This document shows positions 1-48,901 of a stretch of 48,901 nucleotides of DNA, piece after piece. The notes under the pieces are model-generated. The model was not told the origin of the DNA. It did not search any database and saw only the letters and a program-made list of their open reading frames with translations. Made by a program: the position numbers and the translations under genes. Positions within the stretch are counted from its first letter, which is position 1. Each line of letters opens with the position of its first letter. The DNA lies in IMG/VR virus record IMGVR_UViG_3300045988_155985. One strand, 5' to 3'. The stretch is from a virus. Its lineage: Duplodnaviria > Heunggongvirae > Uroviricota > Caudoviricetes.

Positions 1-55
1 TTATACCCGAAACCGAGCGATACCCGCCCTGGTTAAACCGGAGATAACCCGATGA
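1..55 (+). promoter_or_regulatory. 3' part (conserved 5' leader and RBS) of the promoter-operator-leader cassette; identical to 48847-48901, so it continues from the window end
   Basis: Exact 55-bp identity between window start and window end; same leader precedes ATGs at 32394 and 41286. Confidence 0.5.
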
Positions 56-273
56 AAGAACAAGACCGTAAAGTAATGCGTATTTCCTTCAAACGTGCGA
101 CTGAGCAGCAACGCAAAGAGTTCCTGGCTGATGATGTAGCGGCCGTTTATGACCTCATGAAAGAGGTTGTGGAATCAGGGAACTACACGGCGGCAAAGAT
201 GCTTAAACTGCAATTCTTGCTGGGCGACCTGAAATACAAATCCGAAGTTGTCGCCGGACGACGCGAGCATTAA
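52..273 (+). CDS. hypothetical protein, 73 aa, first gene downstream of cassette copy A/D
   Basis: ORF track; ATG at 52 preceded by GGAGA RBS in the conserved leader; followed by a terminator. Confidence 0.5.
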   Translation: MKEQDRKVMRISFKRATEQQRKEFLADDVAAVYDLMKEVVESGNYTAAKMLKLQFLLGDLKYKSEVVAGRREH

Positions 274-295
274 ACCGTAACGATAACGAACAACG

Positions 296-322
296 AGCCT
301 CGGCAATTGCCGGGGCTTTTTT
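296..322 (+). terminator. rho-independent terminator
   Basis: GC-rich hairpin AGCCTCGGCAATTGCCGGGGCT followed by TTTTTT. Confidence 0.6.
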
Positions 323-347
323 ACATCCAGACAAAGGAGAACATGGG

Positions 348-803
348 ATGCCTTCGACAAGCACCAAAAAAGAAATGGCGGTTAGTGATGTGCTTTACGC
401 GCTTTCGACTATATGTGACGGAGCAATGATGAGGATGAAAGTCCTCCATGAAGCATACGGAAAAAGTCACGATGAGGCAGCTAAAGAATGCCTGAATGAG
501 ATTGTGGACTTCATTGATAGCCATCGGTCGCTGATAGCTCTCGATAACCAGCCGCAAGCCGAAGAATGCCAGAAGCGCGAGTATAAAACGATATATGGGA
601 ATAAGTTCTCCTGTCTAAGCGAGTTGGCTGCAAAGGTGGCCGACATTCTGGAGAACAACAGCGGTCGAATGCATCAGGTTAGATATCAGTCTGAATATGA
701 AGCTCTAATCATGTTAGTTGATCAGTTAGTTGATACCGGAGCTTTACAGCTCAACTGCGTAAGGCTATCTGGTCATCCGATAAAAATGAATGGAAGGATA
801 TAA
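348..803 (+). CDS. hypothetical protein, 151 aa
   Basis: ORF track; ATG start; no recognisable motif. Confidence 0.5.
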   Translation: MPSTSTKKEMAVSDVLYALSTICDGAMMRMKVLHEAYGKSHDEAAKECLNEIVDFIDSHRSLIALDNQPQAEECQKREYKTIYGNKFSCLSELAAKVADILENNSGRMHQVRYQSEYEALIMLVDQLVDTGALQLNCVRLSGHPIKMNGRI

Positions 804-805
804 CC

Positions 806-1012
806 GTGGACTTGCCGAGTGATTTGTTCTGGTTTCCGCTTCCAATAAGAGATTTGTTGGTATTTCTGGCTGGCGCTTACGTCTGGAGAAAAGCGAAAGA
901 CACCTCGTTATCTTTGAGGTTTGTCTTAGCTATATCGGTAGGAACCGCGCTGGGTACGGCGTATCTCTTGATATTACTGGAGGTATTCATTGAAAAATGG
1001 ATAGTTTCATGA
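806..1012 (+). CDS. small hydrophobic (membrane) protein, 68 aa
   Basis: ORF track; two hydrophobic helices in translation. Confidence 0.45.
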   Translation: MDLPSDLFWFPLPIRDLLVFLAGAYVWRKAKDTSLSLRFVLAISVGTALGTAYLLILLEVFIEKWIVS

Positions 1013-1161
1013 ATGGTCTTGGCATTTTTCTGATGATTGTGGCCGTGTGTTTTTGTATCTCGCTGGTGGTTATTGCTGGTGTCCTGTGGCGCATCTTAGT
1101 GGCGCAGAGAGCTTTTCGGCTTAAGCGGGAGCAAATGCGCCTTGATTTCTATCGAAAGTAA
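1009..1161 (+). CDS. small membrane peptide, 50 aa, not in the ORF track (below 60 aa)
   Basis: Hand translation MNGLGIFLMIVAVCFCISLVVIAGVLWRILVAQRAFRLKREQMRLDFYRK; ATG overlaps upstream stop (ATGA); terminator follows. Confidence 0.4.
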   Translation: MNGLGIFLMIVAVCFCISLVVIAGVLWRILVAQRAFRLKREQMRLDFYRK

Positions 1162-1170
1162 CTCTTACAG

Positions 1171-1198
1171 CCTCGCGGTGTCGCGGGGCTTTTATTTT
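1171..1198 (+). terminator. rho-independent terminator
   Basis: Hairpin CCTCGCG-GTGT-CGCGGGG followed by CTTTTATTTT. Confidence 0.6.
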
Positions 1199-1209
1199 CA
1201 GGTGATGTT

Positions 1210-1620
1210 ATGGAAAAGAAAGAAGATAAACCGATTGCCATTGGTGCAGAGTCTGTTCCGTTTAAGTTTGAATTATCCCAACTGGTAACAATGCGTATCA
1301 GTGAAGAGTGGGGAGAAGTTCAAGCCCGTGCTCAGTATGCAAATGGCGAAAACCAGTATTTGATTCACTATCAGGCGGCTGATGGTCGTGCTACCACAGA
1401 GTGGTTCGGTGAATCGATGTTGATTGCGATGGAAGATGATCGTTATCCAGGCTGCCCTGTTTTTGCCTGTGTTGATTTGCCAGAAGGCGCGGTACTTGAA
1501 GACGACAAAGAAGAATGCTCGTCTGATGGCGAACTTGTCATTACCGGAATCGTTGATGGTAAGCCGGAATACTCTCGTATTGAGGTAAATAACGGCTGCC
1601 TTCGTTTGATCCCTGCGTAA
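1210..1620 (+). CDS. highly acidic hypothetical protein, 136 aa
   Basis: ORF track; by eye roughly 27 D/E against 9 K/R. Confidence 0.55.
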   Translation: MEKKEDKPIAIGAESVPFKFELSQLVTMRISEEWGEVQARAQYANGENQYLIHYQAADGRATTEWFGESMLIAMEDDRYPGCPVFACVDLPEGAVLEDDKEECSSDGELVITGIVDGKPEYSRIEVNNGCLRLIPA

Positions 1621-1854
1621 CGCATTACAGCAGCTCTTGTGCTTATCAGGGGCTGCGATAATGCGCAAACCAAAGCTGCCTCATTAACTCCAGCTCATTG
1701 TGGAGTTAATGCTGGTGGCTTTTTTATTACTGGAAGGTGGGCGACCGCCGTCAGTTGCGACCTGACGACAGTCATTCATACCCACAGGGTGCCGTGGATA
1801 CAAACCGAGGCCCACTTGCTTGCACAAGCGAGGGGATTTTAGCGGATAAACGGC

Positions 1855-2478
1855 ATGACAAAACATCTTAATGTGGTTTCTTTACCACTTTCTGTGTTGA
1901 TTGGTTATGAAAAGAACGCTCGCACACACTCCGTGGAGCAGGTAGATCAGATTGTTGCCAGCATACAGGAGTACGGATGGACTAATCCGATCCTGATAGA
2001 CGAGAACAACGTTGTAATTGCTGGTCATGGTCGAATTGCTGCGGCCACTCAGTTGGGGATGGATGATGTTCCCTGCATTGTTCTGGCTGGGCTAACGGAG
2101 AATCAGAAGAAGGCATATCGTCTGGCCGACAACCGTATTCCGCTGAATGCTGGTTGGGATGAAGAGTTGTTAAGCGCGGAGCTTGCAGATCTTGCGGCCG
2201 ATGATTTTGCTCTGGACTCAATTGGTTTTACTCAGCGCGAACTGGATAACTTATTGAGTGCGGCGGTCTACGATGACACAGAGGGTATGGATATCCCATT
2301 TGAGAAGGATGAGGCCAAATCAGGCGTAAAAGTTCAGTACCTGTCATTTGGAGGTCATAAAATCCCGGCAACGGATGAGGAAGCGGATCGTTTTGACTGC
2401 GCGGTGTCTCGTTATGTTGATGATAATGGCAGCTATATCGGATTTGTATCCGCATTGCTGGCTGGGGAGGTGTGCTGA
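1855..2478 (+). CDS. ParB/Srx (ParB-like nuclease) domain protein, paralog A
   Basis: IAGHGR motif and NAGWD motif typical of ParB N-terminal domain; about 55% identical by eye to the 5145-5735 product. Confidence 0.7.
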   Translation: MTKHLNVVSLPLSVLIGYEKNARTHSVEQVDQIVASIQEYGWTNPILIDENNVVIAGHGRIAAATQLGMDDVPCIVLAGLTENQKKAYRLADNRIPLNAGWDEELLSAELADLAADDFALDSIGFTQRELDNLLSAAVYDDTEGMDIPFEKDEAKSGVKVQYLSFGGHKIPATDEEADRFDCAVSRYVDDNGSYIGFVSALLAGEVC

Positions 2479-3851
2479 TGCTTCACCTGAATTACGACAT
2501 AACGCACCTACGCGGCGCGGAATATAACCCGCGTTTTATCGGTGAGGATGATCTTGCGAGGCTGGCCGAAAGCGTCAGGGAGCTGGGGCTTGTGAAGCCA
2601 TTGATAGTGCGCGGCGATTTGCTGGTGGCGGGACACCAAAGGACGAAGGCGCTACGTAAGTTGGGAATAACGCGTGCTGCGGTGTATGTGTTGCCCTGTG
2701 AAACGACGGTATACGACGAAGTTCGGTTTAACCAACTGCATAACGGAACGGATTTTGATAGCGGAGATGAGCGTTGCAGGGTGTCCGGTCTGGAAGATAA
2801 GCATGGTTTTGTTCAGGTATCGGCAAGCCAGATCTCAGGCAATATGCGCGCGAAAATGGCATATGTTCGAAAGAACATAGCGGAACTGGTTATCAAGTAT
2901 GGTCCGTGGGGTGGTTGTGTTGCTACTCAGTCTGGTGAGGTTATTCACTGTGCTCAGTATGCATTAGCAGCGAAAATGACGCGCACACCGCTAACGGTGT
3001 TTGTGATCCCTGATGTTGAGAAGGAAAAATACCAAAGTTATCTGAATAAAACTTATGGTGTATTTGAGTATTCTCATCTGGAGAAAACAACATACATCCA
3101 GACGTATGCGCAGCTTATGCGGTTGCGTAATGGTGGCAGCCTGAAATCAAACCTGTATGAGTCGTTGATCCTCCCGATCATTGCCAAGACGCCAAGAGGA
3201 ATTGATTTTGGTTCGGGGCAGGGAGACTACGCGCGAATGCTCAGGGCAAAGGGATATAACCTGCATGATCTCGAGCTTTTCCGCCGTAAGGGCGCTGGAA
3301 ACACTCTGGATAGGACCGCAACAAACCGGATGATTGATACGCTGGTGGACGACTTAAAAACGCGAGGGCGTTACGACTACGTGATTTGCGATAGCGTTTT
3401 GAACTCGGTCGATAGTGTCGAGGCTGAATGGTCCGTTCTGACGGTTCTGAAAGGCCTGTGTAAAGCTGGTGGGTCAATATTCTTTTCTGGTCGTAGCCGT
3501 GGAGAGCTGGAAACAGTCCTGAAGCAAACACAAGCGGCGAGTTCCAAAAGCCGGCTTTATTTTATTGATCATAACGGTTTTACCGCGTTGTACCGGAAGG
3601 GGCACTGGTTTTACCAGAAGTTTCACTCTGATGATGAAGTGAAGCAGTTGTGTCGTGTACATGGTTTCAGGATTAAGCGGTCAATATTCAACTGTAAGAG
3701 CTGGTATTTGCACGTCATTAACGATGATTCCCTTAGTTGGGCGAGTCTGGAGAAAGCTGTTCGTTTTGAGTTTGAGTTGCCGTTGCCTGGTGGTTCAACA
3801 ATCGGACGATCTGATGATGTGCTGGCGGCTTTCCGGCCGTTGATTAAGTAG
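2478..3851 (+). CDS. fusion protein: ParB/Srx-like N-terminal domain plus class I SAM-dependent methyltransferase-like C-terminal domain
   Basis: N-terminal VAGHQRTKAL (ParB GxxR-like); C-terminal GIDFGSGQG (motif I-like), acidic post-I, YDYVICDSVL (motif II-like); ATG 2478 overlaps upstream stop (TGATG); no DPPY/NPPY motif seen. Confidence 0.6.
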   Translation: MLHLNYDITHLRGAEYNPRFIGEDDLARLAESVRELGLVKPLIVRGDLLVAGHQRTKALRKLGITRAAVYVLPCETTVYDEVRFNQLHNGTDFDSGDERCRVSGLEDKHGFVQVSASQISGNMRAKMAYVRKNIAELVIKYGPWGGCVATQSGEVIHCAQYALAAKMTRTPLTVFVIPDVEKEKYQSYLNKTYGVFEYSHLEKTTYIQTYAQLMRLRNGGSLKSNLYESLILPIIAKTPRGIDFGSGQGDYARMLRAKGYNLHDLELFRRKGAGNTLDRTATNRMIDTLVDDLKTRGRYDYVICDSVLNSVDSVEAEWSVLTVLKGLCKAGGSIFFSGRSRGELETVLKQTQAASSKSRLYFIDHNGFTALYRKGHWFYQKFHSDDEVKQLCRVHGFRIKRSIFNCKSWYLHVINDDSLSWASLEKAVRFEFELPLPGGSTIGRSDDVLAAFRPLIK

Positions 3852-3867
3852 TCTGTAGGAGGCGCTG

Positions 3868-4587
3868 GTGGCTGACAGAATTGAGATAAAGATGGATTTT
3901 TCTTCTCAGGATATTCAACGACAACTCCAGCGCCTTGAAGAACGCGAATTGCCGTTCGCAATGGCGCTTGCGGCAACCAGAACGGCAAAGGCTTCTCAGG
4001 CTGCGATTAAGAATGAAATTAATCGGGTATTTGACAGGCCCACGCCGTGGATTCAGAACTCTACTTACGTTTTGGCCGCAAAGAAGAGTGATCCTACAGC
4101 CATTGTGTATGCTCGTGAATGGGGAGGAACGCCAGCCCCTGTAACGTTGACTCCGCAAATCGAAGGTGGCCAACGACAGTACAAACGCTCAGAAGGGGCG
4201 CTAAGGGCTGGTGGATATTTGCCTAACGGCTGGCAGCTTGCTCCTGGTCCCGGCGCAAAGCTGGACAAGTACGGGAATATTTCGCGGGGGCAATTACAGC
4301 AGGTCTTATCTGGCCTAAGAGTTCAGCGAGATGCGCATCAAAATCGCCGTCAGGGCAAGCCTACGGAGTTTTTTGTTGTTCGACCTGGTACAAGTAACCC
4401 GCTTCAACCAGGCGTCTGGCAGCGCGTTGGGCGGCGTCCTACGTTGATCCTTACGTTTATCCAGCAACCTAACTATTCGCAGCGTCTTGATTGGCATGGC
4501 GTGGCGCTGCGTGCTGGTGAGGATGCGTTTGCTGATGAAGTCACAAAGGCTATTGATGACATTCTTTCTAAGACCTTCTCTCGTTAA
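3868..4587 (+). CDS. hypothetical protein, 239 aa
   Basis: ORF track; GTG start 6 nt after AGGAGG; no motif recognised. Confidence 0.5.
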   Translation: MADRIEIKMDFSSQDIQRQLQRLEERELPFAMALAATRTAKASQAAIKNEINRVFDRPTPWIQNSTYVLAAKKSDPTAIVYAREWGGTPAPVTLTPQIEGGQRQYKRSEGALRAGGYLPNGWQLAPGPGAKLDKYGNISRGQLQQVLSGLRVQRDAHQNRRQGKPTEFFVVRPGTSNPLQPGVWQRVGRRPTLILTFIQQPNYSQRLDWHGVALRAGEDAFADEVTKAIDDILSKTFSR

Positions 4588-4779
4588 TCATCGTGTGGTT
4601 GATGGTGTTGTTATGCAGAGTGTATTCACTGTGTTCTGTAGCGTCGCTCGCTGGCTGTCTGTGGGGGAGCACGAGCATCGTTTCATCGTCCGGCAGAATT
4701 GGGTCCTTCTGGCCAAAAGCGTTGGATGCGGGTCATTCGAACCCCGATGTTCGGCTAGCTAAACGTGAAAAAAGTTAGG

Positions 4780-5144
4780 TTAAAAGTTGCGGTAAAAGAA
4801 ATTTACTCATCTCATTGAAAAATATCGGGAAAACGTGATTTTTTGCTGTATTTGTGCTGGTAAAAAGAAAGTAGAAAATTTTCTTTTAGATCATCAAGAT
4901 ACGCGCAGATCTTTAACCAATGTGATGTTGTTCTGATAAAAATCGTTATAAATCATGCAAATACATCCAATCTTTTAACCAAAACACCATCGCAAGATCC
5001 TTTTTACTTATAAAAACTTAATAAAATCAGATAATTATGCTGGTTTGTGTGATTTTTTATGAGTAAAAAGATCGTCATTTTTCTCTTTTAGTATCAATAA
5101 GTTAAACAGTTTTCTTTAACCTGTTGTGTTATGGCGGTTAAAAA
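4780..5144. promoter_or_regulatory. AT-rich non-coding region upstream of the packaging genes; candidate cos/pac and/or late promoter region
   Basis: 365 bp without credible ORF; three direct repeats TCTTT(T)AACC at about 4910, 4971 and 5113; four GATC sites. Confidence 0.3.
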
Positions 5145-5735
5145 ATGGCTCTAAAAATCGAATATTTACCAGTCGGTAAGCTGCTCAGATATGCCAAAAA
5201 TTCACGGACTCATTCAGATGAGCAAGTTGAACAGTTGGTGAACAGTATCCGTGAGTTCGGTTTCACTAATCCTGTGCTGATCGATGAAAAGAATGAACTG
5301 ATTGCGGGGCATGGTCGGCTTGCAGCAGCCGAAATTCTGGAAATGGATAAAGTTCCGGCGATTCGGTTGAGTAACCTTTCTGAAAAACAGAAGAAGGCTT
5401 ACAGGATTGCAGATAACAAGCTGGCCTTAAATGCTGGCTGGGATATGCAGCTTCTGGCCGAAGAAGTCAAAGAGTTAATGGATGATGATTTTGATATTGA
5501 TCTGCTTGGGTTTAATGATGCAGAGCTTGACGAAATGTTAAGCGATGAACAGCCGCAGGAAGAAGACGATAATTCTTCCCCTGTTGTTCAAATTAAGTAC
5601 CTGGCTATTGATAAAGAACGTATTCCCGCGACGGATATGGAAATTGCATTGTTGCTGGATGTTTATCGTCAGTACCACGACGCGCATGAAACGCATGAGG
5701 GATTTGTTCAGTATCTTGCTAATGGTTGCAAGTAA
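5145..5735 (+). CDS. ParB/Srx (ParB-like nuclease) domain protein, paralog B
   Basis: IAGHGR and NAGWD motifs; immediately upstream of TerS. Confidence 0.7.
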   Translation: MALKIEYLPVGKLLRYAKNSRTHSDEQVEQLVNSIREFGFTNPVLIDEKNELIAGHGRLAAAEILEMDKVPAIRLSNLSEKQKKAYRIADNKLALNAGWDMQLLAEEVKELMDDDFDIDLLGFNDAELDEMLSDEQPQEEDDNSSPVVQIKYLAIDKERIPATDMEIALLLDVYRQYHDAHETHEGFVQYLANGCK

Positions 5736-6286
5736 TGGCCATCGTCAGTAAGTCAGAGTTTGCCCGCCGGAAAGGTATTTCTCCGGCAATGGTTACGAAG
5801 CTCTGTCGTTCCGGTCGCATTCCAGTGCTGAAAAGCGGCAAGCTGGATTTTGATAAAGCAAGTGCGGCTTATGAAGCGAGCCGACAGGTTGGTCGTGAGG
5901 TATCTGCTGAAAACGGAAAAAGAGGGCATGGGATATCTTCGGAACAACCAGAGTTACCCGCTGATGATGCCGGATTAGCTGGTGGTACTTCCGGTGTTGC
6001 GGTGCAATTCAACAAGGCTAAGACCGCAGAAAAAATTTATCAGGCAAAGCTGAAACGCCTTGAATTTGAAGAAAAGGAAGGCTCTCTCATCGCTAAAGAT
6101 GCGGTCAGGGATGATGCATTTCTGGCAGCTAATGAATTGCGTAGCCGCTTATTTAGTATTGCTCCAAGAGCAGCTCCCCGTTGTGAAGGCAAAACAGCCA
6201 GGGAGATCGAACGCATTATTGAAGACGAGATTAATTTTGCGCTTCAGGCGCTCCAGGAATCCCGATTTATTAAGCAGGAAGAATAA
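5735..6286 (+). CDS. terminase small subunit, Nu1-like HTH type
   Basis: N-terminal HTH-like segment SKSEFARRKGISPAMVTKLCRSGRIPV; position before large terminase; ATG 5735 overlaps upstream stop (track start 5726 is TTG). Confidence 0.6.
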   Translation: MAIVSKSEFARRKGISPAMVTKLCRSGRIPVLKSGKLDFDKASAAYEASRQVGREVSAENGKRGHGISSEQPELPADDAGLAGGTSGVAVQFNKAKTAEKIYQAKLKRLEFEEKEGSLIAKDAVRDDAFLAANELRSRLFSIAPRAAPRCEGKTAREIERIIEDEINFALQALQESRFIKQEE

Positions 6287-6291
6287 ACCTC

Positions 6292-8148
6292 ATGGGCGAA
6301 ACAGTATGGAGCACCGCTTTTTTCCGTGCGCTTCGCCCTAAATCACGGCTAACTGTTTCCGAATGGGCTGATAAGTATCGTCATGTAGCGCCGGGAACGT
6401 CTCCAGAGCCAGGGCCGTGGCGTACAAGCCGAGTGCCATATTTGCGTGAACCAATGGATGTTATTGGTGACGCTGATACAGAAACAGTAGTGATGCAATG
6501 TAGCTCGCAAATTGGTAAATCCGAATTACAGCTAAATGTTATGGGTTACTTTGCAGATCAGGAGCCATCTCCTCAGTTGATGATTTATCCAACGGTAGAG
6601 GCGGCTGAGGCTTTTTCAAAAGAGCGTATTGATCCGACGTTCAAATATTCCCCTGGTTTGAAACACAAGCTGCATGAAGGGAAAGAGGGGCGCGGTGCAG
6701 CCAAAAAGTCCAGCACGACTATACGTATGAAGCATTACGCTGGTGGATATATAGCACTTGTTGGTGCTAATTCCCCAGCAGGTCTTGCATCCAGGCCAAT
6801 TCGAATACTGTTAGCTGATGAGATTGATCGTTACGGTGTGACGCAGGAGGGCGACCCACTAAAACTAGGTATTCAGCGTACTACCAACTTTCATAATCGT
6901 AAGAAAGTTTTTGTTTCTACTCCTGTTTTGGAGGAAACGAGCAAAATCCACAAGTGGTTTAAGCTCTCCGATCAGCGTTACTACCATGTTCCTTGCCCAT
7001 GTTGTGGCACCATGCAGGTGATGAAATGGTCGCAAGTCAGATGGGATAAGAGCGATTCAGGTGAGGCGTTACCGGAAACGGCCAGATATGAGTGCTGTGA
7101 GTGCGGCGGGATTATGCGCGGATCTGGTAAACCAGACGTTGATTGGTTGGCGAAGGGGGTATGGATAGCTGAACATACTGGAGTTAAAGGTATTGTTGGT
7201 TTTCATATTAACAGTCTTTACTCCCCGTGGGTTGCATTGTCAGAGCTGGTTGAAGAATTTACGGAAGCAACCAGAAACCGCGATAAAAATGGATTAATGG
7301 AGTTTATTAACCTTAAGCTGGGTGAGCCATGGAAAGAGGATGCTAAAGACGATATCGATCCTGAATACTTGTTGCAACGCAGAATAAGGTTTGAAGAGTT
7401 TTTACCAGATGATGTTTTATTGTTAAGTGCTGGTGTTGACGTACAGGACACGTATTTAGTTTGTGAATTGGTCGGTTGGGGAAAAGGTAAGGAGTCATGG
7501 GGGATAGAATATAAAATATTCCCAGGTGATCCCGCACAAGATGTTGTCTGGAAACAACTTGATGAATACTTACTCCGTAGCTGGTCATTCCGTGACGGTC
7601 GAAAATTACAGATTTCTTCCGTTTGTATTGACTCTGGTGGGCATTTTACGACAGAGGTATATCGCTTTACTAAGCCGAGAGAATCAAGGCGAATATACTC
7701 TATCAGGGGGCGTGGTGGGGTAGGTTTACCATTTATAGGAAAGCCAAATAATAATAACCGTGTGGGTGCTATGTTGTTTAATTTGGGGGTTGATGATGGT
7801 AAAGGGACCATCATGGCAAGAATTAAACTACATGATCCTGGTCCTGGTTATATGCATTTCCCATTAGATTCTGACAGAGGATATGATACCGAATACTTTA
7901 AAGGATTATTATCAGAGAAAAAAATATTTGAATATAAAAATGGGCAGACAAAAGAAAAGTGGGTGAAAGTCTACGAGCGTAACGAACCTCTTGATTGCCG
8001 TAACTATGCAACTGCCGCGATGGAAATTCTGAACCCTAATTTTAACTGGCTTGCCGAACAGGAAATGCGAGGTAATGTGTATGTGCAGAACTCGTCAGGT
8101 ATACGTAGAAGACGCCGTAGAGTTATAAGTAAAGGCGTAACCATATAG
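6292..8148 (+). CDS. terminase large subunit, lambda gpA-like
   Basis: 618 aa; recalled similarity to gpA (VSEWAD near N-terminus, CPCCG zinc-finger-like segment); gene order TerS-TerL-W-portal. Confidence 0.85.
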   Translation: MGETVWSTAFFRALRPKSRLTVSEWADKYRHVAPGTSPEPGPWRTSRVPYLREPMDVIGDADTETVVMQCSSQIGKSELQLNVMGYFADQEPSPQLMIYPTVEAAEAFSKERIDPTFKYSPGLKHKLHEGKEGRGAAKKSSTTIRMKHYAGGYIALVGANSPAGLASRPIRILLADEIDRYGVTQEGDPLKLGIQRTTNFHNRKKVFVSTPVLEETSKIHKWFKLSDQRYYHVPCPCCGTMQVMKWSQVRWDKSDSGEALPETARYECCECGGIMRGSGKPDVDWLAKGVWIAEHTGVKGIVGFHINSLYSPWVALSELVEEFTEATRNRDKNGLMEFINLKLGEPWKEDAKDDIDPEYLLQRRIRFEEFLPDDVLLLSAGVDVQDTYLVCELVGWGKGKESWGIEYKIFPGDPAQDVVWKQLDEYLLRSWSFRDGRKLQISSVCIDSGGHFTTEVYRFTKPRESRRIYSIRGRGGVGLPFIGKPNNNNRVGAMLFNLGVDDGKGTIMARIKLHDPGPGYMHFPLDSDRGYDTEYFKGLLSEKKIFEYKNGQTKEKWVKVYERNEPLDCRNYATAAMEILNPNFNWLAEQEMRGNVYVQNSSGIRRRRRRVISKGVTI

Positions 8149-8159
8149 AGGAAATATAA

Positions 8160-8399
8160 ATGAACAATGAAGCATTTTCTCTGACTGAAGCCAGAGAGAT
8201 GTTATCTGTCTGGCGGGAAGCATATCGCGCTATTGCTATTGGCGGTCAGTCATATAAATTTGGTACGCGGCAGTTAACTCGTGCGGATTTATCAGAAGTC
8301 AGAAAAGAGATGGATTACTGGCGTAATGAAGTGGAAAGATTATCAGCAGGTATACGCCGAGGCCCACGAATTAAACGAGTGGTGATAAGAGATTTATGA
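8160..8399 (+). CDS. head-tail joining protein, gpW-like
   Basis: 79 aa between terminase and portal; C-terminal RRGPR resembles gpW. Confidence 0.5.
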   Translation: MNNEAFSLTEAREMLSVWREAYRAIAIGGQSYKFGTRQLTRADLSEVRKEMDYWRNEVERLSAGIRRGPRIKRVVIRDL

Positions 8400-9970
8400 A
8401 TATTCTTGATCGAGTTATTGCGCCGTTTTCACCTCAGAGGGCATTAAATCGAGCTTTGGCAAGAAAACGGTTAGAAGCACTTGAAGGTATTAATAACCTT
8501 GGATATTCACGTCATGGTGCAAGCACTCATAAAAAATCATTAAGGGGTTGGTTTAGTAAAGCTGGTTCTCCTGATGATGATATTGTTAAAAATATAGATA
8601 AATTGCGTGAGCGTTCTCGTGATCTCTTCATGGGAAACCCGCTATCTGTTGGCGCAATAAAAACTATCAGGACAAACGTTGTTGGTTCCGGTTTAAAACT
8701 AAATGCGAACATTGATGCCGATTTCTTGGGGATGACGCAGGAAGAAGCGCGAGCATGGGAAAAGCATGTTGAGCGTGAGTTTAGATTATGGGCTGATTCT
8801 CCAAATTGTGATGCATCAAGAATGTGTACTTTTGGACAATTGCAATCATTGGTCCAAATATCTGCGTTAACATCTGGCGATATATTTGCTGCGCTACCAG
8901 TTATTAAGCGTAAGGGTGTTATATATGATTTGTGCGTCTATTTAATTGAAGGTGATCGTGTTTGCAATCCAGAGGATCGTTTTATACCAAATCTTTACGG
9001 TGGCGTAGAGGTTGGTGAATTTAGCGAGCCTGTGGCGTACTGGGTTGCAAAACATCACCCAGCCGGGACTTCTGGTTTTGTAACCCGCAAGTGGGAACGT
9101 ATTCCCGCATATGGGAGTAAAACAGGAAGAAGAAATATTCTGCATGTCATGCAGGATTTTGAAAGGCCTGGGCAACGCCGTGGCGTTCCTGTCCTTGCTC
9201 CTGTAATTGAAGCATTGAAGCAGTTAGGACGATACACCGATGCTGAATTGGTTGCTGCGGTTGTGTCAGGGATGTTTACTGTCTTTATTAAAACAGACGC
9301 TCCTGATGGACCAGTCGGTGAATCGGGTATCCCTCAGTACGAGCAGATCGATAACCATGATGATAACACCCAAGAAATGGGGAATGGCTCCATAGTAAGT
9401 TTGGGTGAAGGTGAGTCGATAGATACAGCAAATCCCGGGCGACCAAATACGGCATTTGATGGTTTTGTTGTCGCCATATGCCGTCAAATTGGGGCTGCTT
9501 TAGAACTCCCTTACGAACTCTTGGTAAAGCATTTTACAGCAAGTTATAGCGCAAGCAGGGCCGCATTACTTGAAGCCTGGAAAATGTTCCGTATGCGACG
9601 TGACTGGATGGTTCAGTCATTTTGCCAACCGATCTATGAGGAATGGTTGGCCGAAGCCGTTGCTAAAGGTCGTGTTATTGCCCCTGGTTTTTTTTATGGG
9701 CCTGAATATCGCGCTGCATGGAGTGGCGCTCAATGGTATGGCCCATCACAAGGCCAATTAGATCCCCTTAAAGAAGTCAAAGCTGCAAAACTGCGTGTTG
9801 AGGAAACATTCTCTACCCGTGAAAAGGAAGCGGCTGAAATGTCAGGTCTTAACTGGGAAGAAACCGCACAAATTTGTGGCAGAGAAGAGAATGCTCGCCG
9901 TGAGTTGGGGCTTATTAATCCTCCTGTTTCTGAGGTAAATGAACAAAATATGGAGACTGATGATGCCTAA
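8396..9970 (+). CDS. portal protein, lambda gpB-like
   Basis: 524 aa; position after TerL/W; overlapping start. Confidence 0.8.
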   Translation: MNILDRVIAPFSPQRALNRALARKRLEALEGINNLGYSRHGASTHKKSLRGWFSKAGSPDDDIVKNIDKLRERSRDLFMGNPLSVGAIKTIRTNVVGSGLKLNANIDADFLGMTQEEARAWEKHVEREFRLWADSPNCDASRMCTFGQLQSLVQISALTSGDIFAALPVIKRKGVIYDLCVYLIEGDRVCNPEDRFIPNLYGGVEVGEFSEPVAYWVAKHHPAGTSGFVTRKWERIPAYGSKTGRRNILHVMQDFERPGQRRGVPVLAPVIEALKQLGRYTDAELVAAVVSGMFTVFIKTDAPDGPVGESGIPQYEQIDNHDDNTQEMGNGSIVSLGEGESIDTANPGRPNTAFDGFVVAICRQIGAALELPYELLVKHFTASYSASRAALLEAWKMFRMRRDWMVQSFCQPIYEEWLAEAVAKGRVIAPGFFYGPEYRAAWSGAQWYGPSQGQLDPLKEVKAAKLRVEETFSTREKEAAEMSGLNWEETAQICGREENARRELGLINPPVSEVNEQNMETDDA

Positions 9971-11027
9971 TTGGTGGGAAATAAAAAATAGCACGGGTGA
10001 AGATGACACTCCGGCTGAGCTTTTAATATACGGGTATATTGGTGAATTTGATGAGGTTTCTTCTTCTGACATAGTTAATAAATTAAAGGATATTTCATCA
10101 AATGCTATCAACGTAAAAATTAATAGTTATGGTGGTTCTGTTTTTACAGCTCAAGCTATTCTTTCTTCATTAAAACGTCATAAGGCTAATATTACAGTTT
10201 ATATTGATGGTATTGCTGCATCGGCTGCAACCATTATTGCAATGGCAGGTGATAAAGTTGTTATCCCATCTAATGCTATGATGATGATCCATAATCCGTG
10301 GACATGGGCAATGGGGGATGCGGATGAATTGCGTGATATTGCTGAGATGATGGATAAGATACGAAATAGTATTTTATCTGCATATAAGGAGAAGACAGGA
10401 CTTTCTGAAGATAAGTTAATTGAACTAATGGATCAGGAAACTTGGCTAAATGCAGAAGAAGCTGTTGAGCTTGGGTTTGCTGACGAAGTTGAAAAACCAA
10501 TGCGTTTATCCGCTTCTATAAAGGAAGGGATGCTTTCGCTCAATGGAATAACTTTTGAAGCATCAAGGTTTTCAAAATTACCTGATTCGCTCGCAAAGTT
10601 GCCACAAAATAAAAATGAATTATCTACTGAATTAAATGAACAAACCGAGGACGATGTTGTGACTCTTGATGAATTAAAAAATAAACATCCAGAATTATAC
10701 AATCAGGTTTTTAATGCTGGTAAAGACGAGGGCGTTAAATCAGAACGCGAGCGCATTGAAACAATCGAGAATAGCGTGATTCCAGGTCATGACGACCTGG
10801 TTAAGAATGCAAAATTCAAAACGGGAGTTTCTGCGGCTGAACTTGCTTTGGAAATTATGAATGCAGAGCGAGCGCGTAACAAAAACTTTCTTAATCAACG
10901 GCAAGAAGACGCAAATGAGGTGAATGATTCAGTTGATGTTAATCAACCAGAAAACAACGGTGATAAACAAGCTGAAGTAGTAAAAAATGTTATTGGGTCA
11001 GTATTTAAAAACCGCGATAAAAATTAA
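9960..11027 (+). CDS. prohead protease (ClpP/S49-like) with C-terminal scaffold-like region
   Basis: NSYGGSV and GIAASAATIIAMAGD motifs typical of ClpP-like serine proteases; likely start ATG 9960 after GGAG (track start 9939). Confidence 0.75.
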   Translation: MMPNWWEIKNSTGEDDTPAELLIYGYIGEFDEVSSSDIVNKLKDISSNAINVKINSYGGSVFTAQAILSSLKRHKANITVYIDGIAASAATIIAMAGDKVVIPSNAMMMIHNPWTWAMGDADELRDIAEMMDKIRNSILSAYKEKTGLSEDKLIELMDQETWLNAEEAVELGFADEVEKPMRLSASIKEGMLSLNGITFEASRFSKLPDSLAKLPQNKNELSTELNEQTEDDVVTLDELKNKHPELYNQVFNAGKDEGVKSERERIETIENSVIPGHDDLVKNAKFKTGVSAAELALEIMNAERARNKNFLNQRQEDANEVNDSVDVNQPENNGDKQAEVVKNVIGSVFKNRDKN

Positions 11028-11036
11028 GGTGAGTTT

Positions 11037-11420
11037 ATGCGAGAGTCTTTTTCATTTGAACCAGATAATCTGATTATTTCTGGTGGTATGCCAGCAATTA
11101 CAACAAGTATTAAACTTGCCAGCGGTAAAGTAAATCGAGGTGAGTTGCTTGCTTTTGTCAGTATTGATCAGACAACAAATGTTGTCACTGTAGCACCAAT
11201 AAATCTCTCTGGTGAGGGGGTGGCAAAAGAACCGTATTGTATCGCTCAACACAGTATTGATGCGACTGATTCAGCGCAAGTTGGAACAGCATGGCTGACC
11301 GGAATGTTCAATGCACATGCGGTTATCCTTCCTGAATCAGCAAAGATTGCCGATGTATATCTGGCTTGCCGGAAGGTTGGGATATTCCTTAACACCGCAC
11401 AACAAAATCCATCTGCATAA
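11037..11420 (+). CDS. head decoration/accessory protein (gpD position)
   Basis: 127 aa between protease and major capsid gene; assignment by synteny only. Confidence 0.4.
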   Translation: MRESFSFEPDNLIISGGMPAITTSIKLASGKVNRGELLAFVSIDQTTNVVTVAPINLSGEGVAKEPYCIAQHSIDATDSAQVGTAWLTGMFNAHAVILPESAKIADVYLACRKVGIFLNTAQQNPSA

Positions 11421-11440
11421 TATAAAGAGGTCGTATTTTT

Positions 11441-12484
11441 ATGCCGAATATTGATATTTTTGAACGACGTACAATGCTTGAGCCTGTTATTCAGAATTTC
11501 AAGGCTCGTCGTTTTCTTCTTCGTACCTTTTTTCCTGGTGTTCAGACCTTTAATACAAAGAAAGTTGATCTGGATTTTGTTCGCGGTGGCCGTACTATGG
11601 CTCCGTTTGTTGGTAAAGGTTTTGGCTCAAAAACCGTTGAGCGACGCGGCTTTGTAACGAGAACTCTGGAGCCACCACTTGTTGCACCTGATTTGGTAAC
11701 AACAGCAGAGCTGCTTTTAAACAGGCTTCCGGGTGAGAATATTTACAACGCAAAATCGCCAGCAGAACGAGCCGCCGAGCAATTAGGTAAAGATTTGCTT
11801 GAGCTTGATGAAATGGTTAACCGCCGTGAAGAATGGATGTGTGCACAAGTCTTGTTTACGGGGCAGGTTGATATTGTTGGTGAAGGTGTGGATGACACAG
11901 TTTATTTTTGGCCTGAAGAGGAAGGAGATAAACCATATCTTGAACTGACAGGTGATGATTTATGGAGTGCAGCAAAATCAGATCCGTTGGTCAATGTTCG
12001 CAACTGGAAACGTCGGGTATCACTAACTTCAGGTTTTACACCTCGTGTTGCCGTAATGGGCGCAAAAGTTGTTGATGCTTTCGTTAAAAATGAAGCAGTA
12101 ACTAAATATCTTGATAATCGCCGAAAAGAGCTTGGGTATATTGAGCCTAAGGAGTTAGAAGAAGGCGTAACTCATTATGGCAATCTTGAAGGTGTCGATT
12201 TTTATGGTTACGACGAACTTATTCGCAATGATAAAACAGGAAAACCAGAACCATTAGTACCGGAAGATAAGATCCTCTTTGGCTCTCCTGGTCGAGGAAC
12301 GATGCTGTATGGTGCTGTAGAGCTTGTAGATGACGCCGAAAAGACTCTAACGATTGTTGAGTCACCACGAGTTCCAGACACCTGGGTAACTCGTAAGCCG
12401 GCTGGCCGTTATGTTGCCATGAAGTCATCTCCACTGCCTAATCCTGGTGTGGCTGATGCCTATCTGGTGGCTAAGGTGGTTTAA
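11441..12484 (+). CDS. major capsid protein, lambda gpE-like
   Basis: 347 aa; N-terminal FLLRTFFPGVQTFNTKKVDLD resembles gpE FLRLFFRESYPFTTEKVYLS. Confidence 0.8.
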   Translation: MPNIDIFERRTMLEPVIQNFKARRFLLRTFFPGVQTFNTKKVDLDFVRGGRTMAPFVGKGFGSKTVERRGFVTRTLEPPLVAPDLVTTAELLLNRLPGENIYNAKSPAERAAEQLGKDLLELDEMVNRREEWMCAQVLFTGQVDIVGEGVDDTVYFWPEEEGDKPYLELTGDDLWSAAKSDPLVNVRNWKRRVSLTSGFTPRVAVMGAKVVDAFVKNEAVTKYLDNRRKELGYIEPKELEEGVTHYGNLEGVDFYGYDELIRNDKTGKPEPLVPEDKILFGSPGRGTMLYGAVELVDDAEKTLTIVESPRVPDTWVTRKPAGRYVAMKSSPLPNPGVADAYLVAKVV

Positions 12485-12877
12485 ATGGCCAGACTGATTA
12501 AAAACATTGATACGATAAGCCACGGCTCGCTAAAAGCGGGCCGTTTGCTTAATGGGCTAATGGATAACTCCAGAATTGCCGAACTGATTGCGTCAGGACA
12601 TGCTATTGCCACCGAAGAGGATGGTGATTTGGCATCGGCCGGGGGCTATGATGCTGCTAAGTTAGCTTTTGAGCATGGATACGCATCTGCTGTTAATGAT
12701 GCTGTGGACGCGGGGTTGATTACGCGAACGGAGGCGGGTAGCTGTGTATTCGAGGTTGAGTTTGAGGATGATGGCGGCAATGAGGAAACGGTTGCTGATG
12801 ATTCATCTGAATCTGTAGCTACTTCTGATACCAGTAATGCGAAAAAATCAACGCAAAAAAAAGGTAATAAGAAGTAA
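12485..12877 (+). CDS. hypothetical head-associated protein with acidic C-terminal tail
   Basis: ORF track; synteny. Confidence 0.4.
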   Translation: MARLIKNIDTISHGSLKAGRLLNGLMDNSRIAELIASGHAIATEEDGDLASAGGYDAAKLAFEHGYASAVNDAVDAGLITRTEAGSCVFEVEFEDDGGNEETVADDSSESVATSDTSNAKKSTQKKGNKK

Positions 12878-13221
12878 TGAACTCCTTCAAAGAGGTTATA
12901 GCGCAAGATATTTCTGCAATATTCCTCAATGAAAAAGAGTTTGCCGATACATATAACATAGACGGCAAGGATATCCTTGCCGTTATTGATACAGACCTTA
13001 TTCATGAGCGGAATAAACGCTCATATGCTGAGTTTGCAGAGGGAATAAATCAGGGGCAAATAATATTATTTGTTTCAAGAAAAGATTTTCCTGTTCTCCC
13101 TGTCAAAGACCAGTCAATGAAAATCAACGGTAAAAATTATATTGTTGATGAAGTATCAGATAATGTTGGTGTATTGGAAATAACTCTCACTGTTAATACT
13201 AACAGAGGAATGCCGATTTGA
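12877..13221 (+). CDS. putative head-tail connector/adaptor protein
   Basis: Size and position between head and tail genes. Confidence 0.4.
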   Translation: MNSFKEVIAQDISAIFLNEKEFADTYNIDGKDILAVIDTDLIHERNKRSYAEFAEGINQGQIILFVSRKDFPVLPVKDQSMKINGKNYIVDEVSDNVGVLEITLTVNTNRGMPI

Positions 13222-13703
13222 TTAATCTTTTGATAGATGCAATAAAAAATCGGTTGGAACATGAGGTTTTCCATGATTTATTAGTGCAGGGGCCTCCTTA
13301 TGATGAAACAGACAGCGATATTAAATTGTTTGTTCCAACAATATTTAAAGGGTACTTGCCTCCTAAATCACAACCATCTCCAGATAAACCGCCAGAATTT
13401 CCTCATGTGATTATCAGGCCCACGGAAGGAGGAATGCAGCCTGAAACGGATGAAGTTAAGGTTAAGTTTCTTCTAGGTGGTTTTTGTGAGGACCATACTG
13501 GATATGAATGGGTAATGGCTCTTCTTGAAAGGATGATGTTTCATTTTCAGGAGAAGCCTTTACTTGAAGAGAAATTTCTCTTTCAGGGCGATATCAGATG
13601 GCGAATGTTTGATGATCAACCGTATCCATATTGGATAACGGAAGCAACTGGAACGTGGCTAGTATTAAAGCCTCAGAATATTCAGTCTCAGGAGTTTATC
13701 TAA
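13218..13703 (+). CDS. putative tail completion/neck protein
   Basis: Synteny; TTG start overlapping upstream stop. Confidence 0.4.
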   Translation: MINLLIDAIKNRLEHEVFHDLLVQGPPYDETDSDIKLFVPTIFKGYLPPKSQPSPDKPPEFPHVIIRPTEGGMQPETDEVKVKFLLGGFCEDHTGYEWVMALLERMMFHFQEKPLLEEKFLFQGDIRWRMFDDQPYPYWITEATGTWLVLKPQNIQSQEFI

Positions 13704-13994
13704 ATGGCTAATAAGAAAAGTAGTAAAGAAGATATAGAAAAGAAGGAAGATGTTGCTCAAACATTTGTATATATAGGACCAACAATCCCTCAACTCTCAA
13801 TTTTGAAGCATAAATTATTTAAGAATGGCTTATCTCCAGAGTGTAAAAAATTAATATCACATATTCCTGGTGCAAAGTGTTTGTTTGTGGCAACCAGTGA
13901 TTTTGCAGATGCAGAGAAAAGACTTTCTGATAAAACCAGTGTCGAGTATGTAATGTACTCTAGAGTTTCTTCTTCTATCATGGAGATTAAATAA
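13704..13994 (+). CDS. hypothetical protein, 96 aa
   Basis: ORF track; ATG start. Confidence 0.4.
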   Translation: MANKKSSKEDIEKKEDVAQTFVYIGPTIPQLSILKHKLFKNGLSPECKKLISHIPGAKCLFVATSDFADAEKRLSDKTSVEYVMYSRVSSSIMEIK

Positions 13995-15457
13995 TGGGAT
14001 ATCGCCACGGTATTTATATATCTGAACTGGCTACATCTATAACTCCTCCAGTGCAAGTTAGTGCTGGGTTGATTGTCGCATTTGGTACGGCTCCTGTTAA
14101 TCAGTTAGAAGATCCAGCCTCAGCGGTAAATAAACCTATCATTGCTTATACATACGCAGAGGCCGTATCTAAAATAGGATATAGCACAAACTTCGAGAAA
14201 TATACTTTAAGCGAAGTAATTAAAGTCGCATTTGGAATATATGGTGTTGCGCCAGTTGTATTTATCAATGTGCTTGATCCAGCAAAGCATAAGAAAGACG
14301 TTACTGATGAGTTAGTAAAACTTTCTGGCGGGAAAGGTACGCTCTCTAACGATGGTGTCTTATATAAATCTGTTGTTGTGAAAAAAGCAGATGGTGATTC
14401 GCCTGGGTTAACGGTTGATACCGATTATGTGCTGGCGCTGGATGATAATGGCTATACGGTCATTACAGCTATTAGCGGAGGAAAAATTACCGAAAAAGAC
14501 GCTACTCTTAAGGTTAGTTATACGCATCTTGATCCCGGTGCCGTAACTAAAAATGACATTATCGGTGGTGTGGATTCCAACACTAAAGCCAATACAGGGC
14601 TTGAGTTACTGTCAGATGTGTATCCCCGCTTCAAGTTAGTTCCTGGACAAGTGATTGCACCTGGATTTAGTTCTGATAGTGAAGTTGGTCAGCTAATGGC
14701 GGCTAAAGCCGCGCTGATTAGTGAATTGTTCAAAGCAGAAGCTATAACGGATGCGCCGACCGATAAATCTACTATCAGTGATTACTCGGCTGTTCCTGAA
14801 TGGAAACAGAACAATAATCACATGGCCGCTAACCAGACAGTGTGCTGGCCGATGGTGAAACTTGGTGACAATATTTACCATCACTCAACCCATTTAGCGG
14901 CCGCAACATGCTTGCTGGATAGTCAGTATGGTGATATTCCATCACGTTCTCCGTCAAATATAAAACTACAGATGGACGGTGCTGTACGTAAAGATGGCAG
15001 TGAAGTATGGCTTAACATTAGCCAGGCAAACTACTTAAATGGACAGGGGATTGTAACAAGCCTTAATTTTGATGGTTGGAAATCATGGGGAAACCGTAAT
15101 GCTATTTATCCAACATCTACAGACCCCAAAGACGCATTTCGTGTTTGCCGACGTATGTTTAACTGGGTGGGTAATACGTTAATTCTTTCGCATTGGTCAA
15201 AAATAGACAATCCTGCAAACCGTCGATTAATTGAATCGATTGTTACAAGTGCGAATATTTGGCTTAACGGCCTCACAGGTAATCAGGATATTGCAGGTGG
15301 TGTTGTTACCTTTGATCAGTCTGAAAACACGATTACGTCATTAATGGACGGGATTGTTAAATTCCATGTAAAAATGACACCATTCTCACCTGCCAGAGAT
15401 ATTGAGTTCGTCATGGAATATAATCCTGATTATCTGCTGAACTTGTTTTCTGAATAA
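13994..15457 (+). CDS. tail sheath protein
   Basis: 487 aa immediately before tube, chaperone and tape measure; myovirus order. Confidence 0.8.
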   Translation: MGYRHGIYISELATSITPPVQVSAGLIVAFGTAPVNQLEDPASAVNKPIIAYTYAEAVSKIGYSTNFEKYTLSEVIKVAFGIYGVAPVVFINVLDPAKHKKDVTDELVKLSGGKGTLSNDGVLYKSVVVKKADGDSPGLTVDTDYVLALDDNGYTVITAISGGKITEKDATLKVSYTHLDPGAVTKNDIIGGVDSNTKANTGLELLSDVYPRFKLVPGQVIAPGFSSDSEVGQLMAAKAALISELFKAEAITDAPTDKSTISDYSAVPEWKQNNNHMAANQTVCWPMVKLGDNIYHHSTHLAAATCLLDSQYGDIPSRSPSNIKLQMDGAVRKDGSEVWLNISQANYLNGQGIVTSLNFDGWKSWGNRNAIYPTSTDPKDAFRVCRRMFNWVGNTLILSHWSKIDNPANRRLIESIVTSANIWLNGLTGNQDIAGGVVTFDQSENTITSLMDGIVKFHVKMTPFSPARDIEFVMEYNPDYLLNLFSE

Positions 15458-15473
15458 ATAATAGGAGGTTGCT

Positions 15474-15995
15474 TTGAGCAATCAAATTCCTGAGAGACTT
15501 ATTAACTTTACAGTATACGGTGAGGGAAACCGTATTATCGGTGTTGCTGACGCAAAGCTGCCATCAATTGAGATGATGACAGAAACTGTTAGTGGTGCAG
15601 GTATCGCTGGAGAGCTTGAGAGCGGAACGCTGGGGCATTTCAAACCAATGACTGTCTCTCTTAAATGGCGAACTCTGACCTCTGCTGGTACAAAATTATT
15701 TCTATCCTCATCGCATCAGGTAGATTTTCGCGGTAGCCAGCAGGTTTATGATGCAGGAACAGGGAAATATAAAACGGTTCCTATTCGGGCTTCAATGAAG
15801 CTAAACCCTAAAAAACTGGATTTAGGTTCGCTACAGGTGGCAAAGGCTACTGATTCAGAGAATGAATTTGAAGTTCTCTATATCAAATTATTTATTGATG
15901 GAAAAGAAGTCCTGGAAATTGATAAGTTGAACTTTATTTGTATCTTTGATGGTGAAGATATATTAAAAAGCGTTCGTGATGATTTAGGTTTATAA
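15474..15995 (+). CDS. tail tube protein
   Basis: 173 aa after sheath; TTG start 5 nt after AGGAGG. Confidence 0.7.
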   Translation: MSNQIPERLINFTVYGEGNRIIGVADAKLPSIEMMTETVSGAGIAGELESGTLGHFKPMTVSLKWRTLTSAGTKLFLSSSHQVDFRGSQQVYDAGTGKYKTVPIRASMKLNPKKLDLGSLQVAKATDSENEFEVLYIKLFIDGKEVLEIDKLNFICIFDGEDILKSVRDDLGL

Positions 15996-16004
15996 GGTGA
16001 CAAA

Positions 16005-16286
16005 ATGGAAACCGTTAAATTAAGTAAAGAATATCGTTTTGAAGACTTTGAGCCGGTGACTGAACTCAACCTTGATTTAGACAACCTAAAAGGCAGTGAT
16101 ATTTTAGAGGTATCGGACTTACTGCAATCTCAAGGGCATGTTTCAGTTCAAACATCACTTGATAATAAAGTCCATGCAGCCTTGGCTGCTCGCTGTATTG
16201 GTCGTCCAATAGAGTATCTGAATGGATTACCAGCGAAAGACTTTGTTAAAGTTTGTCAAAAGGTACAGAATTTTTTGCTCTCGTAG
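16005..16286 (+). CDS. tail assembly chaperone (G-like), 0-frame product
   Basis: Position between tube and tape measure; ends just after slippery heptamer. Confidence 0.65.
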   Translation: METVKLSKEYRFEDFEPVTELNLDLDNLKGSDILEVSDLLQSQGHVSVQTSLDNKVHAALAARCIGRPIEYLNGLPAKDFVKVCQKVQNFLLS

Positions 16287-16435
16287 GTTTTGATGAGCAA
16301 AAACCTATTGATAAGCAAATAATGAGGGCCGCGAGTTCTCTATCTCAATCATCTCAATCAACACCTATATCCTACTGGCTTTCGCTTCGGTTGAGGCGAA
16401 TCGTCGCATGGATTGACGTGTTTAATGAGGATTAA
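16253..16435 (+). CDS. -1 frame extension of the tail chaperone (GT-like product), not an independent gene
   Basis: Overlapping ORF in -1 frame relative to 16005-16286; heptamer T_TTT_TTG at 16271-16277 in X_XXY_YYZ register. Confidence 0.55.
   Translation: MSKGTEFFALVGFDEQKPIDKQIMRAASSLSQSSQSTPISYWLSLRLRRIVAWIDVFNED
16271..16277 (+). other. programmed -1 ribosomal frameshift slippery site TTTTTTG
   Basis: Codons aaT TTT TTG in frame of 16005-16286; -1 frame continues to 16435. Confidence 0.55.
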
Positions 16436-16440
16436 TACTA

Positions 16441-19233
16441 ATGGCCAGCAATAAGAACTTTAAGCTGGCTTTTGAAATTGGCGGCAAAGTTGCCGCCTCT
16501 CTCCCCAAAAGTTTTACTACAGCTAATCAGGCTGTTGCTAAATTAAATGCAGAGCTTGCTGGATTAACGAAAGAACATGGGGAAATTCAAAAGCTACAAT
16601 CTGTAAAAGTAAAGGTTGGACAGACTGCCCTCGAATATCATAAAGCTGCTGCTCGCGTTGAAGAGTTACAGAAGCAAATAAAAAACACGGCCAATCCAAC
16701 CAGAGCGATGCTTCGTGACTTTGAGAAGGCAAAAACACATTCATCAAATTTACGAGCATCACTACGTTCTCAGCGTGAAGAACTGGCCGCTTTAAAGTCT
16801 GCGTATCAGGGAGCTGATACATCTGCCAGAGCTTTAGCCTCAAGAGAGAAAGAGCTTAAAGCAAGCATTGATCGTAATCGTGAGGCTCAGGCCCGTAGCG
16901 TTGAGCAGGTTAACCGCTACAGAACGGCTTTGGCTTTAGCCAGAGCAAATGTTCAGCAAGTGAAAAAACAGCAGGAGGAACTTAACCGGGCATTAGAAAA
17001 ACAACGTATTGATAAAATTAACAGCTATAAAAATGCGTTGGCTGAAGCACGGAAAAATGTTCTTGCAGTAAAACGTGCTCAGGAGGAGTTAAACCGCGCG
17101 TTGGAAAGGCAGCGTGAATTGAAGCGAGAGCATCTTGGTGAGGCAAAGAGTCAACTTGTAAGGTCAGGATTACAAACTGGTGCTGTAGCGGCTGGTGCAT
17201 TTGCTGCTGCTAACAATGCAGCAAATTTCAATCGTGAAAACAAAATGATTGGTCTTACGGCAGATATGAAGCCGGAAGAAGTTCAGGCGATGGGGCAGGC
17301 GATGCTTGTTACCGGAACGGCCACCAACCAGTTTGCATCTGATATTCAGGCCGCTCAGGGTTTTCTTGTCGCTGCTGGGCAGGATTATAAAGAGGCTCAG
17401 GCGAATCTACTAACTATTGGGCGAACAGCTACAGCTACTGGCTCTGATATCCTCGATGTCTCGAAAGCATCATTTACATTAAGTGACTCATTGAAGATTG
17501 ATCCATCTCAAATGAAGTCTGCAATGGGGATTCTGGTTCAGGCAGGGAAAGAGGGGAACTTTGAATTTAAAGATATGGCCAAAAATCTTCCTGTGCTTGG
17601 TGCTCAGTTCCAGGCATTAAAAATGGGAGGTAAAGAAGCCGCCGCGACGATGGGGGCAGCTTTGCAGATAGCTCGCAAAGGTGCTGCAACTTCGGATGAG
17701 GCTGCTAATAACATGAACAACTTTTTGGCGAAAATACTTTCCCCTGAAACACTAAAAAAAGCAAAGAAAAATTTCGGTGTAGATTTATATAAAATTGTCA
17801 CAACAGCGCAGAAAAAAGGGAAGAATCCATTCGAAGCTGCAATGCATTCTGTCATGAAAATGACTAAGAACGGAGATCAGAAGTTACTTGGTGAACTATT
17901 TGGCGATATGCAGGTTCAGAACTTTGTTCGTCCGATGATTCAAAACTGGAAGGAATACCAGAGAATCAAAGCAACATCTCTTGGGGCTGGAAGTGCTGTT
18001 ATTGACCGCGATTTTGCCAACATAACGAAAGACAATGCGGAGCGATTGAAACAATTACGTATTCAGGCTAGCAATGCATCATTAAGTTTTGGTCAGGCCT
18101 TGCAACCAGCTTTGAATGCCGCGCTTAGTGTTTTGGTTCCGCTGATTACAAAAATTAGTGAATTTGTAGCTAACAACCCCAATTTTGTGTCTCAGATTGT
18201 GATGGCGGCAGGTGCGTTTCTAACCATGAAAAGTGTGGTTATAGCGTGTAGGGTAGCTATGCTGGCTTTATCTGTAGCGACAAAGCTAACACCCTTCGGG
18301 TGGATTCAGATGGCTATATCTGCGCTGGTTGCCGCAGGAATATTGCTCTATCAGAATTGGGATAAGATCAGAGATTATGCTGTCAGAGTTTGGCCTTCTG
18401 TTAAGGAATATACAGTTAAATCATTTGAGGCTATAAAAAACTTTATCTTAAACTTTGACCTCAATGGATGGATTATATCTATGTTTGGTAAAGCATGGGA
18501 TTATCTTTCCAACATAAACTGGAGTTCGGCAGGAGTAAGAATTTACAGTACATTAATTAGTGCTTTTAAATGGATGTCTCCGCTTCCGTTCTTAATTAAA
18601 GCATTTAAACTTACAACAAATTACCTTTCTGGCATTAACTGGAGCGAAACAGGAAAGAAAATCATAGATACACTGGTATCTGTTTTTATGCGTTTTTCAC
18701 CAGTTGGATTCATTATAAGAGCATTCCAATCTGTAACGGCTTATTTATCTGGGATAAACTGGAGTGAGTCAGGTGCAAAAATAATTGAGACGTTAATCGC
18801 TGGGATAAAATCAAAAGCAAATGCTTTAATTAATGAAGTGAAAGGCGTTTTTTCTTCTGTACGTGAGTATTTACCGTTCTCTGACGCGAAAAAAGGTCCA
18901 TTCTCACAGCTAACAAAGTCAGGTGGTGCAATAATGACTACTCTGGCATCAGGTGTTAGCAGAAATAACAGCTTACAGAATGCAATAGCAACCAAGTTCG
19001 GGCAATCAAATTTATCACCTCACGGGATATCTGCCGCCGGGACTTCTGGACCTCGCCAGAACGTTAACGCTGTGACTGGTGGAATAACCTATTCACCTGT
19101 AATCAATCTTCCGGCTGGTTCACCAAAGGAAACTGAGGCGGCAGCTAAAAGAGCATTAGATGCGGGATATTCTGATTTTGAGAAGAAATTGAGTGCTCAT
19201 ATGTTCCAACAACGGAGATTAAGTTTTGGATGA
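16441..19233 (+). CDS. tail tape measure protein
   Basis: 930 aa; N-terminal coiled-coil-like repeats, central Ala/Gly-rich and hydrophobic segments. Confidence 0.85.
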   Translation: MASNKNFKLAFEIGGKVAASLPKSFTTANQAVAKLNAELAGLTKEHGEIQKLQSVKVKVGQTALEYHKAAARVEELQKQIKNTANPTRAMLRDFEKAKTHSSNLRASLRSQREELAALKSAYQGADTSARALASREKELKASIDRNREAQARSVEQVNRYRTALALARANVQQVKKQQEELNRALEKQRIDKINSYKNALAEARKNVLAVKRAQEELNRALERQRELKREHLGEAKSQLVRSGLQTGAVAAGAFAAANNAANFNRENKMIGLTADMKPEEVQAMGQAMLVTGTATNQFASDIQAAQGFLVAAGQDYKEAQANLLTIGRTATATGSDILDVSKASFTLSDSLKIDPSQMKSAMGILVQAGKEGNFEFKDMAKNLPVLGAQFQALKMGGKEAAATMGAALQIARKGAATSDEAANNMNNFLAKILSPETLKKAKKNFGVDLYKIVTTAQKKGKNPFEAAMHSVMKMTKNGDQKLLGELFGDMQVQNFVRPMIQNWKEYQRIKATSLGAGSAVIDRDFANITKDNAERLKQLRIQASNASLSFGQALQPALNAALSVLVPLITKISEFVANNPNFVSQIVMAAGAFLTMKSVVIACRVAMLALSVATKLTPFGWIQMAISALVAAGILLYQNWDKIRDYAVRVWPSVKEYTVKSFEAIKNFILNFDLNGWIISMFGKAWDYLSNINWSSAGVRIYSTLISAFKWMSPLPFLIKAFKLTTNYLSGINWSETGKKIIDTLVSVFMRFSPVGFIIRAFQSVTAYLSGINWSESGAKIIETLIAGIKSKANALINEVKGVFSSVREYLPFSDAKKGPFSQLTKSGGAIMTTLASGVSRNNSLQNAIATKFGQSNLSPHGISAAGTSGPRQNVNAVTGGITYSPVINLPAGSPKETEAAAKRALDAGYSDFEKKLSAHMFQQRRLSFG
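18511..18810 (+). repeat. tandem 120-bp repeats (about 2.5 copies) inside the tape measure gene
   Basis: AACTGGAG recurs at 18517, 18637 and 18757; protein motif INWSxxG repeated. Confidence 0.6.
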
Positions 19234-19444
19234 TTATAGAACGGTTCAAGGGGACTCATGGGATAGTATCGCGTTAAAGTTGTATGGTAATGAGTACCTG
19301 TCTTATCTTCTTATTGATGCTAATACTGAGCACCGATTCACGGTGCTTTTTTCTGCGGGAATTATTCTTAAAGTTCCTGATGCTCCGGTTATGCCAATAT
19401 CAGTAAACAATTTGCCTCCGTGGAGACGCAATAGTGTTACGTAA
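19226..19444 (+). CDS. small tail protein, P2 gpX-like (LysM-like)
   Basis: 72 aa directly after tape measure; TTG start. Confidence 0.5.
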   Translation: MDDYRTVQGDSWDSIALKLYGNEYLSYLLIDANTEHRFTVLFSAGIILKVPDAPVMPISVNNLPPWRRNSVT

Positions 19445-20435
19445 AACGCTTTTTGATGTTATATATCAGAATGTAAATATTACCGCTCATATGTCACCTG
19501 ATGTTTTGTCAATGTCTTATACAGATAATGAAGATGGTCAGGTCGATGATATTTCTATTATATTAAAAAATGATGATGGGAAATGGTCTGGAGACTGGAC
19601 ACCTAAAAAGGGTGATTTTATTGATTTGAGCTTTAAGCCTATAAATCAAATCGTCCTTGAGTGCGGGAAATTCCAGGTAGATGGCATAACTTGCTCTGGA
19701 CCACCTTCTGTTGTTGAGGTAACTGCTGTTTCTGTTCCTGTTTCATCAGGCATTAGACGTGATTTAAAAAGTAATGCATGGGAAAAAACAACTCTTAAAG
19801 ATATAGCAACTTCTATAGCTAAATTAGCTAACCTTGAACTGTTGTTTCTTATTGATGGTGATAGTAATCCATATTATGCGCGTGAAGATCAAATGGAGGA
19901 AAGCGATTTAAAATTTCTCCATCGACTTTGCCAGGATGAAGGGTTGTCGTTAAAGGTCACTGATAGCCAATTAATAATATTTGCTCAAGAGATGTTTGAG
20001 CAAAAAGATCCTATTGCTACGCTTACGTTAGGTATTGATGAGATAATCAGATATAGCTTTAGCACACAATCTACAGATTTGTATAAAAGTTGCACGTGCA
20101 AATATCGCGTACCTAAAAAAAGAAAGTCGCTTTCGTATACTTGGGTAGATCCATCCGTAGAAGAAGGGTCGAATCTTAAGATAAGAAAACTGGTAGCTAA
20201 TTTAGATGAAGCAAAACGTAAGGCAAAGGCTGCTTTGCGGCTTAAAAATAGATATCAAAATACAGGATCTTTAGTATTGGTTGGAGACACCAGATTGGTT
20301 GCTGGTGTAACTATAAATCTGGACGGATTCGGTTCATTTTCTGGAAAATATCTTATATCGAAAGCTGTGCATTCAATTGGGGCTAGTGGTTATACCACCT
20401 CGATTGATGTCCGAAGAGTAATTAATGGGTATTAA
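19434..20435 (+). CDS. tail protein, P2 gpD-like
   Basis: 333 aa; synteny X-D-V-W-J-I-H-G. Confidence 0.65.
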   Translation: MLRKTLFDVIYQNVNITAHMSPDVLSMSYTDNEDGQVDDISIILKNDDGKWSGDWTPKKGDFIDLSFKPINQIVLECGKFQVDGITCSGPPSVVEVTAVSVPVSSGIRRDLKSNAWEKTTLKDIATSIAKLANLELLFLIDGDSNPYYAREDQMEESDLKFLHRLCQDEGLSLKVTDSQLIIFAQEMFEQKDPIATLTLGIDEIIRYSFSTQSTDLYKSCTCKYRVPKKRKSLSYTWVDPSVEEGSNLKIRKLVANLDEAKRKAKAALRLKNRYQNTGSLVLVGDTRLVAGVTINLDGFGSFSGKYLISKAVHSIGASGYTTSIDVRRVINGY

Positions 20436-20437
20436 TT

Positions 20438-21058
20438 ATGAATGATTTAGAAACATTATTACGTCAGACAATAAGAGTTGGCGTTGTTTCTGATATTGAT
20501 GATGGTGATGTTACAGCAAGAGTTACTTTCGATGATCAGGATAACGTCACTTCGGCAAAGTTATCAGTTATTGTGAAAAATACGGATAAGAATGCTGATT
20601 ACTGGATGCCAGATATTGGTGAGCAAGTTTTGTGTATCTTTCATCCCGCAGGGCCGCAACAAGGTTTTATTCTTGGTAGTTTTTATGATGAAACACAGAA
20701 GCCGCCATCTAATACGGTTAATAAACGCGTCATTAGATTTAATAACGGAACTCGTATTGAGGTAGACAGAGAATCTAATTTACTCCTTGTTGATGCTGTC
20801 GGAGATGTAACCGTTAAGGCTACAGGAACTGTAACTATTGATGCTCCAGAAACCATCATTACCGGAAATGCTACAGTTGAAGGATTACTAACCTTCAAAG
20901 GTGGAATGAAAGGATCTTCTGCTGGAGGTGTTGCAGCTACAATTTCTGGGGATGTTAAGGTTGTTGGTGGTGATATAGATGTTGATGGGATTAAATCTAA
21001 AGGCCACCATCACACAGCTCAGGGGGAATACGCTCCGACAACGGAGGCTCAGGCATGA
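20438..21058 (+). CDS. baseplate spike/hub protein, gpV-like
   Basis: 206 aa; C-terminal Gly-rich beta-helix-like segment. Confidence 0.65.
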   Translation: MNDLETLLRQTIRVGVVSDIDDGDVTARVTFDDQDNVTSAKLSVIVKNTDKNADYWMPDIGEQVLCIFHPAGPQQGFILGSFYDETQKPPSNTVNKRVIRFNNGTRIEVDRESNLLLVDAVGDVTVKATGTVTIDAPETIITGNATVEGLLTFKGGMKGSSAGGVAATISGDVKVVGGDIDVDGIKSKGHHHTAQGEYAPTTEAQA

Positions 21059-21522
21059 TTGTGGGTATGCTTGGTACAATGCCTTTTGTTGCCTCATCAA
21101 TAGTGGTGAATACGTTCAACAATTTTAAAAGGACGTCAAAGCGTCGTGTAGCGCGTCATGATGTTATTGGGCTTAAACCTGTTCTGGAGGATATAGGTCC
21201 AGATCTGGATGAAGTTAGTTTTAATATGCGGTTGGATACAACACTTGGCATTGTTCCATTGGCTGCGCTTTCATTACTTAGGACAATGCAATCAATTCAG
21301 GAAGTAAATCCTGTTGTAATTGGTATTCAGTATTTTGGTAATTTTATAATTACAGATATAGAGGAATCATGGACTTATTTCGGTCCAACTGGGAATCCAC
21401 GAGTGATAATCGTCGGCATTAAATTACAGGAAGTCGGACAGACCTCTCTGAAAGAAGCATTAGTTGATATTGCTGGCAATATAGAGTCAAAAACTAGAAG
21501 TGCGTTAGGTAAATTATTATGA
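21055..21522 (+). CDS. tail/baseplate protein, unassigned
   Basis: 155 aa within baseplate operon; overlapping start. Confidence 0.4.
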   Translation: MIVGMLGTMPFVASSIVVNTFNNFKRTSKRRVARHDVIGLKPVLEDIGPDLDEVSFNMRLDTTLGIVPLAALSLLRTMQSIQEVNPVVIGIQYFGNFIITDIEESWTYFGPTGNPRVIIVGIKLQEVGQTSLKEALVDIAGNIESKTRSALGKLL

Positions 21523-21839
21523 ATAATACGTTTACCATATCATCACCTTCTTACTCGATTGATTGGTCGCCCAAAACAGTTGTAGAAGAAGTTTTGCAAA
21601 ATGTCTCTACTATTATTAATACTCAGATTGGCACTGTACCATATGCCAGAAAATTAGGAGTTAATTCAAGTCTTGTTGATAGCCCCAGCCCAATTTTTAT
21701 TGCTACAGCAACACGAGAAATAATTCAAAAAATTAGTGAGTTTGAGCCTAGAGCGATTATCCATTCTGTTACTTTTGAAAGAACGGACGTTTCTGATGGT
21801 TTTATTAGGCCAAAACTTGTGATAGGAGTTAGAGAATGA
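21519..21839 (+). CDS. baseplate wedge protein, gpW/gp25-like
   Basis: 106 aa directly before gpJ-like gene. Confidence 0.65.
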   Translation: MNNTFTISSPSYSIDWSPKTVVEEVLQNVSTIINTQIGTVPYARKLGVNSSLVDSPSPIFIATATREIIQKISEFEPRAIIHSVTFERTDVSDGFIRPKLVIGVRE

Positions 21840-22960
21840 CGTTGCCGCGCGGTGGTTTGCCAGATATTACTTTCGCAGATTCTAACCCGACTGATATAAC
21901 AACTCGTTCAATCAGGGCTTTTGAGAGTATAACAGGTGAAACATTAGCACCTGCTGATCCACGTAGATTATTCATCTTATCATTGTGTGAGATTATTATA
22001 CAGCAAAGAAAAGCTATCGATTTTTCTGCAAAACAAAACCTTCTTACATATGGTGAAGGTGAATATCTCGACCATATAGGCTATCTGACGGATACGCCTA
22101 GGCTGGAAGCTCAATCTGCCTTGACTACATTTGAGTTTAATCTGTCAACAAAATTATCGGGGATATATACAATACCTGCTGGCACTCAAATTTCAACTGG
22201 AAATAGTGTTATTTTCCAAACAGATGTTTTGTTGGAAATACCAGCTGGGAAAACAGTTGGTACAGTCTCAGGATATGCTGTTATACCTGGTTTATCGGGG
22301 AATGGCTTTTTACCAGGGCAAATAAATGAGTTGGTGACTCCATTGCCGTATGTTTCCAGCGTAAGGAATCTAACAACATCTAATTCTGGTGCTGATACAG
22401 AGTCAGATGATAATTATGCTGAAAGAATAAAACTTTCGCCGGAAAAACTATCTACAGCAGGGCCGGAGGATTCTTATAAATATTGGACAAGAACAGCCAA
22501 TCAGAATATAAAAGATGTGAATGTATATACACCATCGCCCGGAACTGTAGAAATCCGTTCTTTGTTAGAGAACGGAGATATACCTTCTGATGAATTATTA
22601 GAGCAGATAAATAGCGTTCTCTCTGCAACTAATATTCGACCATTCACAGATAAAGTTCTTGTTAAGAAACCAGAGAGCATTGAATACGATATAATAATTA
22701 AATACTGGATTAACTCATCGGACAAAAACAGAACAACTTTAATTCAAAGTGAGGTTGAGAAAGCTATTGATGAGTATAAACAATGGCAACGTTCGGTTAT
22801 GGGAAGAGATATAAATCCAGATGAAATTATTCAACGTTTAAAAAATGCTGGGGCTAAAAGATTAGAAATATCAAGTCCTGTATTTACTGTGGTTGGAGAG
22901 ACGCAGGTCGCCAGAGAGAGAAATATAAATTGCCAGTATGCGGGGTTAGAAGATGGCTGA
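21836..22960 (+). CDS. baseplate protein J-like
   Basis: 374 aa; synteny. Confidence 0.75.
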   Translation: MTLPRGGLPDITFADSNPTDITTRSIRAFESITGETLAPADPRRLFILSLCEIIIQQRKAIDFSAKQNLLTYGEGEYLDHIGYLTDTPRLEAQSALTTFEFNLSTKLSGIYTIPAGTQISTGNSVIFQTDVLLEIPAGKTVGTVSGYAVIPGLSGNGFLPGQINELVTPLPYVSSVRNLTTSNSGADTESDDNYAERIKLSPEKLSTAGPEDSYKYWTRTANQNIKDVNVYTPSPGTVEIRSLLENGDIPSDELLEQINSVLSATNIRPFTDKVLVKKPESIEYDIIIKYWINSSDKNRTTLIQSEVEKAIDEYKQWQRSVMGRDINPDEIIQRLKNAGAKRLEISSPVFTVVGETQVARERNINCQYAGLEDG

Positions 22961-23534
22961 TATCTTTAATGTTAGCTTGTTGGATGTTTTACCTCCTAAC
23001 TTAGCTAGAGATCCCAACGTGATAGCTATGTCGAAAGCTATCGATGATGAACTACAAGCAATTAACAATTTAATATATAAGACAGAAATATATAGCGTTG
23101 TTGATAACCTGGATTCAGTTGTTCTCGATCATTTAGCTTGGCAATGGAATGCTGATACATGGAGGGATAGTTGGCCTGTATCGTTAAAGCGTTCTGTTTT
23201 TAAATCAATAATACGAACAAAGCGAATAAAGGGTACAAGGGCAGCGGTTGAAGATGTAGTAAATAGCTTGGGTGGAGAGGTAAACATAACAGAATGGTTT
23301 GAAACATCACCACCTGGCGAACCATATACAGCCTCAATTGTTGCTTCGATTAACTCTTTTGATGGTGCCGTTCCTTCGAAAGAGATGTTGGAAGATACGT
23401 TAAGAAGTATCAAGAGCGCAAAGTCGGCAAGAACATTATTTACATTTTCGCAAGCAGCCAATGTTTCTGGTGGTGTCGGTATTGTTGGTGCTTGTCAGCC
23501 TGTGTCTTATGTACGATTAATTGGCGAGTGCTAA
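22953..23534 (+). CDS. tail protein I-like
   Basis: 193 aa between J and tail fibre. Confidence 0.6.
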   Translation: MADIFNVSLLDVLPPNLARDPNVIAMSKAIDDELQAINNLIYKTEIYSVVDNLDSVVLDHLAWQWNADTWRDSWPVSLKRSVFKSIIRTKRIKGTRAAVEDVVNSLGGEVNITEWFETSPPGEPYTASIVASINSFDGAVPSKEMLEDTLRSIKSAKSARTLFTFSQAANVSGGVGIVGACQPVSYVRLIGEC

Positions 23535-23564
23535 TTCGCAATTTGTTAATTCAAGGAATTAAAC

Positions 23565-25799
23565 GTGAGTAAATTATTATTTACGATGACTGACGCCGGG
23601 CGTCAGGAGCTGGTTAATGCCAACAAAACAGGAACAAATAAAGTTGAGATTGTTTCTGTTGGTTTAGGTAGTAGATATTATGTCACGTCAACTTCACAAA
23701 CAAATATAACAAACGAAATAAAACGACTTACCACAATAGGTGGCAAAGTTGTTTCCCCTGATACAATTCATGTAACAGCGAAGGATGATAGTAAAGATGA
23801 GTATGTTGTCCATACAATAGGATTGTATACGAATAAGGGTACGTTGTTTGCTGTATACTCACAAGAACAAGCAATAATAAATAAAGCATCATCTACTATC
23901 GCTTTAATATCAAGTGATATAGCAATTAAAACTCTTGATACTAAAAATATTACATTTGGTGATATTGAGTTTATTAATCCTCCCGCGACCGAAACTGTTG
24001 TTGGGGTGGCAAGATTTGCTAATGAACAAGAAATTGATGCAGGTACAGATGATTCCCTTGCTGTTTCAGCAAAGCGGCTTAAGCAAGCCATTGTGAAACA
24101 TGAGCAATCACGTAATCATCCTGATGCAACTTTAACCTCAAAAGGCTTTGTTCAACTTAGCAGCGCCACCAATAGCACGTCTGAAACGCTTGCTGCGACG
24201 CCTAAGGCTGTTAAGGCAGCATATGACCTTGCTAACGCTAAATACACCGCACAGGACGCTACCACAGCGCGAAAAGGGATTGTTCAGCTCAGTAGTGCCA
24301 CCAACAGCACGTCTGAAACGCTAGCAGCAACACCAAAGGCTGTTAAGGCAGCGTATGATCTTGCGGTCGGAAAGGCTCCGTCCAATCACACGCATTCGTG
24401 GGAGCAGATAACAAATGTGCCTGTAGCTTCACTGACTGTAAGGGGAATAACTCAGCTCAGTAGTGCCACTAACAGCACGTCTGAAACGCTGGCTGCGACA
24501 CCAAAAGCTGTTAAGGCGGTAATGGATGAAACGAACAAGAAAGCGCCCTTAAACAGTCCTGCGCTGACCGGAACACCAACAACACCAACTGCGCCAAAAG
24601 GTACTAACAATACTCAGATCGCAAGCACGGCTTATGTTATGGCTGCGATCGCTGCCCTCGTGGACTCGTCGCCTGACGCACTGAATACGCTGAACGAGCT
24701 GGCTGCGGCGTTGGGCAACGACCCGAATTTTGCGACCACCATGACTAACGCGCTTGCGGGTAAGCAACCGAAAGATGCCACCCTGACGGCGCTGGCCGGG
24801 CTTGCTACTGCGGCAGACAGGTTTCCGTATTTTACGGGGAATGATGTTGCCAGTCTGGCAACCCTGACAAAAGTTGGGCGGGATATTCTTGCGAAATCGA
24901 CCGTTGCCGCCGTTATCGAATACCTCGGTTTGCAGGAAACGGTAAACAGGGCTGGTAACGCCGTGCAAAAAAATGGCGATACCTTGTCCGGTGGGCTTAC
25001 TTTTGAAAATGACTCAATCCTTGCTTGGATTCGAAATACTGACTGGGCGAAGATTGGATTTAAAAATGATGCCGATGGTGACACTGATTCATACATGTGG
25101 TTTGAAACAGGCGACAACGGCAATGAATATTTCAAATGGAGAAGCAAACAAAGCACCACAACAAAAGACCTGATGACGCTGAAATGGGATGCACTAAATA
25201 TTCTTGTTAATGCCGTCATTAATGGCAGCCTTGGAGTTGGTACGACGAATGCGTTAGGTGGTAGCTCTATTGTTCTTGGTGATAATGATACCGGATTTAA
25301 ACAGAATGGAGACGGTATTCTTGATGTTTACGCTAATAGTCAGCGAGTATTCCGCTTTCAGAATGGAGTTGCTATTGCTTTTAAAAACATTCAGGCAGGT
25401 GATAGTAAAAAATTCTCGCTATCCAGCTCCAACACCTCCACAAAGAATGTAACGTTTAATTTATGGGGTGCTTCAACCCGTCCAGTAGTTGCAGAGTTAG
25501 GCGATGAGGCAGGATGGCATTTCTATAGCCAGCGAAATACAGATAACTCGGTAATATTTTCTGTTAACGGTCAGATACAGCCCAGCAACTGGGGGAATTT
25601 TGATTCACGCTATGTAAAAGATGTTCGCCTGGGTACGCGAGTTGTTCAATTGATGGCGCGTGGTGGTCGTTATGAAAAAGCCGGACACGCAATTACCGGA
25701 TTAAGAATCATTGGTGAAGTAGATGGCGATGATGAAGCCATCTTCAGACCAATACAAAAATACATCAATGGCACATGGTATAACGTCGCACAGGTGTAA
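23565..25799 (+). CDS. tail fibre protein: constant N-terminal part plus variable C-terminal part in the currently expressed orientation
   Basis: 744 aa; GTG start after AAGGAA; internal fibre repeats; crossover site at 24923-24946 lies inside the gene. Confidence 0.8.
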   Translation: MSKLLFTMTDAGRQELVNANKTGTNKVEIVSVGLGSRYYVTSTSQTNITNEIKRLTTIGGKVVSPDTIHVTAKDDSKDEYVVHTIGLYTNKGTLFAVYSQEQAIINKASSTIALISSDIAIKTLDTKNITFGDIEFINPPATETVVGVARFANEQEIDAGTDDSLAVSAKRLKQAIVKHEQSRNHPDATLTSKGFVQLSSATNSTSETLAATPKAVKAAYDLANAKYTAQDATTARKGIVQLSSATNSTSETLAATPKAVKAAYDLAVGKAPSNHTHSWEQITNVPVASLTVRGITQLSSATNSTSETLAATPKAVKAVMDETNKKAPLNSPALTGTPTTPTAPKGTNNTQIASTAYVMAAIAALVDSSPDALNTLNELAAALGNDPNFATTMTNALAGKQPKDATLTALAGLATAADRFPYFTGNDVASLATLTKVGRDILAKSTVAAVIEYLGLQETVNRAGNAVQKNGDTLSGGLTFENDSILAWIRNTDWAKIGFKNDADGDTDSYMWFETGDNGNEYFKWRSKQSTTTKDLMTLKWDALNILVNAVINGSLGVGTTNALGGSSIVLGDNDTGFKQNGDGILDVYANSQRVFRFQNGVAIAFKNIQAGDSKKFSLSSSNTSTKNVTFNLWGASTRPVVAELGDEAGWHFYSQRNTDNSVIFSVNGQIQPSNWGNFDSRYVKDVRLGTRVVQLMARGGRYEKAGHAITGLRIIGEVDGDDEAIFRPIQKYINGTWYNVAQV
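24145..24530 (+). repeat. three imperfect direct repeats of about 78 bp inside the tail fibre gene
   Basis: Repeated peptide QLSSATNSTSETLAATPKAVKA; copies at about 24151, 24283 and 24451. Confidence 0.6.
24923..24946. repeat. left inverted repeat / recombination site of the invertible segment
   Basis: CCTCGGTTTGCAGGAAACGGTAAA; exact reverse complement at 27888-27911; core resembles gix/cix sites as recalled. Confidence 0.7.
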
Positions 25800-25802
25800 A
25801 TT

Positions 25803-26336
25803 ATGCAGCATTTAAAAAATATTAAGTCAGGAAATCCAAAAACAAAAGAGCAATATCAGCTAACAAAGAATTTTGATGTTATCTGGTTATGGTCCGAAGA
25901 CGGTAAAAACTGGTATGAAGAACAAAAGAACTTTCAGGAAAACACAATAAAGCTAGCTTACACAGCAGAGGGAATTATTGTTGCTATTGATAAGGATGTA
26001 TCGGCAATTAATCCAGAAGGTTTAAGCGTTGTTGAGTTGCCTGATATAACGGCCAATAGACGGGCTGATATTTCGGGTAACTGGATGTTCAAAGATGGCG
26101 CGGTGATAAAGCGAACTTATACCGAGGAGGAACAGAGGCAGCAGGCAGAGAATGAAAAGCAAAGCCTGTTGCAACTTGTCAGGGATAAAACCCAGCTATG
26201 GGACTCACAGCTACGGCTGGGTATCATTTCCGACGAGAATAAACTAAAATTAACCGAGTGGATGCTCTATGCGCAGAAAGTCGAATCTACAGACACCTCC
26301 AGCCTGCCAGTAACGTTTCCCGAACAACCAGAATGA
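25803..26336 (+). CDS. tail fibre assembly protein (expressed orientation)
   Basis: 177 aa; N-terminus [14 protein letters not shown] shared with the minus-strand paralog. Confidence 0.75.
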
Positions 26337-26364
26337 GACAAGGCCCGCTATCGGGCCTTAATTT

Positions 26365-26892
26365 TTATTCAGGCTTTTGTGGCCATTCAGGATTTGCCGT
26401 ATCCACACGGCTGACCAGAACACTGTAGCGTTCCCATGATTCCAGTCGTGCGCGTTCCTCATCCGTCGCCATATTCAGCCTGACAGCGCGCTCCAGTGGC
26501 TGAATAACGCTTTCTGCTTCGGAAAGTAACGCGGCCTTTTGTGATTCGGCCTGTTGTTGCTGTTCGTCAGCCGTATAAATCCGTTTAACCACAGCTCCGT
26601 CCTTAAACATCCACTTACCGGAATCATCGGCCCGACGATTGGTTGTTATATCGGGAACCTCAACGACGCTAAAACCTTCAGGGTTAAGCGTGGATGCATC
26701 TTTGGTGATGGCGACAATAATATTATTTTCATCGTAAACAATCTTTATGGTGTCTGGCTGAAAGTTTTTCACTTCCTCATACCAGTTTTTTCCGTCCTCA
26801 GAGTAAAGCCAGATAACTCCGTGTTTCTTTGTTAACTCATACTGTTCCAGTGTTTTAGCGTTACCCGCTTTTATGTTCTTTAAGTGCATCAT
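26365..26892 (-). CDS. alternative tail fibre assembly protein (silent orientation)
   Basis: 175 aa; paralogous N-terminus [14 protein letters not shown]; convergent to 25803-26336. Confidence 0.75.
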
Positions 26893-26893
26893 A

Positions 26894-27904
26894 TTAAACG
26901 CTCGCTACATTATACCAGGTGCCATTTATATACTTTTGAACGGGTCTGTAATAAACGCCCGCTATATTATCGGCAGAATTGGACCCTGTATCCTGAACAT
27001 TAATACCAGTCAATACATGACCTGACGGGCACTGGAAATTCCATGTTTGCCAGTTGTTCACGCCATAATATTGCTGTGAACCAAGTCGAACATCTTTCAC
27101 ATAACGGGAATCAAAGTTACCGTAATCTGAGGGATTAACACGCCCTGTAATATTTATGGTTTTATTACTTTGAATACTGCCGGAGACAAAGCGCATAACA
27201 TGGACGTTATTAGCATAAACATCCAGATACCCGTCGCCATTTTGTTTAAATCCCGTGTCATTATCACCCAAAACAATCGAGTTACCGCCAAGAGCACTGG
27301 ATGTACCGATGCCCAGTGCACCATTCAATTGACCTCCAGATAATGACAACGCCCCAACATCAGCAGCAGTCGGTTTAATGTGCGAACTGTAAATTACATA
27401 TACAGTTCCATCTGTCAGACCTGTTGGTTTATTCGCTGTATAAGTTGGTGATGTATGAATCGTTACGCTGGCGTTACTGGTATAATCCCACTGAATATTA
27501 ACACCTGTGGCGTAATTACCTATTTCAACATAAACATCATAGGTATCACCTGATGTATTCACCCATGCAAAATTAGTAAATCCAACCGATGTCCGTCGCC
27601 ATAACGCACCAGTAAGACCTTTTGGATTTCCATTTCCCGCACGAAGAACAAGTTCAGATATACCAGCCTGCATAGGGGAGTTAACATTATATCCAGCACC
27701 ACCAATCAGGCTTATGTAAACCACGGAACTGGCTTGTGGCATTGTTACAGTTGCCAGTTTGAACCATCCAGCACCACCACTAAAAGACATGGTTGTTGAA
27801 TTTGTTGTGCCGATATTACGCAGGAATAGTTTTTTATCGGGAATATCTGCGCCGTTCTGGTTTTTCTGTAATGCGCCAGAAGCCTGATTTACCGTTTCCT
27901 GCAA
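26894..27904 (-). CDS. alternative tail fibre C-terminal variable region (promoterless until inversion)
   Basis: Track start is TTG; encodes LQETVNQ which continues the fibre frame across the crossover site; shares [17 protein letters not shown] and C-terminal [11 protein letters not shown] with the plus-strand fibre. Confidence 0.7.
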
Positions 27905-27911
27905 ACCGAGG
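27888..27911. repeat. right inverted repeat / recombination site of the invertible segment
   Basis: TTTACCGTTTCCTGCAAACCGAGG, reverse complement of 24923-24946. Confidence 0.7.
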
Positions 27912-27985
27912 TTTTTGCGAATTGCCTCTGTGTCGTCTGAACGATATTTTTTCCCGCTTTTAGCAACAATCGCGGTTTAGAAAGT

Positions 27986-28540
27986 ATGCAATATGGTTAT
28001 GCGAGGGTGTCAACTTTTGACCAGAATTTGGAATTACAACTGGAGGCGCTCAGGAGTTTAGGATGTGACCGGATTTTTGAAGATAAAATATCCGGTGCTA
28101 AATCAAAACGACCAGGACTTGATAAGCTACTTAAGGTGTTACGGCCGGGCGATACGGTTATTGTCTGGAAGCTGGACCGAATGGGGCGTTCTCTGATTCA
28201 TCTTGTTGATTTACTTAACCATTTTTTATCAAACAACATTGAGTTTATTTCGATTACGGAAGGGATAAAAATTAGCACTTCAATTGGCCGCTTTGCCTAC
28301 ACGATGCTGAGTGCAGTCGCAGAGATGGAGCGGGAAAATATGATTGAAAGAACGCGTGCAGGATTGGCGGTGGCAAGGGCTAACGGCAGGATAGGAGGAC
28401 GCCGCTCAAAGCTGGCACCAGAGCAATGGGAACAGATCGGAAGGCTTATTGCGAATGGTGTTTCACGTAAGCGGATAGCGATTATCTTCGATGTTACCTT
28501 ATCCACGCTTTACCGCAGGTTTCCGGCTGGGAATCATTGA
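27986..28540 (+). CDS. serine-recombinase DNA invertase (Hin/Gin/Cin family)
   Basis: N-terminal GYARVSTFDQ with catalytic Ser, central resolvase motifs, C-terminal HTH; adjacent to the invertible segment. Confidence 0.9.
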   Translation: MQYGYARVSTFDQNLELQLEALRSLGCDRIFEDKISGAKSKRPGLDKLLKVLRPGDTVIVWKLDRMGRSLIHLVDLLNHFLSNNIEFISITEGIKISTSIGRFAYTMLSAVAEMERENMIERTRAGLAVARANGRIGGRRSKLAPEQWEQIGRLIANGVSRKRIAIIFDVTLSTLYRRFPAGNH

Positions 28541-28670
28541 CTGGAGTTAGGCCAGTAGTATGATGCTCGCAAAACGAGATCCAATTTAGATCCTTTTACT
28601 GGTGGATTATCGTTCGATCAGTGAGAGACTTCGTGCATGACCGAAAGTGTTGTGGTAGAGTTCTCTTAAA

Positions 28671-28685
28671 ACCACGTAACGTGGT
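28671..28685. promoter_or_regulatory. 15-bp palindrome ACCACGTAACGTGGT upstream of repA; same half-sites as the cI/cro operators
   Basis: Perfect ACCAC-N5-GTGGT palindrome. Confidence 0.4.
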
Positions 28686-28729
28686 TATGATTGTGGGTGT
28701 CTGGTTGGAAAGTGACCAGATATGGAAAC

Positions 28730-28850
28730 AAAAAGCCCGCAGATAAATCTGCGGGCTTCTTGCGACATCCACGGAAAACCAACAATTAACCATGGGCGCC
28801 TCGACAACTCCCATTATACGTTGGTTTTCCGTGGACGCAAGAGCGAACAT
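28730..28850 (-). ncRNA. candidate CopA-like antisense RNA against the repA leader
   Basis: Minus-strand terminator (hairpin 28735-28756 followed by T-run on the minus strand) and a 15-bp-stem hairpin at 28769-28834 just upstream of the repA ATG. Confidence 0.3.
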
Positions 28851-29699
28851 ATGGATAGACCAATGCCGTCTCTACGTTCAGCTTACGTTTGTAATTTGTC
28901 GCCGGAGTTCCAGCCTCCAAAGCACCATACGCACAAGCTGCCGCTGGTGTTATCTGATGCTTTACAGCGCATTAATGGGCGTGATCTTACGTGTGAGGTT
29001 GCGTTCTACGTTAATCAACCGTCAGAGCGGAAGCGCCGGATAAACGAGCATCGTCGTCGGGCGATTAATGCTGTGATCGCTGCGATTTTGCACCATGTAA
29101 ACATCATTTCTAAGCGGGTTCTGGCTAGTGCTGAGGCGTTGGCTGATTTTTGCGGCCTGTCTACCGTATCCGAAGCTGGGAACAAGTCTATAACGCGCTG
29201 TACAAGGGCGTTGTCGCAACTGAAAGCGTTAGGTTTTATTGATTATGAACGTCGCTGGGATCGGGTGAATAAACAGTATTGGCCAGCGAAAATAGAGATT
29301 CGTGATCAACTGCTGGAAACCGTTGGTATTACTGAACAAGCATGGAGACGTGCGGTTAGCCAGAAACTTAATTACTTCAATGCGAAGAATAGCGAACGGC
29401 TTAAAAAAGCGATAACGGAGGCTGATTATAAGCGTATTGTTATTCAGGAGCAGATGGAGAATGTATGGCGTCAGAGGAAGACGGCCAGAGAGATAAAGGC
29501 AAAACAGAAAGCAGCGGAGAGAGCTGCGCGTCTTGTTCGGGAAAAGGGAGAGGCCGAACTTCGTCATCAAATCACTAGAGAGGTTAGCCAGGAATTTGCT
29601 GATGGCATGTATCCTGGAGCTGACCTTGCATATTTACGATCCCTCGTTGAGCAGCGTTATAACAGGTTAAGAAAGACCTGGAAATCACTCCAACATTAA
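28851..29699 (+). CDS. repA: plasmid replication initiator RepA, IncFII RepA1-like
   Basis: Segment GNKSITRCTRALSQLKALGFIDY matches recalled RepA1 GKLSITRATRALTFLSELGLITY; basic C-terminal half; ATG 28851 preferred over track start 28722 because the leader is structured. Confidence 0.7.
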   Translation: MDRPMPSLRSAYVCNLSPEFQPPKHHTHKLPLVLSDALQRINGRDLTCEVAFYVNQPSERKRRINEHRRRAINAVIAAILHHVNIISKRVLASAEALADFCGLSTVSEAGNKSITRCTRALSQLKALGFIDYERRWDRVNKQYWPAKIEIRDQLLETVGITEQAWRRAVSQKLNYFNAKNSERLKKAITEADYKRIVIQEQMENVWRQRKTAREIKAKQKAAERAARLVREKGEAELRHQITREVSQEFADGMYPGADLAYLRSLVEQRYNRLRKTWKSLQH

Positions 29700-30330
29700 C
29701 CCACCTGAATGATGAATCCGGTTTTACCGGAGGATTATCTACGTCGCAATAAAATATCTGTTCAAAAAACAATCTAAATTAATTTTCTCTAAACCTGAAC
29801 ACAGCGTAAATATCGCCTTTACAGGCATCAGCTAATCAAGTTATCCACAGTTTTGATATGTATATGCAAATGGTTTTTTATAATAGATGCACTAAACAAA
29901 TAAATGCAAAATCACTTTCTTTTATTAAAACTTTCTTTATTTAACTTACGCAGGCTTTGCCTGTGAATATGTTCGCCCTTGCAGCGAGCTAAAGCTCGCG
30001 CCGGTTCGAATCGCTACGCTCAAATATACCTCCTCCGGCACTTGCCGGAGGCATGGAGCAGCCTGATCATCCTTTTCGAAACGGCACGTTTCGAACTATA
30101 CAAAATCAATTTATATAAGGCCGAAACAAGGCCTACGGCCGGGCTTTGCAGGAGGAAGGGGCGAGCCTTATCAATAAACGTCGATAAATACGCACACAGT
30201 AGCCATCAGAACGCGATAAAACGTAAGAAACATCATTTCCTATTAGACATAGAAAACTTGTCTTATACGCAATGTAGTAAATTTCTATTGCCACATAGGA
30301 AAAGATTTCCTACCATCGTAGATATAATAA
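29700..30330. promoter_or_regulatory. candidate vegetative origin region downstream of repA
   Basis: Perfect DnaA box TTATCCACA at 29841-29849; AT-rich stretch; perfect palindromes at 29985-29998, 30032-30051 and 30075-30095. Confidence 0.4.
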
Positions 30331-30342
30331 ATGGAGATGGTT

Positions 30343-30630
30343 ATGGATAAAGATACTGTTTTAAAAATGTTGAATCCGGCTTGTTTAAAAAAAGCGGATG
30401 AATGGGAATCTCCTACATGTGGAGAAGTTCGGGCAGTCATTGGCCTGACCGGAATGAGCGGCTCGCAGTTGGCCAAAAAACTTGGCTTAAAAGATAGTCG
30501 CAATGTTCGCAACTGGCAGATGTTAAAGGAGTCCACATCCAGATCCAGCATTCCGTATGCAGCCTGGGCGCTGCTGTGTTACTTCGCTGGGTTAGGGTTA
30601 ATCTTCATTGATAACAAAACAGATGTTTGA
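30343..30630 (+). CDS. HTH (Xre-like) protein with C-terminal hydrophobic helix
   Basis: Segment MSGSQLAKKLGLKDSRNVRNWQ HTH-like; C-terminal IPYAAWALLCYFAGLGLIF. Confidence 0.4.
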   Translation: MDKDTVLKMLNPACLKKADEWESPTCGEVRAVIGLTGMSGSQLAKKLGLKDSRNVRNWQMLKESTSRSSIPYAAWALLCYFAGLGLIFIDNKTDV

Positions 30631-30653
30631 AACATGCAAATATGAGGTTTGTT

Positions 30654-30917
30654 ATGGAACTTGTACGCAAAACACGCAAAGAGTTCTTGGACCTGTATCG
30701 CATGGGAGCTTTCACTTGTGTTGTGGCTACCCAGGACGAAGTGACAAAAAGCTGGCGGCTTTTTGCTCTCAATAAAAAAGGGATTGCCGTTTTCATTGAA
30801 AAAGCCCGTGGTGGTATCCGCGAATGGGCGGGATTGAATTATGTGGCTGATTTTTGCGCAGCTATGGGGATTCGTCGCTGGGAAGTCCATATGCCAGGAG
30901 TAAAGTCACAAAAATAG
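30654..30917 (+). CDS. hypothetical protein, about 87 aa
   Basis: ORF track (TTG 30627); ATG 30654 has GAGG 7 nt upstream. Confidence 0.4.
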   Translation: MELVRKTRKEFLDLYRMGAFTCVVATQDEVTKSWRLFALNKKGIAVFIEKARGGIREWAGLNYVADFCAAMGIRRWEVHMPGVKSQK

Positions 30918-31106
30918 GGATTTCGCGTCGAAAATGAGGCGAAACTGAAAACGAGATTTCATTAACAAATAAGCAACATAAAAAACGGTGGAAAACGCCC
31001 AGGAAAACATGATCTTTTGAGCGGATTTTTTAGATCCGACAATGAACGGTGATCCGGTGGTGCCGATAACGTCCATTATGTTAAATAGCCCCGTTTTTCT
31101 TGAAAT

Positions 31107-31152
31107 TATAACTCACAGGTTATATAGTTAGTGATATAAACTACAGGTTATA
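31107..31152. promoter_or_regulatory. two operator-like palindromes upstream of the toxin-antitoxin pair
   Basis: TATAAC-N6-GTTATA at 31107-31124 and TATAAA-N6-GTTATA at 31135-31152. Confidence 0.4.
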
Positions 31153-31161
31153 GGATTGAGC

Positions 31162-31509
31162 ATGTGGACGGTACTTTTTAGCCAGCGATTTGACGACTGG
31201 CTAAATGAGCAAGAAGACGCTCTTCAGGAAAAGGTTTTGGCTGATTTGAAAAAGCTACAGGTTTACGGACCTGAGTTACCCAGGCCATATGCCGATACCG
31301 TAAAAGGTTCTCGGTACAAAAATATGAAAGAGCTTCGCGTTCAGTTTTCTGGCCGTCCGATAAGAGCCTTTTATGCGTTCGATCCGATTCGCCGGGCCAT
31401 CGTTCTTTGTGCAGGAGACAAAAGTAACGATAAACGGTTTTATGAAAAACTGGTGCGTATAGCTGAGGATGAGTTTGCAGCACATCTGAACACACTGGAG
31501 AGCAAGTAA
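31162..31509 (+). CDS. RelE/ParE-superfamily toxin, HigB-like
   Basis: About 115 aa; toxin-first order followed by HTH antitoxin; ATG 31162 after AGGA (track start 31156 is TTG). Confidence 0.6.
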   Translation: MWTVLFSQRFDDWLNEQEDALQEKVLADLKKLQVYGPELPRPYADTVKGSRYKNMKELRVQFSGRPIRAFYAFDPIRRAIVLCAGDKSNDKRFYEKLVRIAEDEFAAHLNTLESK

Positions 31510-31808
31510 TGAGAACATTAGATGAGGTGATTGCCAGCCGTTCACCTGAAAGCCAGGCGCGAATTAAAGAAATGGCAGATGAGATGATTCTTGAGGTCGG
31601 CTTGCAGATGATGCGTGAAGAACTCCAGTTATCACAAAAACAGGTTGCTGAGGCGATGGGTATAAGCCAGCCAGCAGTAACAAAGCTGGAGCAGCGCGGA
31701 AATGATTTAAAGCTGGCGACATTAAAGCGTTACGTTGAAGCTATGGGAGGCAAATTAAGCCTGGATGTTGAGCTTCCTACAGGAAAGCGAGTAGCGTTCC
31801 ATGTCTAA
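31509..31808 (+). CDS. HTH Xre-family antitoxin, HigA-like
   Basis: HTH LSQKQVAEAMGISQPAVTKLE; start overlaps toxin stop. Confidence 0.65.
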   Translation: MRTLDEVIASRSPESQARIKEMADEMILEVGLQMMREELQLSQKQVAEAMGISQPAVTKLEQRGNDLKLATLKRYVEAMGGKLSLDVELPTGKRVAFHV

Positions 31809-31816
31809 CATAATGT

Positions 31817-31835
31817 AAGGCCCCATTGGGGCCTT
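31817..31835. terminator. hairpin between convergent genes
   Basis: AAGGCCCC-ATT-GGGGCCTT between higA-like stop and the minus-strand gene stop. Confidence 0.4.
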
Positions 31836-31841
31836 ACTTAT

Positions 31842-32126
31842 TTACTTACCATTTTTGCGGTTTTTTTCGGACTTCATAAGCTGGCTAACGCGCCCTGGTG
31901 TGATATTTAACATGCGGCTTACTTCAGCTTGTGATCCTACTTCCTCTACTAGCGATGCAACATAGCGAGATTTTCCTGAGGAGGTTAATCCATTATATGT
32001 TGCTCGTACGACTTTTCCCTGAGCTTCTCTCATATCAACTAATGCCTGAGCAACCTGCTCAAAACCTTTAATTGTTACTTCTGTTAATGCTCGAATAGCA
32101 TCAATTTCAGATTTTTGTTTAGCCAT
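31842..32126 (-). CDS. putative HTH DNA-binding regulator
   Basis: HTH-like segment QAEVSRMLNITPGRVSQLM; ATG 32126 after GAGGTG. Confidence 0.45.
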   Translation of the reverse strand: MAKQKSEIDAIRALTEVTIKGFEQVAQALVDMREAQGKVVRATYNGLTSSGKSRYVASLVEEVGSQAEVSRMLNITPGRVSQLMKSEKNRKNGK

Positions 32127-32280
32127 TTGGCACCTCAAATTGTTTAAAATGTGTTAATTACAAAATTCAGCCGATACCATGTTCAATGGTATAGCATTGC
32201 TGAAATGTCTTTTTCAAGACCTTGCCAATAAGCTAAACAAAAATGTTTAATGCTTCGCCTAAAAAAACACCAGTTACTAT

Positions 32281-32393
32281 TATTTATATAATTATAGATT
32301 TATATAAAAAGTGCTTTACAGGTGGGAAAAAATTTCCTAAGGTTATACCCGAAACCGAGCGATACCCGCCCTGGTTAAACCGGAGATAACCCG
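32281..32393 (+). promoter_or_regulatory. promoter-operator-leader cassette, copy B
   Basis: AT-rich repeat 32281-32310; -35-like TTTACA 32315-32320; 17-bp spacer with inverted repeat GGAAA-AAA-TTTCC; -10-like TAAGGT 32338-32343; conserved 50-nt leader. Confidence 0.5.
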
Positions 32394-32774
32394 ATGAGCA
32401 TGATTAAAATCCGCAAAAACGCTTTCCTTAAAATTCAAACTATCCTGGCTGGTTCTGTTGGCGTGATTTGCCGTTCTTCCTCAAGCCGCATCGATGACGG
32501 CTACGATGATGAGTATCGTGTGTCCTCATGCGATGAGGCTTTAACCTGGCTGAAGGAGAATCAGGAACGTGCCCAGGTATATCTGGAAACAGAGAACGGC
32601 AATCAGATGCTGCGTATTAGCGGTCGTTATGGATTTGAAACTACATTCATGGCCTATTTTAATCAGGCTTACTTTGACAAGGAGTTGGCTTGGTACACTG
32701 ATCGCATGAGCAAAAGCGAGCCAGCCCCGATTACACCGCCGAACAATAAACCATTTTTATTCCTCGTTAAGTAA
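32394..32774 (+). CDS. hypothetical protein, 126 aa, first gene of cassette B
   Basis: ORF track; ATG within conserved leader context. Confidence 0.5.
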   Translation: MSMIKIRKNAFLKIQTILAGSVGVICRSSSSRIDDGYDDEYRVSSCDEALTWLKENQERAQVYLETENGNQMLRISGRYGFETTFMAYFNQAYFDKELAWYTDRMSKSEPAPITPPNNKPFLFLVK

Positions 32775-32782
32775 ACACAATG

Positions 32783-32809
32783 CGCAAAGTGTCATTTTGA
32801 CACTTTGCG
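32783..32809. promoter_or_regulatory. perfect 27-bp palindrome (12-bp arms), candidate operator
   Basis: CGCAAAGTGTCA-TTT-TGACACTTTGCG; half-site AAAGTGTCATTTTGA recurs at 41116-41130. Confidence 0.35.
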
Positions 32810-32837
32810 AGTGTTAATATTGTGCGAGGAGGGTGCT

Positions 32838-33110
32838 ATGACGGGTTATGAATTGAAATTATGGCGTCGTGGGATGAACTGGACGCAGGAGCGAGCCGCC
32901 GAAGAATTTGGGATATCGTTGGCTACATATAAGCGATATGAGAAGGGGGAGCCGCCGAGGGTCATTGAGATGGCCATTCGCGTTCTGTCGTTTGACGATA
33001 TGGTGAAGGATCTTTCACACCTTGATAAAGACGCGATTCTGTTAAGGCTGCAAACCCTTGTATGGGAAAAGGTTAAAGTGTCGTCAGAATTGGAACAAGG
33101 GATCAAATGA
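32838..33110 (+). CDS. HTH (Xre-like) transcriptional regulator
   Basis: HTH WTQERAAEEFGISLATYKRYE; ATG 32838 after GAGGAGGG (track start 32805 is TTG inside the palindrome). Confidence 0.55.
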   Translation: MTGYELKLWRRGMNWTQERAAEEFGISLATYKRYEKGEPPRVIEMAIRVLSFDDMVKDLSHLDKDAILLRLQTLVWEKVKVSSELEQGIK

Positions 33111-33155
33111 TCCTTTACGGATCGTTTTATGGTGGTGTAATGTAAGCGCCAGAAA

Positions 33156-33186
33156 GACAAAAACCGCCTTGCCGGGCGGTTTTCAG
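33156..33186. terminator. bidirectional rho-independent terminator
   Basis: Hairpin AACCGCC-TTGCCG-GGCGGTT flanked by A-run and T-run. Confidence 0.55.
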
Positions 33187-33919
33187 TCTGAAATTTAAAT
33201 CTTGCTTGGTAGGCTGGATTTAAAAAGACACCTCTTGATTGGGGCGGCTTTCTTGCGTCTAAAGATAATCAAATCTTTTTGCGCCTGCAACCCCTTTTTT
33301 ACTGGTGCCCATTTCAGACTCACGCTCGCGTCGTTGTCTTTGCCACTTCGTTGGGTTCGGTGTTTTTGGGCGAAGTGGCGCGCGGGTATGCGTACAAGGG
33401 GAAAGTGTGCTGACGCAAGCCAGGAACAGCGATCTAAACTAAGTCGAGTCTGAGAAAGGCAGGAGTGCGACAACTCGCCTGTGCTCTATGAGCAGAAGAA
33501 GGTATATCAGACGACCAATGGCATGATTGTGGGCCACAGGGCGCACACGGCGGCGAAGCATTGGAAACGATGTGGAGCTATCTGGTGGCATGAGTTCCGG
33601 TACTCGATCTCGAGCTTTTTTTGATGCTTTTGAGAAGGGGCCGGAACTCCGGTAAAGGGCACCCTGTATGGGGGGAGGGGGGGTTGTGTCTGAAGGGTGG
33701 TTATCGGTTATGGTGGAATTATGATGCGTAGAAAAGCGAGTTTGCTGCAAGCTATTGGGTCCATTATTTCTTTGTTTCCGGCAGTTGATCATTTTCGTCA
33801 TATGGCGACACGTTCCAGTATGGGCTTGGCGCGTGACGCTGACGCTATTCGAAAGGATTTTCAGAAAGTCTCTGGTGTTGATAAGAGAGAAAAGAGTAAG
33901 GGGCCGTAGCCCCTTGTAG

Positions 33920-35065
33920 TTATGGTCTGCTTTTCTGTGCCAGCTTATCAGCACATGTTTTTATCAGATCCTGTAGTGTCCTGGCTGGCAGGTTTGCATC
34001 CAGAACGCTGAGTATGCTGTTGTGATCAGCCTGGTCGACTACTTTGCCTGTCGGTGGTAGTAGCTTGAGCTGAGGATTCAGGTTTTCGTCAAAGCTGATA
34101 AGTGCTCTGGCGTTTCTGAGCAGATCAAGAAGTAAGGCTGATATCACATTTTCCTGAGTCATTGCTGGCAGATTTAGCGCCGCTTTAGTTTTCCCTGTTG
34201 CCTTGTCAAACTCCTTGATTAGTTCCTTCCTGTAGTTCGGTTCCGTTAATAGCCGATTATGCTCTGTTGCCGCGCGGATAATCGTTTTTTCCTGGTATAG
34301 TCGTTTAGCCAGATCACGCTCGTACTGTGTTTTTAACACGCTGCTGATAGCGTTAAAGGCTTCAATGTAGGCCAGCTTGATATCTTTCACGCCTGGACCG
34401 TCGATGCTCTCCATGAGCAAGGTAAATCCGTCTTTTGTCATGCGATAGATTGTTATTTCGCGGTCGCTTCCTTCCAGCGGTCGTTGTTCTTTAAAAAAGT
34501 GACGCGCCGCAGCTGTGCGAGGAATGCGTAACGCATCGATGGCCATAACGATGGAATTGTTTGTGGTGCTGAATGCCTGGGCAACATCGGCTGAGGTTGT
34601 GAGTGGCTCGTTATTGCACACCTTAATGTAAAACATCGGTTTGGCGTTGAGCGTATCGACAACCTCACGAGCATTGTTTGGCGAGACGGTTACGGTCGCG
34701 GCCGTTTGCGCGTTCTGGTTGAAATAGCAGTCTTCCAGTTTTTCGAACACATCCCAAGCCTGATCGGTTTCAAGCATTTTGGCGTGACGTGCAGCCCCGC
34801 GTTCTGTCCAGAGGATGAGGGAGCGGACTTTAGGTGAAACTGGATTTTGTGAGTAGTTTAAAGCTACCCGCAATTCTTTAAGGTCATTACCAACAACTTT
34901 GAAAAAGTGTTTCCCTTCAACGAAACGTACTTTGTTCTCATGATGATTCTGGCGAATACGCACCGGCTCAGTGCCGTAAAGCTGTGCCAGTAACTCGGTA
35001 GTAATGACAGGGATTTGGTTATGCAGGATAGGCTGTAGGGTGTTAACGGTCGGAAGCGTTTTCAT
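33920..35065 (-). CDS. antirepressor (Ant-like) with ORF6N/Rha-like domains
   Basis: 381 aa; N-terminal VITTELLAQLYG and central ADVAQAFS segments resemble antirepressor/Rha-family domains. Confidence 0.7.
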   Translation of the reverse strand: MKTLPTVNTLQPILHNQIPVITTELLAQLYGTEPVRIRQNHHENKVRFVEGKHFFKVVGNDLKELRVALNYSQNPVSPKVRSLILWTERGAARHAKMLETDQAWDVFEKLEDCYFNQNAQTAATVTVSPNNAREVVDTLNAKPMFYIKVCNNEPLTTSADVAQAFSTTNNSIVMAIDALRIPRTAAARHFFKEQRPLEGSDREITIYRMTKDGFTLLMESIDGPGVKDIKLAYIEAFNAISSVLKTQYERDLAKRLYQEKTIIRAATEHNRLLTEPNYRKELIKEFDKATGKTKAALNLPAMTQENVISALLLDLLRNARALISFDENLNPQLKLLPPTGKVVDQADHNSILSVLDANLPARTLQDLIKTCADKLAQKSRP

Positions 35066-35253
35066 TTTGTACCTCCCATAACTACTTTGGTTACGAGGGC
35101 GATTTTTGCGTCAGAAACAGCGTTATCGTTGCTGGCGATGCGCATAGCTTCTCGCTCAATGATTTCAGCCAGGCGGAATTTATCGGCGTATGAGGCTTTC
35201 TTGAGAAGGATCTTTACGAGGTTGACGTAATAGTCATGGGGTAGGTTTGTCAT
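35062..35253 (-). CDS. small protein translationally coupled to ant (icd-like position)
   Basis: 63 aa; stop TGA overlaps ant ATG (ATGA). Confidence 0.45.
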   Translation of the reverse strand: MTNLPHDYYVNLVKILLKKASYADKFRLAEIIEREAMRIASNDNAVSDAKIALVTKVVMGGTK

Positions 35254-35418
35254 TGTGATGATTCCCTTAAAGGTTAAGGATACTCACCACCGTCAGGTTC
35301 CAATCATTGGGTGGTGAGACGTGCAGGGTTGGAACTACCGGACACAATGACGAACCGGCGAGTCTTACGACTCCCCCGCACGCCCCACCATAATTTGGGT
35401 GTAGCAGTGCTTTACGCA

Positions 35419-35440
35419 TAAAAAAACCGCTAACGCGGTA
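35419..35440 (-). terminator. minus-strand rho-independent terminator
   Basis: On the minus strand: hairpin ACCGCGTTAGCGGT followed by TTTTTTT. Confidence 0.5.
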
Positions 35441-35585
35441 TGCGCCATTGTGTCTACGGGGTTCCAATCCCGACCGTAGATTTTGCTACGGCTCGGAAAG
35501 TGTCCACCAATGGCGCATTCATGTCAATACGGCGGGATTTTAACAGAGACAACCACATAGCGTGGGTTTATTGGTAGGCAGAAAC

Positions 35586-35613
35586 AAAAAAACCGCCCTA
35601 TTGAGGACGGTTC
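35586..35613 (-). terminator. minus-strand rho-independent terminator
   Basis: On the minus strand: hairpin AACCGTCC-TCAATA-GGGCGGTT followed by TTTTTTTG. Confidence 0.55.
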
Positions 35614-35760
35614 TTTCGTGCTGATCGGATTCGCGGTCCTTTCAGCATAACGTCGTTGTATAAACAACCACGCAAGCACAAGCGGCGTATCTATTCTTAC
35701 TCAACTGAGGTGAATAGTCCACTATTCATATAAAGAAATTTAGTTCCTTAGTTCATGCAG
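35586..35760 (-). ncRNA. candidate small regulatory RNA upstream of the ant operon (c4-like position)
   Basis: ORF-free leader on the minus strand ending at terminators; self-complementary motifs GGTTCCAA and TTGGAAC nearby; no promoter defined. Confidence 0.25.
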
Positions 35761-35999
35761 AATGAAGTTTTTTAACTTCTTCGGATGTAATTACATGTAA
35801 TAAAAGCATTTGTTATTCCTTCATTATGAAGGCGAGGACGTGTAATATGGCTTGGGGCCTTTTCGCCGATTCGCACCCGGGCACCGACTTTAAGGAAAGG
35901 ATCATCCACTTGCCGTACACGCAAGCACAAGCGGTGTGCTTGCTCTCGCGTCATTTTCGTCGGTGGAGATGCCGTGAAACGGCCTGTAAGGGCCACACA

Positions 36000-36122
36000 A
36001 TGAAAAAATACTACATGTGTATTTTTATCGTTGTTACTGGAGCTTTGTTTACGCCACATGGGGAGGGTTGGAAGATTACTGATAACGCTCTGAATGTGAC
36101 GATAAACATTAGCAGCAAGTAG
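36000..36122 (+). CDS. small hydrophobic peptide, 40 aa
   Basis: MKKYYMCIFIVVTGALF N-terminus; ATG 36000; strong terminator immediately downstream. Confidence 0.3.
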   Translation: MKKYYMCIFIVVTGALFTPHGEGWKITDNALNVTINISSK

Positions 36123-36128
36123 CGATTA

Positions 36129-36150
36129 GGCCCCTTCGGGGGCCTTTTTT
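36129..36150 (+). terminator. rho-independent terminator
   Basis: Hairpin GGCCCC-TTCG-GGGGCC followed by TTTTTT. Confidence 0.6.
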
Positions 36151-36372
36151 ATGGTTGAATTTAAACGCTGGAGCGCATTAAGCCTTTCAGAACTGCTTCA
36201 CGTACCCATTCTGGCCTGGTAGATAGCAGGGCAAATAAGCAACCAGCTTGCAGCCGTTTGAGGTCGGTTAGACGAGTTTTCAGTAACCGTGTATATTGTT
36301 GTTCGGACATAACAAATTCCCCTTGTTGTGTCGCGACGGCCAACAGTTGGCGCTGGAGGCCGTCACCTTCTC

Positions 36373-36627
36373 TTACTTCTGGTTGTATTGAGCCTTGAGT
36401 AACTCAAAAGACTTTGTCAGCACTTCTTTCAATGACATATCCATTGAGCTGGCGAACGTTTTGTACTCGCGTTTAAATTCAGGGTCGACGTTAAACGCCA
36501 TTTGTGCCCCACCTGATTTGGTTCTGGCTGGCGTTTCAGTCGGGTCGAAAACCTGCGGTTGTTCGATCGATGGCGGTACGCCTTTGCTGTTCTTCTTTGG
36601 TGGTTTTGATGGTGCGGCCATGTGCAT
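36373..36627 (-). CDS. small partition/centromere-binding protein, ParG-like (ribbon-helix-helix)
   Basis: 84 aa downstream of parA; basic flexible N-terminus and C-terminal RHH-like segment. Confidence 0.55.
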   Translation of the reverse strand: MHMAAPSKPPKKNSKGVPPSIEQPQVFDPTETPARTKSGGAQMAFNVDPEFKREYKTFASSMDMSLKEVLTKSFELLKAQYNQK

Positions 36628-36664
36628 CCCCTCTTATATAAATCTATAAAACTATAATTATATA

Positions 36665-37318
36665 TTACGCGGCAGTAGTCAGAGCCTCAAGCTGGTTGAT
36701 AATCCCCTGAATAACGTCGTCTGCCTTTTTGCGTGGCGCAACGTATGAGCACTCAATGAGGCTTAAGCCCTTATCCTGAGCTTTGCTCAGAGCTGGCTTG
36801 TGGGGAATGTACTTATCGACAACAAAGTATGGCGTATTAGCCAGGTACTCTTGGGCTTCAATATAGTCAGCTTCGTTTTCAGCCGCGCCGGAAAACACCA
36901 TGCAAATTTTCTTGATTGGTACACCCTTTTTAACGATGCCGTGAGCTGTGTTAACGGTGGTTTCCAGGTCATCGGTAGAGAATCTGGTTGGTAAAATAAC
37001 CATATCCAGAAATTCAGAGAGCTTCGGTACTGATTCAGATGCGTAGGCACCGCCATCGACGATAACCAGGTCGTATACTTCTGATTCGATGATTTTCTGG
37101 ACTTGTGATGGTGTGCCGCACGGCTGCGCCGCGATTGCTGGTTCGATATTGTTGGCCATTCTGCGTTGTACCCAACGCGTTACCGTTCCGTTAAGCACAT
37201 CCATATCGATCAGGCATACATTCCAGCCGGCCTTTGCATAAGCAACTGCTAAAGCACGGGCAATTGTTGATTTGGTTACGCCGCCTTTTCCGTTGAAAAT
37301 ACCTACAGAGATAGTCAT
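36665..37318 (-). CDS. parA: partition ATPase, small ParA (ParF-like, type Ib)
   Basis: Deviant Walker A GKGGVTKST; about 217 aa; ATG 37318 (track start 37333). Confidence 0.85.
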   Translation of the reverse strand: MTISVGIFNGKGGVTKSTIARALAVAYAKAGWNVCLIDMDVLNGTVTRWVQRRMANNIEPAIAAQPCGTPSQVQKIIESEVYDLVIVDGGAYASESVPKLSEFLDMVILPTRFSTDDLETTVNTAHGIVKKGVPIKKICMVFSGAAENEADYIEAQEYLANTPYFVVDKYIPHKPALSKAQDKGLSLIECSYVAPRKKADDVIQGIINQLEALTTAA

Positions 37319-37341
37319 TTGTCGAGACTCCATGTGTTTGG

Positions 37342-37446
37342 TTATATAATTCTATAAATCTATATTTATAGAACGAGGTAAGCATAACCAACTTTTTGGC
37401 GGATGAAAAGCGTTTTATATAATTATATAAAACTATAATCATATAA
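37342..37446. repeat. AT-rich TATAATTATA-type repeat cluster upstream of parA; candidate centromere/operator
   Basis: Two blocks (37342-37373, 37412-37446); a related block at 36632-36667 between parA and parG. Confidence 0.4.
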
Positions 37447-37464
37447 GCGGGCGTTAGCCCGCTT
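37446..37464 (-). terminator. hairpin downstream of the minus-strand gene 37469-37843
   Basis: GCGGGC-GTTA-GCCCGC followed on the minus strand by AT-rich sequence. Confidence 0.35.
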
Positions 37465-37468
37465 GCAG

Positions 37469-37843
37469 TCAGAGGTCAGCTATCGTTGATATCAGTTGAT
37501 TTGCTAGCTGTCGCTGTTTACGTGAGAGGGTTAGAGCTGCTTCTGAGCGGTCGCTAAGAGGGGTATTCTCATCGAGAATCATGAGGCATACAGAAATGAT
37601 AGCTCTGTTATATGCCATCAATGACTGGCACAGCTTTGATACAGAAGGCACATCGTATTGTAAGGCTGTTTTGAGGCAGGCTTTTTGCTCGTAAGCAAGA
37701 TGAAGGGTAGATGATATCCAGTCGATATCTTTCTCATTATCAATGATTTGGCATAACATACACTCAATCGCTATGTTCAACGCTTGGATTTCGATTCCAG
37801 CAGTGATCAGAGTTTCGTTTTTATTGGCTGTATGTAATTCCAT
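37469..37843 (-). CDS. hypothetical protein, 124 aa, downstream of the repressor gene
   Basis: ORF track; ATG 37843; operator palindrome 37879-37893 just upstream. Confidence 0.45.
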   Translation of the reverse strand: MELHTANKNETLITAGIEIQALNIAIECMLCQIIDNEKDIDWISSTLHLAYEQKACLKTALQYDVPSVSKLCQSLMAYNRAIISVCLMILDENTPLSDRSEAALTLSRKQRQLANQLISTIADL

Positions 37844-37878
37844 GCGTAGCCTCTTTTATACTTTCACATGTTGTCAAA

Positions 37879-37893
37879 ACCACAAAATGTGGT
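37879..37893. promoter_or_regulatory. operator palindrome ACCACAAAATGTGGT
   Basis: Perfect ACCAC-N5-GTGGT between the cI-like stop and the next minus-strand gene. Confidence 0.45.
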
Positions 37894-37935
37894 TTTTTTG
37901 AGCGTAGAAATGCACGGCTTTCGCCGTGCTGTGTA

Positions 37936-38592
37936 TCATAACCAGTTGACAACACTAACTACGCGGCCCAGAACTTTATAACGCTTAAATTCCTCGTTAT
38001 TCAGATGCTTAGTGTTCATTTCAGCATCCCTTTCGGTTGACAGCATAACAGCATTGTCACCCGGTATGACTCTACAGTGCCTCAAAACAACCAGGCCATT
38101 TCTGTCTTCAAGGGCATAGATCCCCTCATGAATCTCTGTATCGTCTGTATTAATCAGGACTTGGGAGCCAGGGGATATTGTTGGTGACATTAACTCATCG
38201 TTGCTCTGGAGAACTGACAGAGACGATGAGTTGATGTTCTTGCTTCGTAGAATCTCCTGTTCTATCGCCAGCACTGGCTTTTCTCCGGCGTGCGATGCTA
38301 TGTCATTTTTTATAGCTACAAGCCCAGGAATAACAGGAGCGTTAGTATTCTGGGGTGGGAACGGGTTATCTGTTAAGCACGCGATATAAGGCGCTGATGC
38401 TTTCAGGGCGTGCGCGATTTTCTTGATGGCAGGTATAGATGGTTGTCTTAATCCGGCCTCATAGTTCTGCAAGGTGCTTAAGCCTATTCCAGTGACTTGC
38501 TGGAGATCTCCGGCAGTCATGCCGGATTGTTTCCGTAGAGTCTGAATGCGCAGACCTATTTCTTTCTTGATGTTCTCGTCGTTGCTTTTCAT
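37936..38592 (-). CDS. prophage repressor, cI/LexA-like (N-terminal HTH, C-terminal S24 peptidase-like)
   Basis: HTH GMTAGDLQQVTGIGLSTLQNYE; C-terminal segment with Ser and Lys candidates; divergent from cro-like gene. Confidence 0.8.
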   Translation of the reverse strand: MKSNDENIKKEIGLRIQTLRKQSGMTAGDLQQVTGIGLSTLQNYEAGLRQPSIPAIKKIAHALKASAPYIACLTDNPFPPQNTNAPVIPGLVAIKNDIASHAGEKPVLAIEQEILRSKNINSSSLSVLQSNDELMSPTISPGSQVLINTDDTEIHEGIYALEDRNGLVVLRHCRVIPGDNAVMLSTERDAEMNTKHLNNEEFKRYKVLGRVVSVVNWL

Positions 38593-38629
38593 GTCTCATC
38601 AATCGTGAATGGTGGGTTATTTATACATT

Positions 38630-38747
38630 ACCACATTTAGTGGTTTTCACATGGTAAGACGAGAGGTGGACCACAAATAGAAGGTTATTTTTTGTTTCGC
38701 CCATTGAAAAACTCACGATATGTGGTTTTAATACCACATATCGTGGT
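38630..38747. promoter_or_regulatory. operator cluster in the cI-cro intergenic region
   Basis: ACCACATTTAGTGGT at 38630-38644, imperfect CTCACGATATGTGGT at 38712-38726, ACCACATATCGTGGT at 38733-38747, half-site at 38670. Confidence 0.5.
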
Positions 38748-38765
38748 TTAACTGGAGTTCGTTAA

Positions 38766-39260
38766 ATGACCTTTCAGGAGTGGGTTGACGAGAATGGAGG
38801 CCAAATTGGTGTTGCCAGAAAGTTTGGCTTTACGTCATCACTGATTGGTGCCTGGTATCGCTTCGAGAGATTCCCTCGTGCGGATAACCTGACGCTGCTG
38901 GTGGCGTGTTCGGAAGGCCGGATTAACGTCCAGCAATGGGCGGCAGATTTTGCCGAACGTCAGCGCCAGCGTAGCGATGGCACATCGGTTCGGCAGAACA
39001 AGATCAAAGGGAATCTCCCTGTTAACTGCTTATCAAGGCTGAAAGCGGTTTTCTCTGAGCTGGGGATGCCTGCGGAGCGTTGCAATCTACGCGGTCCGCG
39101 ATTCATTGCTCGCTGGAAACACTCACACGTAACCGTTTCAGAGGTTCGTGATGCGATTGCCGTGCTGGAGCTTAAGAATAAAGATTCCAGCGATATCGAG
39201 CTGATTCATAAGGAGATTAGCAACGCCCGGCGTTCAGCACTTGGGAGGCTTGAGGAATGA
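38766..39260 (+). CDS. Cro-like early regulator with C-terminal extension
   Basis: Divergent from repressor across the operator cluster; N-terminal HTH-like segment. Confidence 0.5.
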   Translation: MTFQEWVDENGGQIGVARKFGFTSSLIGAWYRFERFPRADNLTLLVACSEGRINVQQWAADFAERQRQRSDGTSVRQNKIKGNLPVNCLSRLKAVFSELGMPAERCNLRGPRFIARWKHSHVTVSEVRDAIAVLELKNKDSSDIELIHKEISNARRSALGRLEE

Positions 39261-39772
39261 TGATTCTGGCCTTCTTTGGTGATAATCACCAGATTCAATC
39301 GCAGGTGGTGCACTACCTTGATCAAACGATTAAAGGATTTGTTATCGATCATATTGATAACGATAGTAAACGTCTATCTGTAGAGCAGAAAATTGGACGT
39401 GTGCAGCGACTGGTTGCCAGCCGTAACAGACGTGACACCGTAACAGTCGTCACGGGGATAACGGAGGTCATGGAGTACCAGATGTTGCTGCATCGTGGAG
39501 CTGTTTTCTGCGTTCTTCCTGGCATTCTGCCAGCAATTCTTGCTCGTGGTTTTGTCCCTATTGATGAGTCGTTTTTATATGTAACCCCAAGCCGTTCTCT
39601 TCTGGATACGGAGGCGAAGCGTCGCATTTATATACTGCCGGACGAGGCATTTTCTGAATGTTACCGCCGTGAAATGAGGTTGGGTAAACGAGAAGTGTCT
39701 GTTGTTCGTGATGGCAGGTTTTTAAGAAGCCGCACGGTGAAAAGCACCAGAAATGACGGGGGCCATCAATGA
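39257..39772 (+). CDS. hypothetical protein, 171 aa
   Basis: ORF track; start overlaps upstream stop. Confidence 0.4.
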   Translation: MMILAFFGDNHQIQSQVVHYLDQTIKGFVIDHIDNDSKRLSVEQKIGRVQRLVASRNRRDTVTVVTGITEVMEYQMLLHRGAVFCVLPGILPAILARGFVPIDESFLYVTPSRSLLDTEAKRRIYILPDEAFSECYRREMRLGKREVSVVRDGRFLRSRTVKSTRNDGGHQ

Positions 39773-40002
39773 GTAGTTATGTTCGCGGTGCTGCGATGCA
39801 TTGCCAGAATCCCCAATTCTGGCGCTTTCTGACCAGTAAAACAGGGAAGAACGTTTCAAACAGTTCTGAGGCCTCTGTGATTCTGCGTGAGTTTTGCGGG
39901 ATCTCATCCCGTAAAGAGCTGGCAAAGAACTACGCGGCCAGAAGCATGTATGTCCAGTTAATCAACGAGTTCAACCTCTTTATCAATGGTAAGGGGCGCT
40001 GA
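39769..40002 (+). CDS. hypothetical protein, 77 aa
   Basis: ORF track; ATGA overlap. Confidence 0.4.
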   Translation: MSSYVRGAAMHCQNPQFWRFLTSKTGKNVSNSSEASVILREFCGISSRKELAKNYAARSMYVQLINEFNLFINGKGR

Positions 40003-40406
40003 TGAACGGACGTACACCAACGAAGAAAGAGAAACTTTATATACAAGCGGTGCTCACTCACGTGGGTTGCATAGCTTGCATTATTGATGGCCGTGAAATT
40101 GATAATCCAGAGCTGTGGACGGAGCTACATCACGATCCTGATTACGGCAGCGTTGATGAGAATTGCCACTTCCATAGCTTTGGGTTGTGCGCACCACATC
40201 ATCGCGGTGTTGTGCCTGGTGGTGGGCGCGTGCCTCCGCATATTGCCGTTCGTCACCCTCCCCTGAGTAATTGTGCTCGCTTTGTTGAGCGTTATGGCAC
40301 CGATGAATTTTTGTGTGCGCAGACGTGGGAGCTGTTGCCGCAGTCAGTTAAAGACGAAATTGGGTTTGATCTTAGTCTTGGTGAAGTACCAGGGGATACC
40401 AAATGA
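40002..40406 (+). CDS. HNH-type nuclease, P1 Ref-like
   Basis: GRTPTKKEK...CIAC...HH...C..HH pattern matches recalled P1 Ref. Confidence 0.55.
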   Translation: MNGRTPTKKEKLYIQAVLTHVGCIACIIDGREIDNPELWTELHHDPDYGSVDENCHFHSFGLCAPHHRGVVPGGGRVPPHIAVRHPPLSNCARFVERYGTDEFLCAQTWELLPQSVKDEIGFDLSLGEVPGDTK

Positions 40407-40735
40407 GATATACCGGCTTTCGCAAACCAGCGACCAGGAAAAGCAAATACGGCAATAAAAAAACTGTTGTCGATGATATCTCTTTTGATAGCAAAAAAGA
40501 GGCTGATTACTACTGCGAACTGAAGCTACTGAGAAAAGCTGGCCGCGTTGTGACGTTTCTTATGCAGGTGCCTTTTCATCTGCCAGGTGGTGTCGTTTAT
40601 AAACTTGATTTCATGGTGTTTTATGACGATGGGACGATTGATTGTGTCGACACTAAAGGTGTGCGAACAGACGTCTACATCATGAAGAAAAAGCAGGTAG
40701 AGGCGCTTTATCCCGTCACGATACGGGAGATCTGA
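40403..40735 (+). CDS. DUF1064-family phage protein
   Basis: KYGNKKTVVDDISFDSKKEADYYCELKLLRKAG matches recalled DUF1064 signature. Confidence 0.55.
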   Translation: MRYTGFRKPATRKSKYGNKKTVVDDISFDSKKEADYYCELKLLRKAGRVVTFLMQVPFHLPGGVVYKLDFMVFYDDGTIDCVDTKGVRTDVYIMKKKQVEALYPVTIREI

Positions 40736-40738
40736 ACA

Positions 40739-41116
40739 GTGAGACGCGATCTGGATAGCTTGTTTGAGCTATGGGCGCTGTGGGTGCGCAATGGCTGCAA
40801 CGCCCGTAGCGGTTTCGCGTCGATGTTAGAAATGATGATGGTTACGCGCTGCCAGTTTACCGGAGGGGGCGGCGCACCAAATGACTCACTGGAAACCAGT
40901 ATCGAGGGAGCGGTGACGGCCCTCACGGTAGTTGATGAGACTGCGGCGCTGGTTGTCCGAATTGAATACGGGGCGTGGGAGATTCGGGGCCTCGACATAA
41001 ATGCACCGCATATTGATAAAGCCCACGCCCTTTCTCTTAGTCTCAGACAGTATCGCCGGAAGCTGGCAAAAGCCAGGGCGTATGTTGTCGACTATTTGAA
41101 AAAGCGAAGAGAGTAA
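40739..41116 (+). CDS. putative late-gene antiterminator, Q-like
   Basis: 125 aa; pattern LWALWVRNG...GFASM...LRQYRRKLAKARAYV resembles Q-family; sits before a promoter cassette. Confidence 0.4.
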   Translation: MRRDLDSLFELWALWVRNGCNARSGFASMLEMMMVTRCQFTGGGGAPNDSLETSIEGAVTALTVVDETAALVVRIEYGAWEIRGLDINAPHIDKAHALSLSLRQYRRKLAKARAYVVDYLKKRRE

Positions 41117-41166
41117 AAGTGTCATTTTGAGCTGTTTTGATGGTGTGTAGACATCGGTAACATCGA

Positions 41167-41285
41167 AAATCTATAAATATATAATTATAGATTTATATAA
41201 AAAGTGCTTTACAGGTGGGAAAAAATTTCCTAAGGTTATACCCGAAACCGAGCGATACCCGCCCTGGTTAAACCGGAGAAATCTG
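41167..41285 (+). promoter_or_regulatory. promoter-operator-leader cassette, copy C
   Basis: AT-rich repeat 41167-41203; TTTACA 41208-41213; spacer with GGAAA-AAA-TTTCC; TAAGGT 41231-41236; conserved leader. Confidence 0.5.
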
Positions 41286-42353
41286 ATGAATAAACAAGAA
41301 ATTATTTCTGACTGGATCAACAACCCTAACAGCCTGTTAAGCACTGATACTGGCTACCTATTACGCCATGTTAATGGTCGTATGGTCAAAAGCGATGAGC
41401 ACGAAACCTTTTTCTTTGTTGAAGACGATGGGCGCATCTATGAGGATGGTTACTCTTATGAAGCCCAAACTGGTTGTATCCCTGCGGAGCTGGTGGACGT
41501 AACAGAAGATCTGCGCAAAGCATGGCTTGAACAGCAGCAGCGCGGAGATGATTACGTAAACACCTATCAGGAACGCCAGAACGCGCGTCTTGCCCGATAT
41601 ATTGCTCGTGCAGAAAAAGCCAGAAAAGAAGGTGCGGTAGCGCATAAGCGAGCGCATGACCTGTTGGATGTGATCCCGTTAGGCCAGCCGATTTTAGTTG
41701 ACCATTATAGCGCGAAAGGCCATCGCCGCCGTTTGTCTAAAGCTGATGCGTTATTAAGAAAAGCGTTTGTTGAATGCGAAAGTAAAGCATCACACTACGA
41801 GAGCAAAGCCGCAGGTGTTGGTCGTAATGGAATTTCGTCTGATGATCCTGATGCGCTATTTAAGTTGCTTCGTAAGCTGCAAGGCTGCATGAAGTCACAC
41901 GTCAAAATGAAGGCCGCAAATAAGGCCATTCGCAAATACAAAAAAGACCAATTACAGCAGCTTTCTGCATTAATCGATCTCAGGTTTACAGAAAGCGAAG
42001 CCAAAGAGTTACTGGCCGGAGATTTCTGTGGGCGCATCGGATTCCCTTCATACGCACTGAGCAACAATAACGCCGAAATCAAACGACTACAGAGCCGTAT
42101 TAAGGAGCTTGAATCGGTCAAGTCTGTAACAGGAGCACAGCGCGAAGAATACGACGGCTTTTCTATGGAGATAGATCCAGAGGATAACCGCATCCTGTTT
42201 TATTTCCCTGGCAAACCAGAGGCAAACATTCGTTCGCTGCTTAAATCACGCGCCTTTAAGTGGAGTCCAACCCGTAATGCATGGGTTCGCAAGATTACTC
42301 CAAACGCCCTGGCTGATGCCCGATATCTAAAAGAATCGCTATTGAAAGCCTGA
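41286..42353 (+). CDS. hypothetical protein, 355 aa, first gene of cassette C
   Basis: ORF track; basic helical C-terminal half; no catalytic motif recognised. Confidence 0.5.
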   Translation: MNKQEIISDWINNPNSLLSTDTGYLLRHVNGRMVKSDEHETFFFVEDDGRIYEDGYSYEAQTGCIPAELVDVTEDLRKAWLEQQQRGDDYVNTYQERQNARLARYIARAEKARKEGAVAHKRAHDLLDVIPLGQPILVDHYSAKGHRRRLSKADALLRKAFVECESKASHYESKAAGVGRNGISSDDPDALFKLLRKLQGCMKSHVKMKAANKAIRKYKKDQLQQLSALIDLRFTESEAKELLAGDFCGRIGFPSYALSNNNAEIKRLQSRIKELESVKSVTGAQREEYDGFSMEIDPEDNRILFYFPGKPEANIRSLLKSRAFKWSPTRNAWVRKITPNALADARYLKESLLKA

Positions 42354-42363
42354 CAGTAAGCCT

Positions 42364-42390
42364 ACGGCGGGACGTCTCCCGCCGTATATA
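42364..42390 (+). terminator. hairpin/terminator after the 355-aa gene
   Basis: Perfect 9-bp stem ACGGCGGGA-CGTC-TCCCGCCGT followed by AT-rich tract. Confidence 0.4.
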
Positions 42391-42430
42391 GAATTATATA
42401 TTTATATAAATGTATAAGGACGCCTCGACA

Positions 42431-42712
42431 ATGAAACGCAAAATTATTAACCCCCAAGATGTGATTAATTTCCTGACCGATCACCCATGTTCAAAAGTGG
42501 ACGTAATCGCGGAGCACATTGGTGTGTCGCAGAACTCTATGCGTTGCAGACTGAGAAGCATGGTTGCCGAAGGACAGATAACAACCAGGAAAATAAATGG
42601 TTGCCTGTACTACTCCGCTAAACCGGAATTGCCATTTGGCATGAATCCTAACTCCATGTTGTTTAACACCTTATTAGCCAAAGTTAAGCCGTTGAGAGGG
42701 GCTGTGGCATGA
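42431..42712 (+). CDS. winged-helix DNA-binding protein
   Basis: HTH-like DVIAEHIGVSQNSMRCRLRSMVAEGQI; ATG 42431 after AAGGA (track start 42410). Confidence 0.45.
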   Translation: MKRKIINPQDVINFLTDHPCSKVDVIAEHIGVSQNSMRCRLRSMVAEGQITTRKINGCLYYSAKPELPFGMNPNSMLFNTLLAKVKPLRGAVA

Positions 42713-43074
42713 GCATCAAAACCCATACCGGAATAATCATCACCATTGATGGTGAGAAAAAAGTGAAGTTACGCGAAACGCCGACAACCTGGTGTGTTGG
42801 TCTGAAAGAAACATATCGCAAGGAAGATGGGCGCCGTTGTGGGTCGCCACTTTCCAGCCGTCGCCTCCTTTTGAGCACGATAAAACCTATCGGGCAGGTT
42901 GAGCAACCAACGACTCCGGTAACGAAGATTTCAGACAAGAGTCTGGCAAACCTGATCGCTGATGCGGACAAGGTGCTGGAGCGAAACACCCCCGTTGCAG
43001 ATGAGGAATGGTGGCAGGATTTCCGAGCCGCAATGCTAGAGCTTCAGGAACGTCGTCGGGAGGAGTTGAAGTGA
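42709..43074 (+). CDS. hypothetical protein, 121 aa
   Basis: ORF track; RBS GAGAGGGG. Confidence 0.45.
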   Translation: MSIKTHTGIIITIDGEKKVKLRETPTTWCVGLKETYRKEDGRRCGSPLSSRRLLLSTIKPIGQVEQPTTPVTKISDKSLANLIADADKVLERNTPVADEEWWQDFRAAMLELQERRREELK

Positions 43075-43262
43075 GCAAGAAAAATGCCGGATGGGTCAGG
43101 CCAATGAAGGCGAATAAACATCATTATTTTAATGAAGGTGAAGTAACCAGCATTTGCGGCCGTTGGATGTATTTTGGTGATTACCGTGAGCCAGACACTT
43201 TTGAGAGTCCTGATGATTGCGTGTCTTGTCGCCGGAAATTGAACAAGGTGGCTTCTAAATGA
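43071..43262 (+). CDS. small Cys-containing (zinc-ribbon-like) protein
   Basis: GTG 43071 after GGGAGGAG overlapping upstream stop; ICGRW...CVSC. Confidence 0.4.
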   Translation: MSKKNAGWVRPMKANKHHYFNEGEVTSICGRWMYFGDYREPDTFESPDDCVSCRRKLNKVASK

Positions 43263-43957
43263 AAGAACGTGGTGTTGTTTTTAATGACGATATGGTTAGG
43301 GCCATCCTCGAAGGAAGGAAGACGCAGACTCGCCGACCTGTAAAAAATGTCAGGGCCGATAACTGCCTGGTTATCCGTAAACCGACAAAGAAACGCAATG
43401 GTGTCTATACCCACGTTATGGATGCACCGGAACATGGTTTATGCCCGTTCGGTAACGTTGGTGATCGCATATGGGTCCGTGAAGCGTGGGCGATATTAGG
43501 CAATGAGGATGGTTGCAGTGTGGACTGGAACGACAACCTTTGTCATGGCGATGAGAAGAACGCAGCAAGGATTTATCGGGCCAGTTGCGAGCAAAAGCCT
43601 GGTGATTACGGCCTGTGGTCGATCCCCGATGATGCCGACTGGAAACCTCACACTGTGAATGAAAAGTTTGATGGCGGGTGGTGTCCATCAATTCACATGC
43701 CGCGCTGGGCTTCGCGTATTTTGCTGGAAATTACCGACGTGCGTGTGGAACGGCTGCATGACATGAGCGAGGCAGATGCTAAAGCGGAAGGCGCATCTCC
43801 GGCGACGTACAAGATTACACCGCCGGAAGCTGTTTATCGCGTTGGCTTTGGTGATATCTGGCGCGGTATTTACGGGCAAGAGAACTGGCTATCTAACCCG
43901 TGGGTATGGGTAATTGAGTTTAAGCGTATTCAGGAGGCAACCAGTGAGCAAGATTGA
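43259..43957 (+). CDS. hypothetical protein, possibly ASCH-like
   Basis: N-terminal MVRAILEGRKTQTRRP and GDRIWVREAW segments; low-confidence recall. Confidence 0.4.
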   Translation: MKERGVVFNDDMVRAILEGRKTQTRRPVKNVRADNCLVIRKPTKKRNGVYTHVMDAPEHGLCPFGNVGDRIWVREAWAILGNEDGCSVDWNDNLCHGDEKNAARIYRASCEQKPGDYGLWSIPDDADWKPHTVNEKFDGGWCPSIHMPRWASRILLEITDVRVERLHDMSEADAKAEGASPATYKITPPEAVYRVGFGDIWRGIYGQENWLSNPWVWVIEFKRIQEATSEQD

Positions 43958-44372
43958 CTATCAGGTACTGCGTGAGGCAGCAGTAGCAATTGAAACAGTA
44001 GCAACGCCTCAAAAATTGCTGGCATTTCGTATGAAAGTCACACCTCAGGTTGTGCTGGCACTACTGGATGAACGGGAAGCAGACAAAAAGCGCATTGCAG
44101 AACTGGAAGCTCGGGAAATAAAACCAGCCAAAGGTGAAGTTCTTGTCGTTGTTTCTGGTTTTACTGGTTGCGGAAAAAGCGCCATTGCCGGGGAAATAGA
44201 AATCGCGATGAAGGCTATTGGTGTACCGGTTCAGTGGACTAATGGCGATGCGGAAAAGCGCATGACAGGAGCTGACTGGCTGACAGAGATTGAGATGTAC
44301 AAACCAACAGTGCGCATCGTGGAAGTTAATGTGCCACGCGCCGCTGGCATTCGCATCAAAGGAGGTGAGTAA
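43944..44372 (+). CDS. hypothetical protein, about 142 aa
   Basis: GTG 43944 after CAGGAGG (track start 43914 is TTG). Confidence 0.4.
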   Translation: MSKIDYQVLREAAVAIETVATPQKLLAFRMKVTPQVVLALLDEREADKKRIAELEAREIKPAKGEVLVVVSGFTGCGKSAIAGEIEIAMKAIGVPVQWTNGDAEKRMTGADWLTEIEMYKPTVRIVEVNVPRAAGIRIKGGE

Positions 44373-44548
44373 TGCGTGTGGCATGTATCGGCTTGTTACC
44401 GTACCCGACTCGTTTTTGGGCTTCTGCGCTAATTGCAAAGCCACATGTCCTGATGGCTGACAACATCATCCCGGCACCAAAGCGCCGCCATACCGGTATT
44501 GCATCGGCACGACGAGCAGCAAAGAGACGCAGGAGAGCAAAACGATGA
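44372..44548 (+). CDS. small protein with very basic C-terminus, 58 aa, not in the ORF track
   Basis: ATG after AAGGAGGTGA; C-terminus RRAAKRRRRAKR; coupled to flanking genes. Confidence 0.35.
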   Translation: MRVACIGLLPYPTRFWASALIAKPHVLMADNIIPAPKRRHTGIASARRAAKRRRRAKR

Positions 44549-44733
44549 AAAACCGTAAAGCAAAGATTCTGTTAGTTCGTAGAAACGCTCCTGGCGTCTG
44601 GCAGTGGGTGAGACTCAGCAACCGACGGATGGGGTTAATGAAACATTACGGGATGATGGATTGTGGTTTTTGCAAAAAGCCCAGCGCGGCGCAAAACCGC
44701 TGGAAAAACCATTTGCGCACTAAAGGAGAGTGA
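44545..44733 (+). CDS. hypothetical protein, 62 aa
   Basis: ORF track; ATGA overlap. Confidence 0.35.
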   Translation: MKNRKAKILLVRRNAPGVWQWVRLSNRRMGLMKHYGMMDCGFCKKPSAAQNRWKNHLRTKGE

Positions 44734-44734
44734 T

Positions 44735-45250
44735 ATGGCGTTAACACACCGCGAACTCTGTCAGATTGCGTACAAGTTCCTTAAGCGCAACGGGTTCAAG
44801 GTTTGTTTTCATGACCGCTTTATAGCTGTAACCAGTACCGGAGAACAGCCAGATGCTATGGGATTCAGAAATTCAGCATCATGCCTGATAGAGGCGAAGT
44901 GTTCTCGTGCTGATTTGTTGGCAGATAGAAAAAAGCGTTTCCGTAAAAATCCCTCACTTGGCATGGGCGACTGGCGATTCTTTATTAGTGAGCCGGGAAT
45001 TATTTCAATTGAGGATTTACCACCTGGCTGGGGATTACTTCACGTTGTTAACGGAAGAGTACGGAAAGTACATGGGTGGCCCAAGGGTAATTGCTGTTGG
45101 GGTAATCCTGACGATAAGCCATTTACTGGAAATAAGCAGGTTGAATGCGATTACATGTTATCTGCATTAAGGCGCATGGAGTTGAGAGGGCACCTTAATG
45201 AAATATATGACGGTGTAATCCTTAATAAGCAAGAAGGAAACGCGGCATGA
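44735..45250 (+). CDS. putative PD-(D/E)xK-type nuclease
   Basis: ATG 44735 after AAAGGAGAG; candidate motif PDAMG ... IEAKCS. Confidence 0.4.
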   Translation: MALTHRELCQIAYKFLKRNGFKVCFHDRFIAVTSTGEQPDAMGFRNSASCLIEAKCSRADLLADRKKRFRKNPSLGMGDWRFFISEPGIISIEDLPPGWGLLHVVNGRVRKVHGWPKGNCCWGNPDDKPFTGNKQVECDYMLSALRRMELRGHLNEIYDGVILNKQEGNAA

Positions 45251-45651
45251 CCACTGTAACCGACAAAGAACTGATTAAAGAAATCAAAGAGCGCATAGGC
45301 AGCCTGGACGTGAGAGACAATATTGAGCGCCGTGCTTATGAAATTGCTCTGGCGTCGCTGGAAGCAGAGCCAGTGCTTTATATGAACCGATTTACCGGAA
45401 AGACATTCTCACTGGAAGGGCAACCAGGAGCAGATAAGGAGCCGGAAATATACGTGCCGCTATACACTGCTCCGCCAGCGCCGGTAGTGCCTGATGATGG
45501 TCGCGAACAGTTCGAAGCACTTGTCAGGTTTCATGCGGATGATAAAAACCATGAAACATTATTGCTTCGTGCTAACGAAGGGATGAATTACCAGGACCCG
45601 AATGTTGATCTGGCGTGGATATTCTGGAAGTCCAGTCGTGAACATATATAA
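45247..45651 (+). CDS. hypothetical protein, 134 aa
   Basis: ORF track; ATGA overlap. Confidence 0.45.
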   Translation: MTTVTDKELIKEIKERIGSLDVRDNIERRAYEIALASLEAEPVLYMNRFTGKTFSLEGQPGADKEPEIYVPLYTAPPAPVVPDDGREQFEALVRFHADDKNHETLLLRANEGMNYQDPNVDLAWIFWKSSREHI

Positions 45652-45993
45652 GCTGTAGTGAGAAGCCATGCGATTACGAGCAGTATTCAGATATTCAGAG
45701 CGGGTAATGAAGCACATACAACCGAAAACATGGCAGAAACTGGACTCTATGGGAGCTAAGTTGGAGAAGATTACTCAACTTAAGCAGTGGCATATCGGCG
45801 AATATTATGGAAGTCCTGGTCGGGATGTTCGGTTGGTAAAAAGTTGAACATTGATTTTTTATTGATCGATTAACCACGATGTGAAGGTTTTTTTATGGGA
45901 AAACCTTGTTTTAGGTGGTAACTGGGTGTAGTGTTTCATTTAACGTAGTAAAACTGCGTTAAGCGATTACCGCGTAATTTGTTGCTTTATGAA

Positions 45994-46024
45994 GCCCTGC
46001 CTTTTTCGGCGGGGCTTTTTTTTT
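45994..46024 (+). terminator. rho-independent terminator immediately upstream of the lysis genes
   Basis: 8-bp stem GCCCTGCC-TTTTTC-GGCGGGGC followed by T9. Confidence 0.6.
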
Positions 46025-46037
46025 AACGAGGATTTCA

Positions 46038-46433
46038 ATGTCAGCAGAACCAATTTCCGGTACGGCCGTTGCTGCTGGTGGCCTGATGGGTGCCAGCGTT
46101 TTTGGTATTGCAACTGGTATTGATTACGGCGTTGTATTCGGGGCATTTGCTGGCGCTGTTTTCTATGTTGCTACAGCGGTGAATATTAGCCGTCTCAAGC
46201 TGATTGGCTATTTCTTTACATCGTTCATTGTTGGAGTGATTGGAGCGCCGTTAGTTGGCTCATTTCTTGCCAAATGGACCAGCTACAACGATCGTCCTCT
46301 TGATGCACTTGGTGCGGTTATTGTGGCTGCATTGACAATTAAAATCCTCACGTTCGTAAACAGCCAGGATCTCGGTAGCATCTTTGGAATGCTTTCCCGC
46401 TTACGTGGAGGGGGTTCAAATGGTAAGCAGTGA
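46038..46433 (+). CDS. holin-like membrane protein
   Basis: 131 aa with several hydrophobic helices; first gene of the lysis cassette. Confidence 0.6.
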   Translation: MSAEPISGTAVAAGGLMGASVFGIATGIDYGVVFGAFAGAVFYVATAVNISRLKLIGYFFTSFIVGVIGAPLVGSFLAKWTSYNDRPLDALGAVIVAALTIKILTFVNSQDLGSIFGMLSRLRGGGSNGKQ

Positions 46434-46716
46434 CCCGTCAGCACTGATTAATGCGGTGCTTTGCACAGTAATAGTAATGGCGCTGATGCTTTATCGACGG
46501 AAAGACTCCAGGCATCGTCCATTTGTTTCCTTTCTGGCTTATATCTACGTCATTGTATACGCCAATGTTCCCTTCCGTTATGTGTTCGGTCTTTATCAAG
46601 AATCCCACTGGCTGGTGGTTATTGGAAATCTGATTATCTGCATCGTTGTTCTGTATTTCAGGGGCAATCTGGCGCGGATAGTTGACGCATTAGGGTTTAA
46701 TCATGACCAAAGATGA
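46420..46716 (+). CDS. second membrane protein of the lysis cassette
   Basis: Three hydrophobic helices; ATG 46420 after GGAGGGGG overlaps holin 3' end (track start 46384 is TTG). Confidence 0.45.
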   Translation: MVSSDPSALINAVLCTVIVMALMLYRRKDSRHRPFVSFLAYIYVIVYANVPFRYVFGLYQESHWLVVIGNLIICIVVLYFRGNLARIVDALGFNHDQR

Positions 46717-47245
46717 GATTTTTAACAGCGTTCTTGGAAAAGAGGGCGGCTATGTGGATCACCCTGACGACAAGGGAGGCCCAACAAAGTGGGGCATTAC
46801 TCAGAACACTGCCCGTGCTCATGGATATCGTGGCGATATGCGCGATTTAACCCGCGAACAGGCACTGGAAATCCTTGAGGCTGATTACTGGTACGGACCA
46901 CGCTTTGATCAGGTGGCCGCATTATCCTCTGATATTGCCGCAGAGCTGTGTGACACGGGGGTGAACATGGGGCCAACAGTGGCGTCAAAAATGCTTCAAC
47001 GCTGGCTGAATGTGTTCAACCTGCGCGGGAAGCTGTATCCCGATTTGGATGCAGACGGACGAATCGGTCCACGTACCATTAATGCGCTACGTGCTTATCT
47101 TGGGAATCGGGGAAAAGACGGCGAACGGGTGATGCTGACGTCGCTGAACTGTACGCAGGGCGAACGCTATCTGGAGCTGGCGGAGAAGCGCGAGGCTAAT
47201 GAGTCGTTTGTCTACGGCTGGATGAAAGAGCGAGTGGTGGTATGA
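46703..47245 (+). CDS. endolysin, GH108-like N-terminal domain with peptidoglycan-binding C-terminal domain
   Basis: N-terminal GKEGGYVDHPDDKGGPTKWGIT resembles GH108 signature. Confidence 0.75.
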   Translation: MTKDEIFNSVLGKEGGYVDHPDDKGGPTKWGITQNTARAHGYRGDMRDLTREQALEILEADYWYGPRFDQVAALSSDIAAELCDTGVNMGPTVASKMLQRWLNVFNLRGKLYPDLDADGRIGPRTINALRAYLGNRGKDGERVMLTSLNCTQGERYLELAEKREANESFVYGWMKERVVV

Positions 47246-47520
47246 CTGGTTTGAAAGCCGTTTTGTCATTTATCGGCACCGTTATATTGGTTGCATTCGG
47301 TGCGTTTGGTTTTGGTCGTATGAAGGGGCGAGAAAAGGCCGAAGATGAAGCTGAAAAGCAGCGCATTAATGAGAATGCAGCCGCTGTAAAAGCCACTGCG
47401 GAGCGGCGTATAGAAGTGACAAAAGAGGTGGGGAATGTACAGCAGAGTGTTAACCATATGGCTGATGACGATGTTGATCGCGAGCTGCGGGAGTCGTGGA
47501 AGCGTCCCGGTGGTGGTTGA
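47242..47520 (+). CDS. i-spanin (Rz-like)
   Basis: N-terminal TM helix then charged helical region; overlaps endolysin stop. Confidence 0.55.
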   Translation: MTGLKAVLSFIGTVILVAFGAFGFGRMKGREKAEDEAEKQRINENAAAVKATAERRIEVTKEVGNVQQSVNHMADDDVDRELRESWKRPGGG

Positions 47521-47644
47521 TACCGCCTGTGATTGGGTAAAGCCCATCTACCTGACTGATCACGACATCGATGTTATGGACCGCCAGACAAAGAAAGATA
47601 TTCTGGCTCATAACAGGGCATGGGAAATCAACTGCCCAAAGTAA
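47435..47644 (+). CDS. o-spanin (Rz1-like lipoprotein), overlapping the i-spanin in another frame
   Basis: Lipobox-like LIASC with Cys at residue 18; starts inside 47242-47520. Confidence 0.6.
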   Translation: MYSRVLTIWLMTMLIASCGSRGSVPVVVDTACDWVKPIYLTDHDIDVMDRQTKKDILAHNRAWEINCPK

Positions 47645-47813
47645 TATATATTTCTGTAATTATATAAATATATAGTTACAACATTCTATGCGCTTTTCTC
47701 ATGAGCGCACGCATCAACCATGTTTGTCTGATATGCCGCCGCGCCCAAAAATCCTGAATTTATTGGCTGGGATTTTCGTGCGCGGCGCCACACCAGACAA
47801 ACAGATCAAATAT

Positions 47814-47889
47814 GGCCCCTTAGCTCAGTGGTTAGAGCAGGCGACTCATAATCGCACGGTCATCGGTTCAAATCCGGTAGGGGCCACCA
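47814..47889 (+). tRNA. tRNA with CAU anticodon (Met or lysidine-dependent Ile2; resembles ileX-type)
   Basis: Perfect 7-bp acceptor stem GGCCCCT/AGGGGCC; D-arm GCTC/GAGC; anticodon loop CTCATAA; T-arm with TTCAAAT; encoded 3' CCA. Confidence 0.85.
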
Positions 47890-48102
47890 ATTCACTCTCA
47901 CACATAAAGATGAGCACGAAGGAAGTAACTCCACCGCGCTTATCTTTATGCGTGCCTGGTGCGCATTTCGGGCGAACGTGGGGCTAAGTTACAGGCAGGG
48001 CCTGTTATCCGCAAAGGGGTAAAAGCTGGAGCGGCACGGAACTGTAGCCGTGTTACCAAAACAGCGTTGTCGGGCGATATCCGGCACACAACAGGCAAGG
48101 GC

Positions 48103-48135
48103 ATTAATCAGTCTGGTTAGTGCCCTTTTCGTTGT
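48103..48135 (+). terminator. hairpin/terminator downstream of the tRNA
   Basis: GGGCATTAATCAGTCTGGTTAGTGCCC followed by TTTTCGTT. Confidence 0.4.
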
Positions 48136-48197
48136 GTTTGCTGTAGAGCTGGCCAGCGTTATGACTGCCGGAGATAAGCGCCGGAGACACAACTAAC

Positions 48198-48785
48198 ATG
48201 GAGGCAATTGCATTGTTTAATCTGATTTATGCAGATCCCCCCTGGGAATACAAAGACAAGTGTAAGGATGGGAATCGTGGCGCTGGTTTTAAGTATCCAA
48301 CGATGAAAGCTGAGGATATTGCTCGTATTCCTGTCTGGCAGCTTGCTAATCCTGAATCGTGTTTGTTGGCCATGTGGTGGGTTCCGACTCAGCCAGAAGA
48401 AGCGTTGCTGGTGGTGAAAGCATGGGGATTCAGGCTGATGACCATGAAGGGCTTCACATGGAACAAATGTGGTAGCCGACAGCCAGACAAGCTGGTGATG
48501 GGGATGGGGCATATGACTCGTGCAAACAGTGAAGATTGCTTGTTTGCGGTAAAAGGCAAACTGCCGACCCGCCTTGATGCGGGGATTATTCAGTCGTTTA
48601 CATCGCCTCGTCTGGAGCATTCTCGGAAGCCTGATGTGGTCCGTGACAAGCTGGTAAAGCTGTTAGGCGATGTTCCTCGTATTGAGCTGTTTGCTCGCGG
48701 TGATTTACCTGATGGCTGGCATGGCTGGGGCAACCAGTGCAACGGAGGTATCCAGTTGCATGATGCTCTCTGGCAAATGTCATAG
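48198..48785 (+). CDS. DNA N6-adenine methyltransferase, MT-A70 family
   Basis: LIYADPPWEY (DPPW motif); 195 aa. Confidence 0.75.
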   Translation: MEAIALFNLIYADPPWEYKDKCKDGNRGAGFKYPTMKAEDIARIPVWQLANPESCLLAMWWVPTQPEEALLVVKAWGFRLMTMKGFTWNKCGSRQPDKLVMGMGHMTRANSEDCLFAVKGKLPTRLDAGIIQSFTSPRLEHSRKPDVVRDKLVKLLGDVPRIELFARGDLPDGWHGWGNQCNGGIQLHDALWQMS

Positions 48786-48901
48786 AATTATATAATTATA
48801 GATTTATATAAAAAATGCTTTACAGGTGGGAAAAAATTTCCTAAGGTTATACCCGAAACCGAGCGATACCCGCCCTGGTTAAACCGGAGATAACCCGATG
48901 A
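48786..48901 (+). promoter_or_regulatory. promoter-operator-leader cassette, copy D (same physical copy as window start on the circle)
   Basis: AT-rich repeat 48786-48815; TTTACA 48819-48824; spacer with GGAAA-AAA-TTTCC; TAAGGT 48842-48847; leader continues as 1-55. Confidence 0.5.

Follow-up and report, generated by a model that had tools for sequence, protein, structure and literature searches.

The lysis genes of the phage-plasmid analyzed here begin directly behind a very strong predicted intrinsic terminator, and no sigma-70-like promoter could be recognized in the region around it. We lean toward a model in which this terminator gates the lysis genes and in which read-through would come about by phage antitermination late in lytic growth. 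The window, i.e., the whole stretch of 48,901 nucleotides that was analyzed, corresponds to a phage-plasmid of ~48.8 kb, which encodes an IncFII RepA and a ParA and occurs in plasmid form in about 70 genomes of E. coli. A C4 antisense RNA, its a1/b1 target, and isrK adjoin a Rha/ORF6N antirepressor-like gene. P1-type plasmid prophages likewise have a C4 RNA beside an antirepressor-like gene, and the operator-like repeat elements found across the window at the start of many operons add to the likeness; however, the window phage-plasmid is about half the size of P1, its repeat sequence differs from that of P1, and no late activator of the P1 Lpa type was recognized in the window.

The lysis module and the terminator in front of it

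Positions 46038 to 47644 contain a canonical lysis module, composed of a holin, a second holin, a soluble endolysin, and an overlapped two-component spanin. The terminator and the genes that follow it are listed below.

45991-46024, + strand: strong intrinsic terminator; 11-bp stem, 6-nt loop, nine T
46038-46433, + strand: holin, 131 aa; Phage_holin_8 (PF16931, E 1.7e-37), phrog_198; about four hydrophobic segments; PGAP calls the same CDS
46420-46716, + strand: second holin or antiholin, 98 aa; Phage_holin_3_7 (PF05449, E 8.9e-18), phrog_217; three membrane/hydrophobic segments
46703-47245, + strand: soluble endolysin; Glyco_hydro_108 (GH108) and PG_binding_3; no membrane segment
47242-47520, + strand: i-spanin, 92 aa; phrog_1026 (E 5.9e-32); N-terminal membrane segment, residues 1-27 hydrophobic
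47435-47644, + strand: o-spanin, 69 aa; phrog_1275 (E 2.9e-33); lipobox LIAS/C (MYSRVLTIWLMTMLIAS/C)

The second holin gene overlaps the first by 14 nt. Variation within the module is greatest in the endolysin gene, with 21% variable columns in the close family. Both phrog_1026 and phrog_1275 are annotated as "Rz-like spanin," and the pair is homologous to two annotated Rz-like spanins in phage mEp390, with about 88% DNA identity over part of the sequence. The o-spanin CDS, which is not called in the PGAP annotation, starts 86 nt inside the i-spanin gene in the +1 frame and continues for 124 nt past its end, in agreement with the original prediction that the o-spanin begins within the i-spanin and runs beyond it. 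This overlapped architecture is the commonest one known, accounting for 228 of 528 two-component spanin systems (PMC6139136). LysB/LysC of phage P2 are of the same type, with a +1 start inside the i-spanin gene and an end beyond it; compared with these and other overlapped spanins, nothing of note differs in the window, where the i-spanin is short. Every feature that was checked for a holin-endolysin-spanin cassette and for the overlapped spanin architecture was present.

In the predicted terminator at 45991-46024, a U-tract comes straight after a GC-rich hairpin. The stem region, 45991-46018, reads GAAGCCCTGCC/TTTTTC/GGCGGGGCTTT and contains 7 GC pairs, with a folding energy of -20.5 kcal/mol (z = -5.1 versus shuffles); the T-run occupies 46016-46024. 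From the end of this run to the holin ATG at 46038 there are 13 nt, which include a GAGG Shine-Dalgarno sequence, so that the strong terminator earlier placed about 14 bp before the holin is borne out. An intrinsic terminator with an 11-bp GC-rich stem and nine U is expected to be very efficient. When a strict definition was applied (mismatch-free stem of 8 bp or more, 5 or more GC pairs, and 7 or more T in 9), five sites were observed on the + strand of the whole 48.9 kb versus 0.04 expected by chance, and 45991-46024 is the sole canonical strong terminator on this strand from 41177 to the window end. Further strong + strand terminators, at 295-318, 1169-1190, 19328, and 26340, are located within co-directional late gene blocks; the first two, downstream of cassette D, have folding energies of -18.8 and -16.6 kcal/mol, respectively. 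Terminators inside late co-directional blocks fit a processive-antitermination design.

Neither a promoter-scanning tool nor a looser separate scan detected a sigma-70-like promoter in 45600-46060, a range that covers the interval from 45652 to 46037, in which an independent promoter would have spoken against the original prediction. A weak candidate, TTGATT-17-CACGAT at 45852-45880, was dropped: its -10 hexamer is not conserved, with CACGAT becoming CACATT, CACAAT, or CACAGA among family members, and it lies in the most variable region of the module. Upstream, the genes are tightly packed in one direction from 41286 to 45847. Because of the 13-nt gap, the lack of a sigma-70-like promoter in 45600-46060, and these packed co-directional genes, transcription of the lysis genes must cross the terminator.

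Promoter-like elements and a candidate factor

The features that bear on where such transcription could start, and on what could carry it through the terminator, are as follows.

40739-41116, + strand: gene for a 125-aa "Q-like" candidate transcription factor, the final gene of the early rightward block
41165-41290, + strand: cassette C, which combines an AT-rich element of 8-bp repeats (41165-41206) with a conserved leader of ~85 nt, a ribosome-binding site, and a start codon
42363-42383, + strand: GC-rich hairpin after the DUF3560 gene; -18.9 kcal/mol, z = -4.3, no clean U-tract
42384-42418, no strand assigned: AT-rich repeat element of the cassette repeat type, without the cassette leader
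42410-45847, + strand: co-directional block of accessory ORFs, mosaic between relatives; its last ORF, at 45668-45847, is of 59 aa (phrog_9594)
47638-47678, no strand assigned: AT-rich repeat element at the o-spanin stop, ahead of tRNA and methyltransferase genes

In a Pfam scan, the accessory block gave Ead/Ea22 and a weak match to FaeA but nothing else, and the region 43075-45675 is exchanged among members of the window plasmid family. The gene order around it is common to the window and the Klebsiella aerogenes relative L114, though the latter is just 67 to 79% identical: cassette, DUF3560 gene, hairpin with AT-rich element, accessory genes, and ORF59 are followed by leader, terminator, lysis genes, AT-rich element, tRNA, methylase gene, and cassette. 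The positions of the hairpin at 42363-42383 and of both AT-rich elements are kept in L114.

Three near-identical cassettes of 114 nt are present, namely, cassette C and copies at 32272-32397 and 48780-48901/1-55; they align at 92 to 99% identity and contain the repeat families D1 to D3. Cassette C carries the sigma-70-like sequence GTAACA-17-TATAAT at 41157-41185, matching the consensus at 10 of 12 positions, with a -35 that is absent from the other two cassettes; its leader (fold z = -0.8) showed neither a terminator nor a pause signal. Cassette C, ~4.7 kb upstream, had been considered the nearest candidate late promoter, a view that has to be given up since the AT-rich element of the same type at 42384-42418, directly after a strong hairpin, is the nearest promoter-like element 5' of the lysis genes, at 3.6 kb. 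This element has no sigma-70 consensus match. AT-rich elements flank the ParA gene, too; these elements may serve as promoters, or they could be operators or partition sites instead.

The gene for the 125-aa protein comes after the Ref nuclease and DUF1064 genes. Membership in the Q families (PF03589, PF06530, and PF06323) was rejected, since all sequence tests were negative or far below their cutoffs: a Pfam search returned no Q domain and only noise at E ≤ 10, the best NCBIfam match was PA0613_fam (E 2.5e-4, far below cutoff), no PDB match was obtained by sequence or profile search, and hhalign gave about 1% probability, which is not significant, against PF06530-type Q proteins. An AlphaFold model (pLDDT 77.5) placed Q21 first in a Foldseek search of the PDB, where all of the top six matches were Q21, at weak scores (E 0.24 to 0.56, TM 0.44 to 0.52), and the BFVD matches were small phage proteins with a sigma-region-4-like fold. 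The protein earlier labeled "Q-like" is only weakly Q21-like. In the Vibrio-phage homologues of the gene, overlapping genes come next, with no promoter. No N-like, NusG-like, or RfaH-like genes were present among the 40 window proteins scanned, and the literature on vB_YpM phages and on PA0613 contained nothing about transcription.

A conserved structured leader

The promoter and operon picture of the original prediction needs to be amended by one element that was absent from it.

45864-45990, + strand: conserved structured leader; helix P1, SL1, linker, SL2 (fold z = -5.1)

In the predicted fold, P1 is formed by pairing of 45873-45877 with 45915-45919, and SL1 (45884-45907) is followed by UUUU. 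Next come a conserved, single-stranded G/U-rich linker, SL2 (45936-45966), and an A/U-rich stretch before the terminator. SL2, which we compared with the boxA/boxB sites of N/nut systems, is a hairpin of 9 bp that has a UAAAA pentaloop and UUUAAC just before it, and is a single-copy site; a conserved N-like gene was not found, the sole Arg-rich ORF (44372-44548) being in the mosaic region.

Homologues of the leader occur in four lineages, upstream of two unrelated lysis cassettes. All 31 distinct copies precede a lysis cassette, with none elsewhere, and the leader is retained where the upstream gene has been swapped. A blastn search of 5,426 complete E. coli genomes located it only on ~48-kb plasmids and at one chromosomal place. 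Relative to the more distant lineages, the leader core is 91 to 96.5% identical, versus 67 to 79% for the flanking genes; SL1 shows compensatory changes, and so does the terminator, whose hairpin is kept in the other lineages while its sequence has changed. A TTGAnC hexamer at 45862-45867 is common to all four. Within the close family, 34% of the columns are variable in the 5' 65 nt of the leader, versus 1.5% in its 3' part, which is the level of the holin genes; a claim of extra constraint on the 3' part in the close family was accordingly dropped, and constraint on the leader is seen solely at the depth of the 67-to-79%-identical lineages.

The best unexplained sub-threshold Rfam match in the window is GcvB (RF00022) on the leader, at 34.7 bits (E 4.5e-4; gathering score, 42) and 34.7 to 36.3 bits across the window family, and the layout of the Rfam alignment is similar, with a 5' hairpin, a G/U-rich linker, a hairpin, and a terminator. 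Homology to GcvB was rejected: the score drops to 25.7 bits in L114, no match exists in the Salmonella homologues L121 and L122, and direct alignment to E. coli GcvB fails or is poor outside the terminator. STnc100 (RF02076) membership was likewise discarded, at 23.4 and 15.6 bits in the window versus a gathering score of 47. An RfaH ops site (GGCGGTAGnnTG) in the G/U-rich linker was rejected as well: the leader offered only look-alikes with three mismatches, which occur in the window at the chance level (243 versus 249 expected). Pairing of the linker with phage translation-start regions was no better than that of shuffled linkers.

In its arrangement, the leader resembles Pas RNAs (PasA, PasC, and PasD), STnc100, and StxS, in which a structured RNA of ~80 to 200 nt and a terminator are followed by a holin-lysozyme operon, and with which it has in common a single-stranded stretch and a terminator fold, both conserved. 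PasA, PasC, and PasD1 are reported to lie directly beside a holin/lysozyme operon, and the 5' end of PasA to arise when a longer transcript is cleaved (bioRxiv 10.64898/2026.05.13.724894). The leader is not detectably a Pas homologue, as judged indirectly by blastn of the leader over complete E. coli genomes. Together, its features suggest local control or an RNA product. It is possible, though we hold this only tentatively, that the ~160 nt from 45864 to 46024 represent a new RNA family of an enterobacterial phage-plasmid clade with a function beyond termination, either as a stable Hfq-type small RNA (sRNA) that would be set free at the terminator in the plasmid-prophage state and act on host genes or as a nut-like, promoter-distal cis loading site for a new phage factor, neither Q nor N, that would admit polymerase to the lysis genes.

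Proposed terminator gating, alternative readings, and relatives

The lysis module itself is textbook, and the proposed terminator gate follows a principle known from lambdoid phages. In the lambdoid late operon (Q, PR', a short RNA of the 6S/StxS/STnc100 type, tR', and S/R/Rz/Rz1, as in lambda, 21, 82, and Stx phages), a strong terminator is likewise located just before the holin, expression of the lysis genes requires polymerase that has become termination resistant, and a candidate regulator gene directly precedes a promoter-like cassette. Among lambdoid prophages, 49 of 65 distinct regions upstream of related holins have a terminator within 150 nt, versus 19 of the 127 segments used as controls. 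Several of these holins, which are 65 to 83% identical, have bona fide Q genes (PF06530 and PF03589) upstream, and STnc100 scores above threshold upstream of two, in L061 (84.4 bits) and L047 (62.1 bits). Accessory genes between the late promoter and lysis genes have a precedent in the "moron" genes stx and nanS-p of Stx phages (PMC7547250). Two more distant phage-plasmid relatives with a 59-to-63%-identical Q-like protein, L111 (14898-14990) and L109 (from 15864), have the order AT-rich element, terminator, and lysis genes, a promoter-terminator-operon design that only makes sense with regulated read-through.

The window departs from the lambdoid scheme in several respects. The known Q proteins are loaded at a pause near the promoter, and their terminator lies within about 200 nt, whereas the terminator of the window is 3.6 to 4.7 kb from the promoter-like elements. 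The lysis genes come first after the terminator, as in a Q-dependent late operon, but the regulator belongs to no Q family by sequence; the promoter cassette is present in three copies, and the replicon is a plasmid prophage (IncFII RepA and ParA) rather than an integrated one. The distance and the failure of sequence tests to find an antiterminator gene count against gating by antitermination, as do the weak Q21 fold match, the gene order in the Vibrio phages, and the missing terminator or pause signal in the cassette leader.

We propose that transcription of the array would start at cassette C and/or the element at 42384-42418, with the lysis cassette at the far end, parted from the array by the structured leader and the terminator, which would act as the gate. 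In the plasmid-prophage state and in early lytic growth, accessory transcripts would end at 46024, and the lethal lysis genes would remain off. At a late stage of lytic growth, RNA polymerase rendered termination resistant by a phage function would enter the lysis genes; a candidate for this function is the 125-aa sigma-4/Q21-like protein, possibly together with the conserved leader. Because there is no terminator after the o-spanin gene, polymerase would run past it, and on to the tRNA, methyltransferase, and structural genes. What we observed is the layout of the region with its terminator, the lack of a recognizable promoter, the conservation, and an equivalent logic in relatives; active antitermination, its protein, and its promoter are what we infer. 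Dependence of lysis on antitermination through the accessory operon, as originally predicted, is supported insofar as the lysis genes have no sigma-70-like promoter of their own and the terminator must be passed, while cassette C as the source and the Q-like protein as the factor were not established, given the nearer AT-rich element and the negative Q tests.

Other readings differ in where polymerase would start and in whether it needs help. The leader could hide a non-consensus or factor-dependent late promoter, analogous to PR', from which an RNA of ~140 to 160 nt would end at the terminator in the prophage; an antiterminator would load there, and transcription of the accessory block would not be needed. 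Several observations favor such a promoter: L061 and L047 combine Q, a short terminated RNA, and a related holin; the AT-rich element in L111 and L109 stands directly before the terminator; the leader moves with the lysis cassette whichever gene is upstream; and TTGAnC is kept in all four lineages. Nonetheless, we consider it unlikely, as no -10-like hexamer exists at a workable spacing, the promoter would have to occupy the highly variable 5' 65 nt, and the phage's own AT-rich repeat type is absent from the leader. At the other extreme, dedicated antitermination could be dispensed with altogether, the terminator simply closing the accessory operon at its 3' end and serving as an attenuator, with a passive read-through of a few percent sufficing. 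Sequence searches gave no antiterminator, lysis proteins are needed in modest amounts, and the tandem of a weak (SL1 plus UUUU) and a strong terminator resembles insulation, all of which would be accommodated. We judge leakage to be distinctly improbable, since the 11-bp stem and nine U should stop polymerase very efficiently, structural genes also lie behind strong terminators (295 and 1169; internally, 19328 and 26340), abundant virion proteins would be hard to make from leak alone, and the promoter-terminator-operon design recurs in L111 and L109.

The leader and terminator (about 45864 to 46024) might also be mainly a gene for a trans-acting Hfq-type sRNA, produced by termination or by processing of the accessory-operon 3' end, whose position before the holin would be secondary; this reading, to which we give little credence as the main explanation, is compatible with the gate. 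The strong fold, the long U-tail after an A/U-rich stretch, the single-stranded G/U-rich linker, the core that is better conserved than the flanking genes, and the compensatory changes in SL1 and the terminator all point to an RNA product, as does the sub-threshold GcvB match; Pas RNAs beside the holin/lysozyme operon, with the cleaved 5' end of PasA (bioRxiv 10.64898/2026.05.13.724894), provide a parallel. Against it, no promoter was found, the GcvB match fades in L114 and the Salmonella homologues, and the linker pairs with phage translation-start regions no better than shuffled linkers do. A role in cis fits equally well with the location of 31 of 31 distinct copies upstream of a lysis cassette.

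If gating by the terminator is correct, a plasmid prophage present in many clinical E. coli strains, including the reference strain ATCC 25922, whose plasmid is of 48,488 bp, would keep its lethal genes silent behind accessory genes, which may themselves be active while the host carries the plasmid. Any antitermination factor at work here would fall outside the three known Q families and make a case for a new one, and the leader is a further candidate for the growing set of prophage RNAs beside holin operons.

Lysis genes and the terminator ahead of them

The terminator and the lysis genes downstream of it are as follows.

45991-46018, + strand: terminator stem
46016-46024, + strand: terminator nine-T run
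46038-46433: Phage_holin_8 holin, the first lysis gene
46420-46716: Phage_holin_3_7 protein with three segments
46703-47245: soluble GH108/PG_binding_3 endolysin
47242-47520: i-spanin
47435-47644, +1 frame: o-spanin with lipobox

As originally predicted, a strong terminator stands just upstream of the holin gene: only 13 nt, which include a GAGG Shine-Dalgarno motif, separate the end of the T-run from the ATG at 46038, and every lysis-gene transcript therefore has to cross the terminator. Its hairpin (-20.5 kcal/mol, z = -5.1) is one of 5 found under a strict definition on the + strand of the whole genome, versus 0.04 expected from simulated sequence, and it is the sole strong one between cassette C (41165-41290) and the end of the window. 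The original prediction would have been overturned by an independent promoter ahead of the holin. A consensus scan from the upstream genes to the holin found none, and a looser scan of 45600-46060 found a weak match within the ORF at 45668-45847, which is replaced in some relatives, and nothing else. We rejected the best intergenic candidate, TTGATT-17-CACGAT, whose -10 element reads CACATT, CACAAT or CACAGA in family members and which sits where the module varies most (34% variable columns). A requirement of read-through for lysis has good support, the 13-nt geometry being its firm part; the particular promoter and the "Q" named alongside it lack such support.

The o-spanin gene, as expected, begins within the i-spanin gene and ends past it (86 nt inside, 124 nt beyond). 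For the first four lysis genes, RefSeq makes the same calls in a near-identical plasmid; it lacks the o-spanin, an omission that is usual, and a homologous pair in phage mEp390 is annotated as two Rz-like spanins. Since 228 of 528 surveyed two-component spanin systems were overlapped, with 182 embedded and 118 separated (PMC6139136), this arrangement is ordinary, as is the lysis cassette. Among 13 close family members, 21% of columns vary in the endolysin gene, compared with ~2% in the two holins and 5% in the spanins; the endolysin gene is thus a recombination hot spot in an otherwise uniform module.

Candidate antiterminator and a layout suited to read-through

The proposed Q-like protein (125 aa, encoded by 40739-41116) has its gene in Q's position, at the end of the early block and just before cassette C, preceded by Ref nuclease and DUF1064 genes. 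It has no Pfam domain and no PDB sequence match, and against NCBIfam it yielded only a PA0613 family match far below threshold. An AlphaFold model (pLDDT 77.5, 23-sequence alignment) placed six Q21 chains first in a Foldseek search of the PDB, at weak scores (E 0.24-0.56, TM 0.44-0.52), followed by sigma region-4 domains; BFVD matches were small uncharacterised phage proteins, some automatically named sigma-like. Comparison by hhalign with twelve PF06530-type Q proteins aligned a W..W / GF..L / R.QC motif at ~1% probability. In Vibrio phages, the homologue likewise follows DUF1064 and is itself followed by overlapping genes without a promoter gap. The evidence for the Q identity is weak; the protein is likely a small RNA-polymerase-directed transcription factor, and the chances that it is a Q21-like antiterminator are about even.

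The genes at 41286-45847 are codirectional and tightly packed. A 58-aa ORF in this mosaic accessory region (44372-44548) fits exactly between its neighbours and is missing from some relatives; its arginine-rich tail, ARRAAKRRRRAKR, resembles RNA-binding arginine-rich motifs. Cassette C is one of three 114-nt cassettes, 92-99% identical (32272-32397, 41165-41290 and 48780-48901/1-55), each composed of an AT-rich 8-bp-repeat element, a leader shared among the cassettes, a ribosome-binding site and a start codon, with a sigma-70 match (10/12) in one of the three. Together with five further elements of the same repeat type, there are eight: 32272-32313, 36632-36668, 37341-37373, 37412-37447, 41165-41206, 42384-42418, 47638-47678 and 48780-48822. 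Cassette C had been named the nearest candidate promoter, but the element at 42384-42418 is nearer, 3.6 kb from the holin, directly after a -18.9 kcal/mol hairpin 3' of a DUF3560 gene; that at 47638-47678 is directly 3' of the o-spanin. These arrays suggest operator or centromere-like sites for a phage-specific DNA-binding protein, overlapping promoters. Their 8-bp units are TTATATAA / TTATAGAT, and they stand at operon heads and on either side of the ParA gene.

Two more distant phage-plasmids, L111 and L109, encode Q-like proteins 59-63% identical to that of the window and have AT-rich elements in the corresponding positions, built from another repeat that is specific to the lineage (GATATAAA and AATAAATA, respectively). 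In L111, one element directly follows the Q-like gene and another is immediately followed by a terminator and a Phage_holin_8/Phage_holin_3_7 pair; in L109, the order element, terminator, operon occurs twice. A promoter-like element right before a terminator makes sense only with regulated read-through. A Klebsiella aerogenes relative with backbone genes 67-79% identical keeps the whole order of the window, also without an AT-rich element before the leader.

The wider layout agrees with regulated read-through. Two strong terminators downstream of cassette D, the copy spanning the window's end and start, precede the late genes that lie beyond them.

295-318: -18.8 kcal/mol, directly after the first small gene (52-273)
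1169-1190: -16.6 kcal/mol, just before the gene at 1210

Two more lie within the structural block (19328 and 26340), and a late region dotted with strong terminators fits the appearance of processive antitermination systems. The arrangement after cassette D mirrors that of cassette C and the pre-holin terminator.

Holins 65-83% identical to that of the window occur in lambdoid prophages of Klebsiella, Enterobacter and Citrobacter. Of 65 distinct regions upstream of related holins, 49 had a hairpin resembling a terminator within 150 nt (at least as stable as -10 kcal/mol and followed by a T-run), compared with 19 of 127 coding control segments. Most of the lambdoid hairpins end 45-50 nt ahead of the start codon, and since their sequences differ, what is conserved is the feature rather than the DNA. 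Bona fide Q genes lie upstream in these relatives: PF06530 (E 5e-53), DUF1133 plus PF06530, and PF03589. At two loci, the stretch immediately 5' of the holin matches Rfam STnc100 above threshold (84.4 and 62.1 bits). The lambdoid loci also share a CCCCTC-N6-GAGAGGACTCACGGCAATAAGAGGGGG element between terminator and holin start, ~5 to 50 nt upstream; its CCCCTC could pair with the GAGGGG Shine-Dalgarno sequence, which might regulate translation of the holin there. The element is absent from the window.

The phage-plasmid and its distribution

The first 55 bases of the window recur at its end, and the genome is therefore circular, of ~48.85 kb. The Yersinia phages vB_YpM_39, 41 and 44, which lack annotation, match it at 95-99% identity. 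Among 5,426 complete E. coli genomes, 70 contain the 190-nt region 5' of the holin by blastn, and 70 of its 71 places are on plasmids of ~47-50 kb, the 48,488-bp plasmid of ATCC 25922 among them. Examples of the element are the E. coli plasmids NZ_AP022818.1 and NZ_CP009073.1; it also occurs in E. albertii, E. fergusonii, K. aerogenes and Salmonella.

28722-29699: IncFII-type RepA
36665-37333, - strand: ParA ATPase
33920-35065, - strand: Rha/ORF6N antirepressor-like gene
35307-35395, - strand: C4 antisense RNA (Rfam above threshold, 77.8 bits)
35420-35505, - strand: isrK (above threshold, 67.7 bits)
35853-36150, + strand: ryfA (above threshold, 138.4 bits)
27986-28540: Gin/Cin-type serine invertase gene, adjoining oppositely oriented tail-fibre-like ORFs in the region 26365-27904 (- strand)
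47814-47889: tRNA with CAU anticodon (ARAGORN, tRNA-Met)

RepA, ParA, an S24/XRE repressor, the Rha/ORF6N gene adjoining C4 and isrK, the DNA invertase and myovirus structural genes identify the window as a phage-plasmid. The C4/isrK/ryfA and Rha/ORF6N region, which also holds a below-threshold Rfam match to the c4 a1/b1 target, resembles an antisense immunity module of the P1/P7 type, and the invertase with its opposed ORFs points to a host-range segment that can be inverted, like those of Mu and P1. In a near-identical plasmid, the tRNA at 47814-47889 is annotated by RefSeq (PGAP) as tRNA-Ile, i.e., lysidine-type Ile2. A weak rydB-like Rfam match (25-28 bits against a gathering score of 50) recurs at the same place in three lineages, upstream of an MT-A70 methyltransferase gene: 48136-48195 in the window, shortly after a terminator-like hairpin (48097-48127), 10750-10805 in the K. 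aerogenes locus L114, and 4839-4902 in the Salmonella plasmids L121 and L122.

A conserved structured leader before the lysis genes

The 190-nt intergenic region is strongly structured (-59.7 kcal/mol, z = -5.1 versus shuffles). Its leader (45864-45990) stays with the lysis cassette where the upstream gene is replaced, and a lysis cassette lies downstream of all 31 distinct copies found. Three other lineages (K. aerogenes L114, metagenomic L128, and the Salmonella plasmids L121 and L122) have homologues, which stand directly 5' of a different cassette, a 95-aa holin with a PF00959 lysozyme. Across lineages, a 57-nt core (within 45903-45960) shows 91-96.5% identity, compared with 67-79% for flanking genes, and RNAalifold gave the following elements.

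45873-77 paired with 45915-19: invariant helix ACCAC/GUGGU
45884-45907: SL1, three pairs with compensatory changes
45936-45966: SL2, invariant

The terminator hairpin has another sequence in each lineage, with the hairpin rebuilt. Within the close family, variable columns amount to 1.5% in the 3' leader and 1.8% in the holin genes, so the constraint is visible only at deeper comparison. The leader also holds, at 45913-45931, a Shine-Dalgarno-like AGGTGG, 7 nt and a GTG-TAG start-stop mini-ORF, whose GTGTAG is invariant across all four lineages.

Among the unexplained subthreshold Rfam matches of the window, the best is that of the leader to GcvB, with 34.7 bits (gathering score 42) and E 4.5e-4 over the whole window. 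We reject membership: L114 reaches only 25.7 bits, the Salmonella copies give no match, E. coli GcvB aligns poorly with the leader apart from the terminator, and a false positive of similar E-value arose on the antisense strand of the tRNA. STnc100 reached only 23 bits, an ops-like motif was no better than chance, and complements of the G/U-rich linker at phage translation starts were no better than those of shuffled linkers. In E. coli chromosomes with Pas RNAs, blastn found no copy of the leader. Terminator-ended small RNAs adjoin holin-lysozyme operons elsewhere (PasA, PasC, PasD and STnc100; bioRxiv 10.64898/2026.05.13.724894), and StxS is a short PR' transcript terminated in lysogeny (PMC7547250). 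The leader could be a small RNA of this kind, arising when transcripts of the accessory operon are terminated or processed. It could also act in cis as a site for regulated read-through. The sequence data fit both readings, which are compatible with each other.

The lysis cassette and the overlapped spanins are thus of an ordinary kind, and the terminator gate applies a known principle in a setting that is new. The conserved leader, which the original prediction had missed, offers a modest new lead.

Follow-up and report, generated by a model that had tools for sequence, protein, structure and literature searches.

The ileZ-argN-argO cluster of Stx phages includes a phage-encoded tRNA with a CAU anticodon to which the one described here can be likened, and P1-type phage-plasmids, which like the present element have Escherichia coli as host and encode an adenine methylase of their own, carry a tRNA-Ile gene that we take to be trnI of phage P1. 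CAU tRNAs bearing IleRS and TilS signatures are also found in T4-like phages, where they are thought to aid translation of the AT-richer phage genes and where the lysidine-type tRNA-Ile is the most conserved tRNA (PMC1524935). T4-like and Stx phages are lytic or integrating and usually encode several tRNAs. The bacterial counterparts of these genes, ileX and ileY of E. coli, are chromosomal.

Stand-alone adenine methylases lacking a nuclease are likewise established among phages, P1 Dmt and T1 Dam being orphan enzymes of this type; Dmt belongs to the classical Dam family, unlike the MT-A70 enzyme considered below. M.EcoT1Dam has been cited as modifying GATC (PMC4996451). For the small MT-A70 methylases of enterobacterial phages, the literature disagrees as to whether the substrate is DNA or RNA: M.EcoGV, described as highly similar to the enzyme of phiPA8, is listed with GATC specificity, an activity reported in vivo (PMC6602927, PMC10810198), whereas M.EcoPA8orf6770P, a relative from an Stx prophage, together with its partner PNB-2 is reported to methylate 16S rRNA, with a preference for 30S subunits and weak activity on DNA (PMC10810198).

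Here we describe a module combining a CAU tRNA gene (47814..47889, + strand) with an MT-A70 methyltransferase gene (48198..48785, + strand) within a DNA of 48,901 nucleotides, hereafter the window; both genes occupy exactly the positions assigned to them in a first-pass annotation. The module is real, ordinary and already known, being annotated in dozens of public plasmids. We consider it probable that it is an accessory module of a phage-plasmid, comprising a tRNA-Ile2 for translation of AUA codons and a stand-alone methylase that probably acts on DNA.

The phage-plasmid and the layout of its module

What the window contains is a P2-tailed phage-plasmid of E. coli, complete and circular, ~48.85 kb in length. 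It contains structural genes of a P2-like myovirus together with an IncFII-type RepA (E 1e-43) and ParA, and a relative 98-99% identical to it is annotated with terminase, portal, capsid, sheath, tube, baseplate, holins and endolysin. Because the ends of the window overlap by 55 nt (bases 1-55 equal 48847-48901), it represents a closed circle, on which virion and lysis genes coexist with functions for replication and partition, the combination by which phage-plasmids are recognized. Relatives have been deposited both as circular plasmids and as Yersinia phage isolates. At least 58 public plasmids, 46-51 kb in size, and three Yersinia phages carry the tRNA/methylase module, which is located just 3' of the lysis cassette, and a family member with the methylase gene is present in E. 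coli ATCC 25922. We found no published name for this 46-51 kb family; assignment to the "pSLy3" phage-plasmid group was considered and rejected, pSLy3 belonging to the ~100-kb SSU5 supergroup. The sole recombinase of the element is a serine invertase (27986-28540), located beside an invertible tail-fibre segment 19 kb from the module.

Several conserved sequences accompany the two genes. An AT-rich block, TATATATTTCTGTAATTATATAAATATATAGTTACAACATTC (47645..47686, + strand), includes TATAGT at 47671-47676 and is a putative regulated promoter or operator of the transcript bearing the RNA cargo. It is nearly identical in a Salmonella relative in which the sequences flanking it diverge, and it has a TAATTATA..TATATA core in common with three 114-nt repeated leaders. 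This core motif occurs 31 times in the element versus 6.4 expected and clusters in intergenic regions. The leaders, at 32284, 41177 and 48788, are 92-100% identical; the third copy (48788..48901, + strand), a repeated promoter/leader ending in GGAG..ATG, directly follows the methylase gene and starts the next operon, with ORF 52-273 on the closed circle. A scan with the sigma-70 consensus revealed no promoter around the module or near the tRNA, so we infer promoter function for the AT-rich block from its conservation only.

Immediately 5' of the tRNA gene lies a long hairpin (47721..47803, + strand) with a stem of ~34 pairs, folding at -42.7 kcal/mol (z-score -4.5). Compared with the Salmonella relative, four of its pairs are changed on both sides with pairing kept and 23 are unchanged; the hairpin may act in processing or attenuation. 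A second, imperfect hairpin (47899..47954, + strand; -27.8 kcal/mol, z-score -5.2) begins 9 nt past the 3' end of the tRNA. Its interior (~47910-47945) is inverted relative to most family members, being present as the exact reverse complement in a plasmid of E. coli AR_0067, in Yersinia phage YpM_41 and in six viral contigs; plasmid pRHB41-C23_4 of E. fergusonii has it in the orientation seen in the window. The conserved spacer that follows (47955..48085, + strand) has no recognisable gene or RNA family and an ordinary folding energy (z-score 0.21), is identical in three family members and is largely conserved in the Salmonella relative. To look for a further RNA gene or a decayed tRNA in the 300-nt gap, 47600-48260 was compared with Rfam at E <= 10; nothing but the tRNA exceeded the threshold, and the spacer was without a match. 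Below threshold there were only a faint similarity to rydB (24.8 bits, the gathering score being 50), hairpin-like matches and the tRNA read in antisense.

The RNA cargo is separated from the methylase gene by a hairpin resembling an intrinsic terminator (48086..48137, + strand), in which a stem of 14 pairs (48097-48127), extended further by folding, is followed by TTCGTTGTGT within a T-rich tail. Small ORFs in this region (47959-48120, 48050-48196 and two on the minus strand) were rejected as genes, having no convincing ribosome-binding site; one of those in the gap overlaps the terminator, and in a relative both substitutions within its hydrophobic stretch are non-synonymous.

In the Salmonella relative the methylase is retained while the tRNA is missing, its place being taken by a different, conserved structured RNA of ~340 nt; this replacement sequence is present in the Salmonella plasmids CP053324.1, NZ_CP044178.1 and NZ_LN890526.1. 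The tRNA is therefore dispensable for this type of phage, and tRNA and methylase do not form an obligate pair.

The MT-A70 methyltransferase and its substrate

The gene at 48198..48785 encodes a protein of 195 aa that aligns with the entire Pfam MT-A70 model (PF05063, positions 1-172 of 172; E 4e-23, 82.6 bits versus a cut-off of 23.9) and matches PHROG 359, "DNA methyltransferase" (E 1e-102), and the PADLOC class MTase_II (E 8e-69). It retains every residue invariant among 19 aligned sequences and carries the catalytic motif D13-P14-P15-W16; the Stx homologue lost its function when DPPW was mutated to APPA (PMC10810198). The closest described enzymes, M.EcoGV and M.EcoPA8orf6770P of Stx2 prophages, have in common with it the DPPW motif, the NKCG..DKLVMGMG loop and the domain length; the loop in the window and Stx2-phage enzymes reads NKCGSRQPDKLVMGMG, and identity to the methylase of Stx2 phage P13374 is 72.6% over 175 aa. 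The Stx enzymes differ in being 208 aa long, with a longer C-terminal tail, and in being co-transcribed with an upstream PNB-2 gene, in place of which the window has the tRNA and terminator. The methylase of P1-type phage-plasmids is a large Dam-family protein encoded 3 kb from the tRNA, not an MT-A70 enzyme.

The first-pass annotation had described a DPPW-motif adenine methyltransferase without a restriction partner, and both elements of that description proved accurate: the enzyme is intact, and no restriction endonuclease of a known family was found next to the module or elsewhere in the element when flanking ORFs were compared with Pfam, PHROG and PADLOC and the PGAP gene names of a relative were inspected. 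The lone exception among neighbouring ORFs otherwise free of nuclease or defence matches is ORF 348-803, with a marginal resemblance to PtuB (E 0.006). The further designation as an orphan protective enzyme is sustained as regards the missing nuclease partner; the protective role is unproven, the nearest studied relatives being reported as a GATC methylase in vivo (M.EcoGV) or, in company with PNB-2, as a 16S rRNA methylase (PMC10810198).

In our preferred explanation the methylase, positioned behind the terminator, is most likely a Dam-like orphan acting on DNA at GATC or a near-GATC sequence, and would preserve methylation on phage DNA as it is replicated. The element contains fewer GATC sites than expected (observed/expected 0.63), a deficit compatible with methylation at this sequence and equally with its absence, and no GATC clusters suggestive of a methylation mark at pac or ori were present, no 300-nt interval containing five or more sites. 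Specificity for GATC would duplicate that of host Dam. The methylome of E. coli ATCC 25922 comprises only the motifs GATC, CCWGG, RTACNNNNGTG and GGTCTC (PMC12679398); since this strain carries the gene, the enzyme contributes no further motif to DNA methylation in this lysogen.

An alternative that we regard as unlikely is that the methyltransferase acts on 16S rRNA or another stable RNA and constitutes, together with the tRNA, a cassette that retunes host translation at induction. The preference for 16S rRNA in 30S subunits reported for M.EcoPA8orf6770P pertains to an enzyme of the same subfamily: the equivalent P13374 gene product is the 72.6% identical protein noted above, and a mutagenic primer used in that study encodes an altered version of TLIYADPPWTFRD, a peptide of this protein (PMC10810198). 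A sequence search of the PDB with the window enzyme returned eukaryotic MT-A70 proteins, namely ciliate chains designated "MT-a70 family protein" and "mRNA m(6)A methyltransferase", then METTL3, and the methylase gene shares its module with structured RNA cargo in the E. coli and Salmonella lineages alike. Activity on rRNA in that study, however, needed PNB-2, of which no homologue was detected in the window (tblastn with the protein at the PNB-2 position of P13374; best E 0.5), and the ~27-aa C-terminal tail proposed for PNB-2 binding is likewise missing, the window protein stopping 14 residues past the conserved WGNQC with a tail unrelated to that of the Stx enzyme. Moreover, M.EcoGV expressed without a partner is listed as specific for GATC in DNA, and the M.EcoPA8orf6770P study never established which rRNA base is modified (PMC10810198). 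The family containing this module could help to settle whether the small MT-A70 methylases so widespread in enterobacterial phages have DNA or RNA as substrate.

A broader and more doubtful version of this proposal views the locus as a conserved cassette of RNA cargo plus methylase, in which the cargo is exchangeable (tRNA-Ile2 in Escherichia, the ~340-nt RNA in Salmonella) and the MT-A70 enzyme acts on rRNA or tRNA. If this were true, a unit of regulated AT-rich promoter, covarying hairpin, RNA, terminator and methylase would serve to reprogram host translation on induction.

Identity and predicted role of the tRNA

ARAGORN identified exactly one tRNA in the window, on the + strand at 47814-47889 (76 nt, with anticodon CAT at position 34), a setting distinct from the multiple tRNAs usual in T4-like and Stx phages; the Rfam tRNA model scores it at 67 bits versus a gathering score of 29. 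As had been suspected from the initial inspection, it closely resembles ileX, the chromosomal tRNA-Ile gene of E. coli located between mug and nfeF: 68 of 76 positions are identical, including all of positions 1-42 (with U12-A23 and C29-G41), and length, CAU anticodon, A73 and the encoded CCA end agree with both ileX and ileY. The eight substitutions include A43-C44 for U43-U44 and a difference at position 59, and five lie in the T stem, where three pairs are changed and all five remain paired. The acceptor stem GGCCCCU/AGGGGCC is that of ileX; given the identity at positions 1-42, the tRNA therefore carries C4-G69 and C5-G68, the dominant positive determinants of E. coli TilS (PMC2500205, PMC12514573). 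Judged by these features, the gene encodes an intact ileX-type tRNA-Ile2, predicted to be lysidine-modified by host TilS. PGAP labels the identical gene tRNA-Ile on plasmid NZ_CP032259.1 and applies the same label on P1-like plasmids.

The G27.U43 wobble of E. coli tRNA-Ile2 is replaced, through A43, by a G27.A43 mismatch, the only nonstandard pair among the 21 of the cloverleaf; this makes it a variant tRNA-Ile2 and is no disqualifying failure. Among 15 distinct relatives 98.1% of cloverleaf positions are paired and 10 pairs are changed on both sides, an outcome reached by none of 500 shuffles. The tRNA-Ile of P1-type phage-plasmids, 94.7% identical, has in common with it the derived A43-C44 and the CCGG T stem. 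It differs in U26 and a U6.G67 pair and in its surroundings, lying between genes for an SPFH-domain protein and a dnaB-like helicase with tRNA-Asn and tRNA-Thr nearby. It is conceivable, though improbable, that the G27.A43 mismatch common to the tRNA-Ile2 genes of phage-plasmids is adaptive, altering how the tRNA is handled by host enzymes or defences.

Codon usage is consistent with the proposed role of the tRNA in reading AUA. This codon occurs at 16.8 per 1000 codons in the element, about five times the 3.2 per 1000 in a host sample of 30 E. coli genes from a single chromosomal region, and its share of isoleucine codons is 26.7% in the element and 31.3% in the late genes versus 5.7% in that sample. 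The enrichment makes codon supply plausible and accords with the suggestion in the first-pass annotation that the tRNA provides rare-codon capacity; supply itself is an extrapolation from codon counts, and AGA and AGG are enriched 12-15 fold, versus 5 fold for AUA, in an element that carries no tRNA-Arg, so that codon supply is not a complete account of why this particular tRNA is carried. In other phages the same tRNA variant is arrayed with tRNA-Arg(UCU), tRNA-Thr(UGU) and tRNA-Ser(UGA), which match the other most enriched codons of the window, AGA, ACA and UCA. In the pathway we envisage, the tRNA transcript would be matured by RNase P and 3' processing, C34 would be converted to lysidine by host TilS, and the product would be charged by IleRS and read AUA. 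As the host holds tRNA-Ile2 scarce and AUA makes up 27% of isoleucine codons in the element (31% in late genes) against ~6% in the host gene sample, an extra gene copy would most likely relieve a translation bottleneck in lytic growth. Common in E. coli, including reference strain ATCC 25922, the element family offers a convenient setting for testing whether a single phage-borne tRNA-Ile2 benefits an AUA-rich phage.

It has also to be considered that the tRNA serves mainly as a reserve copy or decoy countering tRNA-cleaving or tRNA-depleting host defences, not as a codon supplement, a role we find improbable. The phage-borne lineage, including the P1-like tRNA-Ile, has the derived A43-C44 and a distinct T arm, a variant representing 42 of the 124 ileX-like copies found on viral contigs, and its persistence in several phage backgrounds that are not related to one another points to selection acting on the body of the tRNA. 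Yet positions 28-42, which take in the entire anticodon loop and the greater part of the stem, are identical in the host tRNA, and an anticodon nuclease cutting the host molecule should therefore cut the phage copy too; we know of no nuclease specific for tRNA-Ile2, and the codon counts already provide sufficient reason for carrying the gene.

Both ARAGORN and the GenBank records of the Yersinia phages label the tRNA as Met from its anticodon alone, but that it is an elongator tRNA-Met, or a decaying pseudogene, is very improbable. The G27.A43 mismatch does weaken the anticodon stem, and the minimum-energy fold of the single sequence is not a cloverleaf. On alignment with metT, metU and metY, however, the elongator elements U4-A69, A5-U68, C27-G43, C30-G40 and G44 are all absent, the tRNA differing from metT and metU at the acceptor stem, anticodon stem and variable loop; U4-A69 and A5-U68 are negative determinants for TilS (PMC2500205, PMC12514573), and C27-G43 and G44, recognition elements of TmcA on tRNA-Met (PMC2500205), give way here to other residues, position 30-40 being G-C. 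The tRNA carries negative determinants for TmcA and positive ones for TilS. Initiator elements (C1xA72; three G-C pairs at 29-31/39-41) are absent as well, the first pair being G1-C72. Against decay stand the Rfam score well above threshold, the preservation of all other pairs with compensatory changes, and the occurrence of the identical sequence on dozens of plasmids. The Met label is consequently wrong for this lysidine-type tRNA-Ile, and its correct annotation is what matters most here.

Least credible is the notion that the tRNA is a former or current integration site and the methylase half of a restriction-modification system. In its favour, many ileX-like viral copies lie at contig ends, as at prophage borders, and PADLOC places the enzyme among Type II methyltransferases. 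Against it, no tyrosine integrase was found next to the module or elsewhere in the element (as the first-pass annotation had maintained for the adjacent region), the lone recombinase is the serine invertase beside the tail-fibre segment, the element replicates as a plasmid by means of RepA and ParA, and apart from the marginal PtuB similarity the ORFs nearby resemble no nuclease or defence family. The tRNA spans its full length, and its departures from the host gene fall in the 3' half, not the 5' half, the opposite of an attP remnant.

Phage-plasmid context of the module

[quoted passage not shown] ARAGORN, Rfam, Pfam, PHROG and PADLOC confirmed the coordinates and description first assigned to both genes. 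The least ordinary aspects are a conserved G27.A43 variant of the tRNA, an exchangeable-cargo architecture, and the question of DNA versus RNA as substrate of the methylase subfamily.

Bases 1-55 are an exact 55-nt duplicate of bases 48847-48901, which makes the record a closed circular assembly of ~48,846 bp whose opening point lies just past the methylase gene; once the circle is closed, the gene following the methylase is an ORF at 52-273. Over most of its length the window is 96-99% identical to an annotated relative, the circular 49.9-kb AR_0067 plasmid of E. coli, and the NCBI annotation of that plasmid includes terminase, portal, capsid, tail sheath and tube, baseplate and tail fibre genes together with holins, an endolysin, RepA, ParA and a RelE/ParE toxin. 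The window itself encodes an IncFII-family RepA (E 1e-43) and a confirmed ParA ATPase, with a GH108 endolysin and Rz-like spanins directly upstream of the tRNA. Three Yersinia pestis phages isolated as virions are 97-98% identical in the module region, and at least 58 plasmids of 46-51 kb, all circular and non-mobilizable, carry the full-length module in Escherichia, Klebsiella and others. The term 'phage-plasmid' is a fair description of this element. One family member is a plasmid of E. coli ATCC 25922 (NZ_CP009073.1; 48,488 bp), with a tRNA and methylase module 96% identical to that of the window, which makes this widely used reference strain an easy experimental system.

Segment 43948-45247 varies among family members, and within it a 195-aa ORF (44663-45250), matching nothing in Pfam or PADLOC, has by eye a PD-(D/E)xK-like motif (..EQPD..IEAKC..); 3 kb separate this ORF from the methylase, which it does not adjoin. 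Rfam matches above gathering score to C4 antisense RNA (35307-35395, -), isrK (35420-35492, -) and ryfA (35853-36150, +) adjoin an ORF6N/Rha antirepressor-like gene (33920-35065, -), which suggests an antisense immunity region of the P1/P7 style at 35307-36150.

A phage-borne tRNA-Ile2

The sole tRNA found by ARAGORN in the 48,901-base window (47814-47889, +; anticodon CAT) scores 67 bits with the Rfam tRNA model, for which the gathering score is 29. Every one of the 5,426 complete E. coli genomes has a match of at least 89.5%, annotated tRNA-Ile, and the chromosomal copy between mug and nfeF is ileX. We aligned the window tRNA with ileX, the P1-like plasmid tRNA-Ile, metT, metU and the initiator metY. 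The resemblance to ileX-type tRNAs proposed in the first-pass annotation proved real, positions 1 to 42 being identical to ileX and the eight differing positions being 43, 44, 49, 50, 51, 59, 63 and 65. Within the T stem (49-51/63-65) the G-C, C-G and U-A of ileX are replaced by A-U, U.G and C-G, so that all pairs survive. Read directly, the sequence also has A73, U12-A23, C29-G41, A37 and A38, which we take to be IleRS identity elements. It retains C4-G69 and C5-G68, the dominant positive determinants of E. coli TilS, for which U4-A69 and A5-U68 of tRNA-Met are negative determinants (PMC2500205; PMC12514573). TmcA recognises tRNA-Met by C27-G43, G44 and position-30/40 features in which the window tRNA differs (PMC2500205): G30-C40 is present, C27-G43 and G44 are absent, and G1-C72 further separates it from the initiator. 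We reject the label 'tRNA-Met' applied by ARAGORN and GenBank phage records, which derives from the anticodon only, since the TilS determinants are kept and the tRNA-Met features are missing. A comparison of 15 distinct ileX-like sequences taken from viral contigs gives a cloverleaf pairing of 98.1% and 10 pairs in which both sides have changed, a result matched by none of 500 shuffles; the anticodon arm, fixed by the search pattern, is uninformative in this comparison. We conclude from these sequence features that the gene would specify a functional tRNA-Ile2.

The one irregularity, A for U at position 43, creates a G27.A43 mismatch (window 47840/47856). Host ileX has U43-U44; a phage-borne tRNA-Ile2 lineage has A43-C44 (at the tRNA-bearing loci L005, L013, L016, L019, L020 and others). 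The combination of A43, C44 and a CCGG T stem is common to 42 of the 124 ileX-like copies on viral contigs, drawn from several unrelated phage backgrounds and including the tRNA-Ile that P1-type phage-plasmids carry as their own copy, 94.7% identical to that of the window. The A43-C44 tRNA is a conserved phage-borne lineage rather than a product of decay.

Neither is the gene an attachment-site remnant: no tyrosine integrase is found anywhere in the element, whether among window ORFs or in the relative's annotation, the tRNA is complete, and its host-identical portion is the 5' rather than the 3' part, the reverse of an attP fragment. The first-pass annotation had reached the same view. The only recombinase in the element is a 184-aa serine invertase (27986-28540; Resolvase and HTH_7 domains). 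It closes a tail-fibre region (23565-28540) in which two assembly genes and a second fibre C-terminal gene are oppositely oriented. This apparently invertible host-range segment, of a type found in Mu and P1, is absent from the AR_0067 plasmid.

Codons were counted in 77 window ORFs, picked greedily by length and freed of obvious artefacts, with 30 annotated E. coli genes from the neighbourhood of ileX as host baseline. AUA accounts for 16.8 per 1000 codons and 26.7% of Ile codons in the window, versus 3.2 per 1000 and 5.7% in the host sample; in 26 late structural genes, the class to which the earlier annotation had pointed, it reaches 20.4 per 1000 and 31.3%. The element is AT-richer (GC 44.5% overall; GC3 0.41 versus 0.61 in the host sample). 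By count AUA ranks first among codons served by scarce host tRNAs (248, versus 146 AGA and 96 AGG); by relative enrichment over the host sample AGA and AGG exceed it, and the five most enriched codons are AGA, ACA, UCA, AUA and AGG. On two other phage contigs (L013 2522-4755; L020 440-1664) the same or a nearly identical tRNA-Ile2 variant stands in a four-gene array with tRNA-Arg(UCU), tRNA-Thr(UGU) and tRNA-Ser(UGA), which fit the enriched A-ending codons AGA, ACA and UCA. Supply of A-ending codons is the accepted reading for T4-type phages, in which lysidine-type tRNA-Ile genes are long known (PMC1524935), and the codon pattern here is consistent with it. Of the rare-codon capacity first proposed, the enrichment in AUA is thus observed, and the supply itself we infer.

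The methyltransferase and its substrate

A 195-aa protein beginning MEAIALFNLIYADPPWEYKD is encoded at 48198-48785 (+). It matches the whole Pfam MT-A70 model (PF05063; E 4e-23), PHROG 359 'DNA methyltransferase' (E 1e-102) and the PADLOC Type II methyltransferase model (E 8e-69), and keeps every residue invariant among 19 aligned sequences. These include DPPW, by which an adenine methyltransferase had been recognised beside the tRNA. Phages and prophages of enterobacteria encode very many members of the family (6,455 proteins at E<=1e-5; 515 phage records). ORFs neighbouring the methylase match no nuclease family, which supports its predicted 'orphan' status; the protective role attributed to it is unproven.

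Its nearest studied relatives are Stx2-prophage enzymes. The product from Stx2 phage P13374, 72.6% identical over 175 aa, contains TLIYADPPWTFRD, a peptide that the mutagenic primers for M.EcoPA8orf6770P encode in mutated form, and the internal loop NKCGSRQPDKLVMGMG of the window enzyme is of the Stx type, versus HKTNKHKGNSAIGMG in the other subgroup. M.EcoGV is listed with GATC specificity and, over-produced, is said to methylate GATC in vivo (PMC6602927; PMC10810198). ATCC 25922 carries the methylase gene and has a methylome of only GATC, CCWGG, RTACNNNNGTG and GGTCTC (PMC12679398); the enzyme of this lysogen therefore methylates GATC, is silent, or does not act on DNA. Among the possible functions we modestly favour that of a Dam-like DNA methylase, and a GATC methylase would duplicate host Dam. 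A live if improbable rival is an RNA methylase, as M.EcoPA8orf6770P is weak on DNA and, with the upstream-encoded PNB-2, prefers 16S rRNA in 30S subunits (PMC10810198); against it, the window has no PNB-2 homologue, and its methylase lacks the C-terminal tail tied to PNB-2 by the same authors (PMC10810198).

Module architecture and an exchangeable slot

After the spanin stop codon at 47644 come an AT-rich block with TATAGT (47645-47686), an 83-nt hairpin (47721-47803; -42.7 kcal/mol, z-score -4.5), the tRNA, a second hairpin (47899-47954; z-score -5.2), a conserved spacer whose fold is not unusual, a terminator-like hairpin (48086-48137), the methylase gene and a 114-nt repeat (48788-48901). 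The Salmonella salamae plasmid CP053324.1 (locus L138) is built on the same frame, with a methylase region that is 79% identical; ARAGORN detects no tRNA in it, and the slot (L138 ~2096-2440) holds ~340 nt of unrelated, strongly structured, apparently non-coding sequence. It follows that the conserved slot takes exchangeable cargo, in the window the tRNA, and that the methylase is the constant member. The ~340-nt sequence, present also in NZ_CP044178.1 and NZ_LN890526.1 and partly in CP083756.1, yielded no convincing ORF, tRNA or Rfam match; its ~120-nt core recurs on plasmids of Serratia, Klebsiella and Leclercia, where the sole annotation is a 'hypothetical protein' covering one Leclercia match, and the whole may be an undescribed non-coding RNA. 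In the first hairpin (L138 2014-2094) four pairs are changed on both sides with pairing kept between the lineages, so the structure itself is under selection, possibly as a processing site, attenuator or protein-binding palindrome.

The 50-60 nt directly upstream of the methylase start (window 48138-48190; L138 2682-2734) are almost invariant between the window and L138, more so than the coding region, and may be a regulatory 5' leader; a rydB-like Rfam match upstream of the methylase is weak and sub-threshold (24.8 bits in the window, 25.7 in L138; gathering score 50). The interior of the second hairpin (~47910-47945) is the exact reverse complement in the AR_0067 plasmid, Yersinia phage YpM_41 and six viral contigs, and in the window it is oriented as in E. 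fergusonii plasmid pRHB41-C23_4. Template switching probably accounts for this small inversion polymorphism, which lies between short inverted repeats.

The 114-nt repeat occurs three times (32284-32397, 41177-41290 and 48788-48901; 92-100% identity), each copy ending with a Shine-Dalgarno sequence and the ATG that opens an operon, whose first genes are a 126-aa ORF, a DUF3560 protein and a 73-aa ORF. It matches no Rfam family and looks like the shared promoter and 5' leader of co-regulated operons. An AT-rich near-palindromic motif with core AATTATATAA / TAATTATA, mostly clustered and intergenic (31 observed versus 6.4 expected), occurs at 32282-32307, 36634-36665, 37342-37446, 41175-41200, 42392-42411, 47658-47669 and 48786-48811, among other places upstream of parA, the tRNA and the three 114-nt leaders, and may be an operator for a global regulator. 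Several ParB/Srx-domain proteins appear in the relative's annotation.

Follow-up and report, generated by a model that had tools for sequence, protein, structure and literature searches.

P1 is the classic plasmid prophage, with pac headful packaging, a RepA protein with iterons, and ParA/ParB partition. N15 is also a plasmid prophage. The element analysed here, a stretch of 48,901 nt that is called the window and is considered at its full length, can be compared with both. Like P1, it has the features of an extrachromosomal myovirus prophage with C4 RNA/antirepressor immunity and a tail-fibre segment switched by an invertase. In contrast to P1, it is half the size, and it encodes an IncFII-like RepA, a small ParA, and a terminase of the gpA (cos) type. 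Because the replicon, the partition system and the cos-type packaging differ, the element is placed outside the P1 group. No P1 record was found among the best matches listed for the window. The arrangement of a gpA-type terminase, a portal and a ClpP-like protease is shared with N15 and lambda, whereas the contractile tail, the lack of a protelomerase and the circular relatives set the element outside the N15/lambda group as well.

The RepA protein belongs to the same family as that of the classical IncFII plasmids (R1/R100), whereas their CopA-type antisense RNA was not found: over the whole window, ryfA, C4, isrK and a tRNA were the only families above the Rfam gathering thresholds. A small Walker-type ParA ATPase is encoded, as in the type Ib ParF/ParG system.

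The closest relatives are E. coli plasmids and Yersinia phages. The plasmid of E. coli ATCC 25922 (NZ_CP009073.1, 48,488 bp, circular) aligns to 91% of the window at ~98% nucleotide identity, and ~70 similar plasmids of 47-52 kb, such as JE86-ST05_p3 and CP172338.1, are present in complete E. coli genomes. These plasmids and the window are alike in gene order, three promoter-plus-leader cassettes, RepA, ParA, CI, the C4/antirepressor module and the myovirus genes, and they differ by mosaic swaps at 43.1-45.7 kb, in small early genes and at the tip of the tail fibre. The family is common: 72 of 5,426 complete E. coli genomes have it, and one of the carriers is the quality-control strain ATCC 25922. 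Of the Yersinia phages, vB_YpM_39 and vB_YpM_41 match 93% of the window at ~98% identity. Together with vB_YpM_44 they are deposited as phage genomes of 49.0-49.1 kb (OR545053-OR545055), and the records give Y. pestis EV76-CN as the host. This host entry suggests that the family makes infectious particles. The literature search returned no paper describing vB_YpM_39, vB_YpM_41 or vB_YpM_44.

Since near-identical complete circular plasmids and phage genomes are public, the substance of the finding is not new: the window holds one entire copy of an E. coli phage-plasmid family that had been sequenced before, a correct but ordinary identification. No paper naming the 48.8-kb E. coli family as a phage-plasmid group was found in the literature search, and the accessions of the relatives are absent from the supplements searched. 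In the literature, the pSLy3, pKpn and pCAV groups belong or relate to the SSU5 supercommunity. The eight phage-plasmid groups curated by Pfeifer et al. 2021 (PMC7969092), with pSLy3, pKpn and pMT1 in the SSU5 supergroup, seem to lack the family of the window. The features of the window are listed in Table 1.

Table 1. Features of the 48,901-nt window, in order of position, with the observations on which each assignment rests.
Feature	Position	Strand	Basis or remark
Terminal overlap, first copy	1..55	+	Operon 5' leader; GGAG 40-43, start codon 52-54
First gene, 73-aa fusion	52..273	+	245-bp deletion relative to ATCC 25922, JE86 and vB_YpM_39 (alignment)
Intrinsic-terminator-like hairpin, strong	295..318	+	Directly 3' of the first gene; 10-bp stem, 7 GC pairs, T run
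Conserved non-coding region, candidate cos	4588..5144	.	Upstream of the packaging genes
Terminase large subunit, lambda gpA type	6292..8148	+	Pfam GpA_ATPase 7.1e-76, GpA_nuclease 1.9e-84
Myovirus head, tail and tail-fibre genes	8396..27904	+	PGAP names in the 98-99% identical relative L002
Invertible fibre segment	inverted repeats 24919-24973 and 27861-27915		Repeat analysis
Hin/Cin-type serine DNA invertase, no integrase	27986..28540	+	Pfam Resolvase 9.7e-45 and HTH_7
RepA, plasmid replication initiator	28722..29699	+	Pfam IncFII_repA 1.3e-43; NCBIfam RepA_IncFII_LM 231.5 bits against a cut-off of 70
Candidate replication origin	29700..30000	.	63-67% AT; perfect DnaA box TTATCCACA at 29841; putative function
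RelE/ParE(HigB)-type toxin gene and adjacent HTH gene	31156..31808	+	Annotation of relatives; HTH gene a putative antitoxin
Promoter-plus-leader cassette, copy 1	32284..32397	+	86-bp exact repeat in common with the junction copy
P1 immI-like module	33920..35492	-	isrK-like RNA, C4 RNA, 63-aa ORF, ORF6N/Rha antirepressor
ORF6N/Rha antirepressor	33920-35065	-	Pfam ORF6N, Phage_pRha
C4 antisense RNA	35307-35395	-	Rfam C4, 77.8 bits
isrK-like RNA	35420-35492	-	Rfam isrK, 67.7 bits
84-aa ORF downstream of parA, candidate centromere-binding protein	36373..36627	-	Position
Small ParA-type partition ATPase, 222 aa, ParA/MinD type	36665..37333	-	Pfam CbiA, ParA, MipZ
CI-like repressor	37936..38592	-	Pfam HTH_3 4.6e-11, weak Peptidase_S24 match
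Promoter-plus-leader cassette, copy 2	41177..41290	+	Upstream of the DUF3560 gene
Lysis genes: two holins and GH108 endolysin	46038..47245	+	Annotation of relatives, precomputed Pfam matches
MT-A70 DNA methyltransferase gene	48198..48785	+	Last gene before the junction
Promoter-plus-leader cassette, copy 3	48788..48901	+	AT-rich 8-bp array, TTTACA-17-TAAGGT, ~45-nt leader
Terminal overlap, redundant second copy	48847..48901	+	Same as 1-55; to be trimmed

Packaging, virion and lysis genes

A full set of packaging, virion and lysis genes is present. The gpA-type terminase was recognized by Pfam, and the rest are named in colinear relatives with 98-99% identity. The long virion module includes genes for the portal, ClpP-like protease, capsid, sheath, tube, tape measure, baseplate and fibres.

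The conserved non-coding region upstream of the packaging genes is intact, with 97-99.8% identity, in 72 of the 72 carrier E. coli genomes, and the other 5,354 gave no match to it. Both vB_YpM_39 and vB_YpM_41 have been deposited with their first base at approximately position 4731 of the window, 414 nt upstream of the cluster leading into the terminase genes. These record starts and the gpA-type terminase make the region the best candidate for cos.

A tRNA-like hairpin at ~4731 was considered as the core of an attachment site and rejected, as the region is unmatched in E. coli genomes without the element.

The terminal overlap and closure of the circle

The first 55 bp of the window (TTATACCCGAAACCGAGCGATACCCGCCCTGGTTAAACCGGAGATAACCCGATGA) are identical to its last 55 bp, and the prefix/suffix comparison revealed no longer prefix equal to a suffix. 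This identity had been reported in the initial annotation and is exact over its whole length. The probability of a 55-bp end match in random sequence is ~4^-55, a figure to be read with the reservation that random sequence is the wrong null here. The 55-mer forms the 3' terminal part of the cassette, a promoter-plus-leader element of 114 nt with three copies in the window. A third exact copy of the 55-mer is at 32343-32397, and a copy with 85% identity is at 41236-41290. The junction copy and the copy at 32343 share an exact repeat of 86 bp, composed of 31 bp to the left of base 1 and 55 bp to the right, and they part ways exactly at base 56. The window begins and ends on the last 55-mer of this dispersed repeat.

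Because the 55-mer sits in a three-copy repeat, the overlap alone is no proof of closure. The initial annotation had read closure from the overlap; the closure is upheld by the independent records described below, while the overlap is not sufficient evidence for it. More generally, a terminal overlap inside a multi-copy repeat does not prove circularity, and it should be checked against relatives or reads.

The position of the overlap can be explained by the assembly. Since base 55 ends the 86-bp repeat (32312-32397), the 55-mer is a branching vertex in a de Bruijn graph with k = 55. A path closing on itself in such a graph would leave an overlap of 55 bp, and the cut would be fixed by the graph at base 55. 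The overlap is thus interpreted as an assembler k-mer artefact (SPAdes type, k = 55) and not as a biological terminal repeat. This interpretation is supported by an independent ENA metagenome scaffold (L017, 47,085 bp), which starts at the identical base and whose first 80 nt are those of the window, and by several IMG/VR fragments of relatives that end within a few dozen bases of the promoter-leader element. The prefix equals the suffix exactly and the join is confirmed in independent records, as is expected of a k-mer overlap, with k probably 55. The repeat does not behave as a true direct terminal repeat of virion DNA. It is an operon leader with an exact internal copy, it is interior in the virion-derived records, and the terminase is of the cos type.

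The closure was compared with outside sequences using a 4-kb artificial join, in which 46847-48846 is followed by 1-2000. This junction query was covered over at least 80% of its length in the interior of 56 circular PLSDB plasmids. PLSDB records with any match to the junction numbered 118, and 116 of them were typed as non-mobilizable. The query was likewise at least 80% covered in 67 complete E. coli genomes, where the records among the matches listed (25) are all 31-57 kb. In a base-level alignment of the window with NZ_CP009073.1, JE86-ST05_p3 and vB_YpM_39, colinearity extends through 48846/1 and 55/56 and as far as base 75. The joined junction was also found inside the three virion-isolated Yersinia phage genomes, and it is read through by four metagenome/virome contigs (L004-L007; one from IMG/VR and three from metagenomes), which have the same deletion allele in the first gene as the window. 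These contigs are 97.5-98.8% identical to the window and therefore come from other strains.

The contiguity of the junction in plasmids, phages and independent contigs argues that the closure is correct and that the unit length is 48,846 bp. Very probably, then, the window is the complete contig of a circular phage-plasmid of 48,846 bp, closed by a k-mer overlap, and the circularly closed replicon of that approximate size proposed at the outset is supported by all of these records. Joining the ends would reunite the cassette (48788-48846 and 1-55) with the first gene at 52-273, as in the complete relatives. For bookkeeping, the last 55 bases should be trimmed to give the 48,846-bp unit, and the record should be filed as a non-integrating phage-plasmid, not as a linear phage or a prophage fragment.

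It is improbable, although consistent with several observations, that the sequenced DNA came from virions or lytic replication and that the circle is a product of cohesive ends that were annealed or ligated, of concatemers or of terminal redundancy. The genome would then be complete, and plasmid carriage in the sample would be without evidence. A circular assembly is likewise expected of any phage that is circularly permuted or has cos ends, the terminase here is of the gpA (cos) type, and the close relatives from Yersinia are deposited as free phages with Y. pestis EV76-CN as the host. However, the overlap lies in an operon leader ~4.7 kb from the candidate cos region, and the family is plasmid-borne in 71-72 of 5,426 complete E. 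coli genomes. An origin from virion DNA would in any case be compatible with circularity and with a phage-plasmid nature.

A false or chimeric closure induced by the repeats has a still smaller chance of being correct. Two circles (~32.3 and 16.5 kb), or arcs of two co-resident strains, would have been joined at the repeats. The 55-mer is exact at 32343-32397, the 86-bp repeat is longer than 55 so that the graph alone allows two circles, and assemblies of relatives often break at the promoter-leader element. The sequence beyond the overlap speaks against such a joining: in every relative aligned, the gene that comes after the cassette beside MT-A70 is the one to which bases 56-75 belong. The order and size also agree with ~70 complete circular plasmids and with three phage genomes, and the junction is spanned by four independent contigs. 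A chimera of near-identical strains is conceivable, if unlikely.

The single circle of 48,846 bp places a short fusion gene directly after the junction. The window is without 245 bp after base 75, a stretch which in the aligned relatives encodes an 89-aa first gene. The deletion joins 8 codons of this 89-aa gene to the second gene, resulting in ORF 52-273. It is not an assembly scar, because the deletion point is 20 bases past the overlap. An exact 60-mer across the deletion was found inside one IMG/VR contig and three metagenome contigs. The exact 73-aa product was found in 272 index blocks, including the interior of vB_YpM_41, which holds the identical gene, and the complete plasmid CP172338.1, which has the same 245-bp deletion allele. 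The gene was never found on a contig >200 kb, and the longest contig is in the 20-50 kb bin for 172 of the 272 blocks.

Some relatives are found on records above one unit in length, such as the 81,265-bp contig OFCH01000023.1 and a 68,543-bp contig in IMG/VR. A 94,204-bp record of ATCC 25922 carries two copies of the element and is read as an assembly dimer. Records of 31-32 kb were considered as deletions between cassette copies. This was rejected, as pCREC-544_3 (32,182 bp) spans ~3868-35253 and is not bounded by cassettes; NZ_CP035831.1, examined as another candidate deletion product, is a partial linear record.

Replication, maintenance and the extrachromosomal state

RepA and ParA, both named in the initial annotation, were confirmed by the domain matches in Table 1. 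RepA scored 78.6 bits against the TIGR03474 incFII_RepA equivalog, whose cut-off is 446.9. ParA exceeded the Pfam cut-offs and scored 78.5 bits against NCBIfam ParA_partition, below its cut-off of 180.

The name ParG given earlier to the 84-aa ORF could not be sustained. This ORF showed no match in Pfam, NCBIfam or PDB sequences, and its best Foldseek E-value was 7.8. Its AF2 model includes a disordered N-terminal tail followed by two confident helices. The position and this predicted architecture are compatible with a ribbon-helix-helix partner similar to ParG. The RelE/ParE-type toxin showed a weak NCBIfam match, with 18.9 bits against a cut-off of 62.85.

The Pfam scan of 20 ORFs, the longer window-specific ones among them, detected no tyrosine integrase, and none is named in the PGAP annotation of the 98%-identical relatives. 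The window-specific ORFs are all <240 aa, and the longer ones have no recombinase domain. The only recombinase found is the Hin-type serine invertase. No protelomerase was found, and its absence is concluded from the ORFs >500 aa, which are only those of the terminase, portal, tape measure and tail fibre. An attachment site in the candidate cos region is disfavoured, because this region has no match in E. coli genomes lacking the element. The GC content averages 44.5% and stays within 37-49% in all 2-kb windows. The E. coli chromosome typically has a GC content of ~51%, and neither end of the window holds a stretch at such a chromosome-like level.

The distribution in complete genomes points in the same direction. 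In the 71 complete E. coli genomes with repA, all 76 places of the gene are on plasmids. The head module (5145-13000) was found in 72 of 5,426 complete E. coli genomes at 85 places, of which 84 are on plasmids and one was counted as chromosome. The latter is most likely NZ_CP035831.1, a 31-kb linear record which is titled 'extrachromosomal' and is without repA. A separate circular replicon in the host is seen for the relatives, in which repA is always on plasmids and the circular records are 47-52 kb. The initial proposal of an extrachromosomal prophage with neither an integrase nor an attachment site agrees with the RepA and ParA matches, with the integrase search, with the absence of the candidate cos region from genomes lacking the element, and with the exclusive location of repA on plasmids. 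The sequence evidence supports a temperate phage that would be kept as a plasmid, for which infectious particles are suggested by the relatives only.

Part of the early-gene module adjoins a tyrosine integrase on an unrelated short contig (L025), which suggests that early-gene modules are exchanged with integrating phages. The idea that the window is an integrated prophage, or a linear plasmid prophage like that of N15, with its ends falling in the repeats by chance can practically be set aside, given that the search revealed no tyrosine integrase and every ORF large enough for a protelomerase has another assignment, that host-like sequence is absent from both ends, that the relatives are circular plasmids with every repA place in complete E. 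coli genomes on a plasmid, and that the candidate cos region is unmatched in E. coli genomes without the element.

For the circular phage-plasmid, a life cycle can be proposed from the gene families. Virion DNA would be of unit length, with cohesive ends cut by the gpA-type terminase, probably near 4.7-5.1 kb, and it would circularize after injection. During lysogeny, replication would start from the IncFII-like RepA and the downstream origin with its DnaA box and AT-rich sequence. The small ParA and a centromere-binding partner may be responsible for partition, and the RelE/ParE-type toxin gene may penalize loss. Silencing would depend on the CI-like repressor and the P1-like C4 RNA/antirepressor module. 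The proposed cycle includes no integration step.

Promoter-plus-leader cassettes, repeat arrays and immunity

In all three copies of the cassette, the first ORF downstream starts at the ATG of the leader. At the junction, the ATG at 52-54 opens ORF 52-273, and GGAG at 40-43 is located 8 nt upstream. A strict sigma-70 scan of 48500-48901 detected no promoter. By eye, TTTACA (48819-48824) and TAAGGT (48842-48847) are separated by a 17-nt spacer, and the -10 element is weak. The claim that a cassette promoter at the window end is placed to drive the first gene therefore holds for the geometry, and not for the promoter itself, for which the scan was empty. TTTACA-17-TAAGGT is a plausible promoter of the cassette, judging from its sequence. 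Among 50,697 phage records, the cassette was found only in three Yersinia phages, with three copies each.

The RNA fold of the cassette leader is modest (-9.6 kcal/mol, z = -2.4), and the Rfam search revealed no family at this leader. The C4 antisense RNA was considered as a regulator targeting the cassette leader and rejected, as the duplex energy was no better than for shuffled leaders (z = +1.3).

AT-rich arrays with a period of 8 bp (units TTATATAA/TTATAGAT) were observed at eight loci, with 23 pattern matches against 0.01 expected. Each of the three cassettes has one of these arrays directly upstream. Three more border parA and the 84-aa gene, at 36634-36664, 37342-37372 and 37415-37445, and may correspond to the short tandem repeats that a type Ib centromere has next to the par genes, with the reservation that the other five of the eight loci are elsewhere. 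In the divergent region beside the CI-like gene (38593-38765), palindromic sites of the form ACCAC..GTGGT are found. Because the CI divergent region uses these different palindromes, the 8-bp arrays are probably not CI operators.

Strong terminators were observed at 295-318 and 1169-1190, past the putative junction promoter, and at 45991-46018, before the holin gene.

It is conceivable, though doubtful, that the arrays and the cassettes constitute one regulon of a single small protein, possibly the 84-aa ribbon-helix-helix-like candidate partner of ParA, which would then be both a centromere binder and a global switch of the rightward operons. The omega protein of pSM19035 and KorB of RK2 are models for such a dual centromere binder and regulator. 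If this were true, the single-protein regulon would couple plasmid partition directly to the silencing of phage genes, and the three terminators would add a promoter-specific antitermination step.

A ryfA-like RNA was also observed at 35853-36150 (Rfam, 138 bits), and the window includes a tRNA with a CAU anticodon.

Promoter cassettes, AT-rich arrays and the first gene after the junction

Three rightward operons in the window are each headed by a near-identical copy of a promoter-plus-leader cassette, which comprises a putative promoter, a 5' leader of ~45 nt, a Shine-Dalgarno site and a start codon. In a set of 50,697 phage records, only the three related Yersinia phages carry the cassette, with three copies each. 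The folding of the leader is modest only (z = -2.4), and the leader was rejected as a target of the C4 RNA. Strong intrinsic-terminator-like hairpins are all located within the cassette-initiated operons, two of them <1.2 kb from the promoter spanning the junction and one directly before the holin gene. Their placement hints that the late genes are perhaps under antitermination control.

AT-rich arrays with an 8-bp period, composed of the units TTATATAA/TTATAGAT, were recognized at eight intergenic loci; 23 matches to the unit pattern were observed in the window, against 0.01 expected. Three of the eight arrays lie immediately upstream of the cassettes; three more border parA and the downstream gene encoding 84 aa. 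The array units are unlike the palindromes of the CI divergent region, and thus the arrays may be candidate sites for a protein other than CI, possibly a partner of ParA.

The first gene downstream of the junction is a fusion generated by a 245-bp deletion, whose deletion point falls between bases 75 and 76. The deletion takes out an 89-aa first gene that is present in the E. coli plasmids of ATCC 25922 and JE86 and in the Yersinia phage vB_YpM_39. The deletion allele is widespread, being found in 272 index blocks as well as in vB_YpM_41 and the plasmid CP172338.1.

Features of the phage-plasmid, with positions in the window
Feature	Position	Strand or detail
8-bp-period arrays	32283-32307, 36634-36664, 37342-37372, 37415-37445, 41169-41199, 42385-42417, 47644-47675, 48780-48811	
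Cassette copies	32284-32397, 41177-41290, 48788-48901/1-55	rightward
Terminator-like hairpins	295-318, 1169-1190, 45991-46018	+
First gene after junction	52-273	
ParB-N/Srx-domain proteins	1855-5735	207 aa, 459 aa, 196 aa
Invertible tail-fibre segment	24919-27915	bounded by 55-nt inverted repeats
Hin/Cin-type invertase	27986-28540	
immI-like immunity module	33920-35492	-
ryfA-like RNA	35853-36150	+
CI-like repressor	37936-38592	-
232-aa early protein	43259-43957	

Immunity, RNAs and tail-fibre switching

The immunity module, which consists of an isrK-like RNA, a C4 antisense RNA, a 63-aa ORF and an ORF6N/Rha antirepressor, resembles immI of P1, and a separate CI-like repressor is present besides it. 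The ryfA-like RNA matches the ryfA family over its full length (138 bits) and contains a hydrophobic 40-codon reading frame, MKKYYMCIFIVVTGALF..., which could encode a type I toxin aiding plasmid maintenance. In the invertible segment, the genes for alternative fibre tips and for fibre assembly are placed on opposite strands, and the segment adjoins the invertase gene, an arrangement shared with P1 and Mu. It is therefore likely that the host range of the phage is switchable.

The stretch from the junction to the terminase genes encodes three ParB-N/Srx-domain proteins, of which the 459-aa one is fused to a methyltransferase domain. They are phage-side genes, not a partition ParB.

Relatives of different size or context

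The circular plasmid pCREC-544_3 (NZ_CP024829.1; 32,182 bp) is a smaller relative that keeps approximately 3868-35253 of the window. It has lost CI and parA together with the early operons and the lysis genes, and the annotation splits both its terminase gene and its baseplate J gene into two ORFs. It has the appearance of a defective form that depends on RepA alone for its maintenance. Some relatives occur on records that exceed one genome unit. NZ_CP032086.1 from ATCC 25922 (94,204 bp) includes two copies of the element and looks like an assembly dimer; OFCH01000023.1 (81,265 bp) and IMGVR_UViG_3300029841_000009 (68,543 bp) could be concatemers, cointegrates or insertion-carrying elements.

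An exact copy of the 232-aa early protein is also encoded by a short, unrelated contig (Logan SRR22424541_50257), beside a gene for a tyrosine integrase, which indicates that integrating phages have this early-gene module too.
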